64,000 nucleotides of DNA from Psammoneis japonica (lineage: Eukaryota), in the NCBI GenBank assembly GCA_008632985.1, contig QPGO01000146.1:1-64000 (forward strand). Reading direction: 5' to 3'. This document shows positions 1-64,000 of this stretch, piece after piece. The notes under the pieces are model-generated. The model did no database searches. It had not been told where the DNA came from and saw only the letters and a list, made by a program, of their open reading frames with translations. Made by a program: the position numbers and the translations under genes. How positions within the stretch are numbered: the stretch's first letter is position 1; each line of letters begins with the position of its first letter.

Positions 1-355
1 CTGCATCAAACTCTCAGCTGATTGCAGAAGTTTGGAAAACATTCTTTGCTGCAGCTTTGTCTGCCATGGCTGCTGTCTCAAATGTGAAATGTGAGAATGT
101 CCATTTGGCAGATCAACAGACAGAGAGATGAAGGTGGCCCAATGGTTGCATTGCAGCCACTGCATCCACCTTGATGCAAGCTGGAAGCATCCAGAGCTGA
201 GCACAGCAGACATTTGGTTTGATGTCTCTCTGCAAATGACCTGTCTCCAATGTGTCATGTCTGAGTCATTTTGATGTTGCCAAGGCCACTGAGATGCACG
301 CAGCTCTGCAGATTTAGGAAATTCAAGCAATCCACCCATTTCAAACTCTGTCAAA
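1..355. repeat. Tail of a degenerate repeat/TE block, depleted of TpA and CpG
   Basis: TG/CA-rich sequence with almost no TA or CG, same composition as the TE-derived blocks; no recognisable protein. Confidence 0.4.
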
Positions 356-1684
356 TCTCTTTTAAGAGTGGTCGGTCGCTACTTTTTTTAGCTCGAATTC
401 GGCCGAATAGCTCGTGATTTGCATGATTTTTTCTGAATTTCACCGTGCTTCACCGTGGTGAAAACCGTAAGCCATAAGTATGCGACGGAAGTGTGCCGGC
501 TCCATACTCTCATTGGTATTATGCTCGCCATGCATTGTATGATCAGTATCAGATGATAGTACGGAGGCGGAACGCTACGTTTTTGAGAAATATCGAAGAT
601 TGCATCATCGTCGTGCTTCGATCGCGGTGCCGATGCTTCTCGTTTTCGTGCGCGATCGGGTGGGAATGTGGATAATTTTTGTATTCAAAAATAAACACTT
701 ATAAATAGCCTTATTCAAATCGCACTGTAATTCTAGGATAAACGAGGGGGTGACCCCTCTTAACGCCAATCGTATCAGATGCCCGTTTGCGGCCATGGGC
801 CGTAAAAAATTTGCGGCCCATACATGGGCCGCAAATTTTTTTCAAATCTTCCACGATAGAGATAATCGATGAATAGACCCCACAATCGAATTCTGCATAC
901 CCGAAAACACAGGAATCGACACTTCAGCTGTTAAAAAAGTCCCACTGGTTGTTCTGGTGGCCTCTAAAATGTGCTTGCGATTTCGCGCAATTTTTCGCCG
1001 ATTTCTCCCTCCACCATGGCGGACCCTATGGCTGGCCCCACCCGGGAAGAACATTCACTCCAGCAACCTCAGACGCCTGATGACATCGTTGGGGAAATGC
1101 CAGATGTGTCAGAATTGCTTGGAGCGGGAATGGATGTGTCTTTTTCGCCTGCTCAAGACATGCCACCAAACCCGGCATCACTGAGTGCTCCCGAAGCACC
1201 CTCTGTTCCAGTGCTTCCCCCCCTCCAAGTCTTCCCATGCAGCCGCCAGTGGCCAGGAGAGCTTGAGTGTGATTCAGCTTTGCAAAACAAAAGTTGATTG
1301 TTCCTGATGTGATGTGCTTGCATCCTCAACAACAAACATTGAATCGTTTTGATCACGTCATGGACATTGGTGGAGCCACGTCTCCTGAGTGTCTTGAAAC
1401 CATCTTGGAACACATGGGAATGACCAACAAGACTCTTTCACATTCGAGAAAGTCACCCTTCCATGAACACACATCATCCCATCATGAAGAACACTGTCAA
1501 ATGTTGAATGCGGTGGATGCCGAACTGCATCATTGTGCTCAAGAGGTGATTCGAGCAGACTGCGATTTTTTCCAGTGCATCAAGGAATTAAAACTGGTGC
1601 AAGAATAAAACGAAAATGCAGGACATGACATGGAGTTGCTTTGCAGCTGTGGCAATTTGTCTTGTGCAAAGTGTCTCCCTTCTT

Positions 1685-2720
1685 TCAAAGTGCCTTGAAG
1701 CTCGACACTGTTTCTTCCAAGGCCGCTCCGTCAGGTCCGTCAAAATCTTGTTCCAACGCACTTGCAAAGACAGCCATGAGATTCGCATCCATCAATTCCA
1801 AACTGGCCTTGGCCAGAGTGATGCGAAACAGCTGTGACACACCACATTCCTCCAAAAGCAGTTCTGGTTTTTGCACCTCAATCTCAGTTTTGAGTGCAAA
1901 TCTCAACACTTTTCCATCGGCCGACACGGACACCAAATTGGGCATGAGGACGGTTTGCTTTGCATGGGTTTGTCACATTTGCCGCATGAATTTAAAAGAG
2001 TGGCAACCGCCGCAGGTTTTCCCAAACCAGGAAAGGTTGTCAAGTCACCGTCGCCTCGATGCCGTTTTCTTCCAACAAGACATCAATGGGGAAACTGTGT
2101 TCACCCGTCGCCTCGATGCCGTTTTCTTCCAACAAGACACGAGTGGGGAAACTGTGTTGTGACATGAGCAGAGAACAACAAAGAGTTGGCAAAGATGAGG
2201 AACAAAAGGGTTCATCTGGAGCACAGCTGCAATTTCGTTCATCCAATGACACACCGTTCAATGGCAACAATCTCAGCCTTGGCCATGTCACCAGCGGAAA
2301 AGATGCTTGATCCACGTCGACCTTGTTCCGTCTTGGCGTTGGGCAAGTCACCCTTGGCCGATCGACGAAGCGCAAAGAACGTTTTGGGAACGCGAATGGA
2401 AAAGAATCCAATGGGATCGACAAAGTCCTTCATTGGGATCGCACTTGCCACCACAACATTGTTGTTTGTTTCGTCATCCGCAATGGCTGCACAAGCCAGG
2501 AGATTGGCACCCAGTGCCGCCGTGACTGCCGATTTCTTCCAAAACGTTCGGCGACTGACAGCAAAATCAACCTCTGTGTCGTCCTGCTGTTGGTCAGTGA
2601 AGTTGTTTTCTGCAAACAGCTTTACACAAGAAACGTGACACCTTGGATGCACAGGATGTCACATCACTCTCTTACATTCCCGTGCAAAAATGACAACGAG
2701 ATGAGCGTTGTTTTAAGAAT
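1685..2720 (-). pseudogene. PsbP-domain thylakoid lumen protein, captured and disrupted copy
   Basis: Tat-type SRRTF motif plus AIA cleavage site; FVDPIGFFSIRVPK...AKAEIVAIER|FPTRVLLEENGIEATG joined across a 103-bp intron (2152-2254); C-terminal RITLAKA...AVFASALEQDF...VSSFKAL. Contains frameshifts and an internal duplication; 5' end appears truncated. Family assignment is from motif recognition only. Confidence 0.7.
2045..2157. repeat. 56/57-bp tandem duplication covering the intron acceptor and start of exon 2 of the PsbP-like pseudogene
   Basis: 2045-2100 and 2101-2157 are near-identical. Confidence 0.9.
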
Positions 2721-2833
2721 TGTGGGAAATTTGCGGCCCACATGTGGGTCGTAAAAAAATTGCGACAAGAATTTTGCAGCCCAGATGCGGGCTGCAAAAT
2801 TGCGTGTCAAGCGTCTGATGCGATTGGCGTTAA

Positions 2834-3960
2834 AGGCTGTTGTCGCCCAACACTGTGCAGCCAGACATGAAAACACACTTGATGTCAGGCACACAGCACA
2901 CATGGCACTTGTTGTTGCCAGACATGCTCAGCCTCCCGACACACTCTTGACAGAATGAAAAGTGTGTTTGCATGGCAGGGTGGTGATGCACGCATCCACT
3001 CTTTGACTGTTCTTCTGAATGTTGTGCCACAAACTTTTGCCTGTCTTTGTAAATCCCTCATTTGTCATCAACAAGACTTCCATTTTGTCACTGGCACTGA
3101 TGACAAGGGTTGGCATTTCCAACAGCAGATGTGTTTGTTGACCCTTTGCAGGGGGGATGAAATGCTGCCTTTTTGCTTTTTTTTTTCCCTCTCTCATTGA
3201 AGACTCAATCTGTGTCAAACTCATTGCCAGTGATGGGGGATCTTCAAATCCATGAAGATGTCACTGACAAAAAAATTCCTGTTGACTGCACTTCTTGATT
3301 CATTCTTTGTCATGGACTTCTGTGCTCATTTGCTTCATGGGGCACTTGTGCTCTTGCTGCCACTCCTGCTCCAAGCATGCTTTGGCATCTGTAGAAACTT
3401 CTCACTGTTGGCAACATCATCTCCAGCCAATTGTTCAATCAGTTGGTTCCTTGTCATTGATTTTGCTGATGTTTGTCTTTGTCTGACCCTGATGAATTCA
3501 GACTGTGCTTTGTTCATCTTTCAACAATGCCTGTGATGATTGTGATGGCACTTCCATTGGCAACATCTGTCACTGACATCTCTTGCTGGAACCCCCATTG
3601 ATTCATCAAACGTGTTCAATTCATGTTGCTTGAGACCCTCAGTGGCAAGATGCAGCGCTCCAGGGCTGATCCTTCCACTCTCACAAGCAGAAGATGTGCA
3701 ACAGCTGGGGTCACTCTCAATGCCGGTGCTGCTCTGATGAGACAAGTCACTGCAGTCTTCATTGACCAGCTCACTTGGTTTTGAGTTGGTGTCATTGTGA
3801 CGTGACGTTTCATTCGATGTCACCCGCAACAGCGCTCTTGGGGCAGCAAGAAGACTCATCGAGGCAGCTTTCATCCTCACGAGAAATCGAAGTGCACATT
3901 TTGTTCATCATCAGAGTTGCCGCATGTCAAGGGCAACAAATGAGGCGCGCTGTGGCAGGA
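2834..3960. repeat. TpA/CpG-depleted degenerate coding-like relic, unassigned
   Basis: Composition matches the hypermutated blocks; broken minus-strand frames with no recognisable domain. Confidence 0.35.
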
Positions 3961-4262
3961 GTGGGAATCGTTGTGGTTGTCGAAAGTTACGAAGTCGCGA
4001 AAAAAGTGAGAGGAGAAGCGGCGCATGCGCAACGGGTCTTGTTTCAAATCTACAGTAAGATGTCCCGACTTGCTGACTTCACGCAAAATGTATAGAATAT
4101 TATTCAGCAATTTATAAATTTGTATACAGTATAAAATGAAATTTTATTCGAGCATTCATTCGCCATCGTTGTCACAAAACGAAGGCGCGCGACAAATGCT
4201 TGTCATTCAACGAAATCAATCGCCTAGAGAGAGCCCTAAAAGTGATGTTACGAGCAAGCGAA

Positions 4263-7181
4263 TTAAGGAGGCCGCACGGTTTGTTTCGGTTTCGCGTTGC
4301 ATCTTTCTTTTTCCTCTCCCTCTTCCGTTTCCTCATCGCTGCGACAGCAACAACATTTGCACTCATTGATCAACATACTATCACAGTGCACCACGATCGG
4401 GGGCTCCAGAAAAGTTTGATAACAGAGTTCACCGGGAAGTTGCTCTTCCAACAAAGGACTACTAAGGTCCAGATCAACTGAGGCGAAAAGCAACGGGGAC
4501 ATTTCAGAAATGTAGGAATACGGAAAAGACACGCACTTCCTGCTAGCACTCACTTAATCGTTCAAGGTTCTTAAGCTCGGTAGGCACCGTCCCATTGATT
4601 CTATTTCCTCCTATCCGAAGCGTTGCTATTGTGATAGAGGTTGTAGAAGGCGCGAAAAGCGGTTAGCACAGCTGAGAAAATCGCAGCGGTGTAACGCAAC
4701 CAAACTTACTAAGCTCCTCCAACTCTCCAATCTCCGTCACGAGCGTTCCTGACAGCTTGTTGAATGAAATATCCAAATACTCTTCAGCAACCAAGCAACA
4801 AATAATGATTGGTAAAGAAACGAATCAAGCACCATAATCAATGATACAAAGCCGCAGCGGTGCAACGTAACCAAACTTACTAAGCTCCTTCAACTCCCCA
4901 ATCTCCGTTACGAACGTTCCTGTCAGCTTGTTGAATGAAATATCTAAATGCTCTGCAGCAACCAAGCAAAAAACAATGATTTGCAAAGAAACGAATAAAG
5001 CAACATAATCAGTGACACACAACCTACCGAGCCTTGTGAGATGGCCAATGTCGCGGGGCATGCTTCCTTCTATAGAGTTGTTGCTAGCGGAAAAAACTTC
5101 AAGGTCCGAGAAGAAAGATATGTCTTCAAACATGGGTAGCGGATGGTAAAGAGAAATAGCACCGGTATAATAGTTGTTATCAAGAAAGAAACGAATCAAG
5201 CACCATAATCAGTGACACGCAACCTACCGAGCCTTGTGAGATGGCCAATATCGAGGGGCGTGCTTCCTTCTAAAGAGTTGTTGCTAGGGGAAAAAACCTC
5301 AAGGTTCGAGAAGAAAGATATGTCTTCAAACATGGGTAGTGGGGGGTGAGGAAAAAGAGCACCGGTGAAATTGTTGTTATCAACTCGCACTTCCCCTGTG
5401 ATACGGGGAAAAGAAAGCAGAAAAGAGTTCGTATTTCGTTTAGCCATCGATGACGAAAGCGAAAAAGGGTTGTTGTAGAGCGTGCGTCAAAACTCACGTA
5501 GATGACGAAGTAATCTGTAGCCAAATGGAACAGACCCGAAAAAATGATTCCGAGAAAAGTCAAGAACGTCTGAGATACGGTAGGAAAACAACCATATGTG
5601 AGTCTAATGCGATTCGACATGTTACGTCTCGAATGGAATGCCAAGCTTACATAAAGGGGATCTTCCACCCAACAATACTTTGTCTATAAAACCCGCAAGC
5701 AGCTCTCTCTCTTTCTCCCCAAAGCCATCTAATTGTTCTGTTGTTAAGTTGCCGAACGTTTCTTGGATGATGTCGAGACCTTCTTCGACCATGACATCCG
5801 GTATATTTCCTGTTAGCATGTTTTCGGCGACGCCAATCCGTCCTATTTCAAAATGATAGGGGAAAACACAAAGCATGAACAAATGAGCTACGCGCAAGTG
5901 CCATTGCCCATCACAGTGGAACAGTTGCATGATGAGATACTCACGGAGTGAAGTTAGTTGACGAAGCAACTGGCTGGGTAGCGGGCCACGAATCCGATTT
6001 CGCCCTAGTTCCAGTCGCCTGAGATCACAAAGCTTCCCGATCTCGTATGGAATTGTACCACTGGCATCTTGCCCAGCTAAATCTAACTGTAGTACCCGTT
6101 TCTGTTCACCAAAAGAACATCCTACTCCTTCCCATTCACATTCAATTTCTGTGGAAAGCCAATTCTGTTGCCTTGGCCAACCACGACCTTCCAAAGAAAA
6201 ATGTAGCAATGCGAGCACGTAACGTTGTAGTGTCCACTGATGACTGTTTCGCGGACAAATGAAGTTTGTTTCGGGCTCCATTGTGGGAACAAGCGGTAGA
6301 ACCTCGGTTAAATTCCTGGCGATAGTGTCGTTAGCTAGCCATAGCAACGCCAGGTTGCGAGGTTCACAGGCAGTTATGTTTGTCTCAATGGTGATGTTCA
6401 AAAACGTTTTCAGAGTTTCGTATCTTGTTTCAATTTCGGTGGATATCCCAAATATATCTCCACAAAAGGTACATTGATCCGGAATATTCGGGTCTCTCGA
6501 AAGAAGAAGGGAGTCACAAATCTGCTCAGCATCGACGAGGTCGCTATTGCTTTTGCCTGGCCCGATTGGCCCGAGCACCAACCCGACTATCAAAATCACA
6601 ACAATTAGCAAGATGATAATAACAATCACAAAACAGAGACATTTGCGTTTCCTTCGTTGCTCTCTCTCCAAATCTTCGGGCGTCTGCACGAGATCTGGGT
6701 ACACCATATTCTCGTCCACGACGCGATTGTCACTCGGAAGTGCGAGCTCAGCTTCCACAAGGATGGTCCTGTCATCACGAGTTGGAGGCATGGGAGCCAA
6801 ATCAATTGATTGTCCAGTCTCCAATTCGGACGCAATGGTACCATCACTCTGATTACGAGCGACCTGCCCGTTGCGATTGACCGCAAATGCTCCTGGTGAG
6901 ATGGTTGCGGCCGTACTTGAAGTACCAATGGCTGCTCCAGATGAGATGGTTGCGGCCGCACTTGAAGCACCACCAGCTGATCCAGGTTCTCCATGACCAC
7001 TTTGAGAATGACGGCTAGTATTCCCCTGCAAACTAGGATATGGAGTTGCTTGTTCGCGAACACTCACTTCATCTTCTTGTTTCTTTTCTCCCCTATCTGC
7101 ATGCTTTTTGCTGCCAATCTGGACCCACTTTTTCCCTCCTCTTGCCTTATTCTTGGCAGGTATTTTCTGTGAAAAATACAT
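4263..7181 (-). CDS. Multi-exon LRR receptor-like membrane protein (diatom type)
   Basis: PGAFAV motif, TM helix (FVIVIIILLIVVILIVGLVL), NLALLWLA..QRYVLALLHF..NWLS..ECEWEGVGC cap, LRR exons (LDLAGQDASGTIPYEIGKL, LDISFNKLTGTFVTEIGEL, LRIGGNRINGTVPTELKNL) separated by GT-AG introns, Cys-rich C-terminal exon ending in a stop at 4263. Start codon uncertain. Confidence 0.85.
4682..5383. repeat. Two tandem exon+intron duplications inside the LRR gene (~171 bp x2 and ~200 bp x2)
   Basis: 4682-4852 resembles 4853-5022; ~4986-5185 resembles ~5186-5383. Confidence 0.85.
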
Positions 7182-7764
7182 CGTGGTGATGTAGAGACAG
7201 AGTAAAAAGAACTCAGTTTTAAAACCTGAGGTTTCAGGTTGACCGAAAAAAGGAAAAAAACGATGGCGGGGGCGGGGGATTCGCATTTTTGCAGGGGGTT
7301 GCATGAAAAATCGAAATTTTCATTTTCCCCTGTTTTTCACGTGTTTTCAAACATTTTGACTGAAGAAAAGTCGTCGTGCAGAGAAAGGGGGGCACAACTG
7401 ATGTCGGTCGTCCATCATCTCGAGCATGCAATGGATGGCACCACGTGAGTGCGAGTCAGAGAGGGGGCACCAAATGTCGCGCCTTGTGACGTGCGCATCA
7501 GAAGCTCACTGCTCGCACCCCTGACGTCAGTGCTCTCGTCTCAATCGCTGTCGGTCTCGCTCATCATTCGACCCACCAACGAGCTGACGTGCTGGGTGGG
7601 AGACATCATTGTTGTCTTCACGTCTGGTGATTCAGCAGCAGCCTCAGTCATTGTAACTTTTAATGCTGAGACCGAACTGCTCGACAAAGTTTTGCTGTTT
7701 TGCTCATGCACTGCGAAGCCCAACGAAAATTTTTTGCAGACAAGACAAACTGGCTCTCTTGCAG

Positions 7765-8766
7765 CTATGACTGAAGAAATGTCACAACAAATGTTGCAAA
7801 ATGTCCTAATTTCTTAATGGGTTCCTGTTCATCCAAGTGTTCTGCTTCAAAGGGTGTGCATCCCATCACAATGGAAAGCTGTGTGATGTTCGCCACTGCT
7901 TGGAAGGCAAGGTGATGCGTTGATCGATCATGACGATGCGTTCTTGTCATCACTTGGAAGCGCTTGAACCAACCGTTGAGGCTTCGTGGCGGGCGCGAGC
8001 GACGGTCTTCATGTGTTGGTCGGCATTGCGCAGGCCGGTCGGGGCCACACAATGCTGGTGTCCGTCACTGTGTGCCCCATCAGCCAAGTAAAACTCTCCA
8101 TCTTGAAGTTCACAATTGATCGCCTCTCGTGCCATGCTCAAATCAGGAATGCCAGCTGGGCAGGGGCCATTCACCCAAACCATCCAACCTGTCTGAATGC
8201 ATGTGGCGATTTCGTGCCTAAGCCCTGCGCCGTTGAATTTGTGCGAGTGCCAGATGGGATCGAACGGCGATGGTTCGTTGATGCGAAAGTCAGTGCCGTC
8301 CACCGTCACCTTGCATGCACTGCCATTGTCATCCACAAACCTGTTCTCCCAATCAATCTGTGATGAAATTATGGTGAATCAAATGTCAGTGCATTGATTT
8401 TCAAAGAGAAATTGGAGTCATGGTGCGCACCAAGTTCAAATTCGCAATTAGCGCTGTCCCAACCCACACCCATTTTCTCAACGTATCCTCGTGCATGCCA
8501 CCGCAGATTCTGGCCATTGTGGTTTCAGTGTCACACAGTTTCAGAAAACAAAATGTGTGCAGTGAATGAATGGGTAGAAATCCGCGTGGGATGTTGCCAT
8601 CATCTTCAAGAAGGCCCCACAACTCACACACTGCGTCTCGCGGAGAGCAGAAGTACGAGGCAAATCTGCGGTTCCAAATCCGTTGTGACCTCATCGGCCT
8701 CTGGATGACTGTCCCCGCAAGATAATCTACTGTGGCTTTGGGTGGGTGCATTTGCATGGTGAGCAA
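7765..8766 (-). pseudogene. Harbinger-type DDE transposase, hypermutated and frameshifted
   Basis: VTVDGTDFRINEP..WHSHKFNGAGLRHEIATCIQTGWMVWVNGPCP..LADGAH..RARHE; the family normally has Tyr at WYSHKF, LRYE and DxxY. Confidence 0.85.
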
Positions 8767-9712
8767 TGTAGACGTGTGTTGCGCGTGTGATGTTTTATGT
8801 CACATGCTGACAAGATTGCTGCGGCGCCAGTTCCGTGCAGCAGTGTTTTTGTTGCCGCATCACAGGTGGATTGATGGTCGGGTAGGGTTCTCATTCGTTT
8901 CCAACGTCTAAAAACAATGCTCTGATGTTAGGCCTTTTAGAGAGATTCCCTTCGGGAACGCTTTTGGCGCGGTTTCGGAACGCTTTTGGTGCGGTCCCGG
9001 AACGGTGGAAAAACGGGAATGATGAAATGCCCATTTCGTCGAATGGCATTTCCGTGTTGGAGCTGTTGGCGGTTGTTGTAGATGTGGTTTAGTGTCAAAC
9101 AACACTGGCAGTTACAACAACACTTTGTAGTTCAACTCACAGCCACTGTAAATCAAAATTGTTGAGACTTCTAACAGCCGTTCTTTTTCTTAGAGAAAAT
9201 GGCAACCTGTTTTGACGGGTGTACCTTTTTGCAATAAATCCATCTAATCTGTTAAACTTTTACACTGTTGTGCCACACTCAAATGGTTCTAACAACAGTG
9301 CACTAATTACAGTGCATCACATGTCTCATTGCCAGATTAAGAGGCTCCAAAGTTTGATTTCCGTGCGAATTAGTGCAATCGAGAACGTTCTCGGAACGGT
9401 TTTGGAACGCTTTTGGAACGCTTTTGGAACGGCATGCAAGGGAATCTTGAGCTCCAACACTTCACAACAGTCCCCCCCGATGGGCCTTTTTTTGGTTTTG
9501 GCGGTTGCAGCAATTTCAAATTTGCCGGGACTTGCATGTGTGGGATTGACTGTCCCACATAAAGAGAGAGTTGAGACGGTCGTGAACAATTCAAATCGGA
9601 GTTCGGGATTCGATGCAAACCTTGCCGTAGTGTGCCGAGCAAGCAACACGCATTCAGAGGATTTGCAGCTTGCCTCATCATAAAATTGAGAACAGTGACC
9701 AACACACACACG

Positions 9713-10847
9713 ATGGTGACAATGAACACAAGGAGCAAGTCAGTGTTTGGCACTGACTTGAAGCCGCCTCCCGCCTTTCGAAAAAACTCGCCCGACTGGA
9801 CACTGCTCAGGGATCTCCTGTTGCAAAAAAGGATCAATCCTGGAGCGTCACCAAAGGAGGTTCAGTCCATGCGTGCAGAGTTTTTGAAGTGTCCTCTTGC
9901 CAAATTTTGCACTCAGCTGTGCAAGCTGAGGAAAGAAACTGGTTTCAACCTGCGACAACGAAGCGCTGATGACAGCACTGCGCCACCGGCAGATGATGGC
10001 ACTGGTGGAAGTAAGTGTCGCCACATGCTGCACTTTGTCAAATGAAACAGAATGCACTCTCATGTTGCTCTTTTTTTCTCTTGACTGTTGTCCACTTGTT
10101 TCAAAAGGGGAAGACCTCGACATGGACGAGGACGAGCTCTTAGCCGACGTCAGCCTGCCGTCAGCCAAGGAAACCGGCAGTTTTGCAGCTGTCGCCCCCA
10201 CTGCTTTGGACCCCCCAGCACTTGAGGACGACCAGACATTCAAGCCCATGGTTTTGCAGGCGACCTGCAAGGATTCTGTCAACAAGACAGACCATGTGGT
10301 GCTGGTGATTGTAGCTCCCTCAGGAGCATGCACTGAGGACCTTTCTAGCTTCAAGCTCGCGGTGACGGGTGGCGGTTGGTTTTTACAGTGCACCTCCGAG
10401 TGGCCGGGTCACAGCATGGACATGGACTCACTCCATGCTGTGCTGGTGGAGGAGGCACAATCCCAAGGAGACCAAGAGCTCAGGGATGTGTGTGAGCGCC
10501 TAGAGGCACTTTCGGATCAGTTGTCCTCCATGAGGTTGTCGGACAGCGATGTCTTGGCGTCAACAGCCACTGTTCCTTTGCCCATCAAAGTGTCGAAAAA
10601 GATCAACAAGGTTCATCTTTTGGGGGGCAAGGATGGTTCAAGAATTGCATGTGTTGACCTCAAAGCTGAGGACTCAACATACCGCTCTATGGAGAGCCCC
10701 AAGGTTATGTTGATTGACGGCACTACTTGTATGGCGAAGTGGGGTGCGCGGCGTTTCTTTTCATTTTACATTGTTTTAGTTTTCACAGCAGCAACAAGGA
10801 CAAGTGTGGCGGCTGTCATTAGAAACACCAGTAGTTTAGAACATTAG
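9713..10847 (+). pseudogene. Accessory (ORF2) protein of the Harbinger-like element
   Basis: ATG at 9713; GTAAGT..AG intron 10011-10107 joins two open frames in phase; lies inside the TIRs opposite the transposase; nearly Tyr-free. 3' end uncertain. Confidence 0.55.
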
Positions 10848-11199
10848 TTTAATTGCATTATTCTTACTTCTTAGCACAGCAGTGTCTTTACGTCTTAGTT
10901 TCAATCCATAAAACATCGTTGACAACGACACCGCGTAGCCTCCGCTGTTGGCTACATCGATGCAGAGTACGGGCTACCACCTCGGCACCGCAGTCGGCAG
11001 CATCGGCTATCGGCATGCGTGCTGTTCGCACGATCCTGAAAATGCGAGAAAAACAGGGGAAAATGAAAATTTCGATTTTTCATGCAACTCCCAGTGTGTC
11101 ACGACTTATTATTTATCGATCCCGCGTGGCCACCAAAAATTTTTCAACGCGCGAGAAAAAAAAAATTGTGGAACGAATGCAAGTGATCACTGCTCAGAT

Positions 11200-14100
11200 C
11201 CCTTCTCGGTGTGCTTTTTTTAGCAACCAGGCCACGCCCAGAGACGTCCAGGGGCGTTTTGTAAACGTCTTTGTATGCCAAGAGCTCTTCTCCATGAGAC
11301 TCCCAAGCACATTCAATGCTGAATTGCTTCTCAGTGGTTCTTGGCCAAGGCACTCCGAGGACCACTGGAAGTTGGCGGGATGCTGCAGACACCATTGAAT
11401 CCCACCGTACGACCATCATGGGCAATCTGTCCGTCTGCATGCAACGGTCCTCAAAACACCCCTGTCCATTTTCTGGACATGATCAGTGGTGCCAAAATAA
11501 AAATGCCCTGAGCTCACACCAACAGAACTCCACCCTTCCAGCTCTTCACAGAACTCCAACACAACAACAAAAGTGGTGGAGATGACACATTCTCCGGTCC
11601 ATCATGTCTGGCAACAGAGAGGGTGATGACAGCAAGGACAACAACATCACTGCCTGATGCAGATTTCACGAAGGTGTCAAGCCAAAATGACATGGGGCAC
11701 GGGCTGTCAGACGGCCCACATTGCATCTGCAAGAGAGCAGGGTTCAGTTTGCCAGCAAACTTTGTTGATGGAGCAGCAGAATCAAGCTGCACTGGGTTTG
11801 TGGGTGGATCACCTGGGTTGGCTCACCTGGGGCTGGCAAATCAGCTGATCTTGTGAGAACTTTGGCAACCAAAGCACAACAACAAGAAGATTGTTTGGCT
11901 TCAATTTGATCAGAACGGAGTGGCCGTGCATCAAGCCTTCAAAGAAAGTGGGTGTGAGGGATTTTCAAGTGGCAACGCCCCGCCCCAGGCACTGCAAATG
12001 ACACTGCAGATGTGTGCTCCTTCATGCAATGTGTTGACGCAGACATTTTGGTCATCAATGGAGCAAAAGGTGACAACTTTGCACCTTTTAAATTGGAGCT
12101 CCTCAAGTTCTGGGGCAGCGGCAACAACCAGAAGTGCAAGTGTGCTTTTCTTGCAATGTTGGGCATGATCAAACATTTGCATCAACACAAGATTGATGTG
12201 TTGGAAGAGCAGCACAAGCATGCAATCTGGGAGTTGTGCAGAGACACTTTGCCATTTGCTCCTGGACTCCGGACAAATGCTTTGAAGCCTTTGTTGTGAG
12301 TGGACAGAGATTGCCTCTCTTCATTGAGATCAGTGACATTTTTGCAGTTGACTGGGACATTGAAGTGGAAGATGACATGGAAAGCAAAGGTGAGAGAAAA
12401 GAAGTTGGGATGGTCAAAACTGGAAGTCATCAGTCAAAGGGGCAGTCACACAGAAGTTTGTCTGTGTTGGAGGGTCTGCACGGTGGATGCTTCAGAAGTC
12501 AACTGCACAGATTGACAATGTAATCTCAGACTGGCTTGACACATGTGACAAAACAATGAAAATTTTGTCCTTTGCTCTTGGTCCAAAATCCCCACTTGCA
12601 AAGATGCTCCTGTTTTCATCATTCAAGAATGCAACAATCTGTCAGCAGACAGAGTGTGCTGCAGTTGGTGAATGGGCTGCACAGCTTGTTGTCAACCAGT
12701 GCAGCAAAATGGAGTCAAAGCATTGCACAAACATGCTGCACTCACTTCAGAACCCCTCATTCCTTGGCTGGGTGAACAAAGCTGCCCTGTTTGAGAGAGC
12801 CAAAAACAGTCATCTGGTTTTGAAAAAAAGAGAAGTGGACCAACTTGTTCCAGTTAAATGCCAGCAAGGAGCCCCCCTTGAATTTGACTGTGGGTGCCTC
12901 CTTCAGTTGTGCCTCAAGAATGACAACAAGCTCCTCATTGATGAAGTTAAGAAGCTTGTTCCATGGAAAGGGCAAGTGCAAATGTGCAAGCCCGAGAGAC
13001 CCAAAACCAAGGTGGGTTTGATGTTGTTTTCATTGAAGTGGACCAGGGTGACACCGAAGCTGCACTGATGTGTGCTTCAGCCAAGTTGCCAAGTTGGCAT
13101 CCCAAAGCCTCCAACCAAAGTGCTTTGCTGAATTTCTCCAATTTTTTGCATGCACAACCCCACAAAGTTGTTTCAGCCAAAATCACTTTCATTGTGCTTT
13201 GAGCAAAATTGATGATTTCTGCATGATGTGCAGTGATGTGAAGGACTCTGGCCACTTGGGTTTGCACACTTGCTGTGGGGCTGCACCCGACATGTTCCAG
13301 CTGCACGTGAACCAAAATTTTTGCATGGTCCCTGACTCATGATTGAGCTTTCACCACCAAAAGCATGGATTTGTCCAAGTGCCAATGTTTTGCAACACTG
13401 TCAGAACTGGCAAAGGACAAATTGGTGGTCCCATTCTGGCATGCTGACATGTTTGAAGTTGTGGTTGACATTGTCAATTGAGCTGCAATGCAGGGCAAGG
13501 AACCAGGATCAACACTCGGAAAAGGAACGGGGGCACATTTCTGTGAGTCAGGTGACTTTGGACACACAGCAGTTTGTCACAGCTTTGTTGCTGTCCTTGA
13601 TGAGGGGGGTGGTCAAGGCAAGCTCCACATTGCTGCTGTTGTGAAAGGCAAAGACTTGCATGATGCTGTCAATGTTTTGCAACACTGTCAGAGCTGGCAA
13701 AGGACCAATTGGTGGTTCCATTCTGGCATGCTGACATGTTTGAAGTTGTGGTTGACATTGTCAATTGAGCTGCAATGCAGGGCAAGGAACCAGGATCAAC
13801 ACTCGGAAAAGGAACGGGGGCACATTTCTGTGAGTCAGGTGACTTTGGACACACAGCAGTTTGTCACAGCTTTGTTGCTGTCCTTGGCAAGGGGGGGTGG
13901 TCAAGGCAAGCTCCACATTGCTGCTGTTGTGAAAGGCAAAGACTTGCATGATGCTGTGGAGAATGCGGTGGCAGGGCCACTGGAAAAAGCTTAGAAAAAG
14001 CTTGTGGCATCACTTGTGGCAGAGCTGCGAGTGACTGAAGGCAACACTGAACACCAAGCTGTCATGTTTGCACCAAAAGAAAGCAAGGTTAGCTTTGTTC

Positions 14101-15050
14101 ACAAGGCCACCAAGTGCTGACTTGTGCACTTGTCAGACAATGAAACCAAGAACAACACAGTCACACTCACAAAATGGACAAGCCACGAGCCCAACAGATC
14201 TCCCACACAATGCAAACTGTCAATGCCAGTTGCCACTTCTGGCTCAACTGTGCCTTTGGTTCTTGAGAGCTGTGACATCAAACTGCACAAGGTGTTCATG
14301 CCAGGCACTGGCAATCTGTGCTGCACCAGTGTGATGCTTGGAAAAGAGGGCATGCCCCCCCCGTGCTGGTGCCCACATTGTCAACTGTCAAAGGCTCAGT
14401 GGTCCAAGAAACTTCCAAGCAAAGCTGATGTCGTCATGTGGACACAAGAGAAGCTGAAAGATGCTTTAAAAAGCTTTGATGCAAAGAAGAAGAAGAGCAG
14501 CAATGCAAGAGGTCATTTGGGAGCAAAGGCAATGGCTTGTTGGTCCCTTGAGCCAAGGGATGTCACATTCTGCCAGCATTGCACATTCCATCGGGACTTG
14601 CCAAAGACCTGCGGGACAACCTGGAGGAGCATGCAAGAGGCACAGCTGCATGTGGCAAGGAAGAATGGGACATTCTCCAGGAGGTGGCTGTTGACAATGA
14701 GATGCTGGCTGACACCAAAGGCAAATGGAAATCAATTGAAGTGGTCATGAAACAAACAAAAGCTGAGCGGGCCAAGTCAGCTCATGTTGCATTCGAACAA
14801 CAGCAAGGTGAGCCTGAGGTGAGTGAGGCAATGGAGCAGTTTGAAGAGCTTTCAGATCTGCTGCAAGACTTGCAACAGCAGGATTCGTCAGTGAAAGAGT
14901 TGAAAGATGCGACAACAATGCAATTGAGACACCTGCAAAAACACATCTGCATGATTGTTTTTTTTATGAAAATTGTCCATGCATGGGAGACGCACAACTT
15001 GTGTTCAAAATGGATTGTCGTTTTGTGTGTCACCTGGGGCTAGAACACAT
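11200..15050 (+). mobile_element. Degenerate large DNA transposon relic with a Transib/Chapaev-like transposase core (~13450-14950)
   Basis: GTGNL..VMLGKEGM...WCPHCQL followed by HILPALHIPSGLAKD resembles the GDL..LLG..CxxC / LPxLHIxLGL core of CMC/Transib-related transposases; many frameshifts; termini not found. Confidence 0.4.
13383..13957. repeat. 287/288-bp near-perfect tandem duplication
   Basis: 13383-13669 and 13670-13957 differ at only a few positions. Confidence 0.9.
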
Positions 15051-18000
15051 TGCCCACAGAAGATGTTGCTGCCAAGCAAAAGAACCATTGGACCAAGTTC
15101 AAGGAGCATGAGCAGATCAACATCTGTCAATTGGACATGAAAGCATGGGTTGTCCCACACTGATCCAGCTCAAGCACGGTGTCTCTTTCTTCTTCTTCTG
15201 GCAGATGTTGTGGGTGCAAGCAGTCTGTCAACACAAGCACCAGCAACTGGCAAATTGTGAGCTGTTTAAAATTGTGTGGCTGCCATGCAGCAATGCATCC
15301 TGTGGCTCTTCTTTGTTGCCAGCTTGTTTTTAACCTCATTTTTCTCTTTCCCGTGGATGTCCTTCAACGCAGCATTGTTTGTGTCTTTGTTCAACACACC
15401 CCTGTTGTGATCCATGTGGCACTTGCCAGAGACAGACCAGTGCCCATGATGGCCTCTCAAAGTCTGCAGCACTCCCTGCAGTGGAGTCAAAAATGACAAA
15501 ATTCATCCAGTCTTTCACCAAATTGGGTTCACAACACAATGTTGCAGCCAGTCATCACCACCACCCGGCAAGCAGAGAGATTGTCAAAGGAGCAGCATCA
15601 CAACATGTTGCACACAGTTTGGCTTTCATTCCATCTGCTCAAGCAAGTGAGCATGTGCTGACTTTTGTCAGCTTCTGCATGACCTCATTTCTGTTTCTGT
15701 TGTTTTGCTCTCTCCTTTCAACCCCCATTTCCTCTGGTGTGTCACGCAACAGAGATGCACACAGAATTTTGAGCTCTTGTTGAATTTGGGCTTGGCCATG
15801 ATGGGAGCCACAGCTTTGAAGCAGCAGCCATTGTTCTTCAAAAGTGAGTGTTGTGGGTGGAGAGTGGGGCCAGCTTCAATGTCAAGCTTGAGCTCCTCCC
15901 ACTCCATTTCTCAGATCAAGCTCTGCTTTGGTCTCATTGAGGGCACAAAAGCTTGTAAGTGCAAGTGGAGTGAAACGCTTGTGCTCTTCTTCAACTTCAA
16001 TTGAAGCATGTGAAAGCCTGGATCTTGAAACTGCTGCAGTGGGAGTGCAAAATTCAAGCCATGGGTGTCACTTTGAGGGGCCGCACACACCAAGTCTTTT
16101 TCTTGGAAATTGTCAAGAGAACAAAGTCATCACGAAGCAAAAGATGTTGGAACATTGAGGTGCAAGGCAGCTCTTGCAGGACAAACAGACAGTGTTGCAG
16201 TGTGTGATGTGCTGACAATTGCTGGCAGTGTGGCAAATTCACACTCAAAGCTCATGTTGATTTGTGGGTCTTGTGCTCACTTTTCAGCTGCTTCTGCACC
16301 TGGTTGACACAGTGATGGCAGCAACAGCAATGGAGTGTGCTTGCAATCCACATGCAGCAAGTTGTTCAGGGGTTGGTGAGACCAAGCATGTGCCGCCAGT
16401 TGGCAAGCATTGAAATCCCAACACAGAAGCTAAAAGGGCTGGCTGGAATTTCACCAAGAATCCAAAGATGCAACTTCTGTCAGCGTTGATTGCAACAAAC
16501 AAGCAGGCTGAACAAAGGCAAGTGAACAGTCTTTGGAGGACCTTGCTGTGAGAAAATTGTTGATGATCTGCTGAGTCAGTTCATGAGCACTGTTGAGATG
16601 GTGAAAGGCACCTGTGGCAGACTTGCTCAGGAAGAAATTGCAAAAAAAAGGATGGGTTCAGCAAGGATGCTGATGGCACCTGGAAGAAAGAAGAGGACAA
16701 GCTGTCAGCTGTGCTGCCAACAGAAGGTGCCAAGGAATGCTGGCACATCTTGAAAGACCTGCACTGACAATGTTCACACTGGAGATTGACAGCCACCACA
16801 GTTCATCAGAGGAGGCGATGCAGGTGTTGGACACACGTGGGTCCAACAAAAAACTGAGGGCACAAGCTTTGTGCTTTTCAAAAAACAAGAAAAACAAGCA
16901 GATCAAATGCTGAAGATGTGACAAGGTTGGGCATGTGAAGAAGAGCCATCACACTTTGCTCATTGATGACAATGACCACTCTTCAGCAGAGGAGTCAGAT
17001 GATGACGTCAGTCATGAGGATTGACAGTGCAGCTGGTGCGGCATTGGAGATGGAGCAGTGGCTCCCAACTGTGTCACCCTCCTTTGGTTGGTGCACACAA
17101 AGCACCAATCAATTGTCAGCTTGTGTGCAAAGGAGTGTGTTGGCATGCTGGGGTGCAAGGCAGTTTTTGCAAAACAGACAGACAATGGTGCAGTGCATGG
17201 AAGGCTGACATTGTTGATGACGTGGCGAACTTGCACTGGCAACTCATGTTGAGTTGCAGGCTTTGTGCTCACTTTTTAGCTTCTGCACCTGGTCAACATG
17301 ACAACAGGGGCAACAGTGGCAGCATCAACAGGGGCGTGCTTGCAGCCCATGTCATGAGTTTTTGGGACGGCTGGACTGAGCAGGTGCCAGTTGGCAAGCC
17401 GTGAAATTGCAGCAACAGGCAGAGCTCAGAGCTGTCAGCAGGATCTGGTTTGCCTGAGCACTGGTGCTCTGGATGACCTGGCTGCAGATGTCATCCTTGT
17501 CACATCATGCTGTCCATTTGTTGTCCTCCAGGAGGTTTGTTGCCCTCCCACACTTCTTGGAACACAGAGCTCCATGCAAGTCCATGACTCTCTCTGTGCA
17601 GCAAGGCACTGGCAGAGGCAGCATGCTGTGTGCAAGACAGCAGCACACTTCAACCACTGCCGACAGGAAAATGGGCCACAACATGGTGCCATTGCTGTCA
17701 TGCACTTCACAAGTCACATGGTTTGTTGCTGTCTGTTCAATCCCCCCAGCCCCCACGCCGCTGCACAGGCCCATGTGGGGATTTCACTCTCGTTTCTGCT
17801 GATCTGATGTCATGTTGCCAGGACTCTGCTCTGCTGGCTCCACAAGTGTCTGGTCTCCCGGGATTTTTCCTCAATTGAGGATTGCAGGTTCTGCGTGGGT
17901 GCCCTGCCAGAGCCATCAAACGGTCCTTTAACTCCCACCAATTTGAGCACAAAAACTCCTCAGTCGCAAAATGCAACGTGTGTGGAATCTGTCTCAGCGT

Positions 18001-18300
18001 GTGCACATTTCAGCCATGTGAATGCCTGCCCTTGCAAAAATGGTTTTTGGTGCCTAAAAAAATCAAGCCGGCATCGCCGTTTGCTCTGTCAAATTCCACA
18101 CAATTTGCACCATCCTTGATTGAGGTTTTTTACCTCAATTGAGGTGCTTGGCAGACCAGACACTAGAGCTGTGCTGGTGCATGTTGCCAATCAGAAACGA
18201 GCTGTTTTAAGGAAATTTTGTCACCACATGTGGTGTTGGGCGTCTCGTGACTTGTTAAAACAGCACTCGTGAGTCAAAATGAGAGGTCCAGATTTTCGCG
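15050..18300. repeat. Nested degenerate repeats; possible gag zinc-knuckle relic near 16900-16950
   Basis: Extreme TpA and CpG depletion; KKNKQIKC*RCDKVGH resembles a CCHC knuckle; internal similarity between ~16240-16410 and ~17230-17400. Confidence 0.35.
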
Positions 18301-18739
18301 TAGGAAGCATCACTCCAACACTGCATGCACTTGATGTTGTCATCATTTACATCCACGAGGCTTGTGCCACAAGTGTGTTTCCATGCCATGTGATGTCTGA
18401 TGACAAGGAGAACTTTGCAAACGTCAATGGATGTGGCAAGTCATTTGCAAGCCTCAGATGATTGTCGCATCGAATTGCACTGCCGGCATCCGGCATGCCA
18501 TCATGCCATTGCATGCAGCAATGATTTCAACTGTGCTGTGTTCTGATGTTGTCCTTGTCTTGCTGCATTTCACTTCAGAGCCGAGCCATGGCATTGATGA
18601 AGAAGCAGAGTGTGAGCAGAAGATCCACAAAACAGTCGGCAAGTTTGATTGTCATTTGTTGTTGTTGCATGTTCATGATTTGCACATGTGTCTCACTGAT
18701 GTTCATTCTTTTGTCTGTCATTGGTGCGCAGCCACAGGC

Positions 18740-19252
18740 ATGGCAGCCTTTTGGGAATCAGCTTACAGTGGCACTCTGTCAACCATTTTGTCCATCCCCA
18801 ACAAAACAGACATGGTCACTGTTGTTGCCAATTTGCAAGAGGATGCCACGGCACTGGCCAACGCATCTGGCGGCACCCTCACAGATTCCTTGAGCAGCAG
18901 CACTGCTGTGCAGCCAGCTTCAGTCCCACCCCAGCCCATTTGCCGTTGTGCCTGCTGTGGTCAATCTCCATGTGTCATGCTGGGGATGCATGATCAACTT
19001 GTAGAAATTGGAGAAGAAGGCAAAGAGATGGATTTGAGCAACAAGCAGATCCGTTTTGGCTTGCACCAAGAAGCTGTCTTCCTGCTCCATGGACCTCTCG
19101 GGCATTGCAATCATGTGGAGCTTCCAGATTGCATCCACAGGGAGACACTTGATTTGTGTCCTCAGACCTGCGATGAACCGCACACCGGCTTCAAGAAAAG
19201 TGGAGATGGTGCTCAGTGTCTTTGTAAATTTAGTTGGCAGGTGGCAACTTGA
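18740..19252 (+). pseudogene. P2RX7-C-terminal-like (transposon-associated) Cys-rich domain, hypermutated
   Basis: CACCGQSPC...NKQIRFGLHQ..LLHGPLG..VELPDC...LCP...PHTGFK fits N..R...YR....YG.LG..R..LP.C....YP...YTGF once His/Cys are reverted to Tyr. Confidence 0.55.
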
Positions 19253-19553
19253 TTTGACAAGTTTCAGCCATTTTGTTCTCTTTGCACCCAACTTTGTTTC
19301 CAACTGTCAGTGTGGAAACAATGTGTGTAAAGCCACAACCGGTTGCACCAGAAATGGAAGCATCGTTTCATGCTCGGTGTCGCACTGCATCTGTTGGGTG
19401 ACACGTGCAGCTGTTGCTGGTCGTGCTGGCAACAAATGGAAGCGGTGGCACGAACTTGGTGTTGCGCAAACCTGTTGGGTGACAATTGCAGCAGCTGTTG
19501 CTGTGTGAGCCATTGTGCAACATGGTCACTGTGTTAATTAAAGAGGACTGAAT

Positions 19554-20054
19554 TCATGCACCGTCCTTTTGCATGTCTTTCAGTCGACACACAAAGGGGT
19601 GCATCCCAAAATGAATGATGAAGTTATGCTGAGCGTCTGCCAGAACAAAGAACTCTACCCCAAACTTTGCGGGCTTGTCTTTGTTGTATCGCCTGACAGG
19701 ACAAAACCATGACCAACAACGCACTCCACCTTCGTCAAAAGCTCTTGTGACAGGAGGGGGGATTCTTGGAGAAGACACCCTTCCAACTGGGCTGTCTTCA
19801 TTTGGGACACTGGCCGCATTCATTTCCTGGCGCGCCACATTCTTGGTGCCGACTTGAGTGCATTCATGCATTTTTATTGCTTTCTGCAACTCCTCTTTTG
19901 TTTTGTTGTCATTTGGAAACATGTGGCGCAAATGTTCCTTCTGTATACCTCCAGGAAGCTGTGACATATTATCCCACTTGACTTGAAAATGATTATTATT
20001 GGTCTTCCGTGGACACGCCACCACGGTGCCTTCCATTGTTGCCACGTCAAACAA
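19554..20054 (-). pseudogene. Internally deleted piggyBac transposase fragment
   Basis: AFDEGGVRCWSWFCPVRRYNKDKPAKFGVEFFVLADA matches the piggyBac DE..RQY.K.KP.K.G motif; only partly TpA-depleted. Confidence 0.75.
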
Positions 20055-20055
20055 C

Positions 20056-20356
20056 GTGCCGGACTCGCGTCCTTCTTCGCCGCCAAAGCGAGGGTGATTA
20101 TCACATGGACTACCACACGGATCACAAAAAAGAAAAGATGGTGGTGAACCTCAATGACGGCTACAGCGGCGCGGAGCTGATTTACGTCAACGGCCAATGC
20201 AAACACGTCGTACCCACGGCTGTCCCCGGATCGGCCATTCTTCATGATTCCAACATTGTCCATGGTGCCACTGCCCACCAAGGCGGGCCTCGTTACACAC
20301 TCTTTTTTGACCATCAATACGATCGAAGCCGCGACAATCTTCTTGAGGATCTTTGA
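20056..20356 (+). pseudogene. C-terminal fragment of a 2OG-Fe(II) dioxygenase (prolyl-hydroxylase-like)
   Basis: YHTD (HxD), VVNLNDGYSGAELIY, HDSNIVHG and GPRYTLF motifs; the N-terminus is replaced by the piggyBac fragment. Confidence 0.7.
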
Positions 20357-21586
20357 GCATGGAATAGCGCAGCTTCCAATGTTGTTCCTAGTCTTCTAAG
20401 CTTAACTTTAGGCTTACCGAGTCGTGCTTGAAGAGATCTACTCATCACTTTCAGCGTAGTTTCTTTTAGGGACGGAGAAGACTAAAAAGGACAAAGCCTA
20501 AACTAATACAGGTAACAATGGGGGAGACGAAAAGAGTGGTGAAAACGAAAAAAGGCCGTTGGGCCGCATGAGTCTGGATTCTCCAAGTAGCGAAACGAAG
20601 GGTAGCAATTAAGAGGAACCAAGGACCAAGTCAAAGGCTTCCGAGAGACGATTTGAAAGTCTGTGTTGGTGCCTGTTGCATTTTGATTGTTACTTGTTGT
20701 GTCTTCTTATTTAGCTCGATTGGCTTGCGTGTTTTCCTCCAGGACGCGGCTACAAAGGCTCAAATCAAGGCAAACAATGCATGTACAAGAAAAAGGGTCT
20801 TCATGAAAGCTTGTTGCGCGCCGAGAGTCCGTTGGGTACGATTGCAATTCAATACGCCGTGTACTTTTTTTCAATCATGACCCACGCATACTGTAAGTGG
20901 AGGTTCTCAAGACGCCACCCAAAAATCATAGCAACGACAATAACCCGGACGAGTTTGTTGCCCGCATATCGAGTTGGCAGGTGATTGACACCTAGTCTCT
21001 TTTTTGTCAGTTGTTAGTCGAGAGTCTTGATCTTTGCGGCAAGAGAGAGATAAAGACCTCGATGAGAAACTCTTGGGACCGTCGGGAGGATCCTACTATC
21101 TAAATGGGGTCTGTTGACGATATCAAGGAAGAGTGAAAAAAGGCTGGTCGAATCAAGGAGCTGAAATAGCTTCAACGAAGACACTCGCCAATATGCCAAA
21201 ATTGCCTGCGCCGCCAAAAGGATGTCAAAGTGGACGGATGGCGACGATCGGGCGCAGATTGAGCTTTCTGAGGTTGAGCGCGAGATTTAAAAAAGTGGAA
21301 CGACTCATCAAAGAGGACCAACTTCCCAAAGCAACGGATCATGTAGAAACGACGGGGCTAGACTAGCGGCCCTTCGAAAGCTTCTGACGATCCCGGGCGT
21401 CGTGAAACGAGGAGAATGAGAGAAGAGAGGCAAGCGAATCAGTCGAAACTCATGCCATGTTAAGAGACAGGCCACCATCGTAAAGGGGGGCTCAGGTTTC
21501 TGACGGCGAGCTTGATGATTGACAGTCTGTCACATTAAGACGATGGATGGTAAATAAAGCCCGAGCACTCAAAGGCTCTTTACGCC

Positions 21587-22639
21587 TTATAACTCCATGT
21601 TGTCCACCAAGGGTCCAGCATCGAGGAATAGAGCGGATGGATTATGATTTTGAAGTTTGGTGGAGAATCCATGCTTGAATACAACTGCTCCACTTTCACC
21701 AAACTCAGCTTCGTACTTTCCTATTTGCTTCTTCAACTGCTTGGTAAAGTGCTTATTTTCTCGCAAACCGGATCCATAGAAGCTTTTCACATCCACCCAA
21801 CGAACCAGTTGACCGTTGATGTAACAATCATCCAGCATCAGACAATCAGGTGTGACCTTCATTTCCGCATTTCGCAACATTTCTTCAGTGACGTAGTTTA
21901 TATCTTGTTCATTCAAATATGCATAGAGAGCCTCTTCCCAAAGAACTGGAGTCTCCGTGTTTTCCGAGTAACCCACAACGTCGTTTTCCTTCGCTGTTTG
22001 TAGCTCTGAAAGCTCAAAGTCTGTCAAGAACATCTCAATATGTTCGGGATTCTTTTCGCTAATAATCGACTTGACAATTCGCTTTCTATCACTGTGACGC
22101 AGATCTGGGTATGTGCCATACACCCGCTCTGAAACTATAGCGCGAAGTATACTGACCGGTGGCAAGTCTATCTCTTGAGATAGTGCGAGTAAGGAGCAAC
22201 CTTGATTCTGGAATTTTTGCGAAATGTATCCAAAGTTTTCGTTATCCTTCAGTTTCCAAGCATTTTTTACCACTTTGGAAACCATCAGCTGCTGCCGGAT
22301 CAGTAATCCTTGGTGTAGAGACATACCCAGGTATTGACACTCTTCTTCCACTTCCATCAACCGCTCGTTTTCCAGAGAACAGAACTCTCCCCTTTTGACC
22401 AATACCCCACTTTCTAGCAAACTAATCTCATTTCGCAAAGGGATAGGTTTGGATACTGAACCCCACTGTAATTCTCTTTTAATCCCCGTTTTCACAAAAC
22501 AACCACCTTCGTCTTCAGCTACGACATGTCTCGAAAAAAGTGAGGAAGAGCGACTCCTTCTACGTAGGTAAAGACTTTTGGAGTCAAAAGATACTCCCAA
22601 GCAGACCAGAAGGAATAGTTCAAGGATAAACGGTATCAT
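21587..22639 (-). CDS. CDIN1/C15orf41-like TPD-domain (PD-(D/E)xK) nuclease
   Basis: 350-aa intact ORF with TPDCLM...INGQLVRWVDVKSFYG...QIGKYEAEFGESGAVVFKHGF; normal Tyr and TpA content. Confidence 0.85.
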   Translation of the reverse strand: MIPFILELFLLVCLGVSFDSKSLYLRRRSRSSSLFSRHVVAEDEGGCFVKTGIKRELQWGSVSKPIPLRNEISLLESGVLVKRGEFCSLENERLMEVEEECQYLGMSLHQGLLIRQQLMVSKVVKNAWKLKDNENFGYISQKFQNQGCSLLALSQEIDLPPVSILRAIVSERVYGTYPDLRHSDRKRIVKSIISEKNPEHIEMFLTDFELSELQTAKENDVVGYSENTETPVLWEEALYAYLNEQDINYVTEEMLRNAEMKVTPDCLMLDDCYINGQLVRWVDVKSFYGSGLRENKHFTKQLKKQIGKYEAEFGESGAVVFKHGFSTKLQNHNPSALFLDAGPLVDNMEL

Positions 22640-22799
22640 CTATGGCTCACGGTTTTGCGCATGCGGCACTGGAATGCCATTGTCTTTTGCAACTTGTATT
22701 CATCTTTTCGGGTTGCGCAGATCGGAGACAGACGGACGGACGAGACTCACGTGCAGGCGATCGACGGATCGGACGCGGCGCGAGCGTGAGAGCGAGATG

Positions 22800-25700
22800 C
22801 GCAGATGAATTTTTAGCTTCTTTCATTCACAGCTTGGTGAGAGCGCAGAAGCATCATGGCAGAATAAGTGAGACAGTGCATGCTGCCGGTTAAGGTTTTG
22901 TGCAGACTTGAGAACGTAATGTGGTGCATGCCGGCAGCCTCAAATGACAACAATGAGGGAGATGAAAAAAATGGCAAAGATGTGTGGGGCGCAAGAGCCT
23001 GGATTCTCAAAGCAGCAAAACAAAGGTTCCAGCAAAACAGGAGAGGAGCCAAACAAGTTCAAGCTGAAGGTTTTTCAAAGAGACTGTGAGTCTGTGTCAG
23101 AGGCTGTTGCACTCTTTTTGTTGTCACTTGTTGCATCTTCTGATGCAGCTTGATCAGCTTGTGGGCTTTCCTGTGGGATGGGGCTGCCATGAGGCTAAAA
23201 TCCATGCAAAAATGATGCCCACATGAAAAGTGTCTTTGAAAACTTGTCACATGCACTGAGAGGTTGTTTTGGGCACAATTGCAATTTCAACACCTTGCAC
23301 TTTCTTTCTGCCATGCCAGCAAGTGTGCTGTCCATGGAGGTTTTCCAGATGCTGCCCAACAACCGGGCCAAGTTTGTTGCTCACAAATCAAGCTGGCACG
23401 TGATTGATGCCAAGTGCCAAGCTTTTTTCATGTTTGTTGATGGCCTGTTGGCAGATCTTGGTTGGATCCTGCTCTGCCCAAAAAGGCTTTTGTTTGAGAC
23501 AGTGCCAAGAAAAAGAGAGAAAAGGAGGATGGAAGAATGAAAGAGCCAGGAGAGTTTCAACAAAGACTTGTGAATGCCAGGATTGCCTGCACCACCCAAT
23601 GTTGAGAAGGAGGTCATGTCAAAGTGAGCAGCTGGCAACTCTGCACAGGCTGGGGTTTCTGAGGAGGCTGAGCACAAGATTGAAAAACAACAGAAAGACT
23701 TGTGAAAAGAGGACACAAACTTTCCAGAGAGGAGCAGTGGACACAAATGACAGGGCGTCTTGTGGCCCTTTGAAAGTGTGCAGCCGTGCTGAAAATGGCT
23801 GGAAACAGATGCCAGACCATGCAAATCTCAGTTTTCTCCCACCAGTGCAAAAACAAACACGCCCAACATTTGCAGTCAAACCAGCAGATTTGGAAAGTCA
23901 AACTGGCAGGGCCAGCCCATCTGTTCTCTGTCAAATGGAAAACTTCCAGCACTGGCACCCCCCCCCCCCCCTGTGTTGCTTCTTGGCTCCTCCTTCCCAC
24001 CCATGTGCTGCCATGACCTCATCACTGGCTGGCCACTCTGTGATTCCCACATCATTGTGGATTCATGCACTTCACAAAAACAGAGCACAATGACAGTGAT
24101 GATTTAGTTTCTGCTCCTGTCCACATTTGTCAACTGCCACTTTGTGCCAAATGATGATGTGCAACAAATTCAGTGCAAGCAAGGGGTTTGCAAATTCAGT
24201 TTTCAAGGCAGCAGCACCAGGTGATGTGTGTGCGCAACTGTTGACCAGGGCTGCTGCTGCAGCAACATGGGATAACGTGCATGTTTCTTTTGCAGCTTGC
24301 CCCAAGAACCAAGTGTCAAATCTGTCAAAGCACTGTGTCAGAGACCAGGGCAATGTCCAATGAGAGACAGCAGAGAGCATTGCATGCGGCCATTGCAAGC
24401 TGGCCAAGAGCAACCATCAGGGACAAGAAAGATTGCCACGAGGGCATGTGTGATTTTTTTTTAATGCTTGGGTTTGCAATCTGGGTGAACTTGCATGCCA
24501 GACTTTTTGGGGGTTGCATTGTTTGCTGTGTGTGCTGCAAAGAGGGGGCAGGGCAAAAGCCCTGGTGTTGTCAAGACAAAAAAGCCAATCCCAATTTTAA
24601 GTGCTGCCACACCTTTGCCCAGAGCAATGCTGACACCAGTCAACCCACACTTCCAGCACACTCTGCAAGGAATGCAGCAGAAGATCATGCAATTGGCCAC
24701 AAAGGGCATCCTCCAAAGAGGATGCCTGCCTGAGAGAAGTGGGGATGATGTGGCAACACATTGAGGAGATTGTTGCTTTCACATGGGCTGGAGACATGTC
24801 TGCCATGCCAGAGCAGCAAAGACCAATCAGCAAAGAACAATCACTTGCAGAGTTTGGTTCGGGAACAGCAAAGGAAAGGAAGTCAAAAAATGATTGCCGA
24901 ACCACTGGCTGTCACTCATCAAGAGGGGGGCCAGCACATCCAAACCTCCAAGAAGCGCAACAGTGGAAAGATCGCTGCATGCAGCCGGGAGCTTGATTTG
25001 CTGGCAAGTGAGGGAGGGGTCACACAGGACTGGGAGACAAGAAATGGGAGTGCTTGATGATGTGACAAGTCAGTCATCAGGAAAAACATCTTTCACACAT
25101 GGAAATCATGCCAGATCTTGTGCAAAACTGCCAACTGCCAACATGCACAGCAAAGGGAAGATGGTCAGTTGATGAATGAGGAAAGCTCTCACTCACACTT
25201 GTCACCAGCACCACAACTGAAGCAGTGCTTTCACCACATGTGGTGAAGGACTTGGTTGGCCAATGGGAACAAAGAGACTTGTTAAAGACAGATGACCATG
25301 GGCACAGGAAGCTTGGAAGATTTGACAACACATTTGTCGGTGGTGTTTGCTGAAGCATGCACAGAGCTTGCACTGAAATCCATGTAGAAAATTTTTTGGA
25401 TCTGCAGAAAACAACAAAAAAGATCAACAAGCATGCAACCCATGAGGAGTTGATGCCAGTCATTTTCCACTTGGTCATGTTGCTTAACATGCTGAAACAA
25501 GGGCATGCCATTGATGTGGAAATAGCCAAAATGGTCTTGGGAGACAGCAAAATGCCATGTGAGAAGAGCAACCTCAGCACAAGAGTGCACACAGAAACAA
25601 ATGCAGGGGTTTCTGGTGGGCAACTGCCGCAGATTTGTGGTGTTGTCAAGAGACAAAACAGGGGTGGGAGCAGATCCACAATGATGTGCTTTTGCTGCCC

Positions 25701-26480
25701 AAGGAAGAGCAATGCATTGTTTTCACTTTTTTTCTTGTCACAACGGTTGTCACCAGAAGAAAGTGCTGTGTCTGTCATGTGCACAACATCTGCTCAGTCT
25801 CTTTGAGTGCGCCCGCCCCCTGGAGACGCCGCTGGTGTGAGCGGTGTGCTGCTTTTTGTGCAAGGCAGAGAAGAGCTCACACCATGGCTTGCCCCCACTC
25901 TTGGGAGGACAAATGAGGAGTGCATGCTCTCTTCAATGACCACACAACTCTGCTTGTTGATGCAGGGTGTGCTGTGCATTGCAGCAGCACTGCCATCATC
26001 TTTGTGGTGGCACACGTCTCTCTCGTCTCTCACAGAGCTGCTGCACACATTGTGAGCACATGACATGCTGCTGTGAGTGACAGTGTTGCTATGAAAAGAG
26101 TGCTGAAATTTGCTCGAATGGTCACAGTGTGGTGCCCCAAGGCAAAAGCCAAGTCAGATGTGCCAAACAGCTCGCACTGTGAGGAGCAGCAAAATCAGAG
26201 CTGGCCGAGAGCTGTCCCCACATTGAAGAGAAACTGTGAGAAACTTGCACACACTCTGTTGAGGAAGCTTGCACAATGCAGAATGTGAGGCCACATCTCG
26301 CAGAGAGAGTGGCCTGTACGAAATTTGAGAAAGGGCCTCCTTTTTCATTTTTTGAATGGCACACCAAACGCCTCATTCGCACAGGTCCGTGTGAACGACG
26401 TGCGTGCCGTGCGCCCCCCCCGCTCGCTCTCACCATACCACGCGACTCCACACGTCGTGCGCCACCAACTCAGTCGTGAC
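22800..26480. repeat. Degenerate TE-like block depleted of TpA and CpG, unassigned
   Basis: Sharp compositional change between two intact genes; CG-rich edges share a short inverted match (GTGAGAGCGAG at ~22786, CTCGCTCTCAC at ~26423). Confidence 0.5.
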
Positions 26481-26987
26481 CTCATCGCTGATTGGCTCTG
26501 CACAATCGATACCACGTCATACAAGATTCATAGAATTTTTTAAAGACTGAATATAATGAAATGAAAGGATTCGGCTTGTGTAATAGCCCCATATTACTCA
26601 ATTGCAGCTGGCATTAAATAAGATGCGATAAATTTAGCATAAGGGAGGGGGTTCGCAAAACTGTATTTTCATGGCATCCGTGTCAGGTGACGCGCGCAAC
26701 CATTGGTCGCCACAAACAACAGCTAGCACGAGGAACAACTCGCTTCTTCACGAGGAGTAGCAAGACTGACAGAGTTCCCTCCAACGATAGAGGCTAGTTC
26801 CAAGCCAATAGGGATTTGAAACTAAAGAGCAAAACAGAGGTAGGCGTAAAGAGAGAGCGAGAGGTCTCATGGCGGCGTCTGTACCATAAACGAATTGAAG
26901 TGAGAAAGCGACGGGAGAAATTAAAGAGAGGAACATACCGCAAAAGGTATAGTTGATTTTGAAATAGTTTTATACGAAAGAAACACC

Positions 26988-28724
26988 ATGGCAGAGGTTG
27001 AACAATTACTTCCACGAGGAAGTAGTGAGTCTACAGATGGAAATCAGAGTACCCCTGAACCGGCATCGCCTTATACACCGTTGATTCGAGGTAGGAAAAA
27101 GCATACAGAACAAGAAGCAGCTGCAACCTCAAACCTCGGAGTGACACCTCCCATACGAGTGGGCAGTGCTACGACAGATGATTTAGCTCCGGCTCCTCGG
27201 CCTATATTATATTCGGCTATCGGTTCTCTGGAGAGTTCCAGTCTTGGCACGAGCTTTCAAAAGCGGTATCAGCAGAGCAACATCAACAGCAGCACTACTA
27301 CGAAACCGAGCTCAAAGGGCTTTCCATCGAGGTTGATATCTCCAACCACAACAACCACCACGTTTATTCCTCCCCATGCGTATACAACCACGGTTCCAGC
27401 AACTAATACTGGACTACTCAAGCCCGCTGCTGCTGATGCTGCTGATGCAACAACATCATGGTCTACAGCTGTTACGATTCGTACCAACCATCACTCCATA
27501 CAAGAATCGAAAAGTATCACACCACCTGGAGCGGGATTAACGTCGGCTCTAGAATCACACGCGGCAGCCACTGCTGCTGCTGCAAAGGCTGCTGAGGCTG
27601 CAACTACAGAAGAATCGTGTAACGATCATATCGAGGAAAAAAAGACGAGAGATTCAGAAGTGCAACAACAGCCACCTCCTCAGGAGGATGTTTCCAACAG
27701 CAGTAGCGGAGGAGGTATTCTCAAGAAACGATTATCCTTTCCTCGCATAAACCCAAACGACCAAACAACAACAACAACAACAGCAACCAAAACAACAACC
27801 TTTAGCAAGGACGTCAAGGTGATTCCTCCAGCAGAAGTCTTTCGTCCTTCCTGCGATGCCTACACACCTCGTCTACAGGCTCGGACCAAGATTCCAAAAT
27901 ATGTCAATCCCGAATCTCGACGACCCGTTGTCGAAGCGGGAACCATGGGGACTATTTCACGTCCCAACTTTCGAGATGCACTCAAACGTGTTGCCATGAT
28001 TTTACATCAACACATTACCAAAATTGAACGTCGGTTTGATGATTCTTCCTCTTCGGCCAGTGGTAGTTTGGCCAGCAAGGCAACAACGCGGAGTTTGTTT
28101 TCACCGGAAATGCGTGACTTGTACAGTGAAGACAAGTACACATTGCCGCGTTACAAGTGTACCTTGATCCCCACACCCATTCCGGGTGGTATTTATGTAC
28201 ACAAACAAGAGATTCCACGTGATTACAGCATGCCGACCAGTGACGAGATTTATGAATTTGCACACCAATTGTTCAAACGCGTCCAATTGTCGTCCGAATG
28301 TTCGATTGTGTGTTTGATTTACGTCGAACGACTCATGGAGGTGGCCAAGGTCCCCCTCTTGGCCAAAACGTGGAGACCAATCTTCATGTGTGGCTTGTTG
28401 TTGGCCAGCAAGGTGTGGCAGGATTTGAGTTCGTGGAATATCGAATTCGCTTCCGTGTATCCGCAATTTTCATTGGAAGCGATTAATCGATTGGAATTGC
28501 AGTTTGTCAGTCACATCAAGTGGGATCTATACATCTCATCCAGTCTCTATGCAAAGTATTACTTTGCCTTACGGAGTTTGTTGGAAAAGAAGGACTTTCG
28601 ACAACGATACAACCGCATGGTGGGTGGTGTGGACAATGTGGCTCAATCCGAAGCACTCAAGATACAGCAACGTACCGAAGTAGTCAAGGAAGAAGCCATT
28701 ATGTTGCTCAGTCGGAGTATGTAA
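26988..28724 (+). CDS. Cyclin Y-like protein
   Basis: 578-aa ORF with C-terminal cyclin box QLSSECSIVCLIYVERL..WRPIFMCGLLLASKVWQDLSSWNIEF..YISSSLYAKYYFALRSL. Confidence 0.92.
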   Translation: MAEVEQLLPRGSSESTDGNQSTPEPASPYTPLIRGRKKHTEQEAAATSNLGVTPPIRVGSATTDDLAPAPRPILYSAIGSLESSSLGTSFQKRYQQSNINSSTTTKPSSKGFPSRLISPTTTTTTFIPPHAYTTTVPATNTGLLKPAAADAADATTSWSTAVTIRTNHHSIQESKSITPPGAGLTSALESHAAATAAAAKAAEAATTEESCNDHIEEKKTRDSEVQQQPPPQEDVSNSSSGGGILKKRLSFPRINPNDQTTTTTTATKTTTFSKDVKVIPPAEVFRPSCDAYTPRLQARTKIPKYVNPESRRPVVEAGTMGTISRPNFRDALKRVAMILHQHITKIERRFDDSSSSASGSLASKATTRSLFSPEMRDLYSEDKYTLPRYKCTLIPTPIPGGIYVHKQEIPRDYSMPTSDEIYEFAHQLFKRVQLSSECSIVCLIYVERLMEVAKVPLLAKTWRPIFMCGLLLASKVWQDLSSWNIEFASVYPQFSLEAINRLELQFVSHIKWDLYISSSLYAKYYFALRSLLEKKDFRQRYNRMVGGVDNVAQSEALKIQQRTEVVKEEAIMLLSRSM

Positions 28725-28876
28725 AAGTTAAAAAATGCAGGACCGGCTTTTGACTGCAGCAACCGCACTGTAACCTCCTGGACTTGGTCTACCAGGGAAA
28801 ACACGCAGCGACACATTCAAGTTTTTGTATAACATTGCTATGCAAAGTGATTGTCACTGCGCATCTCCACCCCCTC

Positions 28877-29450
28877 TTTTGACTTGGAAGCGACTTGAGG
28901 AGAGTACAGCCCTCGCTCCTCTCGTCTGCATCCTTGCCTACAGACTACATAGAAGAATTGCATTCTCTTAGATTTTAAGTTTGCTAACACAATTACATAC
29001 ACTACATGGCTTTGTTATAGGAATCCCCGTGATTTTTACTGTATTCTTTGCGATTGATATCAAAGAAGTGTCTTGAGAAGCGGATCTCCCAACATGGACT
29101 TGACGTTCCCATCAAGTAGTAACCCTACCAATCCCTTTTGCTGTTCGCCCTCCTCCTTGCCCGTCGTTTTTACTTGGAGGCGATTGGGAGTGCAACCCTC
29201 GCCTCTTGTCTGCATCTTTGCCTACAGACTACATAGAAATGCATTCTCTTGGATTTTAAGTTTGCTAAAAAAATTGTATACCATCCACTACATGGCTTTA
29301 TTATAGCAATCCCCGTGTTCTACTGTGTTCTCTACTGCGATTGATATATCAAAGAAGTGTCTTAAGAAGCGGATCTCCCAACATGGACTTGACGCTCCCA
29401 TCAAGAAGTACCAATCCCTTTTGCTGTTCTCCCTCCTCCTTGCCCGTTGT
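28877..29450. repeat. ~290-bp tandem duplication of the sulfotransferase 3' end and downstream region
   Basis: 28877-29166 resembles 29167-29450; TpA retained in both. Confidence 0.8.
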
Positions 29451-32026
29451 TCCTACTGTAGAATGTGCCTTCCCGGCAAAGTTGTCGGGGTCGGCATTCA
29501 TATCAAACTTTTGAAGCGCTTGAACGAGTTGACCGATTGTTTCGTTTGATTTCGTGGGCAACACGTGCTGAAGGATGTTCCTCCAAGTTTCGTTGAAGCT
29601 CTCGGAGGATTCCATAATGTCCGATAGACTCACCGTGAGGTGACGATCGGGGTATAGTTCTGCAATGGCGGAAGCCACCATCATTTGCTTGATAATCTCA
29701 AGACTTACTAAATGCATTTCCAGTTGCAGGCCCACTTCGGTCGGCAAATCACGGATCGCTTCTTGGATGATCATGTCTTTGCAGTTGTGCTTACCGCATA
29801 GTTCTTGCTTGAATTTCGGATGCTTGCCGACTTTTTCGTGCATCCAACCTTCCTTGCCCAGCTTTGTATACCGGTACGAGCTAAGGATCAAATCGATCGG
29901 ATTCCGAACGAAATGAACAACCAGATAGGTCTTCTCACACGACGCGTATTTGAGCTGCTTCTTGAGTGTCTTGATCTGACTCGTCATGCACTGCTGCAAT
30001 CCGTCCTTGCTTCCGCCTCCATTAGGCCAACTATCCCACCATTTTCCTAGGCAGTCAGACCAGGCGGCATCAATCATCCATTTTGGCCATTGGTTGTAGC
30101 TACGAATCTCCGGCTTCTCGTCCGTTCCGGAACAAGTCATTGCCTTGCCCTTTCCGTCACGGAACAAATTGTTCTCGTTCAGAAATTCCTCCGAGTAGGT
30201 AACCAATCCTTGTTTCTGGAGGAGCGAAGCGACTGACCTTGAAATATCCGTTCCAGTCTTGTGATGCGTCGCAAAGTATACAGTCTCCGGCGGTCCCTTC
30301 TTGGATTTACCCGCCTTAGTTTTCTGCTTTTGTTCCGCATTGGTATTTTCGTGGCTCTCTGAAGCTTTTTTGCGGGCTTCGAGGCGCTCTAGTGATTGGG
30401 TACGGCAGTGTTTGAACCGGAACTCTGGGAACGGTCTCTGTTCCGCATCGGGTCCGGGTGGTTCTCCAGCATCTTGTACAACTCTTGGTTGTAAGGATCA
30501 AAGGCTTCGGCAAGTTTAGCGTGTGAAATACACGAGGGTGTATAGTTGGTTCGATGCTTGGCTCTTTCGTTGAGTTTGACAATCGATTGAGGAGCAACGT
30601 CCTCGCCAACCGGCAAGTCGAGGAAGCGTTGAAGTCGATCCATTAGCGAATTAGGATCCTTAGACAATTCCTCGTATGAGAGAATCAATATTTGCTTTCG
30701 ATCGAAAAACGCCATCCATTCACTGATCCATTTCGAATACATGCCAAAAGATGAGGAAAGTTCCGGAAGCACCTCGCTCGTAACGTAGTTATCAAAGCTT
30801 AGAAGCTTTCCATTTTCGTCAAGGACCCGTTCGGTGTACGGTCGAGGATTCTCACTGGTGTAGTGCTCCTCTGCCATGTGATGGAAAAACGAAAACTCCC
30901 GATCAACAGGCTCACGCAAAATCATAACAATCTTTACGTCATCCTGCGCACCAGCTTGTTTGTAAATATTGGCAACGCGATCAGCATGCGGGAGATAATC
31001 CGGGGTGGCGTCCAACACGTGGGGGCTGTTTTCCCTACAGTGTTTGAAGTGGTTCTTGTAATGACCGAGTCCTTTGGAATACATTTCGTCCTCCAAATCA
31101 AAGAAATGAACTTCCTTGATGGGCTCGCCATTATCTGTAGATTTAGGTTTGCAGACGTTAGCATGGTGAAAGATCCAGCTGGCCACAGCGGTCGTTCCGG
31201 ATTTCTGAGCTCCAACCAACAAGACATTTGGAACTCCTTTGAAAGGAGCAATCGGTTTTGTTTCGTCTTTTTTGGTTCCATCAGAGATGTTCTTCTTGTA
31301 TGCCTTTTCCTTTTTTGAGTTTTTCACCTCTGGCTGCTTTGGATGCTCTTGTTCGATTGGTTTTTCTTCTACTGCTTTTTCTTCGACTGCCTTCTCTTCG
31401 ACTGGCTTGTTTACAGGTTCGTTCGGCATCGCTTGTGAGTTAGGCTTATTCTCTACAGGCTCAGCGACTGGTGTGTCAGGTTTCTCTACACGTTCAGACG
31501 GTTCTACTTGATCAGCAGGTTTCTTTTCGTCGCTGACAAGACCTTCTCCCTTTTTCGCAGTTTCGGGAGGCGTACGGTCTGCGTCTTTCGCGGCTTCCTC
31601 CGTTTTCCTGTTCGCGTGTTCTGGCACGTGTTTGATGTGCGGTGCAATGGCATGCTCTATATTATCAGCCATTAGAGTTTTCCGTAGATGATGTGTATAG
31701 TCAACGCTTGTATGGCCGTGAGACGACGCGGCCATGAGACTCATGGAGCGAATGACCAACATTGAAAAGCCATACAACCCAAAGCCCAACCAAAGCATGC
31801 GCATGCATCGCGATACACAAATCGACAGTGAGCTTCTTTTTCGCTTGGATGAAGATGTAATTGATCGATGCTTTAGGTCTGTTGAGACCTTGAGCTGAGT
31901 AGGAACGGCGCAGCAGTCGCTGGCATTTTCTTTTTGTTCTTTTGAGGGATGTGTACGATGCCTCATAATTTTGGGTTCGACTTCAGCTTCCTGCTTCTTT
32001 TCACTCCGTCTGCCGTCTCTTCTCAT
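29349..32026 (-). CDS. Type II membrane protein with two sulfotransferase domains, copy 1 (one apparent 1-bp frameshift at ~30457)
   Basis: TM segment; domain 1 GAQKSGTT, KEVHFFD, DATPDY, REPVDREFS; domain 2 THHKTGT, VVHFVRNPIDLILSSYRY; adding one base near 30457 joins the ORFs and matches the paralogue (GPDAEQRPFP). Confidence 0.85.
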
Positions 32027-32578
32027 GCCGTTTTATAAACCTTACTCGTTACAATCAAAAGAAGGCTTTTGTCTAGCATGGACCTTCAGACAGGAGAGTG
32101 AGAAACAAGAAGTGCGTCCAATGCATAATTGTGTGACGATGGGGTATTGGACTAAAAATTGGATGTCTGTTGATGACCGCGAATTTTAGAAATTTGTGAC
32201 CAAAACACCGATCATAAAAATATATCCGGTTCTTATACATTTTCACACGTATGATGTATGCATATACAAATATTCTTATAAGTGATGGGTTTTTCCGCTC
32301 ACTTTTTGTTTGGTGCGAACCTACCGTATTTGAAATTACAATGCGCGCAACAAAACAACGCTCATACTCATTTGTATTATACCTCGCCTCACTCGACACT
32401 TCCCTGCCACGGAAAGAAAGATAGTTTGAAAAATCATGTACGTAGATCCAGGATAGACAACGGGGCTTGACAGTGAGAACTATGTCGGATTTAGGTGTAG
32501 CGTGAGTTACTACTACTATGGAGGAAAAGATGCAATATACTGGGCTGTAACTAAAATGGGATTAACTAGCATGTATCT

Positions 32579-34916
32579 CTACATGAGTGTTTTGATGATA
32601 GGGTCGTTCATCATTTGTTTCACTCCTTCTTCTGCCTCGAGGGACGCCTTGTGCTCGTCTGTTTCCTTTTTGCTTGTTTTTCCAGCGGTAGAGTGACCGT
32701 TTCCAACAAAGTTCTCAGGATCAGCGTTCATGTCAAACTTACAGAGCGACTTGACAATCTTTTGAATAAAATCAGGCTTTCTGTCTGGGAAAACTCCACT
32801 AATGATGTTGTACCAGGCTTTGTTGAAGCTCTTAGACGATTCCATGATATCCGACAGGCTCACGGTAATGTGATGTTCAGGATCACCCTTGGCCAAGACG
32901 GCAGCAACCATCATCTGCTTGACGGTCTCCATACTGGTGAGATGCATATCCAATTTCAGTCCGACTTCGGTTGGCAAGTCGCGAACTGCTTCTTGAATGG
33001 TCATGTCAAAGCAGCCCTCGTTGTCTCCGCAATACTCTCCAAGGAATCGTGGGTGACCCACAATATTCTCATGCATCCATTCCTCTTTTCCGAGCTTAGT
33101 GTATCGGTAGGAACTTAGCATCAAGTCGACTGGGTTGCGGACAAAGTGGACAACGAGATAGTTGTCTCCACAAGCAGCCTTTTTCAACTGGTCTTTGAGC
33201 GAATCCATTTCACCCATGATGCACTTCTCAAACAACTTATCGGTCGTGGTTTCGGCGGGCCATTTCTCCCACCACTTTCCGACGCATTTACCCCACAAGT
33301 TATCAATGATCCACTTTGGCCATTGGTTGTAGCTTCGGATTTCAGGAACGCCGCTGCCGCCCAAGCATTTCACGTCCTTTCCGTCTGCCGTTTTCATAAG
33401 ATTCTTTCATCCATCTCCTCGGTAGAGTATTTCGTGTAGCCCTTGAGCTTTAGCAGCGAAGCGACATTTCTTGAAATATCCGTTCCAGTCTTGTGGTGAG
33501 TGGCAAAGAAGACCGTCTTTGGTGCACGTCGTGTCGGTTTGCTCACTTTCTTTGGAGCCGGGACTTGCTTGGCGGGGGACTTTTTGACTTCCTTGGCGGC
33601 CTTGACAACCTTGTCCTTGGCCACATTTTCTTTCTTGTCCTGCTTTGCCGGTTTGCAGCCGGAAATCTGAAAGTGTGGGAATGGTCTCTGCTCAGCATCC
33701 GGTCCCTTGTTTGCATCAAGTCTCTTGTACAATTCATTGTTGGAATCTTCAAACAAATCGGCGAGCTTGTTTTGGGCAGCACACGACGGAATGTTCTTAT
33801 TCACAGACTTGACTTCGAGCGTAGTGCTGGGGATCTTTGAGTCCGATTCAAGGTTCAAAAATTTTTCAAGGCGTCCTCGTGCACTCTCCGTATCATTGGC
33901 AAGCTCATCATAGGACAAGACTAGTAGTTGCCTTCTGTCAAACTTGTCTGTCCATTCCTGGAAGAATTTGGCGTATCCGGCGTGAGACGACTTGAGCTTT
34001 GGAAGAACATTGTTATCCAAGTATCGCTCAAAGTTGATGAATTGTCCCTTTCTGTTTTTCACGGCACTGGTGTACTTTGGCGGATTCGGTTTCTTGGCCT
34101 GCGCAAGGACGTATTGGTACCAGCTAAACTCGCGATCCATTGGTTCACGAACAACGACAACCACCTTGAGTTTCTTAGAAGCGTCGTCTCCAACCTTGTC
34201 ATAAACTTCACGGACACGGCTAGCGTACTGAAAGTAGTCGGACGTGGCGTCGACAATGTGTGTCTTTTTCTCGTCTTGAGCGCAGTGTTAAAGTGTTTGG
34301 CGTACTCTTGTGGAGTGTTCTTGGACGCGTAGTCAGTCGCATCAAAGAAACGAGCCTCCTTGATGGGCTTGCCGCTCTGGATAGACTGTGGCTTACAGAC
34401 ATTGTCATGGTGGAATAGCCAGCTTGCGACTGCTGCAGTTCCTGAAAACTGAGCGCCAACCACAAGAACGTCTGGAATGCTGATGTCGGCGGATCCACTT
34501 GCTTTGGGAACCGCTACAGCTTGCTTTTCATCCTGGTCTTGCTTCTGCTCTTGCTCTTTCTGCTGTTCATCAACATTCACTTCTTCCCCACTGTCTGGGC
34601 TTGCAACCTGCTCTGATGAAGCCTTGTCTTCTTGTCTAGCAGATTCGCCAAGAACTCTGGCAGATGCGGCTGCTAGTTTCTCGCTCAAGGGACTCTTTCG
34701 CAACAAGTACGCACCCTGAAGACAAAGCCCGACAACAACCAGAGGCAAAAGCTTTCTCGAGATTCGACCTACCGTGGACTGTCGTTTACGGCCCTTGGAA
34801 GCATCACTAGCACCGGCAGGAATCTGCCTGGTTGGAAAACATTCTTGATCGTCAATGACCACAATGTGACCCGACTCGGACGCCCTTTTCGCGATTGGGG
34901 AAGAGCGTTGCCTCAT
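32579..34916 (-). CDS. Type II membrane protein with two sulfotransferase domains, copy 2 (apparent 1-bp frameshifts at ~34289 and ~33405)
   Basis: Collinear with copy 1: GAQFSGTA, KEARFFD, DATSDY, REPMDREFS, THHKTGT, VVHFVRNPVDLMLSSYRY. Confidence 0.85.
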
Positions 34917-35737
34917 CCTAATCAATCAGAAAATGCACAGTGAATTCTTCTCAGTTATAATGACAAGAACCTGGTGGGTGAGAGAGACAAAGTGATGTCA
35001 ATACAAACGTGTCAAAGCTTGCAGAGGACATTGTGTGCTCAAATTCATCACGACACTCAAAATGTGAGGCAGAAGGTCATCGTTGGTCATTCGATCGAAT
35101 ACCGGAACTCGGTTGCGAACACGTCAATTCTACACGCCTCGCAGTACAAACGCGAATAGCTGGAACCTTGTCCAATCAAATTGTGTGAATTTCAGAAAGC
35201 ATTAAGTAAAGTTTAACGCTCATTTACTCGTCATTCTGGAGATTTTCTGACTCTTGAATTCCTCATTCCAAGCTCCCTGGCGATTTTTTTTGGAATTTTG
35301 ATGGCCGAAAATCTTCGGAGTATCGTTTACTTACTTTTCAAATGTGAATATGTTCATTCGATCTAGCAGCTGCGTTGCCTCATTTTTTCTTCCAAAAAAT
35401 CGGAAGAAAACCATTCAACTTCTTCGTCCTCGAAGGTGCGTGCATTGGCACTTTGCGTCGACTTCAAGATCCCGAAGGGACTCGGAGTATCAAAAGCACG
35501 CAAGGAACGGGGAAACTGACGTGTGTGGAACTATGTTGAGATCTACATCCTGGTATAAATGCCATCAAATGGTATCCAATGAGAATGCAGCAAAGAGTGG
35601 AAATTGCCGCACGTTGGGGCAAGTACTGTACGGTAATAATTGCACTGATCTTTTAGTTCCTTGTTTACTGTGCCACATACTCAGCACAGTTCGCATTGAA
35701 ACAATAGCCCATTGCACGTATCATTGGCCATTCAACC

Positions 35738-36775
35738 ATGATGATGACTACTGCAATGAGCTCTGTTTGTATGAACGACAACAAGCACTACGAACATGTG
35801 CATGAAACTGTGAAGGCCATGAAACGACAAGAAGCAGAGTATCGACCATGTTGCGATTACCTCAAGGACAGCACTGCCGCAGATGAGTGCTCGAGGCAAC
35901 AAATTTGCGAGTGGATGTTTGTCGTGGTGGATCACTACGAGATATCGCGGGACGTGGCTGGCACTGGAATTTACTTGTTGGATTTGTATGCCTCCAAGAG
36001 CAGCAGCGCAATTCGCACGCCGGTGGAATATCAACTCGCTGCCATGGCTTGCCTGTTTCTGGCCTTCAAGGTTCATGGGCATGCGCATGAACGCGATGGC
36101 GTTGCTCTCAAGACGTTGGTGAAACTGAGTCGAGGGTTGTTTACAGTCGATCAGGTGGAAATGCAAGAGCTCCAAGTTCTCCTTACACTCTCCTGGAAAC
36201 TCCATCCACCGACACCCACGTGCTACTTGTCTCTGTATCTTCAGCTCTTGCCGTCCTCCATTTCGAGTTTGACGCGCTACAAGATTGCCGAAGTGGCTCG
36301 CTTCTTGTTGGAAATGTCACTCTGTGTCTACTCGGTGACATCAACGTGTCCTCCCAGTGTCATTGCGTATGCAGCACTCTTGATTGCCATGGATGATGTA
36401 AAGTACATTTCCATTGCACAAAGCCAAACCTTTTTTCAACGAATGTCCAGGTATGTGCATAGCATTGTGCTCTTGTCTCCTTGATGGTGTGATCTTTGTC
36501 ACGGTTCATCTTACACATTCCTTTTGTTTCTCTCTGTCATTCTACAGTGTCGCCGAGATTCATCACACGTCGACTCGGTTGCCAATGTTGCCTATTCTCT
36601 CCAACAACTCTTGTTGGAGCAAGATACAGACGTCAAGACTCTTTTGGAAAGTTTGGATCAAAAGTTTGATTCTCACCATCGTCGCCAAGATCGGCTTGCG
36701 GAAAAGGAGTTTTGCCGTCACGAAAACTCGTCGTCACCAAGAGACGTGATTGGAACCGAGTTTGTCAAGGATTAA
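35738..36775 (+). CDS. Cyclin (diatom-specific cyclin type); intron 36451-36547
   Basis: RQQICEWMFVVVDHY..YLLDLY..YQLAAMACLFLAFKVH..ELQVLLTLSWKLHPPTP; GTATGT..CTACAG intron; possible 1-bp frameshift early in exon 2. Confidence 0.88.
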
Positions 36776-37227
36776 TCAGACGAATCATCCACTCAAGTCG
36801 AAAAAAGCCGCGACGGGAGCTGCTTTGTATCCACGCACACGACGTTTTACATGATGTTTATAAGCACAGTTTGATAATATGCAATGCATTCGTTAACAGA
36901 ATTAGCACTAATTGATTGATTTGATAAAGCCCACACGGTGCTTTCATAGTCGACTGTTGATGCTTCGAATCATGGCCAATTGTCGAATCGTTTTGCTTGC
37001 GTTCGATTGAAGGAAGATGTGAGATCTCTAGCTACTAGTCTAGTTTGGATAGCTAGGTTGGATAAAGATCCGAATTGCACCGGCTACTCCTCGGCCTCTG
37101 GTACTATAATCGTCGCTGTTACAAAAGTTGTACTAGTACATAGGAATAGAGAAACAAAACCGAAGCATGCTTATGCTATTCTCTCTAGAGAGTTAGTTTT
37201 GAAATCTCTATATAGTTATATTGCAAA

Positions 37228-37752
37228 TTAATGAGACTTTGGTTTATCGACTAGACTCGGCCGCCGCATCCATCCAAAGAGAAGACTTGGGATTCCCTTG
37301 ATCATTGTGATGCAAACGCAGTAGAGAAATGAGCCCAAGTCGCTGTAAAGTGTCACGAGTCCCATTTCCCCACCCTTGAGTCCACTGTCGTAGTGGATGT
37401 TGTGCGTAACGCGGTCCTCTAGCTTTAGCAGTTTGGCAGACGGAAAGGTCCAAAACGACAAGATTCGTGTTCCTCGTTCACCAATGTGATCATTGCACTT
37501 GGAGCATTTGCCTCGCTTGGATCCTACCAAGCCCGTCATGGCTGTGGTACTGTCATACTCGACGGGACCCGCAATGGCAACCTGCCAAGCCCAAAACATG
37601 CATGACGAATTGTAACTTGTTTTGCAATAGCCGCGGCAGTGGGAACAGTGGCAATTGAAGAGAAAGAACGGATCTCGGCTGGTTTCGATAGAAACTGAGC
37701 CACAAGCACAAAAGTCGTGATGAACACTTCTTTTTTGAGATTTTTTCGTCAT
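37228..37752 (-). CDS. GFA/CENP-V (Mss4-like) zinc-binding protein
   Basis: CACG...CHCSHCR...CSKC motif pattern in a 174-aa ORF. Confidence 0.8.
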   Translation of the reverse strand: MTKKSQKRSVHHDFCACGSVSIETSRDPFFLFNCHCSHCRGYCKTSYNSSCMFWAWQVAIAGPVEYDSTTAMTGLVGSKRGKCSKCNDHIGERGTRILSFWTFPSAKLLKLEDRVTHNIHYDSGLKGGEMGLVTLYSDLGSFLYCVCITMIKGIPSLLFGWMRRPSLVDKPKSH

Positions 37753-38527
37753 CTGAATGCAGATGGGTCAACAAAGTTCTCTCAAGAGCTTGCGCATTTG
37801 CCGTTTCCGTTTACGCTCAAAGCTCTGCGTGCCGGAGGGAAGATTTATTGGGAAACCTCGGGAAGAACGGAAAATTTTGGCGGGAAATCCGAGACTCGTA
37901 GATGTTGGTACAGATTCTACGCAACGGTTACCAAGAATGCAGTGACGTAAGTACATGGTCGTCTCTTTCCGAGAAATCGTGCAACAGGAATGTCAAAATG
38001 AAAGCCCAGCCAGCTTCAAAGCACTGCATTTGTTGATAGAAATACCTCTTCACCACTGACCCAGCTAGAGTGCATGCTTCCCAACATTCTGCGAAGCTGA
38101 ATAGGATGTGGTTGACATTGGATCATCAGAGACAGCTCACACTTTCCTTGGAAAAACCAGGGGCGACACAGCCAGTCCATTGCAGTGTCCTTTTTCTGAC
38201 CAACTCCAGAACCAGCCACAACCAACAATGTTTTGCATCTCAACTGTCAATGAAGGAGATGGGGTTTCCGGCTTTAAAGTGTCTCTTTGGTCACCAGCAC
38301 CACAACTGTCTTGTCGCTAAATTGAAAATGTGGGCCAAGACTGCGTTGATGCTGAGTCACGATTGGTGTCACGACCCACGACTCATCCGGAACAGAAACG
38401 CGGATGAACATTGCCGCTGTCATCATTTGTGCTCTTCCTTGACCTTGCATTTACAGTTCAATGCACTCCCAAATGAGGTTTCCTTCATTCGACAGCGTGA
38501 AACAGGTGGTCCACGGCATTGCGCAAC

Positions 38528-39579
38528 ATGTCCGAAAACAAGAAGGGGCATCTTCCGCTCAAGGCAGCGACAGCACAGGTTGTCTCTGAAGCAAATGGCG
38601 CTGTCGTCGAGGACGTGGAAGAAGTCGCGGCAGTGGGTGTGGTTCAAATTGTTGCTCCGGCTGATCTGCCTGAAGGCTTTTGCTTTGAAGCTGAGGTGGA
38701 AGGGGCGCCCATCTACATCACTGTGGTGCGCACGGCGCACGAGTTTTGTTTTGTTTCACATGTCGTTGTCGCTTGTACGAGCAGTTGGACTGATGTGACT
38801 TTCACTTTTGTGCATGGCCAAAAGGTGGCATCGAGAAAGGAAAAAGATTTTTGGTGGCGCCTGCTGAAACAACCTTGAGCCATGAGAGAACCAACACCCC
38901 AGTTGGAAGGTGGAAGGATGATCTCTGTGACTGCTGTGTGCATGGCTGTTGCCACGCTCAGATGTGCCTTACAATCTGGTGCCCCTTGTGTGAGTTCTTC
39001 ATGCTGTCATAGAAGCAACTGTCGCCCTGAACAAAAGGAGGGGCTCACAATGGTGCGTTTTCATGCCGCTGCAGGCGCGATTGCACAAGTGATGCAAAGG
39101 CCAAACCTGAGCTGGTGTGGAGATCATGTGCGAGGGTCCGCAGGCACGAATGCCCACAGAGTCATGTTCCATGTTGCAGCTGCATGCATTGTAGCTCATG
39201 TCATGCTGCCTGTCATGATGATGGCCAGTCTCCAGCTGGCATGTCATGACAGTGGATGCCACAGGCATTCCAATTCGCGCGGGACTCAGACGGATTGTCA
39301 AGCCAGCGTCAATGGTCTGGATCAGCTTGGTGTGACACTTCACTCTTGTTCAGGCCTGCACCTCCTTGTGATTGCATCCAGGACACGGCATTGCTTTGCC
39401 AAAAATGCTCCATTCTAGCCTCCGGTTGTTGCGCGGATTGTGAAGATGCATGCTGCATCTTTTGGTGCGGGACGTGTGGCATCTGTCAAATGGCTCGTCA
39501 CACTGCGGACTACGATGTGCACCCCGCTGTGTGCTGCGAGCCAATGGGGATTCATCCCGATGCTCCGATCATTGTCTGA
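38528..39579 (+). pseudogene. PLAC8-family gene copy 1, intron-containing, TpA-hypermutated
   Basis: VAPADLPEGFCFEAEV, GRWKDDLCDCC..GCCH...IWCP, IAQVMQR, CEDACCIFWCGTCGICQMARHTADY. Confidence 0.8.
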
Positions 39580-39685
39580 GTAACAAGTTTTGTTTCAATT
39601 TCATGCCTCCCTTTGTTCTTAAAGTGTCGACCCTCGTGCATGTCATTTTAAGAGCTGCCTGGTCATGCTTCCATTTGTTGATCGC

Positions 39686-39961
39686 TGACAGGATTTGAAC
39701 AGGATTTGGGTGCGCGCGAAATGTCGCATGCTGTTTGGTTTGCCACGCACAGTTTTGTGTGCTTCAGTTCCGCGTGTTCGCGTGCAATGCAGTTTGCTTT
39801 CGAGCCACAAGGCTCACAAGAATGACAACAGCAGCCCGATCATGCCGACTCACACGTCTTTCGGCTCCTGCAATGGTCTCTGAGCGGAGACACATCTGCC
39901 ATTTAGACAGCAGCAAGGAGTCATTGTTTGAATTCTTGCCATTTGCCTTCAATTTCTGTCA
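39686..39961 (+). repeat. 5' LTR (276 bp)
   Basis: TGACAG...CTGTCA; direct repeat of 46483-46757. Confidence 0.95.
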
Positions 39962-40862
39962 GATCAACAGTCCTCGTCGTTGATTTACCGACGACGCTGC
40001 TTCAATTCTGCGTGGACCTCCATGTGCATTCTACATGCATCGGCAAGTCTGCGCACGTTCAATGCCAGGCATCGGCAGGAATTTAACGTCACCGTCAAGT
40101 CTCCTTGCCGCTGGACATCTGGATTGATTGCACCACCTTTGATCGCTGAAGACATGCATCAACGGTCACATCCAAGTCCATCCTTGACCCTCATCCCTTG
40201 ACATGCCCATTCATCGGTTAACGGTCAAGAACCCCACATGTTCAAGGATCTTCATCGCTGAAGACACACATGCACACACATCTTCATGGCCAAGAACTTT
40301 TGCCCACTCTTCGGACTGCAGTTTTGCTGCCACTCTACAAGCACACCGAGTCCATTGTGCCTGATCTACCCCGGACTGCTGGTGCTCCACAGTTCCACCA
40401 GGTCCACGAGGACGACTGTGAGAGCAAGCAGCCGTGGTTGCAGCCTGCGTTGGGGCGAGGGTGTTTTCCCGCGTTTGTTCGTTCGTCCACAGCGCCTGAC
40501 GCCCACGTCAACTGGCCAGCCTGATCGGGAAATCCAACCGACATAAAATGAGAACGGTTCGGGGGTCTTGTCCACCTCTGGTCAGCTCACCTGCAGGGGT
40601 TTACAACCCGCTGCTCCGCTCGCAAGCAACCCAAAGCACCGCTGGCTGTGGGTTCGGACGTGCCGGCACAACTCTGCGGACCGGACAGGAAGTTCAGCAC
40701 TTGACAACGAACGGGATGGCACAGCCCGGCGACTTCTGATTTTAAGGCAGTTCAAGATTTCAAGTCAAGTCCATTTCAAGTCAAGTCTGTTCTCACCCAA
40801 GTTTCAAGTCCACCTTCGCTTCCCAACAAGAATTGCTTGTCCGGACACCACTTTTGTCTGCC

Positions 40863-43800
40863 ATGGTTCTCACTCGTCAGCAACAAACCGATGGTTTCGA
40901 GCACGTTGTTGGAACCGTGCTTGCCCAAGGTGCTGGGAGCCCTCTTCATTTGGCTTTGGCCCAAGACGGCACGGACTCGCATCAAGAACTGTTCACGTTC
41001 ATGCCGCCCCAAATCGACTCGCTTGAGCACGACAACGGCACCAATGTGATCCCTTTGCCCCGCGGTTGTAAGAACATGTTAGCAGCTCTAGTCAGTCTGT
41101 GCATTGTCAAAGCACACGAAGGTCTTGACGTTGCCAATGACTCCTCGTTGTTCGCGCATGACGAGTTCCTTGCCTGCCGCCTCAGCCCCGACTGCATGTC
41201 TTCTGTGTCCGTCGGCAGCTCACCCCTCGCACCTCCGCATGTCACCAACCCGACCAAGGCATGCGACCCGGTACGAGACTTCAAGCGAGGCATCAAGCGT
41301 GACCCCACCGCTTTCACGGCTCTCAAATCCGACAAGCAGTGGCACACTTGGCACACCTCACTTGTGGCACAAGCCCGTGCCCAAGATGTCGAGTGCGTTC
41401 TAGACTCGTCGTACAAACCGACCAGCCCCGAAGACAAACTGCTCTTTGCTGAACAGCAAAAGTGCATGTTCGCCGTCTTCAAACGCGTCCTTCTCACCGA
41501 CAAGGGCAAGGCTCTCATTCACGAAAATGTGGGGTCTTCTGACGCCCAGACCGTCTGCCGCGCCTTGTCTGAGTGTGCGCTCGCCTCCACCCATGCATCT
41601 GTCGAGTCCTCCACCTTGCTCACGCACCTTGCCACCGCACGTCTTGGTGACGGCACTTGGAAAGGTCCAACCCACGGGTTCATCCTTCATTGGCAAGATC
41701 AGTTGCACAAGTGCGAGGCACTCATCCCGGCCAGTGACCACTTCTCTGAAGGACAGAAGCACGTCATGCTCGAGAATGCCGCACACCCTGTCGAGGAACT
41801 CCGTGCTGTCAAGAACCAAGCTGATCAGCATCGCACGCAGAGTGGCAAGAGCCTCACATGCGATCAATGCTGTGGCTTGCTCCTCTCCGCGGCGGCTCAA
41901 TGCGACAGTGCGTTTCAACCCAAGATGACACCTCGAGCTCCCCGACGTGCCATACATGCACACGACGTCTGCTCCGAGGAACCGTCCGACGATGTGTTCT
42001 ATGACATTGACAGCGACATTGACGTCCTTCAGGCCAATGCTGCCCACACCCGTGGTCCCAGCCTCACCGGTGACCAATGGAAACGTCTCCCTCCCGACCA
42101 CCAACGGATTTGGGATTCGTCGCCCCATTCCTCCAAGGCGATCATCCTTGAGCATTCTCGTCCGCCTCCCTGCAACCCGCGAGCCAGCAACTGCCATGAG
42201 TCCATTGCGGCCAACCTTCACGACCAACGCCTTGGGAGTGACGGTGATGTCAACTTGTCCAACACGACTCCTGCTGACTCTGGTGACCCCGCTCCAAATG
42301 TGGGTGCCACTTCGGACAATCCCATCCTGGCACACCTCACCAAGCGCAAGCCACTGCCACCCGGTGATCTGCAACGTCTGTTGTCTCCTAACCAAGCCCC
42401 CCAACGCCAGTCGACCGGGGCCATCCGCCGCTCCCTCTGCCCCGCCAGCTCCTGCCGATGACACAGAACTTAACGGCGGCACTTGCCGCCGCGTTGACAA
42501 CCACAATGTCATTTGCTCTGCCTCTGCTCATCGCTCCACACGCACTGGTGCTCCAGTTGATCATGGGGCCAACGGCGGCATTGCTGGCGACGACGTTCGT
42601 GTCATTGCACGCACCTCTTGCCAAGTCGACGTTCAGGGCATTGACGACCATCAATTGGTGGACATCCCCATTGTCACCGCTGGTGCCGTCATTGAGACCC
42701 AGCGTGGTCCCGTCATCGCCATCCTCCACCAGCATGCATGCACGGGCAAGGGCAAGACCATTCACTCCTGCGGCCAGCTCGAATGGCACAAACAGGATGT
42801 CAACGATCGCTCTGTCAAGGTGCCCAATGGCTTGCAACGCACTGCCACTCCTGATGGCTGTGTCACCCCCATTGACATCAAGGGCAGCCTGCCTTGTGTT
42901 GCCATGCGACCTTGCACTGATGCCAAATGGGACACCCTGCCCCATGTCATCCTCACCGGTGATGACACATGGGATCCTTCCGTCCTCGATCACTCTGTCA
43001 CTGACGACGACCAGTGGCACGACGCGATCTCTGACCTGCAGGACGATCCCACTGCCAACCTGTTTGACGAATGCGGCAACTGCCGTCATCGTGTCGTCGT
43101 CAACGAGACCATCATGTCCGCTTCCTTGTCTGCCGATCACACGTCCGCCCTTGATGATCACCTCATTCCGAACAACGACGTGTTCTGCGAGTGTCATCTG
43201 CATGCGATTGACCCCAAGGATGACGACGTTCCGCCCCCGGAGCGCACTGTGCAGCCCAAGGACCCCCCCTTCGAGTCTCTTCGGCCTTGCTTTGGCTTCC
43301 CACCTGCCGATGCGGTCCGTCGCACTTTTGACTGCACCACGCAGTGCGTCCGCATGCCCGCCGGTGCACACCTTAGGAAGGCCCACAAATCACCCAACCC
43401 CGCCCTTAATGTGCACCGCCGCAACGAGCCCATCGCCACTGACACCATTTGTGCCGACACCCCGGCCGTCGACTCTGGTTGCACCAGCGCCCAACTGTTT
43501 GTTGGCACCGAGTCTACCGTCACTGACGTCTGCGGCACCAAGACGGACAAAGAGTTTGTCAACACACTCGAGGATCAGATCCGTGAGTGTGGTGCCCCAT
43601 CCAAACTCATTAGCGACCGTGCTCAAGTTGAGATCAGCAACAAGGTGCTCGGGATTCTACGAGCCCTCTTCATCTCCAGCTGGCAAAGTGAGCCTCACCA
43701 GCAACACCAAAACTTTGCCGAGCGTCAACACCAGACCGTGAAGAGCATGGCGAACACTGTCATGGATCGTTTTGGTTCGCCTGCCCACACATGGCTGCTG

Positions 43801-46535
43801 GCGCTCATGTGCGTGTGCTTCATGCTCAACCACACAGCGTCCCCACATCTCCACTGGTGCACGCCCCTTGAGACTCTCACTGGCTCCACCCCGGACATCA
43901 GCCCATTGCTTCGCTTTCACTGGTGGGAACCCGTGCACTTCCACCTCGATGACTCCGATTGGCCGTCCGAATCCCATGAGTTGCGTGGACGCTTTGTTGG
44001 CATTGCTGAGCACGTCGGCCACCAGATGACCTTCAAGATTCTCCCTGACGAAACTCAGAAGATCCTCTGCTGGTCCAACGTACGTTCCGCTGCCACCGAT
44101 CCTGCCGTTCGAAACCTGCGTCTTGATCCTCCTGATGGGGAGCCACCTGAACCCATCATCAAATCTCGCCATGACGACAACCCCGTCGATTCTCCTGATG
44201 GGGAGATCAGGACACCCAAGATGCCAGTTTTCGATCCGCAAGACATCATCGGACGCACCTTCCTCATGCAGCCACAAGAGGATGGACAACGCCACAGAGC
44301 TCGCATCGTCAAGGCCGTCGAAGACCACGAATGGAAAGTGAACGGCAATCCCGAGCTCACTAAGTTCATCTGCTCTGTCAACAACGACGAACACACGAGG
44401 AAGTCCTTGCCTGCAATGACATCATGAATCACATTGAGCAAGAAGACGAAGACACTGCTGTTTGGAAATTTCGATGCATCGTGTCACACGAAGGACCTCT
44501 GAAGCCTCATGACCCAACCTGGAAAGGCTCAAGCTACAACGTCATGCTTGAATGGGAAAGTGGGGAGATCACGTCCGAGCCTCTTGCCATCATCGCCAAG
44601 GATGACCCCGTCACCTGCGCCATCTGTGCACGAGAGAATGGACTTCTCGACACTGATGGCTGGAAGCGGTTCCGCACCATCGCGAGGCGCCAGAAGAAGC
44701 TATTTCGCATGGCCAACCAAGCCAAGCTTCGCTCCTTCCACACTGCACCTCGCTGCAAGTGTGGGTGCGAAGTTCCCCGGAACTGCAAACACGCCATGTC
44801 ACTGGACGAACGCAATGGCAACCGCAAATGGGGAGACGCAACTAATCTCGAGATGGACCAACTCGGTGAATGCGAAGTCTTCCATGACTGCGGGCCCTTC
44901 GAGTCTTCCACTCCTCCTGCGGGACACAAGAAGATCCGAGTGCACCTGGTGTGTGACGTGAAACACGATGGTCGCCACAAGGCACAACTCGTAGCCGATG
45001 GGCACCTCACGGACACACCCATCGACAGTGTCCACTCCGGAGCAGTCTCCCTCCGTGGCCTTCGGCTGATGATTTTCCTGGCCGAACTCAACGAGTTGGA
45101 GACATGGGCCACCGACATTGGAAATGCCCACCTTGAAGCCACCACCAAGGAGAAGCTCTACATTGTAGCTGGACCCAAATTTGGCAAACTCGAAGGACAC
45201 ATCCTTGTCATCCACAAGGCCCTGCATGGACTGCACAGCTCCGGTCTCCGCTGGCACGAGCGCTTCGCCGACTGCCTGCGAGCTGAAGGCTTCTTCCCCT
45301 GCCGCGCCGAACCCGACATTTGGATGCGCAGGAACGGCAACCACTGTGAATGCATTGCCGTTTGTGTGGATGACCTCGCCATTGCCATGAAGGACCCTCA
45401 ATCTTTCGTCGATGCTCTCACGGAAAAGTGCAAGTTCAAGCTCAAGGGTGCGGGACCCATTGAGTTCCATCTGGGTTGCGACTTTTCCCGGGATCCCGAC
45501 GGCACCTTGTGCCTGTCTCCGTGCAAGTGCATCGAGCGCATGGTCAACAGCTGCACCCGACTGTTTGGGGAGAAACCCATCACCAATGCCCTGTCACCTC
45601 TGGAGAAGGGTGACCACCCCAAACTGGACACTTCCGAACTGCTGGAGCCCGATGGCATTCACAAGTTCCAGTCTCTTGTTGGTTTGCTCCAATGGGCAGC
45701 GTCCCTTGGTCGAATTGACATTGCCACGGCCGTCATGTCACTCTCTAGCTTCCGAGCTGCGCCCCGTCAAGGCCACTTGGATCGTGCCAAACGCGTCTGT
45801 GGGTGCCTCTCCAAGATGCAACACGGCGCTCTCCGCGTTCGCACGGAAGAGCCCGACTGTTCGGATCTCCCTGCTCCGGCCTGTGAATGGATGCATTCCG
45901 TGTACGGCGAAGCAGAAGAGATGATCCCGAAGGACGCTCCACCGCCCCTTGGCAAGTTCGTCACCACCACCCACTGTGTCGATGCAAACTTGCACCATTG
46001 CATGCTCACCAGACGCTCTGTCATGGGGATGCTCCACTTCCTCAACAAATTCCCGGCTGATTGGTTCTCTAAGAAGCAAGCCACCGAGGAGACTGCAACC
46101 TGCGGGTCTGAATTTGTTGCTGCAAGGACTTGTGTCGAGCAGATTGTCGACCTGCGCATCACCCTGCGCCACCTTGGCATCCCGATCCGTAACGTCAGTT
46201 ACATGTTCGGTGACAACAAGTCGGTTGTAGACAGTGCCACCATCCCGCACTCCAAGTTACACAAGCAACACACCGCACTGTCGTTCCACCGTGTGCGTGA
46301 GGCAATTGCCTCTGGCTGCCTTGAGTTCCACTTCATCGAAGGCTCCCGCAACCCTGCTGACATTCTCAGCAAGCATTGGGGTTGCTCCCAAATCTGGGAC
46401 CTTCTCCATCCCCTCATGTTCTGGAACTTCATTCCATCCGAAGTCGAATCTGTTTCTGTGGCTCCTCAAGCAAACTGGGGAGTGACAGGATTTGAACAGG
46501 ATTTGGGTGCGCGCGAAATGTCGCACGCTGTTTAG
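40863..46535 (+). pseudogene. Copia gag-pol, hypermutated, frameshifts at ~42400 and ~44395
   Basis: gag DFKRGIKRD; protease VDHGANGG; integrase IATDT..LISDRAQVE..QNFAER; RT DIGNAHL, KALHGL, CVDDL; RNase H CVDANL, FGDNKSVV, NPADILSK. Confidence 0.95.
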
Positions 46536-46757
46536 TTCACCACGCACAGTTTTGTGTGCTTTAGTTCCACACGTTCGCGCACAATGTAGTTTGCTTTCGA
46601 GCCACAAGGCTCACAAGAATGACAACAGCAGCCCGATTGTGCCGACTTGCACGTCTTTCGGCTCCTGTGACGGTCTCTGAGCGGAGACTCATCTGCTGTT
46701 TAGACAGCAGCAAGGAGTCATTGTTGAGTTCTTGCCATTTGCCTTCAATTTCTGTCA
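46483..46757 (+). repeat. 3' LTR (275 bp)
   Basis: Direct repeat of the 5' LTR, preceded by the PPT and followed by the TSD. Confidence 0.95.
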
Positions 46758-46972
46758 ATCGCCATTGTCATTCAGCACATTCTCAATTTTTCTAAATGAA
46801 ACGATGCATTGTGACCACATGTGGCACCAACGTCAACCTGTTTTTGAGTTGAGCACTGCTTGTGCGTGGGAATGTTCTTTGGCAGTTTTTCGCATGTTGG
46901 CCAAAAAGGTCTCTTTCTTTGCCATTGAAACTCGGAAAAATGCAAAGCAAAATGGCAAGAAGTGCCACAGCA

Positions 46973-47172
46973 AATGAAGAAAGCTGCAATTTGATGATGC
47001 AACGGCTCTGCACCACAGTTTTAAAACAGTCAAGGGAATTTAAGGTGCAAGAATTGATGTGCCGCAGCAAATGAAGAAGGTGGCACATGAAGAAAGCTGC
47101 AATTTGATGATGCAATGGCTCTGCACCACAGTTTTAAAATGGTCAAGGGAATTTAAGGTGCAAGAATTGATG
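46973..47172. repeat. ~87-bp direct repeat pair
   Basis: 46973-47059 resembles 47086-47172; differences are CG/TG and CA/TG. Confidence 0.85.
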
Positions 47173-48626
47173 GTGGGAGAGTCACACGGAGAGCAGTGGG
47201 GTGGGAGCATGCCACAGAGTGAGGGTGCGACAGTGCTGACAGATGGGTTGGAGGAAAAAGAAGGAAGAGAATGACAGCAAAAAAAGTCTTGACATGAGGT
47301 GAGGTGAGCAGTGAGGGCAAGGCCAAAGTCAAGACTGAGGAGATGGGCAGCCCAAGATTGGGGAGTGGATGAGTGATGGGAGAAGCCAAGGTGTAGAAGG
47401 AGAGTTGTTTCCAGGCAATGTTGGTGTGGGTGAAGATGTTGATGGGAGAAAGCAAGGAGGTTTGGAAAGCTGGGAAGGGATCTTCTGAACTGAAGAACTC
47501 ATCAGGAACAATCCAGTGTGGCTTGGGAGGAGGGGCGAAATGGAGTCAAAGGAGGATGTGAGCAAGCTGAAGAAGAAGGTGTGGAAGTGGTGGCCAAGGC
47601 CACCCAGATGATCAGTGGCAAAAAAAAATGGGAGCAGACAGGCTTGGTTGATCAAGTTGATGACAGAAGCACCAGTGGCAGAGGAGCAGTGGTGTCCTGA
47701 GGTTCAGCAAGAAGGCCTTGAGCAGCAGGCAAGTCAGGTGCAGGGTGGGAAGCAGCTGGAGGAGCAGCAACATCAATGAGAAGAAAGTGTCATGCAGAGG
47801 AGGCACCGGGAGGAGCAGAGCTGGGGAAGAGCTGGGTGCCAGTGCCAGCAGGGCATTTGGGAGGATGCACAGAGAGCAGGCCATCTGGCTTCTTGAGAAA
47901 GACATGACAGCAGGAGCAGCAAGAGCCGGCTGGGGATCCAGCACAGGATGTTGATGATGGAGCAGATGGTGTCTCAGCCATTGGTCAAAAAATGCAGTGA
48001 ACAGTGCCAGTGCACAGTGCAGCAGGGCCCTGACCAGCTGCCAGAGGTTGTCTTGTGCTTGCTCCATTGATGAAATCTTTCTTTAGAAATCAAACCCAGC
48101 CAGCTTTGAAGCACTGTGCATTTGTTGATGCTGAGGACACCTTTGCACCACTGACCTGGCCAGAGTGCATGCTTCCTCACATTCTGCAAAGTTTGCTTCA
48201 CAGTGAGATCCAGTCTACATCAAATCATCAGAGAGACCACTCACCATTTTCTTGGAAAAACTCAAAAACACAGCCAGTCCATTGTGGTTTCTCTTTTTTT
48301 TGCCAACTCCAGAGCTGATCAATGTCAACAACATTGAGTGTTTCAGCCATCAATGGAGAAGAGGGGGGCTCCAGCTTTGGTGTGTGTCTTTGTTTGCCAC
48401 AACACAGCTGTTGTGTTGTGCTGGTGCTAAAAGCAAGCAGGCCAAGGCTGAGACCATTTGTGCTGAGTTGACAGCCACAACTGTGCATGTGATCAAGTCA
48501 AGACTTGCAGCTCATCTGCGCCACCAAACATGAGGATCATTGGACTTTGCCTTCACAGCTTCATTGACTCCAAACAAGGCTTGCTTCATTTGACAGCATG
48601 AAAAAGGCACAGCGCAGCATGGTGCA

Positions 48627-49570
48627 ATGCCCAAAACAAGAAGGGGCATCTTCTTCCACTTGAGGTGGTGACAGCACAGGTTGTCTCTGAAAGAAATGAT
48701 GCTGCTGTCAAAGCTGCAGAGAAGAAGTTGTGGTGACAGGTGTTGGCCTAAATTGCTGCTCCAGCTGATCCACCTGAAAGTGCTCACTTTGAAGCTGAGG
48801 TGGCAGCACACACCTGTCTGCTGTCTGCACTGCTGTGACACACACAGCACATGAGCTTTGTTCTGTGGCACATTTTGTTTGCTTGTGCAAACAGCTGAAC
48901 TGATGCAACTTCCTTTTTTTGCAAAGCCATGAGGTGGTGTTGAGAAAGAAAAAAGGCTTTTGGTGGTGCCCGCTGAAGAAACCTTGAGCCTTGAGAGACC
49001 TGCCCCAATGCCCCAGTTGGAAGGTGGAAGGATGATCTCTGTGACTGCCACACATCTGGCAGTTGCCATGCTCAGATGTGCCTTGCAATCTGGCTCCTAA
49101 CATGCAAATTCTTTGTGCTGTTGCACAGAAGCAGCTGTCACCCTGAACAAAAGAAGCACCTCACACTGGACAAGTGATGTGCAAAGGTTGAACCTGAGCT
49201 GGTGTGGAAATCATGCTCAAGGATCCACATGCCCCAATGTGCACAGAATCACATTCAGCATTGCAGCTGCATGTGTTGTTGCTTGTGTTGCACTTTCTCT
49301 TGTCCACCAGGTCAGCTCAATGTGCCACTTTGCTCTTGTGCAGGCCTGCACCTCCTTGTGATTGCATCTGGGATTGTCACTGCATCTGCCAAAAATGTGC
49401 CATTCCAGCCTCAGGTTGTTGTTTGGGTTGTGAAGATGTGTGCAGCATCTTTTGGCACATGACATTTGGCATCAGTGAAAATGGCCTGTCACATTGCAGA
49501 ATGCAGCATGTGCTGTGCCATGTGCTGTGAGCCAATGGGGATCCATCCTGATGCTCCCTTCACTGTCTGA
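48627..49570 (+). pseudogene. PLAC8-family gene copy 2, more degraded
   Basis: Collinear with 38528-39579, including ~500 bp upstream (38020-38520 resembles 48110-48620); has lost both TpA and CpG. Confidence 0.8.
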
Positions 49571-51366
49571 GAAGCCAGCTTGACTCAATTTGCAGGCCCC
49601 CTTCCCCGGGCTTTGAGTTTTTTGACCCTGGTGAAATTCACCTCAAAAGCCACCTGGCTGCCCATTCATTTTGTCAACTGCAATTGCACTCAGTGCACCT
49701 TCAATTTGCCCACATGCACCAATGAGTTGCAACAACATCCAGTGAAGTTGAGTGCCAAGTGGGCAAATTCTCTTGCAGTTTTTGTGTGTTGGCCCAGAGG
49801 TGCCTTTCTTCCCTGTTGAAATTTGACCAAATGCAAAGCAGAATGGAGTGTAATGCTGCAGCAGATGCAAACAAAAAAAGCTGAAATTTGATGATGTGAT
49901 GGCATTCCACACATTTGCAGCTCATGGACAGAAGACACTTGCTCTGCAGCACAATGACATGTGCTGTGTTTTTTTGTTTTGCAGGGATCTTTCAACCAAG
50001 CCACTCAAAAACAAATGAGGGAAATTGCTGTTGATGCGAATGGCATCTTTGTCAATCCCATTGATGAGACAGGTCACAGACTCTGCCTCTGGGAGTTCAT
50101 GATGGACCAAGGTCCTCACAGGTTCTTTCCCCACAGTTTGTCTCATTTTCACAGCTGGCATCCTTCTCACAACCTGCCATGCCTTGTGTGCATCCTGTGA
50201 CAATTGCCTCCAGAGAGAAATGGGTTTCTGTCATTTGAGCAGTCAAGATGATGGACAAGGTTGAGTGTGCTGCCCAGCAGAGATGGCAGCAGTGCACATT
50301 GTCCCTGCAATGGCACCACAAAGGCCAGCCACAGAAAGGAGGGCAAGGGCATGGCTCAAGCCATCATGCCAGCCAGCCTTCCTGAGGGCTTTCTTTTGTT
50401 GAAATGAAAGTTGAGAAAAAGGCCATGTCTGCCACAGCAGTGGGCACTGTGACCACATTGCTTGACCAATGATGCTGTGGCCAGCAGCACTTCATTCATC
50501 TCACCACCCTCTCTCATCATGAAGAAATCCCACTGAACCATCTTCAATGTTTTTTCACAAGTGCAGCCAACGGGCAGTGTTGAGGAATGAAAAAAATTGT
50601 GGCATCACCTGAAAAGACTGGCAGCACCCAGGAGATGCTGTGCACTTGCCAGACAATGGAAGGATTCATGATCTGTGAGAGCTGCTTTGACTGCCCTCAG
50701 AAAGATCAGCAGCACCTTGTGCTTTGACACACCTGCTGTGCAAGTCATGGTTGCTGTCATCACCAACTTTGTCTCCAACTCATGAGTGCTTTGTCTTGCT
50801 GTTTTTTGTGCAATGCTCTGCACAAGTGATGCAAAGAATGAATCAGGTTTGGGGCACACAAGTCCTTCACAGTGGTTTGTGGGAGCTCCAATGCTTGTGA
50901 AACAATGCTCATGCTTGCAACCATCTTTGTCTTCATTGACAATGTGCTCCTCCAGCTCTGGGTGGGAAAAGCAAAGGAAGGCTCAAGCAAAAGACTTTGA
51001 TGGAGCTGAAAGTGTGTCAAGGTGAGGTTTTTGTCAGAAAAGACAAAGTGCAGCCCAACGGAGCTGGTGGCAGCACATGGCGGCTCTTCATCAGACAGCA
51101 ATGCCATGGAGGCCATCCACAGAAGGGAGGACAACAAGGGCATGATTGAGCTTGCTGCACCAGCTGACCATCCTCCAAGGGCTTTTCTTTTGATGCAGAA
51201 GTTGAGAAGCAGGCTGTCTCTGTCACTGTGGTGGGTGCTGGTGATGTTGCATGAAACAGCAACAATGTGGCTGGTGATGTGCAGTGTTTTGTCTTGTTGT
51301 CCTCTTGTTGCCAAGAGATCCTGCCAAACAGTCTTCAATGTTTTTTACATGTGCAGCCAAAGCAAG

Positions 51367-52139
51367 GGTGGCGCTGAGAAAGGAAAAAGATTCATGGTGT
51401 CTCCTGAAGAGATCACCAGCAGCCATGGGCATTGAAGGATGACATCTGCAAAAGCTGCTCTGATTGCTCTTGCAACAGTTGGTGGTGCCTCACGCTTTGG
51501 CACCCAGCTTTCAAGTTGCGGTTGTTTGTCACACCACCAAATCTGTCTCTGATTGACAAACAGTTGATCTCATCACATTTTGTGCAACACAAGGCATGAT
51601 TGCACAAATGATGCAACAAAATGAATCTAAATTGGTTCATGGATCTTTCACCACAGTCCAAAACAACATTCATGCTTGCAACCCTCTGTGTCTTCATTGA
51701 CAGTGTGCTGTCTCTTGCATGTTGGGGGCTTGTGGTTGGGGGGCTTGGGTCTGAGACACTGCAGGACTGTCAAGCTGCCATTTCCACCACAACAACAGCC
51801 AGTTCAATTCATTCTCTGCATTTTTGCTGGCGTGCCTGCACCTGCTGACCATTGCTGTCAAGACCCATCATTGCCTTCTTCAATTCATTCTCTGCATTTT
51901 TGCTGGCGCGCCTGCACCTGCTGGCCATTGCTGTCAAGACCCATCATTGCCTTCATCAGAAGCATGCCATTCAGGTGGAACACTGCAATGAGTGTTGTGA
52001 AGAAGTTTGCTGCTCCTTTTGATGCCTGAGGTGCGGCATTTGCCAAACGGCTTGTCACACAGCCGACTGCGCCCCTCGCTCTGCCAAGTGCTGGGAGCCA
52101 ACAACGGGGAGCGACCCCAGTGCTCCTGTCATTGTCTGA
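51367..52139 (+). pseudogene. PLAC8-family gene copy 3, 5'-truncated
   Basis: GGAEKGKRFMVSPEE start and ...GCTCCTGTCATTGTCTGA end match copies 1 and 2; internal ~68-bp tandem duplication at ~51803-51955. Confidence 0.65.
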
Positions 52140-52663
52140 GAAGCAAGTTGTTTCAAATTGGACCCTTCATCAGACAGACCATCCAAGAAAATTGGTTTCC
52201 TGTCTGATGCTGTGATGGTGTTCAATCTTTTCTAATTGGCTCTTGGCTCAAGCATGCCACGACACAGCAAACCTGGCTCGGATCTTCTGGTGAAATCAAG
52301 CAGAGTGGAGCTGCGCGTGGTGCTGTGGCATGCCCACTGGCATGAAATGATGCAAGAGAAGAAAGCCAAGGTAGTGTGCTATGTTAGCTGACAAAGAGAA
52401 ATCAGATGTCAGATTACTCTCGACACTCCATCCCTCTCCACCGGCATTGTAAGAACAAAGCCATGCGATGGAAGTTGCTCGCACAGTACACCCGCCTATC
52501 ATGCACCCTACCATTTTGATTTTGATCCTGCACACTGACTCATTCATGCCAGAAGCAATGTTGCAACTTGCGACGCGACCATGATGTGGCATCATAAAAC
52601 AGACGACACATCTACTGTAGCTCCGTCATCTATCTACTAAGCGCAAAACGAACAAGTTCCACC

Positions 52664-53707
52664 ATGAAGGACGTTTGCCTCTCTTTGAGTCTGATGGTCG
52701 TGGTCGTCATGGCGTCCATTTTCTCAAGTGCTTCCGCGTTCTCGTCGCTAGGAAAAAAGTCGACGGCTCGCGACGTATTGTACGAATTAAACAGTGGAAA
52801 CAGGCTGGCATCCTTTGTGCAGAAGGATGACGCAACGGCAGTTGTTACCGGAGGAAATAGTGGAATTGGATCTGAAACCGTAAAGACGTTGGCCTTGACG
52901 GGCATGAAGGTCGTACTTTGTGCTCGCAATGAGGAATCGGCACAAAAGACGCTTGAAAAGATCCCCGATTGGTGTCGAGATAACGTTTCCGTGCAAAAGT
53001 TGGACCTGGCAGATATGGATTCCATTCAACGCGCGGCTCAAGAAATTCAAGAGACACACACGTCGATTGACCTCTTGTGCAACAACGCGGGTGTCATGGC
53101 TCTGCCCCAACGCCAAGAAACCAAGAACGGCATTGAAATGCAGGTGGGAGTGAATCATGTCGGACACCACATGCTTACACGGTTGTTACTCCCCCATTTG
53201 AATGAAAACGGACGTATTGTCAATGTAGCGAGTTCGGCGCATCAAATGAGCAAGGGCGATCGCGATTGGAATTCAGAGCAATCCTATTCGGCATGGGGCA
53301 CATATGGAACAAGTAAACTTGCAAATGTATTGTTTGCCAAGAGCTTGCAAGAAAAGCTCAACGAAGCTGGACGAAGCGACATTAGCTCGGTGTCGTTACA
53401 CCCAGGAGTTATCAAAACCAATCTTTGGAGAAACACTCCTTCGCTGCTACAGTTTGCGACCAATCTTTTTGCCGACAAGTCTATTGAGCAAGGCGCTGCT
53501 ACGAATGTGTACTGCTCGCTTGTAGATAAGCTAGAAGGAGGCGAGTATTACCAGGATTGTCAAGTGACAAGTACGTATCCGACAGCTCAAGGAAAAAGCA
53601 TTCGTCAAGACTTGTGGACCTACACCGAGAATCTAATCAAAGAGAAAGGATATGATTTGCCCACAAGTTTGTTAAGGGAGACGGAAACAGCAGTTGAATT
53701 AGTGTAA
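52664..53707 (+). CDS. Plastid-targeted short-chain dehydrogenase/reductase (retinol dehydrogenase-like)
   Basis: Signal peptide plus ASAF motif; TGGNSGIG, NNAGVM and YGTSK catalytic motifs. Confidence 0.92.
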   Translation: MKDVCLSLSLMVVVVMASIFSSASAFSSLGKKSTARDVLYELNSGNRLASFVQKDDATAVVTGGNSGIGSETVKTLALTGMKVVLCARNEESAQKTLEKIPDWCRDNVSVQKLDLADMDSIQRAAQEIQETHTSIDLLCNNAGVMALPQRQETKNGIEMQVGVNHVGHHMLTRLLLPHLNENGRIVNVASSAHQMSKGDRDWNSEQSYSAWGTYGTSKLANVLFAKSLQEKLNEAGRSDISSVSLHPGVIKTNLWRNTPSLLQFATNLFADKSIEQGAATNVYCSLVDKLEGGEYYQDCQVTSTYPTAQGKSIRQDLWTYTENLIKEKGYDLPTSLLRETETAVELV

Positions 53708-53976
53708 CAGGCTTTAATTTTGAAACTAGTACTATAGTCGGCTCTGAACAAAACAGTGTAGGTGAGAGAAGCACCTCCACAGCTGCTTGCACAGCTGACC
53801 ATATTCCAGAACGCACTTGCGACAGTTATTACGAACGGAATAGACCCGTGAATCGAGCGGAACGCTTCGCATCAAAGCAGCATAGTATACTGTGCAATCA
53901 ATATAAACAAAAATATTACGTATCTTTCCACATGTCCTACCGCCACTACGAAAAACCAAAAGTTGACTTACGCTTT

Positions 53977-56133
53977 CTACCCGTGGCAAGTACGATTGGC
54001 TACACAACGCGGTCCCTCCAAAGCTTCATGTTCTGGAAGTACAAAGAAATCGACCGCATCACACATCTTCCAAACACCATGAAGGAACAACGATTCCAGA
54101 AACTTGATGTAGTCGCTACTTTCTTCCGCTCTTCTTTGGAAAGCGTCCATGGACTCCAACGTGCCCATTGAGAAAACGGAGTCTTCTTCACTTGTGGTCG
54201 AGGAAGACTCTTGCTCGGGTGGTTCTTTGCGTTTCTTGCGCCACCGTAGCTTGCTTGAAAACTGTCTGACTCGGAGTTTCTTCACCCATTTTCTTTTCTT
54301 TCTAGAGCTTTTGCTGTGCTCTCCTAGATATATGTGTGTTACCTTTGAGGACTCGGACGGTTCGGGCATTCTGAACTCATTGTTCCTCGTGCTGTCTTCC
54401 CTGAAGCATTCACTGCGGCCACGGATGGACGTTGGCATCCCCCCACCAACATTCGTTACACAGGACACGATATCATCCGGCTCTTCCTGCAGTAAATACG
54501 GACTTTGGAAGCATTCTGGTGCCGTCCATGTAGATGCGCTGCAGCCCCGAACGTAGTAATATGGGATCCCCGTCAGAGGATCTAACTCGTACTTCCAAGT
54601 TGGGGCTGAAGCTTCTTTGTCAGCCCCAGCGACCGCACCTGTTACCGCTGGTCCAGCAATCTCTTCGGGTAGGTTTTCGGACGACTCCAATGACTTGAGC
54701 TGTTTGGCATCATGGCGCCGTGATTCTTTGCCCAAGATGGATGTACTCTCCCGTCCGATGGACGTCGACCTCTCCTCTGGTGTAATCGTCACGCAGCCCA
54801 TATCTTCTGATATCGACACTTCGAAAACATCGTACGCTGTAGCTTGTGTTGAGGATATATCTGCCTGTATACTCGACTTGAGCTCCTTGCTCTCTTGGAT
54901 CTTCATGTCTTTCCCTTCGAAGGATATGCTATCTGATCGGATGGACTCCTGTCCGGTGGATATCGACGTATCTTCCGTTGTAGTCGACACACAGTCCACT
55001 CCTTCTGTTATTGCCAAAATCTCGAAACTTTCGTGCTCCGTGGTGTGCGAACAGGATTTATCTGACGTTACGCTCATCACGGAGAATGAGTGCTTTGGGG
55101 TTTTTGATTCGAAGCCGGGCTTTGTCCAAGTAGATGTGCGACCGGGCTTTGTCCAAGTAGATGTGCGACCGTCGTGACCGAGGTAGTAATATGGAAGACC
55201 CGTGAGAGGATCCACCGCGGTTTTCCACGCCTTGTCGACCCCATCCGGCGATGTGTTCGAAGGCTTGCTCGTTGTGGAGCCCACACCTTCAGGTACCTTC
55301 AACTCAGCATCTTCGTGGTCTGCCTTTTGAGAGGAGGACTGCAGGCTCAGCACACTGACCGAGCGCATGGGTTCAAAGCCTTCATGCATTGTCCATGTCG
55401 ATATGCGACCGTCTCGACCACAGTAGAAATACGGCCTTCCTGTGCGAGGATCTACCGCAGACTTCCACCTTGAAGTCCGCGATTCGCGTTTCGAGGGTTT
55501 CTCGGAGGGCTCGCACAATGTTGAGCCCACGTCTTCAGGTATCTTCGATTCAACATCTTCATGCTCTGCCATTTGCGAGGACGACTGCATAGTCAGCACA
55601 CTGACCGATCGAATGGGCTCAAAGCCTTCTTGCATCGTCCATGTTGACGTACGACCGTCACGGCCGAAGCAGTAGTACGGCCTTCCCGTGCGAGGATCCA
55701 CCGAAGACTCCCACTTTGAGGTTCGAGGCTCGGGACGAGCTTTCTCACGGGTGTCTCTTCTTGCGCCATCAACGTCCTCAGAAACTTTCTCGAAAGACTC
55801 GAAGCATTTGATCTCTCCATTCGACTGCTTGTGCTTGCCACGAATCTCTTCAACAGGTGCAGCGCCATATATAACGCGAGTTGAGTATTGACTGTTCACG
55901 CCGGAATACCGGTCTGCTGGACTCGGCCTATGAGAAGTACGATTTCGGCTACGAAACCGGAGAACGCCGCGACGTGTCCTCGACTCTTCTGGTGGTGGCT
56001 CCTCTAGAAAATCAGCAAAACTGAGACCGATTAACACCAACTCGACGTTCTGATGGGACGCTGATAAGCTGCTAGTTAGAGCTGGTTGAAACGAACAAAT
56101 TGGTCGAGGACTAATGGCTTCGGCCGAAGTCAT
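53977..56133 (-). CDS. WW-domain repeat protein
   Basis: 718-aa ORF with four W...DP.TG.PYY......STWT repeats. Confidence 0.8.
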   Translation of the reverse strand: MTSAEAISPRPICSFQPALTSSLSASHQNVELVLIGLSFADFLEEPPPEESRTRRGVLRFRSRNRTSHRPSPADRYSGVNSQYSTRVIYGAAPVEEIRGKHKQSNGEIKCFESFEKVSEDVDGARRDTREKARPEPRTSKWESSVDPRTGRPYYCFGRDGRTSTWTMQEGFEPIRSVSVLTMQSSSQMAEHEDVESKIPEDVGSTLCEPSEKPSKRESRTSRWKSAVDPRTGRPYFYCGRDGRISTWTMHEGFEPMRSVSVLSLQSSSQKADHEDAELKVPEGVGSTTSKPSNTSPDGVDKAWKTAVDPLTGLPYYYLGHDGRTSTWTKPGRTSTWTKPGFESKTPKHSFSVMSVTSDKSCSHTTEHESFEILAITEGVDCVSTTTEDTSISTGQESIRSDSISFEGKDMKIQESKELKSSIQADISSTQATAYDVFEVSISEDMGCVTITPEERSTSIGRESTSILGKESRRHDAKQLKSLESSENLPEEIAGPAVTGAVAGADKEASAPTWKYELDPLTGIPYYYVRGCSASTWTAPECFQSPYLLQEEPDDIVSCVTNVGGGMPTSIRGRSECFREDSTRNNEFRMPEPSESSKVTHIYLGEHSKSSRKKRKWVKKLRVRQFSSKLRWRKKRKEPPEQESSSTTSEEDSVFSMGTLESMDAFQRRAEESSDYIKFLESLFLHGVWKMCDAVDFFVLPEHEALEGPRCVANRTCHG

Positions 56134-56519
56134 TATTTCATTGAAAGATCTTTGCCCGTTGCAAACTCGCCATGCATCTCACTGTTTTTTTCTTGGATTA
56201 GATGGCCGGGATAACGATAATGCCGTATGCATGTACGGTACCATGGGAACTACGTCGCAAACTTCCGAACTCGGGTACCTTCCCGCCTTTGTCCCGGTTT
56301 CCCGCGCTGCGATTTGTGACGCCCTAAATGCAAACAAGAATGTAATATGAATATATATAGGATATATTACGTGTAATTACATAGTGTGGCGTCTTTTGTG
56401 CTTGTGTTTCTAAGAAGCTCTTTTTGAATATAGGTTTTATTGTACTTTCTGACTCTATATAAGTAATTAATGTATACAGGAAGATATGAGAAAGGTTCTA
56501 AGTAAAGTCCGTTCAAATT

Positions 56520-58545
56520 AAAAACAATTTTTGGTTTTGCCGTTGTGTGGGCCAGTTATGGGATCGAAATGGCACCGACGACGCGCAAAAGCGGCGCAGT
56601 CAACAAGATGAGCGATGTGCACTGGAACGAATCGAAGTTTCTTGGTCCCTTCAGCACCTCCACTGCCGATGGCTCCCTTGCGATCCAGCCCCTCGTTGAT
56701 GATGGAATTTCGCTTCTCCTGTTCACAGTCAACCACTTCTTGGGTGGTCTCAGTCTCTTTTTCCATTGTTGCCCCCTCGCTCTTCGGCTCCTCCTCCTTC
56801 TCCACTTTCTGCTCCCGGCCCAAGCTTCGTCAGCCTCAGCCGCCCACCCATTGAGACTCTGGCATCTCCCACACCACCTTTTCTCATGCTCTCACTTCAC
56901 CATCCTTTCTCCTGTCCTTTGCTGATGATTTTGCTTGGAGCCAACCAGGCCTGTTCCAGCCCCAGGTGATGAGAAATCTGCTGTGCGAAAGGCATTTTCT
57001 GCACAGTTTGGCACATTGGACTCCTTCAAATTTGATTGTTTCTAAAATTGAAAGGTGAGTGCACACAAAAAACATGGGTTTTGTGCACACTCACCCTTCG
57101 ATTTGGAAAAAAAAAGATTTTGAAAGAGCGAGTTCATTGCGCTAAATGCCAAAATGGGCCAGCGATGGGAAACAAACCTGTGTGCATCACCTGGAGCTGG
57201 AGCAGGCCACAAGTGCCATGAGTGGCTTGTTGGAACCTGTGCAGCATTGTGCCTGCAGAACTCTCTGTGTGTGCAAGCTCCGCGCAGCAAAGTCTTTGGG
57301 TGACAAGAAGTGGCGCGTCATTGATCCCCAACAGAAAAAGATGCAATTTTGCAAATGCACAAACTTGTCTGTGATTGAAGTGCATCATTTTTTGCTTGCC
57401 CTGGGTGGTGCACTCTTCAGACATTGAAGAATGCACCTGACGGCTTGTTCCAGCTGCTCCATGTGAAGCGCACAGGTTTGATTCCCACCACTGGCCCATT
57501 TTTGCATTTGGTGCAACAAACTTCTTCAAAATTGGTTTTTCTCCCAAATTGAAGGGTGAGTGAGTGCACACAAAACCAATGTTTTTTTGTGCTCACTCAC
57601 CTTTCGATTTTCTTTGAAAGGATCAAATTTGAAGAAGTTTAGTGTGCCAAGAGCTGCACAGAAAATCGGCCTTTTGCATGTTGGATTTCTTGTCACCTGG
57701 GCTGGAACAGGCCTGGCACAGCAATGCAGCTCTTGCAAATCTGTTGAACAAACATCTGGGGATTTGCAAAACAGTGAGCATCTGGACGTGTTCCAGACGC
57801 AGGCGGGAATCCGTGTGACATTGGGCCTGCAGAATTCTGCGCATGAGCTCTGCACCAAAACCATTGGGCAATGAAAATGTCAATGATCACCAGCAGAAAA
57901 AGAGGCAATTTTGCAAACACACAAACTTGTCCATGATTGTTGAAGGCACATCATTTTTTGCTCAGCCCAGCACATTCTTCAGACATTGAAGAGCACACTC
58001 TGGGTGCTTTGTTGTTCCCGTGAATTTGTCAAATGAAACGTCTTGGGCTTTGCAAAACAGGAGAAGTGTGGAACAACTTTTTGGAAGATCACACATGGAA
58101 ATGCATGTGCGAACATGGGATGGATGACAAAAACAATTGCGCCACACGCCAGCACTGTGAGCTCACACCCAGGGCTGGAACGCATCTCTGGAAAAACAAT
58201 TCTGTGAGAGAGCACATGCAGAAATGCACATGCAAAACATGCGACAAATGACAAAAATGGTTGTGTCACACGTCAGTGCCACGAGCTCCCACCAGGGGCT
58301 GGAACGAGTGCCTGCCAAGCTGGCGGCACCGCCCCTCTTGTGTTTGGCGGGTGGGGCAGACAATCACAGGTGCCGAACAAAATTCAGCTGAGCTGCCTGG
58401 TGCTGCTGGCTGGCTGTGCTTAAGAGCAGGGCCATGTGCCGGCACTGTAGCCAGAAACAAGTTGTTGTTTGAAGCACATCATGAAGCCATGCCCACCAGC
58501 ACCGAACGGTGCATCGTCGAATGATGTTGAACGGTCAGCCGTTAT
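56520..58545. repeat. TpA-depleted foldback-like repeat with internal inverted and direct repeats
   Basis: ~56945-57208 is inverted relative to ~57441-57716; hairpins at ~57046-57103 and ~57546-57610; direct repeat ~57330-57437 and ~57894-57999. Confidence 0.7.
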
Positions 58546-58805
58546 TTCTATTTATGACGAGGTCCTTTCGACGTCACAAATCGATTGAGGAACAACATTC
58601 TGCATATCCATCGTTTTATACATATTCAATGATCGAAACGTCGTGCGTTTGTTGCGTACGTGCCAAACCCGCGCCACGTCTGCTCACAAAGTTCAGTCAC
58701 ATCATGCGATTTTGCGAACACATTGTTGGCATTATGGTTTCCCCATCACAACCAACACAACGAAAGAAAGAGTCGCAACGCTGTAAACACCACTGGAAAA
58801 TATCA

Positions 58806-59693
58806 ATGACTACCGACTACCATTTGACATCGCTACAATATTTCAGAAAGCCCAACGAAAGCAAGGGAAGCGCCATAAGAGAGACGCTAAAGAGACCACG
58901 AAACGGCTCCATGGATGACACGGCAAAACTACTGACAAGGGAAAAAGGACAAAGTCCGATACATGGCAATCTAGTGACCGCTGAAAGTCAAAACAAACAT
59001 AATCTGAATGTTGACCACCAGCAGCCAAGAGGCATGCAACATATTCGACCAAAAAATCCAACCACGCGGAAGAGACCGGAGGTTGTCATGATTCGAGGCC
59101 CCGCGTCTGCTACAAAGTCGACAAGCGTGATATCAACGGACGACAAGCACCCAGAAGAAGTCTTGAAATCTATCATTGAATCAAATGGTTACTCGGGCGA
59201 GCCAATACCATATTCTTCGCTTGACGGGTTTTTCCTTCAAACTACGGAAGCCCATATGGCAGGATACACGTCAGAGGTGGTAAAGAGCATTCGAGATGGA
59301 AATATCGCAGAGCTACGCAAAGTTCTTGCTGCCGGTCAAACATTACAGTGCTGTAATCGTTTCGGAGAAAGCATTATCCACATGGCTTGTCGACGTGGAG
59401 ATTTCAAAGTGGTTTCGTTCTTGGTGGAGGAAGCCAAAGTGTCGGTTCGGATTCATGACGACTATGGCCGCACACCTCTTTCAGACGCTTGTTGGACAGG
59501 AGATACTGAGTTTTCAGTTATCGAGTTGCTTATGCGAGAATGCCCAGAGCTTTTCTTGGTAAAAGATAAGCGAGGACACACTCCCCTGTCGTACGCACGT
59601 CGGGATCACTGGGCGGAGTGGTGCGATTTCTTGGAACGGCATCGTCACCTCCTCCATCCAAGAGCGTTGTGCCAAGCTAGAAACAATAGATGA
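58806..59693 (+). CDS. Ankyrin-repeat protein
   Basis: NRFGESIIHMACRRG, DDYGRTPLSDACW, DKRGHTPLSY; start codon uncertain. Confidence 0.88.
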   Translation: MTTDYHLTSLQYFRKPNESKGSAIRETLKRPRNGSMDDTAKLLTREKGQSPIHGNLVTAESQNKHNLNVDHQQPRGMQHIRPKNPTTRKRPEVVMIRGPASATKSTSVISTDDKHPEEVLKSIIESNGYSGEPIPYSSLDGFFLQTTEAHMAGYTSEVVKSIRDGNIAELRKVLAAGQTLQCCNRFGESIIHMACRRGDFKVVSFLVEEAKVSVRIHDDYGRTPLSDACWTGDTEFSVIELLMRECPELFLVKDKRGHTPLSYARRDHWAEWCDFLERHRHLLHPRALCQARNNR

Positions 59694-59852
59694 TCTTTCG
59701 CATTTTGTCTTTGCATGAGTGCGTTATAAAATTTAAAGAAAAAGAACATTGTGAAATCGGTAGACCTATTGGACAGGTTTTACGTGAGTTGATATGTACT
59801 CTATTCTATACTGCTTAATACTACAGGGTGGAGTAGGATGTTATTGCTTCTT

Positions 59853-60941
59853 TCAGAACAGCTCCCTTGGGCGAAGAAGCTCGCTGTGCTCCTTGAGGAA
59901 TACACACCAGTCATTCCAGTGATCTCGTCGAACGTACGAGAGCGGTGTGTGTCCGCGCTTGTCGCTGACGAGCAGGAGGTCCGGACAAGCTCGAATAAGG
60001 ATGGACATCAGCCCGAACTCTGGCACTCGAGTCCAACAAGCATCGTGAAGTGGAGTGCGACCATAGTCGTCTCGCACACGAATCGAAACCATGGCTTCCT
60101 CCAAGAGAAACTTGAGCACGCGTTCTGATCCACGGCGACAAGCCATGTGGACAATACTCTCCCCAAACTTGTTGCAGCACTGAAGATTCTTGCCAGAATG
60201 AAGCATCTCACGGAGTTCTTCAATGTTCTCTTGCCGGACTGCGGTAATCACGTCTGCACCGTACGCTGCAACATTGGCATCGTCCATGTCGAGAAAGAAG
60301 TTCTTCAGGGACAGAGAGGGTACGGTATCGGCTTTGCAGCCATTTCGCCTGATGACATGCTTGAGGAATACTTCAGGATTGACGTCATTCCTTGATGGGT
60401 CGCTTCGAGTTGATTCTGACGCAGACGCAGGGCCAACGATACAAGAGGAACCCTTGTTGGAAAGCTCAGGCGACGATGCCGAGAAACCCATCGTCTTGCG
60501 CTTCTTCTTGACGGGAGTAGAGACGTCGTTGTTGTTGCCAAGGAGATTCGACAGCGTCGGAACCGTTTTGACACGCGTCAGTCCGGCGTTCTTGGGGGTC
60601 TGAAAGTCACTTGATGCGAGACGTGATGTAAGAGCCGACTGGGACAACTTGAAGGCTGGTTGCGGAGGAGTCTCGTGCAATGCCTTGCCGCCACGAGAAA
60701 GAGCGGCTGTCAGTCGTTCCATCATGAGAAGCTGGTCATCGCCAAGAGTGTGATGGCCAAACCTTGCACTCGCAAGAGTCACTGCTAGTTCTTGTTTCGT
60801 GGCAGACACGGAGCTATCGCGCCGTCTCTTGAGAGTGCCAATCGCAGCCATTTGGTCAGAAGAAGCTTTCATTTTGCTCGCGACGCCGTTGTAGTCCATC
60901 ACCCTCGCTCTCGACGTCATCATGAATGGCGGTATGGTCAT
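59853..60941 (-). CDS. Ankyrin-repeat protein, convergent paralogue
   Basis: NKFGESIVHMACRRG, DDYGRTPLHDACW, DKRGHTPLSY. Confidence 0.9.
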   Translation of the reverse strand: MTIPPFMMTSRARVMDYNGVASKMKASSDQMAAIGTLKRRRDSSVSATKQELAVTLASARFGHHTLGDDQLLMMERLTAALSRGGKALHETPPQPAFKLSQSALTSRLASSDFQTPKNAGLTRVKTVPTLSNLLGNNNDVSTPVKKKRKTMGFSASSPELSNKGSSCIVGPASASESTRSDPSRNDVNPEVFLKHVIRRNGCKADTVPSLSLKNFFLDMDDANVAAYGADVITAVRQENIEELREMLHSGKNLQCCNKFGESIVHMACRRGSERVLKFLLEEAMVSIRVRDDYGRTPLHDACWTRVPEFGLMSILIRACPDLLLVSDKRGHTPLSYVRRDHWNDWCVFLKEHSELLRPRELF

Positions 60942-61969
60942 GCTGATGAGAATTTGCCGATCGATTGATTGTGCGACCTATATGATGGAAACGAAGAACC
61001 CTGCATTGGCCTATTTGATTGGCAGCTTGTTTTCGACATCAAATTCTGGCGTGGCATCAAAAAGAGGTGGCGAAAGGTCGCCCAACGGCAAAAAACGTGA
61101 CTAAAAACGGTGATACTCTCGAGTTTGAATTTCGAAAAACAGCCAACGACATCAGCTGACGTCAGTTATTTTTATTCGGAGTCGTAGCTAATTCAATAAA
61201 AGGGTACGTGTCGCAAGCCGCCGTCCGATGTCGTCACCTTCCACGAACCAATCAGCTGTCTCCATCTCATCAATGGCGAACTCTGGCAAATATTAAATAT
61301 TATTAAGTGTTGTATATGATTTCTAGAATTGTGCCTCTGTCCGCTGACGTCAGGAGTGTCGTTTTCGCTAAGAAATTTGTCATCATTGAAGAACGTCAAG
61401 AGGATGCATGCCTTCTTTCCAACCAACGCTTTCGGAGTTGTCAGCCATCACATTTTTCGGCAGAGGACCACTGACTCATGTGCGTTGGAAAAGACAGAAA
61501 GTTCCATAATGATGGTCGTAGTTTGAAGAATCCCATAAGTGAGCTGGATCGTGAATCGGTGACGCAATCGATTCTTAGGTCGTGAAATTGGATCGCTTTG
61601 CATGCGAAATGGTGGCTCGAACCGGGGTCATCTCTGAAGAAAACGTGAGGTGGAACTCGCAAAAAGTGACGCAGTCTTTTTCAAAAATCGCAAAGAAGAG
61701 AACAAACTCTCCTGACCAAGCCAATCGAAGAAAAATGACGGAATTCGTTTGACGCGTGGCTATGTTATTTCTACGGCTAGAGTGCCTCTAGCTAGAGGGG
61801 TGTTGTTCAGCAGCAAAGAACATAATTTCGCACGTCGGATCCAACACATCAGCCGTTCGTAGCTTTGTGCCGGAGTTTCTTTTTGACACCTACGGCTTCG
61901 CTAGAGATTGTAGTCAACGGGAAAGAATATTACGCACATACAAGCAACACAGTCATTGCCAACAATTAG

Positions 61970-62555
61970 CCTGACGCGGTATCGAAGATGATTCGTATTC
62001 TCTATCAACCTGACGCGGTATCGATGATTTGTATGCTCTACGCGCTGCTTTTATTTGAGCGTTTTATCATGCGAAGAACTGCAGGCTCGAGAATTCGTCA
62101 ATGCAACTATCTCTATCTCACTGTAGTCGTCACGATCAGTTTTGACCATGTCAAAATATTGCACTAGAAAGAAAAATCATGGCAACTCAACTGATAGTAA
62201 CGACTAAAGTGACTTTTTGCTCTAAATCTCACATTGTTGCAACTCGTGTCGTCACGTGAAAGTGAAGGCTAAGACCACTCATTTCATCATGCCAAGACTC
62301 GAAGTATAGAGAATTCGTCACTATGCACCTCTACTAGTTTTTCAATACAACTCTCTCTCTATTTGAAGTCGTCATTACGGAAGCAGTTTGCCCCCACGTC
62401 AATCTACCTACTGCACTAGAAAGAAACAACACAGTAACTCATCTGATAAAGTACTTCTACATGCCTACTAACAAAGTAAAACTCATCTGACAGATACCTA
62501 CTAAAGTGACTTTTTTGCTCTGAATCTCGCGTTGTTGCAACTCGTGTCGTCACGT
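61970..62555. repeat. Intergenic short direct repeats (~39 bp x2 and ~170-250 bp x2)
   Basis: CCTGACGCGGTATCGA occurs twice; GAGAATTCGTCA...GTTGCAACTCGTGTCGTCACGT at ~62089-62257 and ~62309-62555; TpA retained. Confidence 0.7.
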
Positions 62556-62597
62556 ACCTACTTTCCCCAATATCCATGTCTTAGACTACTCTTGCCT

Positions 62598-63989
62598 CTA
62601 CTCACCGAGAGCACCACGAACCGCCTCTTCATCGACGGTTTCCAACTTGGCAATGGCCTCCTCATCTTGCTTGTCCTCTTGTAAAATACAATACACAGTC
62701 GTTCCGTATCCACACGCCATGTCAAGGACACGACACTTGTCGAGTGCCGTGACAAAATCGGGTTTGGCACTGGATTTGCGATTCGGTCCAAACCCGAGTT
62801 CTCCGTGCGGTCCCTGTCCCCACGCAATCGTGACGGCTTGATTGGTACAACACACTACGGATTGTGAACCACCACGCACATGTGTCACAACGTGTCCATT
62901 GTTGGCCAATGCTTCCAACAAAGATGGACGCATAGTGGCTTCTCCAACGGAGCGGTGTTTGCCCCAATAATAGACATGACCATTTTGTGTCAAAACCATG
63001 CCACATTGGGCTCCCGCTGAAACTTGTACGGGATTGCCGAGAATTTTGTCTGTCAAGACGCGTGGATAATACTCATCCTTTTGAATGCCGTGTCCCAAAC
63101 AACCATAATCACCACAACCCCACGAAACGATACGGCGTTGTTGTTTGCCAGAAGTAGTACGTTCCGCTTCAATGGCAATAGTATGATGTTTACCACACGC
63201 AATGTATCCCAAACGCACATCTTCTTCCAAGAGTGGTTCCACTTTAGTGTCGGTGGTGCTTGCGCTTCCTTGTAGTACTTCTTGACAATACGTGGTTCGC
63301 TTGGTAAGGATGTTACAATTCGTAAAGGCCAATTTCGATGCCGTGACAAAATATTCTCCCGTTTCACCATTGGCCAATTGTCCAAATTCCGAACTCCCAC
63401 ACGTGTAGAGTTCACCTTGATCCGACAAGGCCACTGTAAAGTGTTCTCCACACGATACTTGAACCATGTTGATGTCTTGCATTCCCACACACTTGCGAAG
63501 CAGTGGTACCGTTTCGAGAAAACTCTTGATGGAACATTGTCCCAACTTGTTGTACCCACACGACCACAATTGACCGTCTTGATCCAATAATACAGAATGC
63601 GACTTGCCCACGGCACCCGAACAAATCACCGCATCCACATCGATACGTGTCGGGAGTGGCACGTTTTTCGGTAACTTATGTGTCAATTGACTCGCTTCAT
63701 TCCGACCCCAACCATAAACATGTCCTTGTGTCGTTATAGCAAACGCATGTGCCGCGTTGCATCCCGTCACTACAGATTTGATTTTTAGAGAGGTAGAAAG
63801 CACTGTGGGAACCATGAGATCGACATTTGGATCGAGTTGTGCCGCACGCTTTCGACCAATCGTGGTGGAATCCAAAGTACCCGATTGAACCAAGATACCG
63901 GAACGTGGTGGATTGGGTTTTTGTTTTTTCGATAGAGGTTTGGAATCATCATCATCTGTAGCAGAAGAAGTTGATTCAAACCACGGCAT
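62598..63989 (-). CDS. RCC1-repeat protein, RCC2/TD-60-like
   Basis: 463-aa ORF with RCC1 repeats (VYGWGRNEASQL, VSCGEHFTVAL, SWGCGDYGCLGHG, WGQGPHGELG) and a KSSAKP motif. Confidence 0.88.
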   Translation of the reverse strand: MPWFESTSSATDDDDSKPLSKKQKPNPPRSGILVQSGTLDSTTIGRKRAAQLDPNVDLMVPTVLSTSLKIKSVVTGCNAAHAFAITTQGHVYGWGRNEASQLTHKLPKNVPLPTRIDVDAVICSGAVGKSHSVLLDQDGQLWSCGYNKLGQCSIKSFLETVPLLRKCVGMQDINMVQVSCGEHFTVALSDQGELYTCGSSEFGQLANGETGEYFVTASKLAFTNCNILTKRTTYCQEVLQGSASTTDTKVEPLLEEDVRLGYIACGKHHTIAIEAERTTSGKQQRRIVSWGCGDYGCLGHGIQKDEYYPRVLTDKILGNPVQVSAGAQCGMVLTQNGHVYYWGKHRSVGEATMRPSLLEALANNGHVVTHVRGGSQSVVCCTNQAVTIAWGQGPHGELGFGPNRKSSAKPDFVTALDKCRVLDMACGYGTTVYCILQEDKQDEEAIAKLETVDEEAVRGALGE

Positions 63990-64000
63990 GTTTAACGGTA

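Follow-up and report, generated by a model that had tools for sequence, protein, structure and literature searches.

The closest described counterpart of the locus studied here comes from mutation-accumulation lines of Bigelowiella natans, in which integrated viral DNA undergoes TpA-only A:T-to-G:C hypermutation (10.64898/2026.01.13.699255). According to the available part of that preprint, the process mainly targets viral inserts consisting of giant-virus and virophage DNA (Mettrop et al., 10.64898/2026.01.13.699255), DDE endonuclease and reverse-transcriptase Pfam domains are enriched among TpA-depleted coding sequences, and adenine deamination by an ADAT2-like enzyme is suggested, without demonstration. 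As in the B. natans data presented in that part of the text, the changes at our locus are almost exclusively TpA to TpG or CpA on both strands, affect foreign or mobile DNA alone and spare the surrounding genome, and run in a direction that opposes the usual GC-to-AT bias. Unlike the new mutations described there in chlorarachniophyte cultures, which arose de novo at a measurably raised rate and in some lines only, those reported here are historical traces in a different genome and in transposons; the depletion is far deeper than in the B. natans data available (TA observed/expected as low as 0.04), and the older relics have undergone CpG decay as well. The locus also follows a flank rule, by which TA is affected when T or C comes next and TTAA is spared, whereas the available preprint text holds no mention of trinucleotides, context, flanking or TTAA. 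In our full-text literature search, TpA hypermutation appeared only in this preprint and nothing was found on diatoms; a “TpA” match in PMC4504042 turned out to be the word “Tpase”. The diatom methyltransferase DNMT4 is described, in the part of the source available, as a relative of fungal RID with a function given as unknown (PMC9998398).

Repeat-induced point mutation (RIP) resembles the pattern at our locus as a DNA-level, transition-only hypermutation: mobile elements are inactivated tract by tract, and a dinucleotide signature remains. In Neurospora and other fungi, RIP converts CpA to TpA, raising TA and AT content, and depends on duplication and the sexual cycle. The changes at our locus proceed in the opposite direction, from TpA to CpA or TpG, and GC content rises (0.57 in the Copia interior compared to ~0.47). 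Instead of the C-to-T changes at CpA and the TpA enrichment typical of RIP, we found TA depleted and CA/TG enriched. In addition, a high-depth repeat at 351–900 stays unmutated and the borders of the mutated tracts do not coincide with element ends; targeting by which every repeat is hit therefore does not fit. CpG decay through deamination of 5-methylcytosine likewise ends in TG or CA and gives rise to Cys, His, Gln and Trp codons, there from Arg, but a change from Tyr (TAY) to His or Cys is impossible by that route. Finally, the ADAR/ADAT and APOBEC systems provide enzymatic deamination against repeats and viruses, with RNA A-to-I editing favouring a 5′ U/T (in part from the available text of 10.64898/2026.01.13.699255). 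These enzymes act on RNA or single-stranded cDNA, whereas here DNA transposons, terminal repeats and integrated LTRs are altered.

We analysed a window of 64,000 nucleotides, meaning the whole stretch of DNA under study, in which the observed/expected ratio is 0.33 for TA, 1.43 for CA and 1.45 for TG (features in Table 1). Fifteen host ORFs have TA ratios of 0.28–0.64 (at least 0.40 in 14 of them) and the spacers between host genes (10.5 kb) reach 0.66, whereas the mobile-element parts fall to 0.04–0.28. The tract borders are sharp, with TA falling from normal density to zero over tens of bases. In the Harbinger relic and the Copia element, CG stands at 0.78–0.84 while TA is at 0.13–0.20; the oldest blocks are also CpG-poor (CG 0.11–0.25). 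A TA survival index calculated by context was 0 for ATAT, 0.02–0.04 for RTAY, 0.35 for CTAA and 1.46 for TTAA. TA is thus most affected before T or C and spared before A, so that TTAA survives. Genome-wide neutral drift from TA to TG/CA, together with the age of unconstrained relics, would agree with a TA ratio that is low everywhere, both across the window and in host ORFs. It fits poorly with the value of the spacers, with the sharp tract boundaries, with a Copia element already at TA 0.13 whose LTRs are still 91.7% alike, and with a saturated tract that adjoins an untouched part of the same element in a metagenomic relative described below; we consider such drift very unlikely.

Table 1 Features of the window, with positions counted from its first letter.
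Feature	Position	Strand	Details
TTAA-flanked element	760..2833		2074 bp; 16-nt terminal repeats 764-779 and 2814-2829
TA-free tract	1028..3987		12 TA in 2960 bp
TA-poor tract	7221..8574		3′ flank, C-terminal piece and DDE core of transposase
56-nt inverted repeat, left arm	7294..7349	+	candidate terminal repeat of 3.8-kb element with transposase gene
Transposase C-terminal piece	7768..7991	-	profile positions 248-298, 40.0 bits; includes FEAEH
FEAEH His	7837-7839	-	codon CAC; column 295, relatives Y 32/42
One-base frameshift site	7979..7981	-	between RARHEA and LNGWFK
Transposase DDE core	7992..8378	-	profile positions 89-247, 193.6 bits; WHSHKF, LRHE, GPCP, DGAH
DGAH His	8070-8072	-	codon CAC; relatives Y 115, H 7, C 5
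GPCP Cys	8160-8162	-	codon TGC; relatives F 98, Y 31, H 5, C 3
LRHE His	8214-8216	-	codon CAC; relatives Y 136, C 8, H 6
WHSHKF His	8247-8249	-	codon CAC; relatives Y 70, F 51, W 8, H 4
Junction of N-terminal piece and DDE core, broken	8379..8403	-	frame change; three-frame translation
Transposase N-terminal piece	8404..8799	-	profile positions 12-111, 50.8 bits; includes FLKLC
FLKLC Cys	8533-8535	-	codon TGT; column 75, relatives Y 35/41
56-nt inverted repeat, right arm	11037..11092	-	same repeat as 7294..7349
Alleged P2RX7-C-like relic	18740..19252	+	inside TA- and CG-poor block 11301-19850
Copia 5′ LTR	39686..39961	+	comparison class, same window
Copia pol frame	44364..46532	+	RVT_2, E=1.7e-21
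Copia 3′ LTR	46483..46757	+	LTR comparison

Region 7768–8799 of the minus strand is, within a best explanation that we regard as likely when taken as a whole, a dead PIF/Harbinger-type DDE transposase gene. Three minus-strand ORFs (7950–8378, 8401–8799 and 7765–8064) match, in three pieces, a profile built from 25 full-length relatives. The gene is broken where the N-terminal piece meets the DDE core, and two in-frame TGA stops lie in the old frame at this point, where the relatives are coding throughout. At the one-base frameshift site (7979–7981), 2 other contigs of the same sample have an extra A behind position 7980 (depth 388/419). The match of the window ORF to Pfam DDE_Tnp_4 (PF13359) is weak, at 18.8 bits for a cut-off of 24.8, with no match to this family at E up to 0.001; among the 41 aligned relatives, 22 match it (best E = 2.1e-10). 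The invariant columns D27/D30, D100 and E132 (alignments A1 and A2), which we take to be the catalytic residues of the transposase, are retained in the window ORF. TA depletion of the relic is partial (observed/expected 0.20–0.22): 7765–8799 contains 14 TA (0.22), domain 7201–8550 contains 12 compared to 85.5 expected, with CG at 0.84, and the coding end at 8575–8799 (~250 bp) is nearer to normal.

An earlier, sequence-only reading of this DNA had noticed His or Cys in WHSHKF, LRHE, GPCP and DGAH where Tyr or another aromatic residue is expected. All four motifs are indeed found in the relic, and each of them falls on an aromatic column in 152 relatives. Tyr is retained at none of the 4 Tyr-consensus columns, compared to 93 of the 121 remaining conserved columns (Fisher p = 0.0037), a loss that exceeds chance. 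Where Tyr is present in at least 15% of the relatives (10 columns), the relic carries His or Cys eight times and Tyr and Leu once each. A purine precedes all six Tyr-to-His codons of the relic, corresponding to the RTAY context. The His and Cys states probably reflect, at the coding level, TpA-to-CpA/TpG transitions (A:T to G:C), with the same degree of confidence as for the explanation as a whole, and some of them may go back to a source copy that carried the mutations before, instead of having been made at the locus.

The same reading proposed testing whether an in silico reversion of TG/CA to TA raises the scores for Harbinger DDE and P2RX7_C profiles; for the Harbinger relic, the fit to relatives improved site by site and not in sum. 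Reversion brought 28 of 56 non-synonymous sites closer to the relatives. Transitions outside this context did so at 24 of 183 sites (p = 4e-8), transversions placed on the same CA/TG dinucleotides at 41 of 147 (p = 0.005) and CA/TG-to-CG changes at 18 of 73 (p = 0.005). The improving sites were not limited to Tyr and included changes of Ile(ATA) to Met or Thr, Val(GTA) to Ala and Leu(TTA) to Ser. When all CA/TG sites were reverted at once, the summed fit dropped by 24.2 and 12.7 log2 units since roughly every second CA/TG is original; only the site-by-site comparison with its controls is informative.

His or Cys at these positions in homologous transposases lacking TpA depletion would have spoken against a mutational origin, and this was not what the relatives showed: 129 of the 152 had neither residue at any of the 7 aromatic columns, and Tyr was scarce (0.9% vs 3.6%) in the 14 relatives with at least two. 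We extended the comparison to 80 metagenome loci, which are environmental sequences. A higher TA observed/expected ratio was accompanied by a lower His/Cys fraction (Spearman rho = −0.66, p = 2.5e-11), also after the removal of near-duplicates (rho = −0.65, n = 66). Loci with a TA ratio of at least 0.45 had 4 His/Cys among 379 aromatic-column residues, a threshold picked post hoc with the data already seen; the rank correlation is independent of it. The closest protein relative (P0006) has His at LRHE/LKHE and at DGAH, like the window relic, as would be expected if His and Cys were normal subfamily variants or the result of codon or composition preference, with no mutational damage involved. 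However, at other Tyr columns P0006 has Cys where the window has His and vice versa, and it is itself Tyr-poor. Given these differences, the relatives and loci nearly free of His/Cys, and a gene broken by two frame changes and stops, the probability of such normal variation is close to nil.

Two of the metagenome loci allowed a direct comparison of a mutated and a less mutated copy. Locus L005 has a TA ratio of 0.09 in the element vs 0.81 in 2115 bp of flank, and is 95.4% alike to L004 over 1482 aligned bases. Among the 61 differing positions, 30 read TA in L004 and TG/CA in L005, and 3 show the opposite. Within a tract of L005 (index 387–1350), 27 of 28 TA sites are converted to TG/CA and the 28th reads TC, while none of the 16 TA sites before the tract is converted. 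TG and CA outcomes are intermixed along the tract and do not segregate into strand runs (14 runs, p = 0.36). Differences outside TA amount to 12 other and 7 CpG changes in the 964 bp of the tract, compared to 1 in the 387 bp outside.

This raised number of other differences would suit a different origin, in which TA loss is a side effect of the chromatin state, namely of methylated silent mobile-element chromatin with repeated, error-prone repair synthesis or of a mispairing modified thymine or adenine. Tracts that disregard element ends agree with such a by-product, as does the additional CpG loss in the oldest blocks, which is expected of methylated DNA. Within the L005 tract, however, nearly all TA sites are converted compared to ~1–2% at other sites, and the Copia element combines a TA ratio of 0.13 with a CG ratio of 0.84, showing TA loss to be independent of CpG decay. 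Pol eta errs at WA motifs, and a polymerase of this kind should also turn AA into AG; only 1 of the 61 differences between L004 and L005 is an A-to-G change outside TA, and AG-to-AA reversion in the relic helped at just 2 of 9 sites. As for thymine modification, 5-hydroxymethyluracil at TpA is known from dinoflagellates, and no text among the matches listed in our literature search supported this route. Overall, we regard an origin as a by-product of chromatin state as unlikely, although less so than neutral drift.

Back in the window, the transposase gene may lie within a 3.8-kb element (7294–11092) whose ends are the 56-nt inverted repeats. The arms agree at 52 of 56 bases, with one of the differences being a TG-versus-CA double site, and contigs link 7353 to 11025 on opposite strands. 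PIF/Harbinger elements have terminal inverted repeats, a 3-bp target duplication (TWA) and a second, Myb-like ORF. The bases outside the arms are GCA and AGT, which are mismatched, and none of the ORFs between 9216 and 11395, Myb-like or otherwise, matched a Pfam family (E up to 5). Near-normal TA is found in two patches of the candidate element, 8551–9350 and 10701–11300.

The TTAA-flanked element shows the TTAA target duplication and terminal inverted repeats by which the piggyBac superfamily is recognized. Its terminal repeats are alike at 15 of 16 bases, and the mismatch between CGTAT and CGCAT, to which the sequence-only reading had drawn attention, is real: base 773 is a T within TA, and its partner 2820 belongs to a CA on the element strand. 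As a single site, it has the weight of an anecdote. We searched six internal ORFs (1273–2751) and two ORFs past the right end for a piggyBac-type transposase and found none, Pfam (E up to 10) giving chance-level matches only; the element is either non-autonomous or decayed beyond recognition. The TA-free tract, which includes the CA arm of the terminal repeat, extends from ~270 bp within the element to 1.15 kb past its right end. This overshoot indicates that the tract is not set by the element.

A further relic, at 18740–19252, had been described as P2RX7-C-like and as showing the same change. This identity was not borne out: Pfam was scanned twice (E up to 10) without a match, and a word-indexed protein search (near lengths only), the Atlas and the PDB sequences likewise gave none. 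The identity as P2RX7-C is not confirmed, and any resemblance is one of motifs only.

The Copia element provides an unrelated class for comparison. Its pol frame retains Tyr at 4 of 32 Tyr-consensus columns vs 445 of 519 other columns (p = 2e-18), and the lost Tyr columns include 19 changes to Cys and 5 to His. The two LTRs of a retroelement are identical at integration. Those of the Copia element now differ at 6 CA/TG double sites, 3 TA-versus-CA/TG sites and ~5 CG-versus-TG/CA sites, the remainder being 1 transversion and 1 other transition; the changes at TA and CG sites therefore took place after integration. Elsewhere in the window, 9 of the 11 TA sites of copy A in the copy pair 37996–39196 / 48087–49283 read TG/CA in copy B, and the pair has 36 CA/TG double sites.

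RNA-level A-to-I editing, or a bias of reverse transcriptase, could in principle reach DNA via reverse transcription or RNA-templated repair. The preference of RNA deaminases for U before the edited A (available text of 10.64898/2026.01.13.699255) and the overlap of TA-poor tracts with coding parts of elements would agree with this. However, terminal repeats and flanks are affected too, and the Copia LTR pair diverged post-integration. CA and TG outcomes both occur in one element, intermixed and without strand runs, which excludes a single edited RNA strand as the cause. Furthermore, Harbinger and TTAA elements transpose as DNA, without an RNA stage. These DNA-transposon cases eliminate both errors of reverse transcriptase and the editing of RNA intermediates, leaving a process on integrated DNA, and we rate the RNA route as a whole even lower than neutral drift. 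With the signature present in a DNA transposase relic, in the TTAA element and in post-integration LTRs, the earlier claim that the process acts on DNA holds.

Taken together, a local, DNA-level TpA-to-TpG/CpA mutator that acts on mobile DNA is the explanation we favour, and with good confidence. The data show TA being changed to CA or TG in chromosomal DNA after insertion and on both strands, in tracts of ~1 kb to >10 kb that extend over unrelated mobile classes (Harbinger, the TTAA element, Copia and unclassified relics), while adjacent genes and spacers are spared. The cause would be a host-encoded activity, guided presumably by some mark of mobile-element chromatin or transcripts. Its simplest chemistry would be adenine deamination in DNA at 5′-TA-3′, yielding inosine, which is read as G. 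In older relics, a second process of CpG-to-TpG/CpA decay comes on top. The sequence-only reading had concluded from the signature in unrelated classes that a host pathway is at work; a local, DNA-level action that is not element-specific stands, whereas the host pathway itself goes beyond the data.

More tentatively, and with slightly less than even confidence, we suggest that diatom-like algae and environmental protists possess a dedicated defence that rewrites 5′-TA-3′ to TG/CA in the chromosomal DNA of any newly resident mobile element, whether DNA transposon or retroelement, saturating tracts of ~1 kb or more, with the TAY/TAA flank rule as the fingerprint of a DNA adenine deaminase. If true, eukaryotes would possess a natural A-to-G editor of DNA, amounting to a “reverse RIP” that occurs in nature. 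A dedicated enzyme would represent a DNA A-to-G mutator with a defined motif, which matters for genome defence in major marine algae and for base-editing enzymology.

There are also consequences for annotation. TA-erased relics evade profile searches, as seen here in a Pfam score below the cut-off and in the oldest blocks, which yielded no matches. Long false ORFs occur in the relics because TAA and TAG stops cannot arise, and annotators of such genomes should expect His or Cys in places of Tyr. Ank2 (59856–60977; TA 0.28) came into question as a gene copy subject to hypermutation and was rejected: the Tyr residues it has in common with its paralogue are retained, and the two copies show one Tyr/Cys difference.

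Within 7765-8799, three open pieces on the minus strand follow one another in the order of a profile derived from 25 complete relatives and make up the Harbinger relic, a broken PIF/Harbinger-type transposase gene (see table). Its family is large (1732 cluster representatives at E <= 0.001) and, on sequence grounds, would form a divergent branch within Pfam DDE_Tnp_4, as PF13359 is matched by 22 of 41 aligned relatives; the relic itself scores 18.8 bits, under the cut-off of 24.8. Although Asp, Asp and Glu are retained in the invariant columns, the gene is dead: the frame shifts between 8404 and 8378, the old frame carries two TGA stops, and a second frame change lies at ~7980, where one extra base is present in two further contigs from the same sample. 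The 56-nt inverted repeat enclosing the gene may mark the borders of a candidate 3.8-kb element; no matching target duplication was found beside its arms, and a Pfam scan of the element yielded no Myb-like second ORF. Summed contig depth over 7338-11339 (479-2241, compared to ~65 in adjacent unique DNA) hints at many copies and is not a copy number.

According to the sequence-only reading, Tyr in DNA-transposon relics had been turned into His or Cys by TA to CA/TG changes, as exemplified by the motifs WHSHKF, LRHE, GPCP and DGAH. All four were found, each in a column that is aromatic in the relatives, and FLKLC and FEAEH were identified as additional cases. The relic keeps the majority residue in 93 of 125 columns overall and in none of the four Tyr columns (Fisher p=0.0037). 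Where at least 15% of relatives have Tyr (n=10 columns), it shows His/Cys eight times, Tyr once and Leu once, and its Tyr content is 0.9% versus 3.6% in unaffected relatives. Only 14 TA are found in the 1035 bp of 7765-8799 (observed/expected dinucleotide ratio 0.22; CG 0.78).

Features of the window and TA observed/expected by sequence class
Feature	Position	Strand	Detail
Transposase piece, N-terminal	8404-8799	-	profile positions 12-111, 50.8 bits
Transposase piece, middle	7953-8378	-	profile positions 89-247, 193.6 bits
Transposase piece, C-terminal	7768-8064	-	profile positions 248-298, 40.0 bits
WHSHKF codon, CAC	8247-8249	-	column in relatives: Y 70, F 51
LRHE codon, CAC	8214-8216	-	column in relatives: Y 136/152
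GPCP codon, TGC	8160-8162	-	column in relatives: F 98, Y 31
DGAH codon, CAC	8070-8072	-	column in relatives: Y 115/133
FLKLC codon, TGT	8533-8535	-	
FEAEH codon, CAC	7837-7839	-	
56-nt inverted repeat	7294-7349 and 11037-11092		52/56 bases identical
TTAA flanks	760-763 and 2830-2833		both ends of TTAA element
Host ORFs (n=15)			TA 0.28-0.64, all except one at least 0.40
Spacer (10.5 kb outside ORFs and TA-poor tracts)			TA 0.66
Mobile-element parts			TA 0.04-0.28

To evaluate reversion in silico, each single-base change of a given kind was scored by the residue counts in the corresponding column of the relatives. Reverting CA or TG to TA improved the fit at 28 of 56 non-synonymous sites, compared to 24/183 for transitions in other contexts (p=4e-8), 41/147 for transversions at the same CA/TG (p=0.005) and 18/73 for reversion to CG (p=0.005). 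Improvements were not confined to Tyr and included Met/Thr to Ile (ATA), Ala to Val (GTA) and Ser to Leu (TTA). The expected gain from reversion thus held site by site but not for the overall score: when every CA/TG was reverted blindly, the summed fit fell (by 24.2 and 12.7 log2 units), as roughly half of them are original.

If His/Cys were intrinsic to the transposase family, relatives in TA-normal DNA should share it. They contradict this, as 129 of 152 lack His/Cys at all seven aromatic columns, and the 14 with at least two are Tyr-poor throughout (0.9%). From metagenome DNA, 387 pattern matches gave 187 confirmed loci, of which the best 80 were all analysed. Among these, the His/Cys fraction at aromatic columns drops with rising coding TA observed/expected (Spearman rho -0.66, p=2.5e-11; rho -0.65 for the 66 loci left after removal of near-duplicates), and at least one His/Cys occurs in 17 of 20 loci with TA < 0.45 versus 3 of 60 above this threshold, which was picked post hoc. 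Relatives and loci were retrieved using the mutated ORF of the window as query; this could enrich only mutated relatives, so the bias runs counter to our conclusion. Flanks are TA-normal wherever long enough to judge (L005: element 0.09, flank 0.81; L032: 0.24 and 0.65). The closest protein relative, P0006, has His in common with the relic at two columns and the opposite outcome (Cys versus His) at two others, differences that argue for at least partly independent hits, while some changes of the relic may have been inherited from a mutated source copy.

Four metagenome loci, L033, L003, L004 and L005, are copies with 95-99.5% identity and show stepwise TA loss (0.58, 0.34, 0.49 and 0.26, respectively, over aligned parts). 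Between L004 (1648-3121) and L005 (1-1486), we counted 61 differences in an alignment of 1482 positions: at 30 of them, TA in L004 corresponds to TG (18) or CA (12) in L005, three are the reverse, and eight are CpG transitions. L004 has 54 TA sites. All 16 ahead of index 387 are unaltered in L005, and 27 of the 28 at index 387-1350 are now TG/CA, the remaining one being TC. Other differences amount to 12 plus 7 CpG per 964 bp within the tract and one per 387 bp ahead of it. TG and CA outcomes are interspersed (14 runs, p=0.36). The pattern is saturating, tract-confined and on both strands, not slow uniform decay. A by-product of chromatin state, for instance through error-prone repair, is a less likely explanation and fits poorly with this near-complete TA conversion (27/28) and almost no AA-to-AG change. 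The converted tract (~387-1350) spans part of the shared element, and the first 386 bases of the same repeat are unaltered.

The proposal that the same change affects unrelated classes was supported beyond the Harbinger relic, in the TTAA element (760-2833) and in a Copia retroelement. The 16-nt terminal repeats of the TTAA element differ, as noted from the sequence alone, at a single base (TA at 773 versus CA). The CA arm lies within a nearly TA-free tract at ~1028-3987 (12 TA in 2960 bp), which gives this single mismatch its polarity; the tract starts ~270 bp inside the element and ends 1.15 kb past its right end. No transposase was found inside the element. The assignment of 18740-19252 to P2RX7-C could not be confirmed, as Pfam, protein, Atlas and PDB sequence searches returned no match.

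Of the 32 Tyr-consensus columns of pol, Copia (TA 0.13, CG 0.84, G+C up at 0.57) retains Tyr in four, versus 445 of 519 for other conserved columns (p=2e-18); the replacements are Cys (19), His (5), Phe (3) and Trp (1). Its LTRs (39686-39961 and 46483-46757; 91.7% identical) differ at six CA-versus-TG double sites, three TA-versus-CA/TG sites and ~5 CG-versus-TG/CA sites, with one other transition and one transversion. The LTRs of one element are identical when it integrates, so these changes arose in chromosomal DNA. An unclassified copy pair (37996-39196 and 48087-49283) behaves likewise, with 9 of 11 TA and 33 of 40 CG of one copy being TG/CA in the other, and 36 CA/TG double sites. Neither RNA editing nor a bias of reverse transcriptase agrees with the changes in DNA transposons, in the terminal repeat and between the paired LTRs, or with the mixture of strands. 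Long open frames occur on both strands of 40746-46532, with lengths of up to 832 residues and, on the opposite strand, of 375, 333 and 264; as TA loss deletes TAA and TAG, they do not indicate intact genes.

TA surviving in tracts, compared with host ORFs, revealed a flank rule. The survival index was 0 for ATAT, 0.02-0.04 for RTAY, 0.35 for CTAA and 1.46 for TTAA, and by our own arithmetic all 16 values can be described by multiplying two terms, one per strand, each set by the base after A (susceptibility T > C > G, with A spared). In the relic, a purine precedes each of the six Tyr-to-His codons, which thus lie in the favoured context on both strands; the sole conserved-family Tyr to survive there is preceded by T. 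Former Tyr codons are mostly Cys in Copia (coding strand +) and mostly His in the relic (coding strand -; His 6, Cys 2), a plus-strand A-to-G excess in both, with small numbers and partly accounted for by the flank rule.

Long ORFs encode host-type proteins (LRR, cyclins, sulfotransferases, short-chain dehydrogenase, ankyrin, RCC1), marking the window as eukaryotic. Whole-window ratios are 0.33 for TA, 0.70 for CG and 1.43-1.45 for CA and TG, and TA-poor tracts total 35.5 kb of the 64 kb. A genome-wide neutral bias is contradicted by TA-normal spacers and sharp tract borders. Tract ends and element ends do not coincide. Three blocks (11301-19850, 22851-26500 and 46758-52300; TA 0.04-0.07, CG 0.11-0.25), whose ORFs have no Pfam match, are presumably old mobile elements mutated past recognition. 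TA loss precedes CpG loss, because Copia and the Harbinger relic retain CpG.

Taken together, the data show that TA to CA/TG changes arose in DNA that was already integrated, on both strands, in tracts and across unrelated mobile-element classes, following a flank rule and sparing genes and spacers. A host activity aimed at mobile-element DNA would be the probable cause, and the simplest chemistry would be adenine deamination at 5'-TA-3', since inosine has the pairing of G. A preprint by Mettrop et al. (10.64898/2026.01.13.699255) also proposes adenine deamination for Bigelowiella natans, reporting TpA-only A:T-to-G:C hypermutation measured in integrated viral DNA of mutation-accumulation lines, and enriched DDE-endonuclease and reverse-transcriptase domains in TpA-depleted coding sequences. 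Full-text literature searches on TpA hypermutation returned this preprint alone and nothing for diatoms. New here are the DNA-transposon evidence with controls, Tyr loss following local TA loss in 80 environmental relatives (best 80 of 187), and a near-identical copy pair (L004/L005) displaying a saturated tract. For the CpG-erasing component of the oldest blocks, diatom DNMT4 enzymes, described in one study (PMC9998398) as related to fungal RID and of unknown function, offer a lead.

Further observations concern individual regions. TA is normal (0.80) at 351-900, which extends over the left end of the TTAA element, adjoins 1-350 and sits between the TA-free stretches 1-314 and 1028-3987. The top summed contig depth of the region compared was 3719 over 1-667, versus ~65 in unique DNA; an unmutated high-depth repeat is at odds with simple repeat-induced targeting. 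Inside the candidate 3.8-kb element, a 305-residue open frame at 9930-10844 (+), in the TA-poor tract 9351-10700 and without a Pfam match at E <= 5, may be its decayed second gene or a false ORF from TA loss. The near-normal patches 8551-9350 (TA 0.46; raised contig depth of 2241, short repeated GGAACG...TTTTGG motifs) and 10701-11300 (TA 0.62) could be spared element parts or later insertions. The ankyrin gene at 59856-60977 (-) has TA 0.28 and G+C 0.53 (0.56 and 0.47 in its diverged paralogue, 58485-59690); a hypermutated state was rejected, as paralogue-common Tyr is retained except for one Tyr/Cys difference. A ~290-bp tandem duplication (13380-13669 and 13667-13957; 97.3% identical) lies in a fully TA-depleted block.

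Follow-up and report, generated by a model that had tools for sequence, protein, structure and literature searches.

A TpA-directed mutator that probably acts on silent, transposon-anchored DNA and PLAC8 gene copies in a diatom

Introduction

What marks one copy of a host gene for mutation while a near-identical working duplicate survives? The question is raised by a PLAC8 gene array within a 64,000-nucleotide stretch of a diatom genome (C146:1-64000, hereafter the window), in which gene copies and their flanks are strongly depleted of TpA. A preliminary description of this DNA had offered two answers, namely that kb-scale duplication itself triggers the process, as in RIP, or that mutation spreads over several kb from inserted transposable elements (TEs), and had expected either to constrain the expansion of gene families.

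In RIP, known from Neurospora and other ascomycetes (RID/DIM-2), a duplication triggers the process and both copies are mutated; it needs a RID/DNMT4-type methyltransferase and the sexual cycle. Its leak into flanking DNA is short (400 bp class; PMC7296669). A closer precedent in mutation type is Bigelowiella natans, for which TpA-only A>G/T>C hypermutation of a single-copy, silent viral region, a ~1000-fold raised de novo rate and genome-wide TpA-poor clusters with TE domains were reported, and an ADAT-type deaminase was proposed (Mettrop et al., bioRxiv 10.64898/2026.01.13.699255). In diatoms, DNMT5 has been linked to CG methylation of transposons, and DNMT4 is described as RID-related, sometimes chromodomain-bearing and of unknown function (PMC9998398). 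The best-ranked matches of a literature search included no report on TpA hypermutation in diatoms, and the consulted passages of PMC2806351 mention neither RIP nor dinucleotides. New here are the diatom lineage, the coupled loss of CpG, and host-gene copies as victims with intact partners; the mutation type itself has already been reported in B. natans.

Results

TpA-poor DNA is confined to bounded blocks

We searched an assembly of 91 Mb and read two contigs, C146 and C83 (552 kb), as a whole. A diatom host fits 24 matches to silicon transporters (SIT), 82 LHC matches and the named relatives of the PLAC8 genes. Against a window gene background with a TA observed/expected ratio (o/e) of ~0.58, the region from 38 to 52 kb ranged from 0.00 to 0.16 per kb at a GC content similar to the rest; GC of ~50% on both sides ruled out a composition artefact. 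The distribution of TA o/e on C146 and C83 was bimodal, with affected DNA restricted to bounded regions, and a two-state model assigned 44% of C146 (17 blocks) and 42% of C83 (21 blocks) to TA-poor blocks.

Old sulfotransferase-region repeats (29417-33518, 63%) and an inverted ankyrin gene pair (58485-60977, 60%) in the window are not TA-poor. Further host-like genes lie within mutated blocks, namely a Cys-tRNA synthetase piece (L118:8581-8997, minus strand), an exonuclease (L101:2066-3139, minus strand) and a TPR repeat protein (L105:6332-7294, minus strand). Compared with the run contigs, the assembly has single-base gaps at window positions 35660, 35664, 36478, 36571 and 39394, so that frameshifts need caution.

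Four PLAC8 copies are depleted of TpA

The depletion described for the PLAC8 segments and their flanks held throughout, with P ≤ 5e-8 for the copies against the window gene background (7 TA vs 32.9 expected at 38528-39579, P = 5e-8; 2 vs 35.0 at 48627-49570; 1 vs 27.8 at 51367-52139), and with 7 TA vs 19.7 and 2 vs 21.0 expected in the flanks at 38020-38520 and 48110-48620, and 0 vs 6.8 and 1 vs 6.8 in those at 46860-46995 and 49760-49895. The preliminary description had counted three copies in the same orientation; all are TA-poor, but the number is four (Table 1), since a truncated remnant with 0 TA vs 30.2 expected lies between its second and third, and an exon near 51110-51235 places the start of the last copy before the 51367 given originally. 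Alignment confirmed the duplicated flanks (38002-39053 / 48092-49169 at 68% identity and 46866-47013 / 49759-49910 at 71%) and gave a further block at 39322-39613 / 49312-49603 (76%).

Table 1 Features of the PLAC8 locus and its borders (window positions)
Feature	Position	Strand	Evidence or o/e values
GFA-domain gene (PF04828), unmutated, left bound of block	37231..37767	-	
5' flank of copy 1, duplicated with copy 2	38002..38527	+	alignment, TA counts
PLAC8 copy 1, three exons (38528-38725, 38818-38988, 39077-39579)	38528..39579	+	TA 0.12, CG 0.64
3' flank of copy 1, left of copia	39580..39685	+	
Ty1/copia retrotransposon, LTRs 39686-39961 and 46483-46757	39686..46757	+	RVT_2 match; TA 0.13, CG 0.84
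Remainder of copy 1's 3' flank, right of copia	46758..47180	+	TA 0.14, CG 0.43
Old multicopy repeat between copies 1 and 2, fragment of long-ORF family	47181..48091	-	TA 0.04, CG 0.09
5' flank of copy 2	48092..48626	+	alignment
PLAC8 copy 2, old pseudogene with frameshifts and deletions	48627..49570	+	TA 0.03, CG 0.02
3' flank of copy 2, duplicate of the split 3' flank of copy 1	49571..49930	+	alignment
PLAC8 copy 3, truncated remnant, new relative to the preliminary description	50241..51030 (remnant ~50250-50950)	+	0 TA, 1 CG
PLAC8 copy 4 (third copy of the preliminary description), old pseudogene	51031..52139	+	conserved Tyr columns read His, Cys, Arg
Short-chain dehydrogenase gene, unmutated, right bound of block	52598..53707	+	block edge near 52370

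Judged by their sequence, all four window copies are pseudogenes of a cellular gene. Their PLAC8 identity is indirect: they share exon-by-exon homology with diatom proteins and intact paralogues of the PLAC8/DUF614 Cys-rich family, being colinear with these PF04749-positive paralogues down to the Cys-rich stretches and a common exon layout, and differ from them in their pseudogene state. A PF04749 search returned no match over the cut-off for the window's PLAC8 pieces, as expected for mutated, exon-split frames, and a protein search with 39250-39576, a weak test, found nothing. Among 73 family proteins fetched, all match copy 1, 66 match copy 4 and 21 match copy 2; these database proteins are distant relatives, with ~35-50% identity in the two alignments inspected. 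Copy 1 runs for ~289 codons without a stop, its first intron lacks an AG acceptor, and its one frame break, at 39394, is absent from the contig of run X1 and from copy 2. The original view of these units as cellular genes rather than TEs was upheld: the unit is not multicopy, and DNA searches bearing on multicopy or Helitron cargo gave only C146 and one piece of 123-181 bp on C87.

Copies 1 and 2 were mutated independently

Alignment of the first two copies gave 45 reciprocal TG/CA doublets, compared with 6, 3 and 4 for control doublets, which indicates that the unit was largely unmutated when copied and that each copy was mutated on its own. These doublets exclude that the unit had been mutated prior to its duplication, and the intron-bearing genes and changes on both strands rule out RNA editing ahead of reverse transcription. 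TA>TG/CA changes thus arose in the copies after duplication, and the conserved tyrosine positions agree: among six family columns in which Tyr makes up 50% or more, the residues are Phe, Tyr, His in copy 1 and His, Cys, Arg in copy 4, and copy 1 carries 2 Tyr and 17 His in 289 codons vs 4.1% Tyr and 2.0% His in the family. Where the two copies align, TG/CA stands in copy 2 at 12 of 15 TA and at 41 of 52 CG steps of copy 1.

An intact orthologue or allele of copy 1, the comparison proposed at the outset, was found neither among the run contigs nor among the 73 database proteins; polarity therefore rests on the doublets, the conserved Tyr columns and the other duplicate pairs. The contigs of run X1, which may be the assembled sample, show the same mutated state of copy 1 as the assembly. 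Two of the five differences between X1 and the assembly in copy 1's unit nevertheless fall on its 17 remaining TA (read CA and TG; P ~0.004), a hint that the mutator is still active. Run X2 shows a GT..AG joint in the cyclin gene and covers the GFA gene but not copy 1; we drew no evidence from this gap in coverage.

Copy 1 was probably mutated late

Transversions between copies 1 and 2 amount to 5.5% of coding and 14.8% of non-coding columns, the latter perhaps inflated by misalignment, and the two copies still have 29 exact 21-mers in common. CpG was lost as well, and unevenly, with CG o/e rising from 0.02 in copies 2 and 3 through 0.09 in the old repeat, 0.22 in copy 4 and 0.64 in copy 1 to 0.84 in the copia element. 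The coding alignment of copies 1 and 2 contains eight non-triplet gaps besides 39394, which we assigned to copy 2 because copy 1 is in frame with the intact paralogues. Copy 1 appears to have stayed a working gene for most of the time since the duplication, ~0.5 kb from an old block, and to have been mutated late. Against this, transversions by codon position (18/245, 12/247 and 11/249) are not raised at the third position, and last-exon lineage counts of 8 for copy 1 and 12 for copy 2 do not clearly differ, so that the case for protein-level selection on copy 1 comes down to its intact frame.

The copia element splits copy 1's unit 106 bp past the stop codon, with a 5-bp target duplication on both sides. 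It is young (1 transversion in 275 LTR columns), and its sibling on C83 differs from it by 0.3% transversions over 6.8 kb. The larger CpG loss in copy 1 suggests that this copy was mutated somewhat before the copia arrived, with the proviso that rates may differ. The old repeat between copies 1 and 2, with 41 matches in the genome, is the likely anchor of the old mutated block; its ORF family may belong to a retroelement, given RVT_1 on 14-43% of the members of matching atlas clusters, which we treat as a lead only. The left edge of the mutated block falls between 37953 and ~38100, with the last dense TA at 37952 and the first reciprocal doublets of copy 1's unit at 38017 and 38062.

Three mutated host duplicates each have a member of this ORF family directly to their left, on the minus strand (window 47172-47939, C146:172594-174816 and C83:160452-162571), a hint that the family makes or marks local duplications. 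For the window's right flank, no other haplotype was found in the assembly.

Duplication is not sufficient to set off mutation

Alignments of at least 300 bp on C146 and C83 (n=62, automatic cut-off, redundant and not independent, TEs included) were TA-poor on both sides in 29 cases, on one side in 18 and untouched in 15. From these contigs we chose six one-sided pairs, four of which have a host Pfam family (kinase, VOMI/F-box, PLAC8, WSD). The intact partners show a TA o/e of 0.47-0.75, and 212 of their 270 TA read TG (103) or CA (109) in the mutated copy, with 17 kept and 8 changes in reverse. In the PLAC8 pair on C83 (11 kb apart, 1 kb long, 2.7% transversions), 39 of 47 TA were changed with 0 reverse, and the source copy retains its 47 TA, non-coding ones included.

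Six SIT loci of 89-99.85% identity over 1.5-3.4 kb were untouched, without a doublet in 26 partly redundant alignments. Two SIT copies 25 kb apart on C6 (3,389 bp at 99.85%) kept 129 of 129 TA, although this pair may be too young for mutation or an assembly duplicate. In Neurospora, duplicates of 65% identity over 100 bp count as RIP-visible (PMC7296669), so that the SIT and C83 PLAC8 duplicates would be RIP targets. Together, these data establish that duplication is not sufficient to set off mutation.

A pair of contig ends, C29:1-32.5 kb and C183:116.5-148.8 kb, was dropped as a duplication test, being ~99% identical over 32 kb and probably a haplotype pair; inside a TA-poor patch near C29:24.8-26.8 kb, their differences are mostly transitions among TA, TG, CA and CG. 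At C38:226.3-230.3 kb, three SIT domains share one unmutated 1511-codon frame.

Position, rather than sequence, appears to decide mutation

Spread over several kb from TEs, as suggested in the preliminary description, was borne out in one part and contradicted in another. Mutated host copies do lie in blocks with repeats, six of the seven blocks that hold such a copy also holding a recognised repeat, and the distance from a mutated host copy to the nearest such repeat inside the block reaches 3.7 kb or more; the block at 22918-26509, with a mutated duplicate, has no recognised repeat in a comparison set of ~1% of the genome. However, three intact PLAC8 genes on C83 stand only 0.25-0.65 kb from mutated blocks, and a SIT gene 0.9 kb from a sister LTR is unmutated. 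Outer flanks of 30 copia-LTR loci began TA-poor for at least 202 bp in 31 of 31 cases and stayed so for the full 1.5 kb in 16; of the 15 that ended earlier, 7 match other repeats in a 960-kb sample and 8 (202-961 bp) match none there. We rejected the TA-poor flanks of the sibling copia as a case of spreading, as they are mostly other repeats genome-wide (77 and 39 matches).

A tandem array straddling a block edge on C83 is mutated only inside the block, where 11 of 12 TA were changed, and the 5' segment of a copia-family element that lies outside a block retains 39 TA, 30 of which are changed in the window's copia. Position, not sequence, is what decides mutation in these comparisons. The pattern fits a short spread into working DNA, with blocks that extend through silent DNA as far as the nearest working gene.

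The shortened copia-family element at C146:112127-115975 has an unmutated 5' internal segment (114878-115655) and is otherwise mutated; two other copia-family copies also keep TA just behind the 5' LTR. A 280-bp MITE-like repeat with internal inverted symmetry and 77 genome matches lies at C83:301844-302125, and a 1869-codon Helitron RepHel frame at C83:172871-178477, where the mutated block is young. When 138 and 117 frames of mutated blocks were scanned against Pfam, few elements could be named.

Discussion

A mutator of silent DNA and its alternatives

The reading that we favour, with a probability of roughly two in three, is that a TpA>TpG/CpA mutator targets silent chromatin anchored on transposons, and that host copies are drawn in after they become silent. 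Such a mutator would work at the DNA level and replace A by G in TpA steps of either strand, giving TG or CA, with adenine deamination by a TadA/ADAT-type enzyme as the most likely means. CpG would decay at a slower pace in this DNA, in keeping with methylated cytosine. The mutator would operate on putatively silent, transposon-anchored blocks and halt at working genes. The PLAC8 array would have been born by old local duplications, after which copies 2-4, adjoining the old repeat, would have fallen silent and been erased first; copy 1, then an in-frame working copy ~0.5 kb from the block, would have been engulfed much later, slightly before or around the landing of the copia. Duplication would be relevant only since a spare copy can go silent at no cost, and the loss of a copy would become irreversible without family expansion being blocked. 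The data show the type and direction of mutation, the independence of the copies, the order of events, the one-sidedness of the pairs, the untouched duplicates and the sharp edges; what we infer in this model is the signal (silence or chromatin), the anchoring on transposons and the enzyme. Telling against it are the closeness of copy 1's mutated edge to the homology edge, the flat codon-position counts, the block at 22918-26509, the doubtful age of the most similar SIT pair and the ordinary look of the deaminases surveyed; in addition, lineages whose working copies were mutated could have been lost to selection.

Guidance by homology offers another way to mark copy 1: small RNAs from a dead copy, or pairing with it, would target a paralogue up to the edge of the common sequence once that paralogue is untranscribed. 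A silenced paralogue would then guide adenine-deaminating machinery in trans, amounting to an RNA- or pairing-guided DNA adenine editor that polices host gene families. We consider this unlikely, even though the mutated zone of copy 1, which by the doublets begins between 37953 and 38017, stops no more than ~50 bp from the homology edge at 38002, block edges frequently fall at the ends of duplicated or repeated segments, and the 29 21-mers common to copies 1 and 2, like the visibility to RIP of 65% identity duplicates in Neurospora (PMC7296669), would be compatible with recognition. Spreading halted at the GFA promoter gives a similar edge (by our estimate ~1 in 8 by chance for a 780-bp spacer); younger and more similar source copies are clean even in non-coding DNA (C83 PLAC8, kinase); units of one tandem array differ by position only; and the B. 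natans target is single-copy (10.64898/2026.01.13.699255). Blind spread from any TE (here the copia) across several kb, in combination with selection against cases in which a needed gene was hit, strikes us as distinctly improbable. It would account for the uniformly TA-poor start of the LTR flanks (31/31, 16 of them throughout 1.5 kb), for the similar residual TA of copy 1 (0.12) and copia (0.13), and for the insertion lying just 106 bp behind the copy 1 stop codon, but the sibling's flanks are themselves repeats, as are 7 of the 15 ending flanks, the other 8 fall short of the 1.7 kb needed, the intact PLAC8 and SIT genes stand well within its reach, and CpG loss is greater in copy 1 (0.64) than in the copia (0.84).

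Two further proposals carry very little weight. A RIP-like trigger, in which DNA-DNA pairing of kb-scale duplicates leads to mutation of both, draws on the independent mutation of copies 1 and 2, on the 29 of 62 alignments TA-poor on both sides (many of them TEs) and on a gene that combines a chromodomain with a DNMT domain, as reported for RID-related DNMT4 (PMC9998398). It is largely refuted by the six pairs polarised fully one way, the untouched SIT duplicates, the mutation of copy 1 long after its duplication and a polarity opposite to that of RIP, to which the 18 one-sided and 15 untouched of the 62 alignments may be added with the caveat of an automatic cut-off and non-independence; this part of the preliminary description was not sustained. 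Nor do the data support the predicted constraint on gene-family expansion, given 10 PF04749 matches without stops genome-wide alongside the 24 SIT and 82 LHC matches. It is similarly hard to credit that the copies were made by, or born inside, a mobile element, as cargo or as an element-made local duplication, and so are TE DNA to the cell. The recurrence of one minus-strand ORF family left of mutated host duplicates at three places, a Helitron ORF 7.8 kb from the C83 PLAC8 fragment and a 180-bp PLAC8 piece at the edge of a TA-poor island on C87 speak for such an origin, yet the unit does not occur in many copies, copy 1 adjoins unique genes without a break and has kept its frame, and the doublets show that the unit was unmutated when copied. 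An element could thereby explain how copy 2 arose, but not the mutation of copy 1.

Relation to known systems and implications

The process resembles that of B. natans in changing A>G/T>C at TpA on both strands within bounded regions. It differs in its diatom host, with 42-44% of two contigs affected to near saturation, in the mutation of host-gene copies with intact partners as controls, and in the loss of CpG in the same blocks, the main text of the preprint containing neither 'CpG' nor 'diatom' (10.64898/2026.01.13.699255). With RIP it shares dinucleotide-specific, near-saturating transitions in repeats; however, RIP turns C into T at CpA and so makes TpA, whereas TpA is destroyed here (212 TA>TG/CA vs 8 reverse), pairs are one-sided and close duplicates are spared. 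TA-poor flanks without a recognised repeat measure 202-961 bp here (~1% of the genome compared), against the 400 bp class of RIP leakage. CG methylation by DNMT5 would explain the slower CG>TG/CA decay and could offer a mark for the TpA mutator, but leaves the loss of TpA itself unexplained.

These comparisons narrow what a barely described genome-defence mutator recognises: its target would extend beyond foreign DNA without being defined by duplication. Copies of ordinary host genes are erased singly while near-identical working duplicates survive, so that diatoms may gain a RIP-like benefit without RIP's ban on gene duplication. A silent copy would be lost for good, its tyrosine codons, splice site and CpG gone. 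The slow loss of CpG and the fast loss of TpA could serve as a two-rate clock for dating pseudogenes, and the intact/mutated pairs as reporters in the hunt for the enzyme; a natural TpA-specific DNA adenine editor would have technical interest. For annotation, caution is advised, as the loss of TAA and TAG creates long false reading frames in TA-poor blocks.

Mutation chemistry and candidate enzymes

In the six pairs, the changes are even between strands (103 TG and 109 CA from 270 TA). The A>G rate per strand is 0.42 after T vs 0.06-0.10 after other bases. Among the TA that remain in blocks, ATAT is absent (0, compared with 972 outside), and retention is 5-fold in excess for TTAA and 3-fold for CTAA, indicating that a pyrimidine after TA favours mutation. 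Such a context preference is enzyme-like, and TadA-type enzymes have a preference that resembles it; we put the odds that the enzyme is an adenine deaminase at about even. A survey gave nine deaminase matches, none of them identified as an unusual adenine deaminase; six places were read, with ordinary-looking motifs, which we take to be TadA/ADAT, dCMP-deaminase and RibD-like. Candidate TadA/ADAT-like genes lie on C38, C26, C79 and C17.

At C79 ~87.3-88.8 kb (L155:319-1791, minus strand), one frame joins a MafB19-deam/dCMP_cyt_deam zinc deaminase with DIOX_N and 2OG-FeII_Oxy domains; its atlas matches are dioxygenase clusters only, at 0.78, and it possibly serves nucleobase salvage, which makes it a weak mutator candidate. 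DNMT matches number 27. At C34 ~43.4-45.7 kb (minus strand; L096), a C5 methyltransferase domain has a chromodomain upstream of it, an arrangement described for some diatom DNMT4. Several DNMT genes lie within TA-poor DNA (L093-L095, L099; C297, C301), perhaps carried there by mobile elements.

Follow-up and report, generated by a model that had tools for sequence, protein, structure and literature searches.

Probable TpA-specific A:T>G:C hypermutation of a ~14 kb tract around a Copia element in the diatom Psammoneis japonica

Results

The stretch of DNA analysed here, referred to as the window, consists of 64,000 nucleotides of Psammoneis japonica (GCA_008632985.1 QPGO01000146.1:1-64000) and carries a Copia element on the plus strand at positions 39,686 to 46,757. 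The element is bounded by a 5' LTR (39,686-39,961, TGACAG...CTGTCA) and a 3' LTR (46,483-46,757) that are 91.7% identical, and is flanked by the two copies of the target-site duplication ATCGC (39,681-39,685 and 46,758-46,762). Three overlapping frames were found between the LTRs, namely a gag-like open frame (40,746-42,458; 2 Tyr in 571 codons, TA observed/expected ratio (O/E) 0.12), a protease-integrase frame (41,929-44,424; 1 Tyr in 832 codons) and a reverse transcriptase (RT)-RNase H frame (44,364-46,532; 4 Tyr in 723 codons), the last of which matched RVT_2 (E 1.7e-21) and reads CVDD in place of YVDD. No Pfam family was found for the gag-like and protease-integrase frames at E<=0.001. The protease-integrase frame did align with the integrase part of the related protein P0002, and the element as a whole was aligned over 1,030 positions of this 1,032-aa integrase-RT-RNase H protein. 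With two LTRs, a 5-bp target duplication and an integrase followed by an RVT_2 reverse transcriptase and RNase H, the element belongs to the Ty1/copia type. In the reads, other copies of the element have 1 bp fewer at 42,397, in the protease-integrase frame, and 2 bp fewer at 44,393, in the RT-RNase H frame. The original prediction that the element is structurally intact was thus borne out for the LTRs, the ATCGC duplication and the integrase-RT-RNase H order, but not for its reading frames, which are three in number and differ by 1 bp and 2 bp in length from other copies.

The element contains only 44 TA in 7,072 bp (O/E 0.13), with an O/E of 1.54 for TG, 1.40 for CA and a near-normal 0.85 for CG, at a GC content of 0.563. 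It had been predicted to be TpA-depleted and CpG-rich, with no TA between 42,473 and 43,373; we counted 0 TA in these 901 bp, and the TA-free run extends from 42,471 to 43,374. The loss of TA is wider than the element and covers a tract of about 14 kb without strand assignment (38,100-52,230; 72 TA in 14,131 bp, O/E 0.09, TG 1.67, CA 1.57). The TA O/E is 0.15 in the left flank (38,100-39,685) and 0.03-0.14 in the right flank (46,758-52,230), with values of 0.15 and 0.14 across the two element borders. Both edges of the tract are sharp, within ~150-200 bp, and adjoin TA-normal genes: GFA (37,231-37,767) on the left and SDR (52,598-53,704) on the right. Four further tracts in the window, which have no recognisable retroelement genes, are TA-erased too, and none of the ORFs in these other tracts matched a Pfam family at E<=0.001. 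In total, TA erasure affects 44% of the window. The ten Pfam-supported host ORFs all lie in blocks without erasure, with a TA O/E of 0.28-0.64 and 1.1-5.4% Tyr; nine of them fall at 0.40-0.64 and one Ank ORF at 0.28. The claim that adjacent host genes are normal therefore stands for most Pfam-supported ORFs (at least 0.40), but the immediate flanks of the element are erased.

Within the right flank, a sub-tract at 47,201-52,030 (no strand assigned) is both TA-erased and CG-poor. The CG O/E is 0.08 over 47,201-52,230, CpG returns from ~52,034, and the pattern there, as read from the sequence, is of the methylation type, with CG>TG/CA changes and CpG depletion. The two losses are separable in space, since the Copia element and the left-hand copy of a PLAC8-family gene keep their CpG and not their TA. 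This relic, copy A (37,996-39,613, plus strand; TA O/E 0.15, CpG largely kept at 0.63), has its stop ~100 bp before the Copia insertion. Its last exon matched PLAC8 proteins in an exhaustive search (best E 6e-14), and a word-based search with its N-terminal exon gave no match. Copy B (48,087-49,603, plus strand) has lost both TA and CpG, and copy C (51,000-52,143, plus strand) is partial and frameshifted and has the same C-terminal stop. Copies A and B differ by 45 adjacent double changes between CA and TG (null mean 7.5, maximum 17), and CG in copy A corresponds to TG or CA in copy B at 42 sites, with 2 in the reverse direction.

Comparable changes were seen between the two LTRs. Transitions account for 21 of their 22 differences, and 20 of the 22 lie in aligned pyrimidine-purine steps, including 3 of TA versus TG/CA, 6 CA/TG doubles and 5 of CG versus TG/CA. 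The loss per copy amounts to 0.6-0.89 of TA and 0.16 of CpG, with other changes making up 2 of the 22 differences. In five tandem repeats from TA-normal blocks no doubles were found among 144 mismatches, of which 56% were transitions and 23 were TA versus TG/CA, a mild excess.

We compared the encoded proteins with their relatives. The RT/RNase H frame has 4 Tyr (0.6%), as predicted, where 119 relatives average 4.3%, and measures 723 codons from stop to stop, not the 703 given earlier. All six motifs singled out in the original prediction were found (CKCGCEVPRNC, DIGNAHL, KALHGL, CVDD, TATCGSEF and LRHLG), and the consensus of 27 relatives at the same places is YKYGFEVPRDY, DIGNAYLEA, KALYGL, YVDD, TATYGSEF and LRYLG. 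In an alignment of 79 relatives Tyr is conserved at 24 columns, where the window has 3 Tyr, 15 Cys and 4 His; of the 427 other conserved columns it retains 381. Nearly all aligned relatives (77 of 79) have no Cys and at most one His at these Tyr columns. The comparison with P0002 gave 4 Tyr, 23 Cys and 9 His at its 42 Tyr positions. As had been proposed, inactivation is by missense change (Tyr to Cys or His, YVDD to CVDD) and not by stops: TAA and TAG are removed and none are created.

The TA O/E of the RT region (0.12) is lower than in 79 of 80 metagenome relatives. Of these, 77 have at least 0.45 (median ~0.7), and only L052 (0.01), itself erased, falls below the window. Chance is excluded as the origin of the low TA. 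Three of the 80 share the signature, namely L052, L040 and L070, with a TA O/E of 0.01, 0.32 and 0.31 and with Tyr>Cys/His counts of 8/15, 10/7 and 4/6, respectively. The protein P0055, from another assembly, has the same signature (6/4).

The direction of change was determined at 27 sites with TA in at least 75% of 12 TA-normal relatives, taken as the ancestral state. Here the window has 2 TA, 16 TG and 6 CA. TA was thus retained at 7%, and the 15 other dinucleotide classes at 65-95%, with the lowest values for the neighbours of TA; AA was kept at 42 of 49 sites and TT at 19 of 20. In a set of 20 relatives TA is conserved at 38 sites, of which 4 read TA, 19 TG and 8 CA in the window, and ten normal relatives that were left out as a control retain 28-32 of 38-39. 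Pairwise codon alignments gave 48, 48, 35, 58, 63 and 59 changes from TA in the relative to TG/CA in the window, against 1-4 in reverse. The expected dominance of TA>TG/CA by context is therefore seen against relatives. A single-base spectrum requiring three conserved neighbours left 13 TA-context sites, which is too few, and a comparison of trinucleotide gains of TGN/CAN with losses of TAN is confounded by the element's base composition, which is unlike that of genes. When erased and normal DNA were compared, TA survival was 0.46 in TTAA, 0.24 in CTAA/TTAG, 0.007 in ATAC/GTAT and 0 of 100 in ATAT.

Both products are formed, with a TG:CA ratio of 149:162 summed over the six pairwise comparisons, and of 19:8 in the window versus 8:15 in L052 at conserved-TA sites. 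These ratios give no consistent strand rule that points to a mechanism. Strand-coordinated patches were tried and rejected, with runs-test z values of -0.9 to +2.8 for all TG/CA steps in seven erased segments and of -1.55 to +2.16 at polarised sites. The same holds for a 5' or 3' neighbour that would decide between TG and CA (21 Cys/19 His after a pyrimidine, 16 Cys/10 His after a purine). The predicted TpA-specific A:T>G:C change on both strands of DNA agrees with the one-way TA>TG/CA change, and the data support that the process acts on chromosomal DNA in place, because the erasure crosses the element borders and the LTRs are unlike each other at TA/TG/CA sites.

Contigs assembled from the public DNA run X1 cover the erased flank at 47,143-51,250 at a depth of ~61, with 14 differences in 4.1 kb, a rate much like that of gene regions; differences between assembly and contigs are mainly single-base indels. 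X1 is one sample of one study, may be the assembly's own sample, and its platform is off record. No RNA run was listed as carrying the stretch, which has no bearing on its expression. The check for a read artefact that the original prediction called for is answered to this extent, and a sequencing artefact is unlikely because the X1 contigs reproduce the erased single-copy flanks and 3 of 80 metagenome relatives share the signature. The differences between reads and window discussed here are the 40 listed of 374. Among 6 of these in the left single-copy flank, 2 turn residual TA into CA/TG; of the 34 that fall within the element, a single one has TA in the reads where the window lacks it. As most of the listed read differences do not bring TA back, some of the erasure could have come from a source copy that had itself been erased before. 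Widely shared TG/CA states among genome copies would point to descent, since independently erased elements agree only about half the time (9 of 17, 5 of 10 and 4 of 7 sites). CpG decay has a share in the CA/TG doubles of the LTRs, since most family copies have CG at one of the six (39,783/4). The Copia element is highly repeated (summed contig depth 66,000-143,000 versus ~55). The erased flanks consist of old tandem copies of a gene, but their depth in the reads is that of single-copy DNA. Gene blocks contain tandem repeats of 76-342 bp that have escaped erasure; these fall below the size that repeat-induced point mutation (RIP) requires.

Discussion

In Neurospora and other fungi, RIP changes CpA to TpA, lowers GC and creates stop codons. 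It is set off by sequence duplication and depends on RID/DIM-2-type methyltransferases and a premeiotic stage. Like RIP, the process at this locus hypermutates transposons and duplicated genes within the chromosome by transitions at a specific dinucleotide and leaves tracts of skewed composition beside normal genes, but it is the opposite in outcome: TpA is destroyed, GC is raised and TAA/TAG are removed. We rejected the C:G>T:A (CpA>TpA) signature of RIP, as TpA is depleted instead of enriched, and the proposed reversal of direction was confirmed by the tract ratios (TpA 0.09, CpA/TpG 1.57/1.67) and the polarised change to TG/CA. APOBEC enzymes deaminate C to U on cDNA and ADAR enzymes convert A to I on double-stranded RNA, both before integration. 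Their editing likewise leaves context-dependent clusters of transitions that disable retroelement genes by missense; unlike in such editing, flanking chromosomal DNA and the two LTRs are here affected independently. CpG decay of methylated transposons is also recognisable, as CG>TG/CA in the older tract and at ~16% per copy in the LTRs, but gives no account of the TA loss. According to the parts of the source drawn on here, diatoms carry a RID-related DNMT4 and Phaeodactylum transposons are 5mC-methylated through DNMT5a (PMC9998398). ADAR/ADAT-type enzymes are stated to favour a 5' U/T (bioRxiv 10.64898/2026.01.13.699255).

The original prediction knew of no description of such a process. This no longer holds, as the same TpA-only signature has been described in the chlorarachniophyte Bigelowiella natans, where TpA-only A:T>G:C hypermutation was observed by mutation accumulation (Mettrop et al., bioRxiv 10.64898/2026.01.13.699255). 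In the sections of this preprint used here, 230 of 231 mutations in two integrated viral regions were A>G or T>C, all at TpA, at ~1000x the background rate; the targets were integrated giant-virus and virophage DNA, TpA-poor coding sequences were enriched for reverse transcriptase and DDE domains, and an ADAT2-like candidate enzyme was proposed (bioRxiv 10.64898/2026.01.13.699255). The diatom signature is the same: nearly only A:T>G:C transitions, only at TpA, with TG and CA as products, confined to discrete silent or foreign-derived regions with normal neighbours. As far as these sections go, the systems differ in that the B. natans process was measured in real time and is far from saturation (Rho TpA 0.45), whereas the diatom tract is deduced from sequence and near saturation (O/E 0.03-0.15). 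The host here is a diatom, a stramenopile, in which an LTR retrotransposon and decayed copies of host genes are hit instead of viral DNA; CpG loss is added in the older parts, and the diatom prefers R-TA-Y over TTAA, a context preference that those sections do not report for B. natans. A literature search for a description of TpA hypermutation in diatoms found none, and a SPLASH preprint considered as a precedent uses 'hypermutation' for antibodies.

We consider it highly probable that a Copia insertion was followed by TpA-specific A:T>G:C hypermutation of a silent tract of ~14 kb. In this account a Ty1/copia-type element would have inserted ~100 bp downstream of a PLAC8-family copy, producing the 5-bp target duplication, after which the element and the surrounding ~14 kb would have been mutated as chromosomal DNA from TA to TG or CA on either strand. 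The process would convert sites individually and leave no long runs coordinated by strand. It would be quickest where a purine precedes and a pyrimidine follows TA, and slowest at TTAA; in the LTR pair its rate is roughly 5-13x the rate of CpG decay and exceeds other substitutions by two orders of magnitude. It would halt within ~150-200 bp of neighbouring active genes. About nine in ten Tyr codons would thereby have become Cys or His, including the catalytic YVDD of the RT; with TAA and TAG vanishing, frames would stay open and TA-containing signals would be lost. Older parts of the tract would also lose CpG, as expected of cytosine-methylated silent chromatin. Judging by the tract geometry, it may be silent or methylated chromatin, and not repeat homology, that guides the targeting. 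The chemistry is presumably enzymatic, with adenine deamination at TpA as the leading candidate; a mutagenic thymine modification would yield the same pattern.

A by-product of intrinsic replication or repair errors in silent methylated chromatin, such as error-prone gap filling, with neither a dedicated enzyme nor a role in defence, seems improbable to us. The combined loss of TA and CpG in the old part of the tract is what slow chromatin-linked decays would leave, the mild TA excess in the normal-block tandem repeats (23/144) hints at a low-level bias across the genome, and strand-coordinated runs as from processive single-strand deaminases are missing. Such errors fit poorly with an LTR loss of TA (0.6-0.89) far above that of CpG (0.16) and two orders of magnitude above other changes, or with tract edges as sharp as 150-200 bp. 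The error signature of polymerase eta is the WA motif, and the retention of AA (42/49) and TT (19/20) is unlike it. Moreover, the process in B. natans is on only in some lines, according to the sections cited (bioRxiv 10.64898/2026.01.13.699255).

Hyper-editing of the element's RNA or cDNA before integration, by A-to-I change on double-stranded RNA or by cDNA deamination, is very improbable. A retrotransposon has an RNA stage, A-to-I RNA editors are stated to prefer a 5' U (bioRxiv 10.64898/2026.01.13.699255), and an inherited edited template would fit the listed read differences; yet non-element DNA is equally erased on both sides, including PLAC8 relics without an RNA-copy stage, the LTRs, identical at integration, now differ at TA/TG/CA sites, and the four further erased tracts lack recognisable retroelement genes. 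We give slightly less credence still to a sequencing or assembly artefact in which base calling goes wrong at a modified base in TA (and CG) steps and the true DNA keeps TA. Miscalls on opposite strands would give the random choice of TG or CA, and X1 has the limits described above, but its separate assembly reproduces the erased flanks, the signature recurs in metagenome contigs from different accession series and in a protein of another assembly, and the B. natans result rests on Illumina data, in the sections cited (bioRxiv 10.64898/2026.01.13.699255). The least credible reading, with a next to negligible probability, is that active family members natively encode Cys/His and avoid TA. Only the open reading frames speak for it, and it is contradicted by the Tyr columns and TA ratios of the relatives, by the erasure of non-coding LTRs and flanks, and by CVDD at a catalytic site.

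A single earlier description exists of TpA-specific A:T>G:C hypermutation in silent or foreign DNA, the 2026 preprint on the rhizarian alga B. natans. Finding the process near saturation in a diatom, and also in metagenome contigs, means that within SAR it is of old date or has arisen convergently. The erasure shapes a large share of the genome, as seen in 44% of the window; it confounds gene finding, because the removal of TAA/TAG leaves frames open, and the dating of transposons by LTR divergence. A search for the enzyme is constrained by the restriction to TpA, action on both strands, no long strand runs, preference for R-TA-Y, resistance of TTAA, abrupt tract boundaries and a rate much higher than that of CpG decay, and a natural A>G DNA editor with a defined context would interest base-editing work. 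Tentatively, and with somewhat less than an even chance, diatoms and chlorarachniophytes may share a dedicated chromatin-guided TpA base editor, either an adenine deaminase or a thymine-modifying enzyme, as an ancient arm of genome defence in SAR. If so, it would remove TA at about ten times the rate at which methylated CpG is lost, kill transposon proteins by changing Tyr to Cys or His and strip TA-containing signals, spread into adjacent host genes as in PLAC8 copy A, and be common in nature, with 3 of 80 environmental relatives of this one Copia family marked.

The Copia element and its TA content

The element at 39686-46757 is a Ty1/copia-type LTR retrotransposon. Its 5' LTR (39686-39961) and 3' LTR (46483-46757) have TGACAG...CTGTCA ends and are 91.7% identical, and both sides of the element carry a 5-bp target duplication, ATCGC. 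It matched RVT_2 (E 1.7e-21) and aligned to an integrase-RT-RNase H relative (1,032 aa) over 1,030 positions. The original prediction regarded it as structurally intact; it is complete but dead, with its gag-like, PR-INT and RT parts lying in three overlapping frames. Relative to the window, other copies of the element in public reads have a 1-bp difference at 42397 and a 2-bp difference at 44393.

Its 7,072 bp hold 44 TA dinucleotides, an observed/expected ratio (O/E) of 0.13, compared to 0.85 for CG, 1.54 for TG and 1.40 for CA at a GC content of 0.563. The stretch proposed to be free of TA (42473-43373) indeed lacks it, as does the slightly wider interval 42471-43374. The RT/RNase H frame has the four Tyr residues counted earlier, but its stop-to-stop length is 723 codons and not 703 aa. 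It contains 0.6% Tyr, 4.6% Cys and 5.5% His, compared to means of 4.3%, 1.2% and 3.7% in 119 relatives. All six motifs quoted in the original prediction were found, and in a consensus built from 27 relatives the quoted positions all read Tyr.

Direction and specificity of the TA loss

Changes were polarised against TA-normal relatives. Of 24 columns in which Tyr is conserved among 79 relatives, 3 are still Tyr in the window, 15 read Cys, 4 His, one Trp and one Phe, while 381 of the other 427 conserved columns are kept. Similarly, of the 42 positions at which the related protein P0002 has Tyr over INT-RT-RH, the window keeps 4 and has Cys at 23, His at 9 and another residue at 6. When the DNA of six relatives was aligned to the window by codon threading, TA in the relative stood opposite TG or CA in the window at 48, 48, 35, 58, 63 and 59 sites and the reverse was found at 1, 1, 4, 3, 4 and 3, with a summed TG:CA of 149:162. 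Twenty-seven sites at which the majority of 12 relatives indicated an ancestral TA now read TA (2), TG (16), CA (6) or TT (2), and the non-TA dinucleotide classes were 65-95% retained. Among 38 conserved-TA sites from 20 relatives, the window has 4 TA, 19 TG and 8 CA. As a control, ten TA-normal relatives that had been left out retained TA at 28-32 of 38-39 sites and had TG or CA at 1-4. These comparisons together indicate a directional, TpA-specific A:T>G:C change on both strands, and native composition was rejected as its cause. The TA scarcity is real and far beyond chance, and the data support the core of the original prediction, a DNA-level, strand-symmetric process of this kind acting on silent or repeat DNA.

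Public reads and environmental relatives

An assembly artefact was checked with the public DNA sequencing run X1, which is one sample from one study, possibly the source of the assembly, with no platform on record. X1 contigs reproduced the erased, CpG-free flank 47143-51250 at a depth of ~61 with 14 differences over its 4.1 kb, similar to gene regions (4 over 2.9 kb and 10 over 2.75 kb). Over 39606-46817 the summed contig depth was 66,000-143,000, compared to ~55 on the flanks, which is not to be read as a copy number; the 12,344 contigs there had variant places with 315 transitions and 38 transversions. The Copia family is very abundant and diverse.

The signature was also detected in 3 of 80 related metagenome loci, namely L052 (TA O/E 0.01; Tyr>Cys/His 8/15), L040 (0.32; 10/7) and L070 (0.31; 4/6), the other 77 having a TA O/E of 0.45-1.10. 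In the related protein P0055, from another assembly, 6 of the 24 Tyr columns read Cys and 4 read His. These four are environmental relatives at different stages of erasure. At shared erased Tyr codons, L052 and L070 agreed in TG versus CA at 7 of 8, L052 and L040 at 0 of 9.

Extent of the erased DNA and host genes

Erasure extends past the borders of the element. TA is sparse from ~38,100 and dense again at ~52,230-52,370, each edge spanning 150-200 bp with TA-normal genes a few hundred bases away, and the tract 38,100-52,230 has 72 TA in its 14,131 bp (O/E 0.09). The flanks of Copia consist of three tandem decayed PLAC8-family gene copies, copy A at 37996-39613, copy B at 48087-49603 and copy C at about 51000-52143. 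In copy A the last exon is still recognisable (CQMARHTADY...APIIV, then stop); a search with it gave 412 relatives (E<=0.001, best 6e-14), and PLAC8 was present in all ten matches scanned. Tyr>Cys and Arg>Cys changes were observed in copy A at almost invariant columns. Copia was inserted ~100 bp beyond the stop of copy A, possibly a host gene that underwent silencing and erasure along with the element. Both lost TA with CpG mostly retained (O/E 0.63 in copy A, 0.85 in Copia), and at ~47,200-52,030 CpG was lost as well (0.08). Between copies A and B there are 45 doubles, i.e. adjacent CA<->TG differences (null mean 7.5, maximum 17 in 500 simulations), and CG in A stood against TG or CA in B at 42 sites, the reverse at 2.

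Together with further tracts at 1114-3848, 9559-10251, 11365-19375, 22948-26281 and 56726-58355, the erased DNA, including 38.3-52.2 kb, covers 27,895 of 64,000 bp with 98 TA, and the remaining 36,105 bp hold 1,276. ORFs of the further tracts gave no Pfam match at E<=0.001. CpG was also lost over the greater part of 12-18 kb and of 23-25.6 kb (O/E 0.09-0.24). A 290-bp tandem duplication at 13380-13957, 97% identical and with zero TA, lies inside an erased tract and was duplicated or homogenised later than the erasure.

Of the window's host ORFs, the ten with Pfam support are all located in blocks without erasure (TA O/E 0.28-0.64, Tyr 1.1-5.4%). The SDR gene adjoining the tract has diatoms (Fragilaria, Seminavis and others) as its best named relatives at 50-52% identity, and matches lacking a species name go up to 75%; this indicates a diatom host with no near relative among the named entries of that collection. 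The ankyrin-repeat ORF 59856-60977 on the minus strand has a TA O/E of 0.28, 1.1% Tyr and normal CpG (1.08), and its inverted paralogue at 58485-59690 has 0.56 and 2.5%; one of the two gene copies may have been partly erased, or the difference may be mere composition.

Sequence context

TA survival relative to normal DNA was 0.46 for TTAA, 0.24 for CTAA/TTAG, 0.13 for GTAA/TTAC, 0.10 for CTAC/GTAG, 0.007 for ATAC/GTAT and 0/100 for ATAT, so purine-TA-pyrimidine sites are the most affected. No strand-coordinated runs were found in erased DNA. The TG:CA strand balance differs by element (19:8 in the window, 8:15 in L052), and the preceding base was rejected by site comparison as the determinant of TG or CA. 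From normal to erased DNA, TAA fell from 8.0 to 1.9 and TAG from 8.7 to 1.6 per kb, leaving many long open frames on both strands, and TGA rose from 18.6 to 23.1. Tandem repeats in TA-normal blocks (4682-5383, 28877-29457, 55146-55725 and 62184-62555) were without erasure or doubles. In mismatches of such repeats TA stood against TG or CA in 23 of 144 (rough chance estimate ~4-5%), which may point to a weak bias of like kind across the genome.

Timing of the erasure

Of the 22 differences between the two LTRs, 21 are transitions, and aligned pyrimidine-purine steps account for 20, including 3 of TA versus TG/CA, 6 doubles and 5 of CG versus TG/CA. As a control, five tandem repeats in TA-normal blocks had 144 mismatches, 56% of them transitions, and no double. 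CpG loss was ~0.16 per LTR (CG/CG = 13, CG/x = 5), from which 0.24 doubles are expected. TA loss per LTR was 0.6 from TA/TA versus TA/x and ~0.89 with doubles taken as TA-derived. The latter is close to the total loss of 87-93% at Tyr and conserved-TA sites, and the LTR losses fit erasure after insertion, 5-13x faster than at CpG and two orders of magnitude faster than other changes. Against this, the majority of the read family has CG at the double 39783/4, and TA was restored by only 1 of the 34 in-element read differences among those listed (40 of 374 places, filtered at 90% likeness). The others restored CpG (12), had CpG lost on the read side (4), had TA in the window and TG or CA in the reads (3), formed four doubles (8 rows) or were of other kinds (6). 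Independently erased elements agree in TG versus CA about half the time (window versus L052 9/17, L040 5/10, L070 4/7), so part of the erasure would be inherited if most genome copies share the states of the window copy. In the single-copy left flank, 2 of 6 listed assembly-versus-read differences changed a residual TA to CA or TG (38318, 39582), which hints that the process is still active.

Comparison with known systems

As had been predicted, the process runs opposite to fungal RIP (repeat-induced point mutation), and its effect on stops is reversed as well. As to a possible dependence on duplication, the erased Copia flanks are single-copy by depth in X1, and no effect was seen on gene-block tandem repeats of 76-342 bp. 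According to PMC9998398, diatom transposons are cytosine-methylated via DNMT5a, and the RID-related DNMT4 is present in diatoms with an undefined role; such methylation would fit the CpG loss only.

The original prediction knew of no description of the phenomenon, which is, however, already contained in one 2026 preprint on Bigelowiella natans (Mettrop et al., bioRxiv 10.64898/2026.01.13.699255). There, 230 of 231 mutations in mutation-accumulation lines were A>G or T>C, every such mutation at TpA, in integrated giant-virus and virophage regions, at ~6e-7 per site per generation (~1000x background) and in some lines only. TpA-poor coding sequences were enriched in reverse-transcriptase and DDE domains, and an ADAT2-like deaminase was proposed. 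Compared to that account the signature in Psammoneis japonica is the same, whereas host lineage, targets, degree of saturation and coupling to CpG loss differ. We found no diatom description in the literature searched on TpA erasure. The erasure reported here adds a new case, from diatoms, to a phenomenon for which that preprint is the one known source.

Follow-up and report, generated by a model that had tools for sequence, protein, structure and literature searches.

The locus studied here raises the question of whether the two long terminal repeats (LTRs) of one retrotransposon were mutated independently after the element had entered the chromosome, and which kind of process mutated them. 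The window, that is, the whole stretch of DNA analysed, is 64,000 nucleotides long and was taken from Psammoneis japonica (assembly GCA_008632985.1, contig QPGO01000146.1, positions 1 to 64,000).

A Ty1/copia LTR retrotransposon is located at 39686-46757 on the plus strand of the window. Local alignment places its 5′ LTR (276 nt, repeat family D1) at 39686-39961 and its 3′ LTR (275 nt) at 46483-46757, both on the plus strand and with TG...CA ends, and the internal region of the element lies between them at 39962-46482 (plus strand). A purine-rich tract, AAACTGGGGAG, abuts the 3′ LTR at 46472-46482 on the plus strand and is a candidate polypurine tract by its position alone. The pentamer ATCGC was read on both sides of the element, at 39681-39685 and at 46758-46762, as a target-site duplication. 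The element lies in an older repeat, whose copy A ends on the left of the insertion (38712-39678, plus strand) and resumes at 46764-47020. Copy B, a paralogue of copy A with 74–78% identity to it (48824-49674 and 49683-49916), is uninterrupted and contains the counterpart of the pentamer only once, near 49670. Because ATCGC is found on both flanks and this paralogous empty site carries one counterpart, the LTR pair represents one insertion event. No second copy of the element or of its LTR was detected within the 64-kb window (blastn, word size 9). Two LTR patterns that were made degenerate at pyrimidine-purine steps gave 0 matches in the metagenome, genome and viral contig collections, and a peptide translated from the 5′ LTR open frame, used as a probe for false gene predictions on further LTR copies, gave no match either.

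The coding part of the element is damaged. An open frame of 723 codons at 44364-46532 (plus strand) contains an RVT_2 domain (Pfam, E=1.6e-21, 77.5 bits versus a cut-off of 31.6) and extends 50 nt inside the 3′ LTR. Upstream of the reverse transcriptase, a pol segment in element frame 3 (42778-44394, plus strand) was identified by tblastn, in which the N-terminal 400–550 residues of 17 long relatives matched this segment. No Pfam integrase family was found at E≤0.1 in the element, and the upstream pol segment was without any Pfam match. The two pol segments are separated by a frameshift at 44385-44397 (plus strand), where the frame changes from 3 to 2 relative to all 17 relatives. For comparison with other copies of the family, contigs from four runs (X1–X4) of one sample in one study were used. 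This study is possibly the source of the assembly, and therefore the contigs give no independent confirmation of the window sequence. The other family copies in the contigs of all four runs are shorter by 2 nt at 44392-44394, so the window copy is the one that carries the frameshift. Many family contigs also part from the window just past the 5′ LTR, at 39972-39974. Each of the four runs has loose contig ends at 39972, X1 having 11 of them. Because the contig matches end there, the window copy appears to be structurally unlike most of the family around the place where a primer-binding site is expected.

The two LTRs were compared site by site. They are 91.7% identical and differ by 22 substitutions and one 1-nt indel (alignment position 242). 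Twenty-one of the substitutions are transitions, and the remaining one is an A/T transversion at alignment position 207, which agrees with the about 22 substitutions and single non-transition counted by hand in the initial annotation. At alignment positions 52, 80 and 105, the 3′ LTR reads TA and the 5′ LTR reads TG or CA. Six doublets are reciprocal, reading TG in one copy where the other has CA (56-57, 98-99, 156-157, 166-167, 186-187 and 215-216). At five further sites, CG is kept in one LTR and is TG or CA in the other, the 3′ LTR keeping CG at 44, 90 and 189 and the 5′ LTR at 87 and 89. The earlier list of sites was thus right in its three TA sites, always with TA in the 3′ LTR, and in its six reciprocal dinucleotides, but it overlooked the five CG-keeping sites. 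Since CG is kept in one copy at these five sites, ordinary CpG decay would be a second contributor to the divergence.

Altogether, 20 of the 22 substitutions are changes among TA, CG, TG and CA steps, the exceptions being positions 207 and 247. Pyrimidine-purine steps occupy 146 of the 276 LTR positions. When the substitutions were placed at random 100,000 times, at least 20 of 22 fell in such steps with a frequency of 6e-5 (binomial 1.7e-4), and at least six adjacent substitution pairs arose with a frequency of 0.0036.

The differences could in principle be inherited family variation, if the two LTRs had come from different elements through recombination or gene conversion. Copies of the family are very numerous and diverse (14,194 contig pieces from run X1 matched at 80% likeness), and the window is unlike nearly all other copies at several sites, as such an origin would allow. 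However, recombination would give unlike flanks, and here the same 5-bp duplication is present on both sides together with an empty site. Family variation would also not be limited to TA, CG, TG and CA with six reciprocal doublets, unless the same processes had made that variation. We therefore give this explanation hardly any credence. One insertion with an intact target duplication, followed by independent divergence of its two LTRs after integration, was the central claim of the initial annotation, and it stands.

The dinucleotide composition differs between the element and its surroundings. In the 5′ LTR, 1 TA and 15 CG are left, and the observed/expected ratio of TA is 0.06. The 3′ LTR has 4 TA and 16 CG left, with a TA ratio of 0.24. 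The CG ratios of the two LTRs are 0.87 and 0.94. In the element interior (500-bp windows, 40001-46500), the TA ratio is 0.0–0.26 and the CG ratio is 0.62–1.09. The G+C content of the interior is 53–61%, versus 43–54% in the flanking genic 500-bp windows, and this raised value fits a change from A:T to G:C. A TA-depleted domain extends around the element from 38001 to 52500 (TA observed/expected 0.0–0.27 in 500-bp windows), and in the right part of this domain, 47001-52000, CG is also nearly gone (0.0–0.17). In contrast, genic 500-bp windows on either side (34001-38000 and 52501-56000) have TA ratios of 0.32–0.96. Within this one window, TA depletion is limited to the mobile-DNA domain and the flanking genes are spared. 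The genes in the window are eukaryotic, long and mostly uninterrupted, and include cyclin, sulfotransferase, short-chain dehydrogenase, RCC1 and ankyrin proteins. One host protein falls, among other eukaryote clusters, in a protein-atlas cluster in which Bacillariophyta is the most frequent phylum, a weak pointer to a diatom. Converted blocks alternate with genic stretches of ordinary values, so that normal genes and fully converted old repeats form a mosaic in the window.

Several other features of the window were recorded. The blocks at 2001-4000, 12001-20000, 24001-26000 and 47001-52000 have CG ratios of 0.03–0.61 and TA ratios of 0.02–0.18, and their TG/CA ratios rise up to 1.6–2.0. Short tandem duplications occur in converted DNA, at 46970-47059/47083-47172 and at 13380-13957. 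The first pair is 96% identical, and its 4 substitutions include one CG/TG difference and one reciprocal CA/TG difference. Two sulfotransferase-like genes (30025-31233 and 33258-34477), which are 3.2 kb apart and share segments of 72–84% identity, have ordinary TA and CG. As these copies keep both dinucleotides, duplication alone at 72–84% identity does not seem to draw the process. Between 40211 and 46610, 36 overlapping open frames of at least 80 codons are present on both strands. Loss of TA removes TAA and TAG stops, so these long open frames are probably spurious and would mislead gene finders.

The direction of change was examined with relatives of the element's pol, which polarise pol and not the LTRs. 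At E≤1e-10, 1362 relatives were found; the best 120 of the 1362 are 53–67% identical to the element, and all 120 contain PF07727. Columns were regarded as conserved when at least 80% of these 120 relatives agreed, and for the upstream segment the 54 relatives with a length of 900 aa or more were used. In 24 conserved Tyr columns, the element has Cys in 15, His in 5, Trp in 1, Phe in 2 and Tyr in only 1 (TAC at 45903). Hence 21 of the 24 Tyr codons have become TGY, CAY or TGG. None of the three conserved Tyr residues is retained in the upstream pol segment (42778-44394), and the YVDD motif of the reverse transcriptase is CVDD, its Tyr codon now being TGT at 45363. Conserved Arg residues were mostly preserved, 38 of 43 being retained (35 as CGN) and five lost to Gln, His, Cys or Trp. 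The share of sites struck in pol is about 0.88 for TA to TG/CA and about 0.12 for CG to TG/CA. On these codon counts, the change of TpA to TpG or CpA is judged to be near saturation in the element and that of CpG to TpG or CpA to be slower, and the direction in pol is read as TA loss rather than TA gain.

The timing of this damage can be narrowed. The conserved Tyr residues are gone and a frameshift is present near 44392, so the pol copy cannot be autonomous, and because a damaged copy is non-autonomous, most of the pol changes are best placed after the insertion. Part of the Tyr losses could nevertheless be older, if the copy that was mobilised in trans had already been damaged. One of the pol relatives, the copia reverse transcriptase P0056, is 62% identical to the element and carries the source label of a Bacteroidota metagenome-assembled genome; it is probably eukaryotic DNA that was binned into a bacterial genome.

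Variation of the sites within the family was examined in its other copies. Among 540 differences between the window and the contigs, 40 were classified, two of them in an LTR, and the absence of a position from these 40 was not counted as evidence. Among the 40 classified differences, the window reads TG or CA at 13 where 8–70% of the depth of the other copies is TA, and reads TA at 2 where other copies have TG. At 9 of the 40, the window has TG or CA and 92–100% of the depth of the other copies is CG. At 6 of the 40 (40057, 41118, 41154, 41487, 41651 and 43098), the window has CG where 88–100% of the depth is TG or CA. Four of the 40 belong to two doublets in which CA stands in the window, against T and then G in nearly all other copies, and the remaining 6 are changes of other kinds. 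Within this subset, TA sites appear to vary copy by copy at intermediate frequencies, as expected for separate hits in each copy. The CG differences are nearer to fixation, and their losses seem to be inherited along element subfamilies. Since the window keeps CG at six classified positions where the others have TG or CA, the CpG pattern would be in part inherited subfamily structure.

For the LTRs, the contigs give a few direct readings. Position 39783 is C in 92% of the depth (38 contigs) and position 39786 is G in 99.6% (48 contigs). The end of one family contig reads CGCGCG and then ATGTAG over alignment positions 96-107, and another contig reads GCGCG over 86-91. Because family contigs read CG at these places, the reciprocal site 98-99 and the CG-keeping sites at 86-91 were, by this comparison, formerly CG; for 98-99, derivation from CG is thus shown at the level of the family sequence. 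At alignment position 105, at least one other family copy has TA.

The ancestry of the six reciprocal sites bears directly on the process. An LTR pair alone polarises nothing, and the initial annotation had correctly warned that reciprocal sites by themselves cannot separate TA from CG ancestry. It had also considered that the family consensus might have CG at these sites and that the TA states might be derived. CG was found at one of the six (98-99). The second half fails, as one other copy has TA at position 105 and 21 of the 24 Tyr codons have gone from TAY to TGY, CAY or TGG. The counts of intact and struck steps in the LTRs give a further estimate. Thirteen CpGs are intact in both copies and five carry single hits, and a homogeneous CpG process would therefore predict about 0.2 reciprocal sites. 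For TA, one step is intact in both copies and three carry single hits, and a TA process at the interior rate would predict about 4–6 reciprocal sites. In a Poisson rate model that assumes independent and homogeneous sites, although the CpG hits are clustered, 1.1–1.9 of the six are expected to be CG-derived, given at least one such site, and 2.8 under the most CG-friendly prior. The clustering is seen at 86-99, where 5 of 12 chances were hit versus 2 of 26 elsewhere (Fisher P 0.02), and because of it more of the reciprocal sites could be CpG-derived. A 1:1 binomial model for reciprocal sites made from CpG only was dropped as too simple, the CpG hits being clustered. From the rate models, about 4–5 of the six reciprocal sites were probably TA formerly.

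These counts also weigh on the possibility that only methyl-CpG decay acted, with all six reciprocal sites being former CG and the TA states of the 3′ LTR being secondary or RIP-like gains. Some of the data are what CpG decay would produce, namely the five differences with CG in one LTR, the CG of other copies at 98-99, the local density of the CpG hits and the near absence of CG from old blocks of the window. However, such decay predicts about 0.2 reciprocal sites and six are seen. It also leaves unexplained the deficit of TA (0.06 and 0.24 in the LTRs, 0.0–0.26 in the interior) and the fact that 21 of 24 Tyr codons but only 5 of 43 Arg codons were lost, and it does not account for TA at position 105 in one other copy. 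A history of CpG decay only is highly improbable on this evidence.

Editing before integration was considered as another source of the pattern. In this explanation, an adenosine or cytidine deaminase would edit the RNA or the single-stranded cDNA, and the differences between the LTRs would reflect the order of strand synthesis. In the retroviral replication scheme, a single LTR could in principle be marked if the minus strand were edited once the plus-strand strong-stop DNA had been made, or if that strong-stop DNA were edited. RNA editing, however, cannot produce any difference between the LTRs: every LTR part has a single RNA segment as its template, and editing of that RNA would leave the two LTRs identical. 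In the first 100 nt, the polarity expected for cDNA editing fits 8 of 10 derived states (TG in the 5′ LTR at 44, 52, 56, 90 and 98; CA in the 3′ LTR at 56, 87, 89 and 98), and the TA-derived changes in pol lean to TG (19 versus 6). In vertebrates, LTR elements are known to undergo APOBEC editing, according to the accessible part of one report (PMC4866542).

Over the whole LTR, the derived states are 6 TG and 6 CA in the 5′ LTR and 4 CA and 4 TG in the 3′ LTR. Editing of cDNA predicts TG-type states solely in the 5′ LTR and CA-type states solely in the 3′ LTR, and 10 of the 20 derived states contradict this, among them all four reciprocal sites at 156-216. Moreover, pol contains both product types, in patches, and the non-coding old repeats near the element are depleted equally on both strands (TG ~ CA), and both observations speak against such editing. 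The initial annotation had argued that the pattern speaks against RNA editing, and the differing LTRs bear this out, together with the 10 of 20 derived states that break the polarity of cDNA editing. Editing before integration is in our view very unlikely.

The reading that we prefer, with a probability of about 0.8, is that a Ty1/copia element was inserted into an older repeat and that two transition processes then acted after integration, both at self-complementary pyrimidine-purine steps. The retrotransposon entered the older repeat and made the 5-bp duplication. A faster process would change TpA to TpG or CpA (A:T to G:C) and strip most of the TA from the element. It would hit each LTR separately. 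Where one copy was struck, a TA/TG or TA/CA difference would result, and where both copies were struck on opposite strands, the difference would be a reciprocal TG/CA. A slower process would change CpG to TpG or CpA, the change that 5-methylcytosine deamination is expected to cause in silenced transposons. This slower process would yield the five single differences and at least one of the reciprocal sites, and would be concentrated in the CpG cluster. As to the chemistry of the TA part, enzymatic adenine deamination in DNA is our best guess, by analogy with what has been proposed for Bigelowiella natans.

The neighbours and strands of the changes were also examined. Relative to genic DNA, whose TA contexts are shaped by codon usage, the surviving TA steps contain TAT at 0.16 times in the element and 0.37 times in the old blocks, and TAA at 1.6 and 2.6 times, respectively. 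The deficit of TAT and the excess of TAA suggest, as a lead only, that the TA process has a preference for the 3′ neighbour. TTAA is the commonest TA survivor in the old blocks (17 of 63). In pol, the two product types (TG and CA) form runs, with 12 runs among 36 polarised events (permutation P 0.023), a modest hint of patches that are each a few hundred bases long and specific to one strand. Seven consecutive CA-type changes occur at 44985-45234 (three Tyr to His, Val to Ala, Arg to Gln, Glu to Lys and Arg to His). Four events of this 250-bp run are TA-derived and three are CG-derived, and all would be deaminations of the minus strand. Such a run raises the thought that one patch-wise, strand-specific deaminating machinery attacks a given strand of the integrated transposon DNA both at the adenine of TpA and at the cytosine of CpG, which we regard as unlikely. 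The product bias in pol is opposite in the two classes, with 19 TG versus 6 CA for TA-derived changes and 3 TG versus 8 CA for CG-derived changes, a contrast that is biased in part by which changes affect the encoded residue. The rates of the two classes are also about 7-fold apart, and a strand bias common to the TA and CG changes was tried and found unsupported. If one machinery were nevertheless at work, the TA and CG losses would belong to a single genome-defence system that runs counter to RIP, in a second lineage of algae.

The two processes would distort the apparent age of the element. The K2P distance between the LTRs is 0.087 overall versus 0.007 outside the targeted steps, the latter value being based on 2 events (exact interval for the background 0.09–2.6%). 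The overestimation of age by LTR dating, which had been foreseen in the initial annotation, amounts to about 10–12-fold with the background taken from these 2 events.

The closest known system is found in the chlorarachniophyte B. natans. Hypermutation restricted to TpA has been described there in the integrated DNA of giant viruses and virophages (Mettrop et al., bioRxiv 10.64898/2026.01.13.699255). According to the accessible text of this preprint, mutation-accumulation data show that a TpA-only process can act on integrated chromosomal DNA, with de novo changes that exceed the background rate by orders of magnitude. The authors propose an ADAT2-like enzyme that deaminates adenine, and they find that coding sequences depleted of TA are enriched in reverse-transcriptase and DDE transposase domains. 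As far as that text goes, the two systems share the change of TpA to TpG or CpA according to strand, the targeting of integrated foreign DNA, the sparing of ordinary genes and the formation of TA-poor, TG/CA-rich domains. They differ in the organism and in the target, which is an LTR retrotransposon here. The loss of TA is deeper here, with observed/expected values down to 0.0–0.1 versus a Rho of 0.45 in the B. natans viral region given in the preprint. A CpG component is present here and none is reported in the accessible text, and we read this component as a separate, co-occurring process. The evidence is comparative here, whereas it comes from mutation-accumulation lines in the preprint. 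In the openly accessible literature that was covered, no description of a TpA-directed process in diatoms was found, and the B. natans preprint, as far as its text was accessible, is the sole precedent that we found.

The slower component resembles methyl-CpG decay, with CG changed to TG or CA while the sister LTR keeps CG at five sites and with old repeat blocks that are nearly CG-free. In contrast, the loss of TA and the pattern of Tyr to Cys or His are beyond the reach of such decay, and methylation is presumed here. CpG methylation of LTR retrotransposons is reported for the diatom Phaeodactylum tricornutum in the accessible part of one study (PMC2806351). The APOBEC3 editing of retroelement cDNA (PMC4866542, accessible part) is alike in being a deaminase-type hypermutation that disables LTR elements. 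Unlike APOBEC3, which converts C to U on one cDNA strand before integration, the process here affected both strands in each LTR and changed mainly A:T to G:C.

The changes seen here were also compared with fungal RIP. They are likewise post-integration, transition-only and targeted to dinucleotides, and they likewise inactivate repeated copies of mobile DNA and inflate their divergence. However, the direction is opposite, as TpA is destroyed here and the G+C content is raised (53–61% in the element). Fungal RIP, in Neurospora and others, makes TpA from CpA and TpG and lowers the G+C content. A RIP-like hypermutation at CpG is reportedly present in Microbotryum (PMC5381629).

The changes described here have consequences for how such elements are found and dated. 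Transposon annotation suffers, since RVT_2 alone is recognised and long spurious frames appear, and protein searches meet pseudo-proteins that lack Tyr. The LTR pairs serve as an internal clock, from which the rate and the sequence preference of the process may be measured without experiments. If TpA-directed hypermutation from A:T to G:C acts on the resident transposons of this organism, it would not be peculiar to one chlorarachniophyte, and it would point to a wider genome-defence-like mechanism in microbial eukaryotes that is opposite in direction to fungal RIP.
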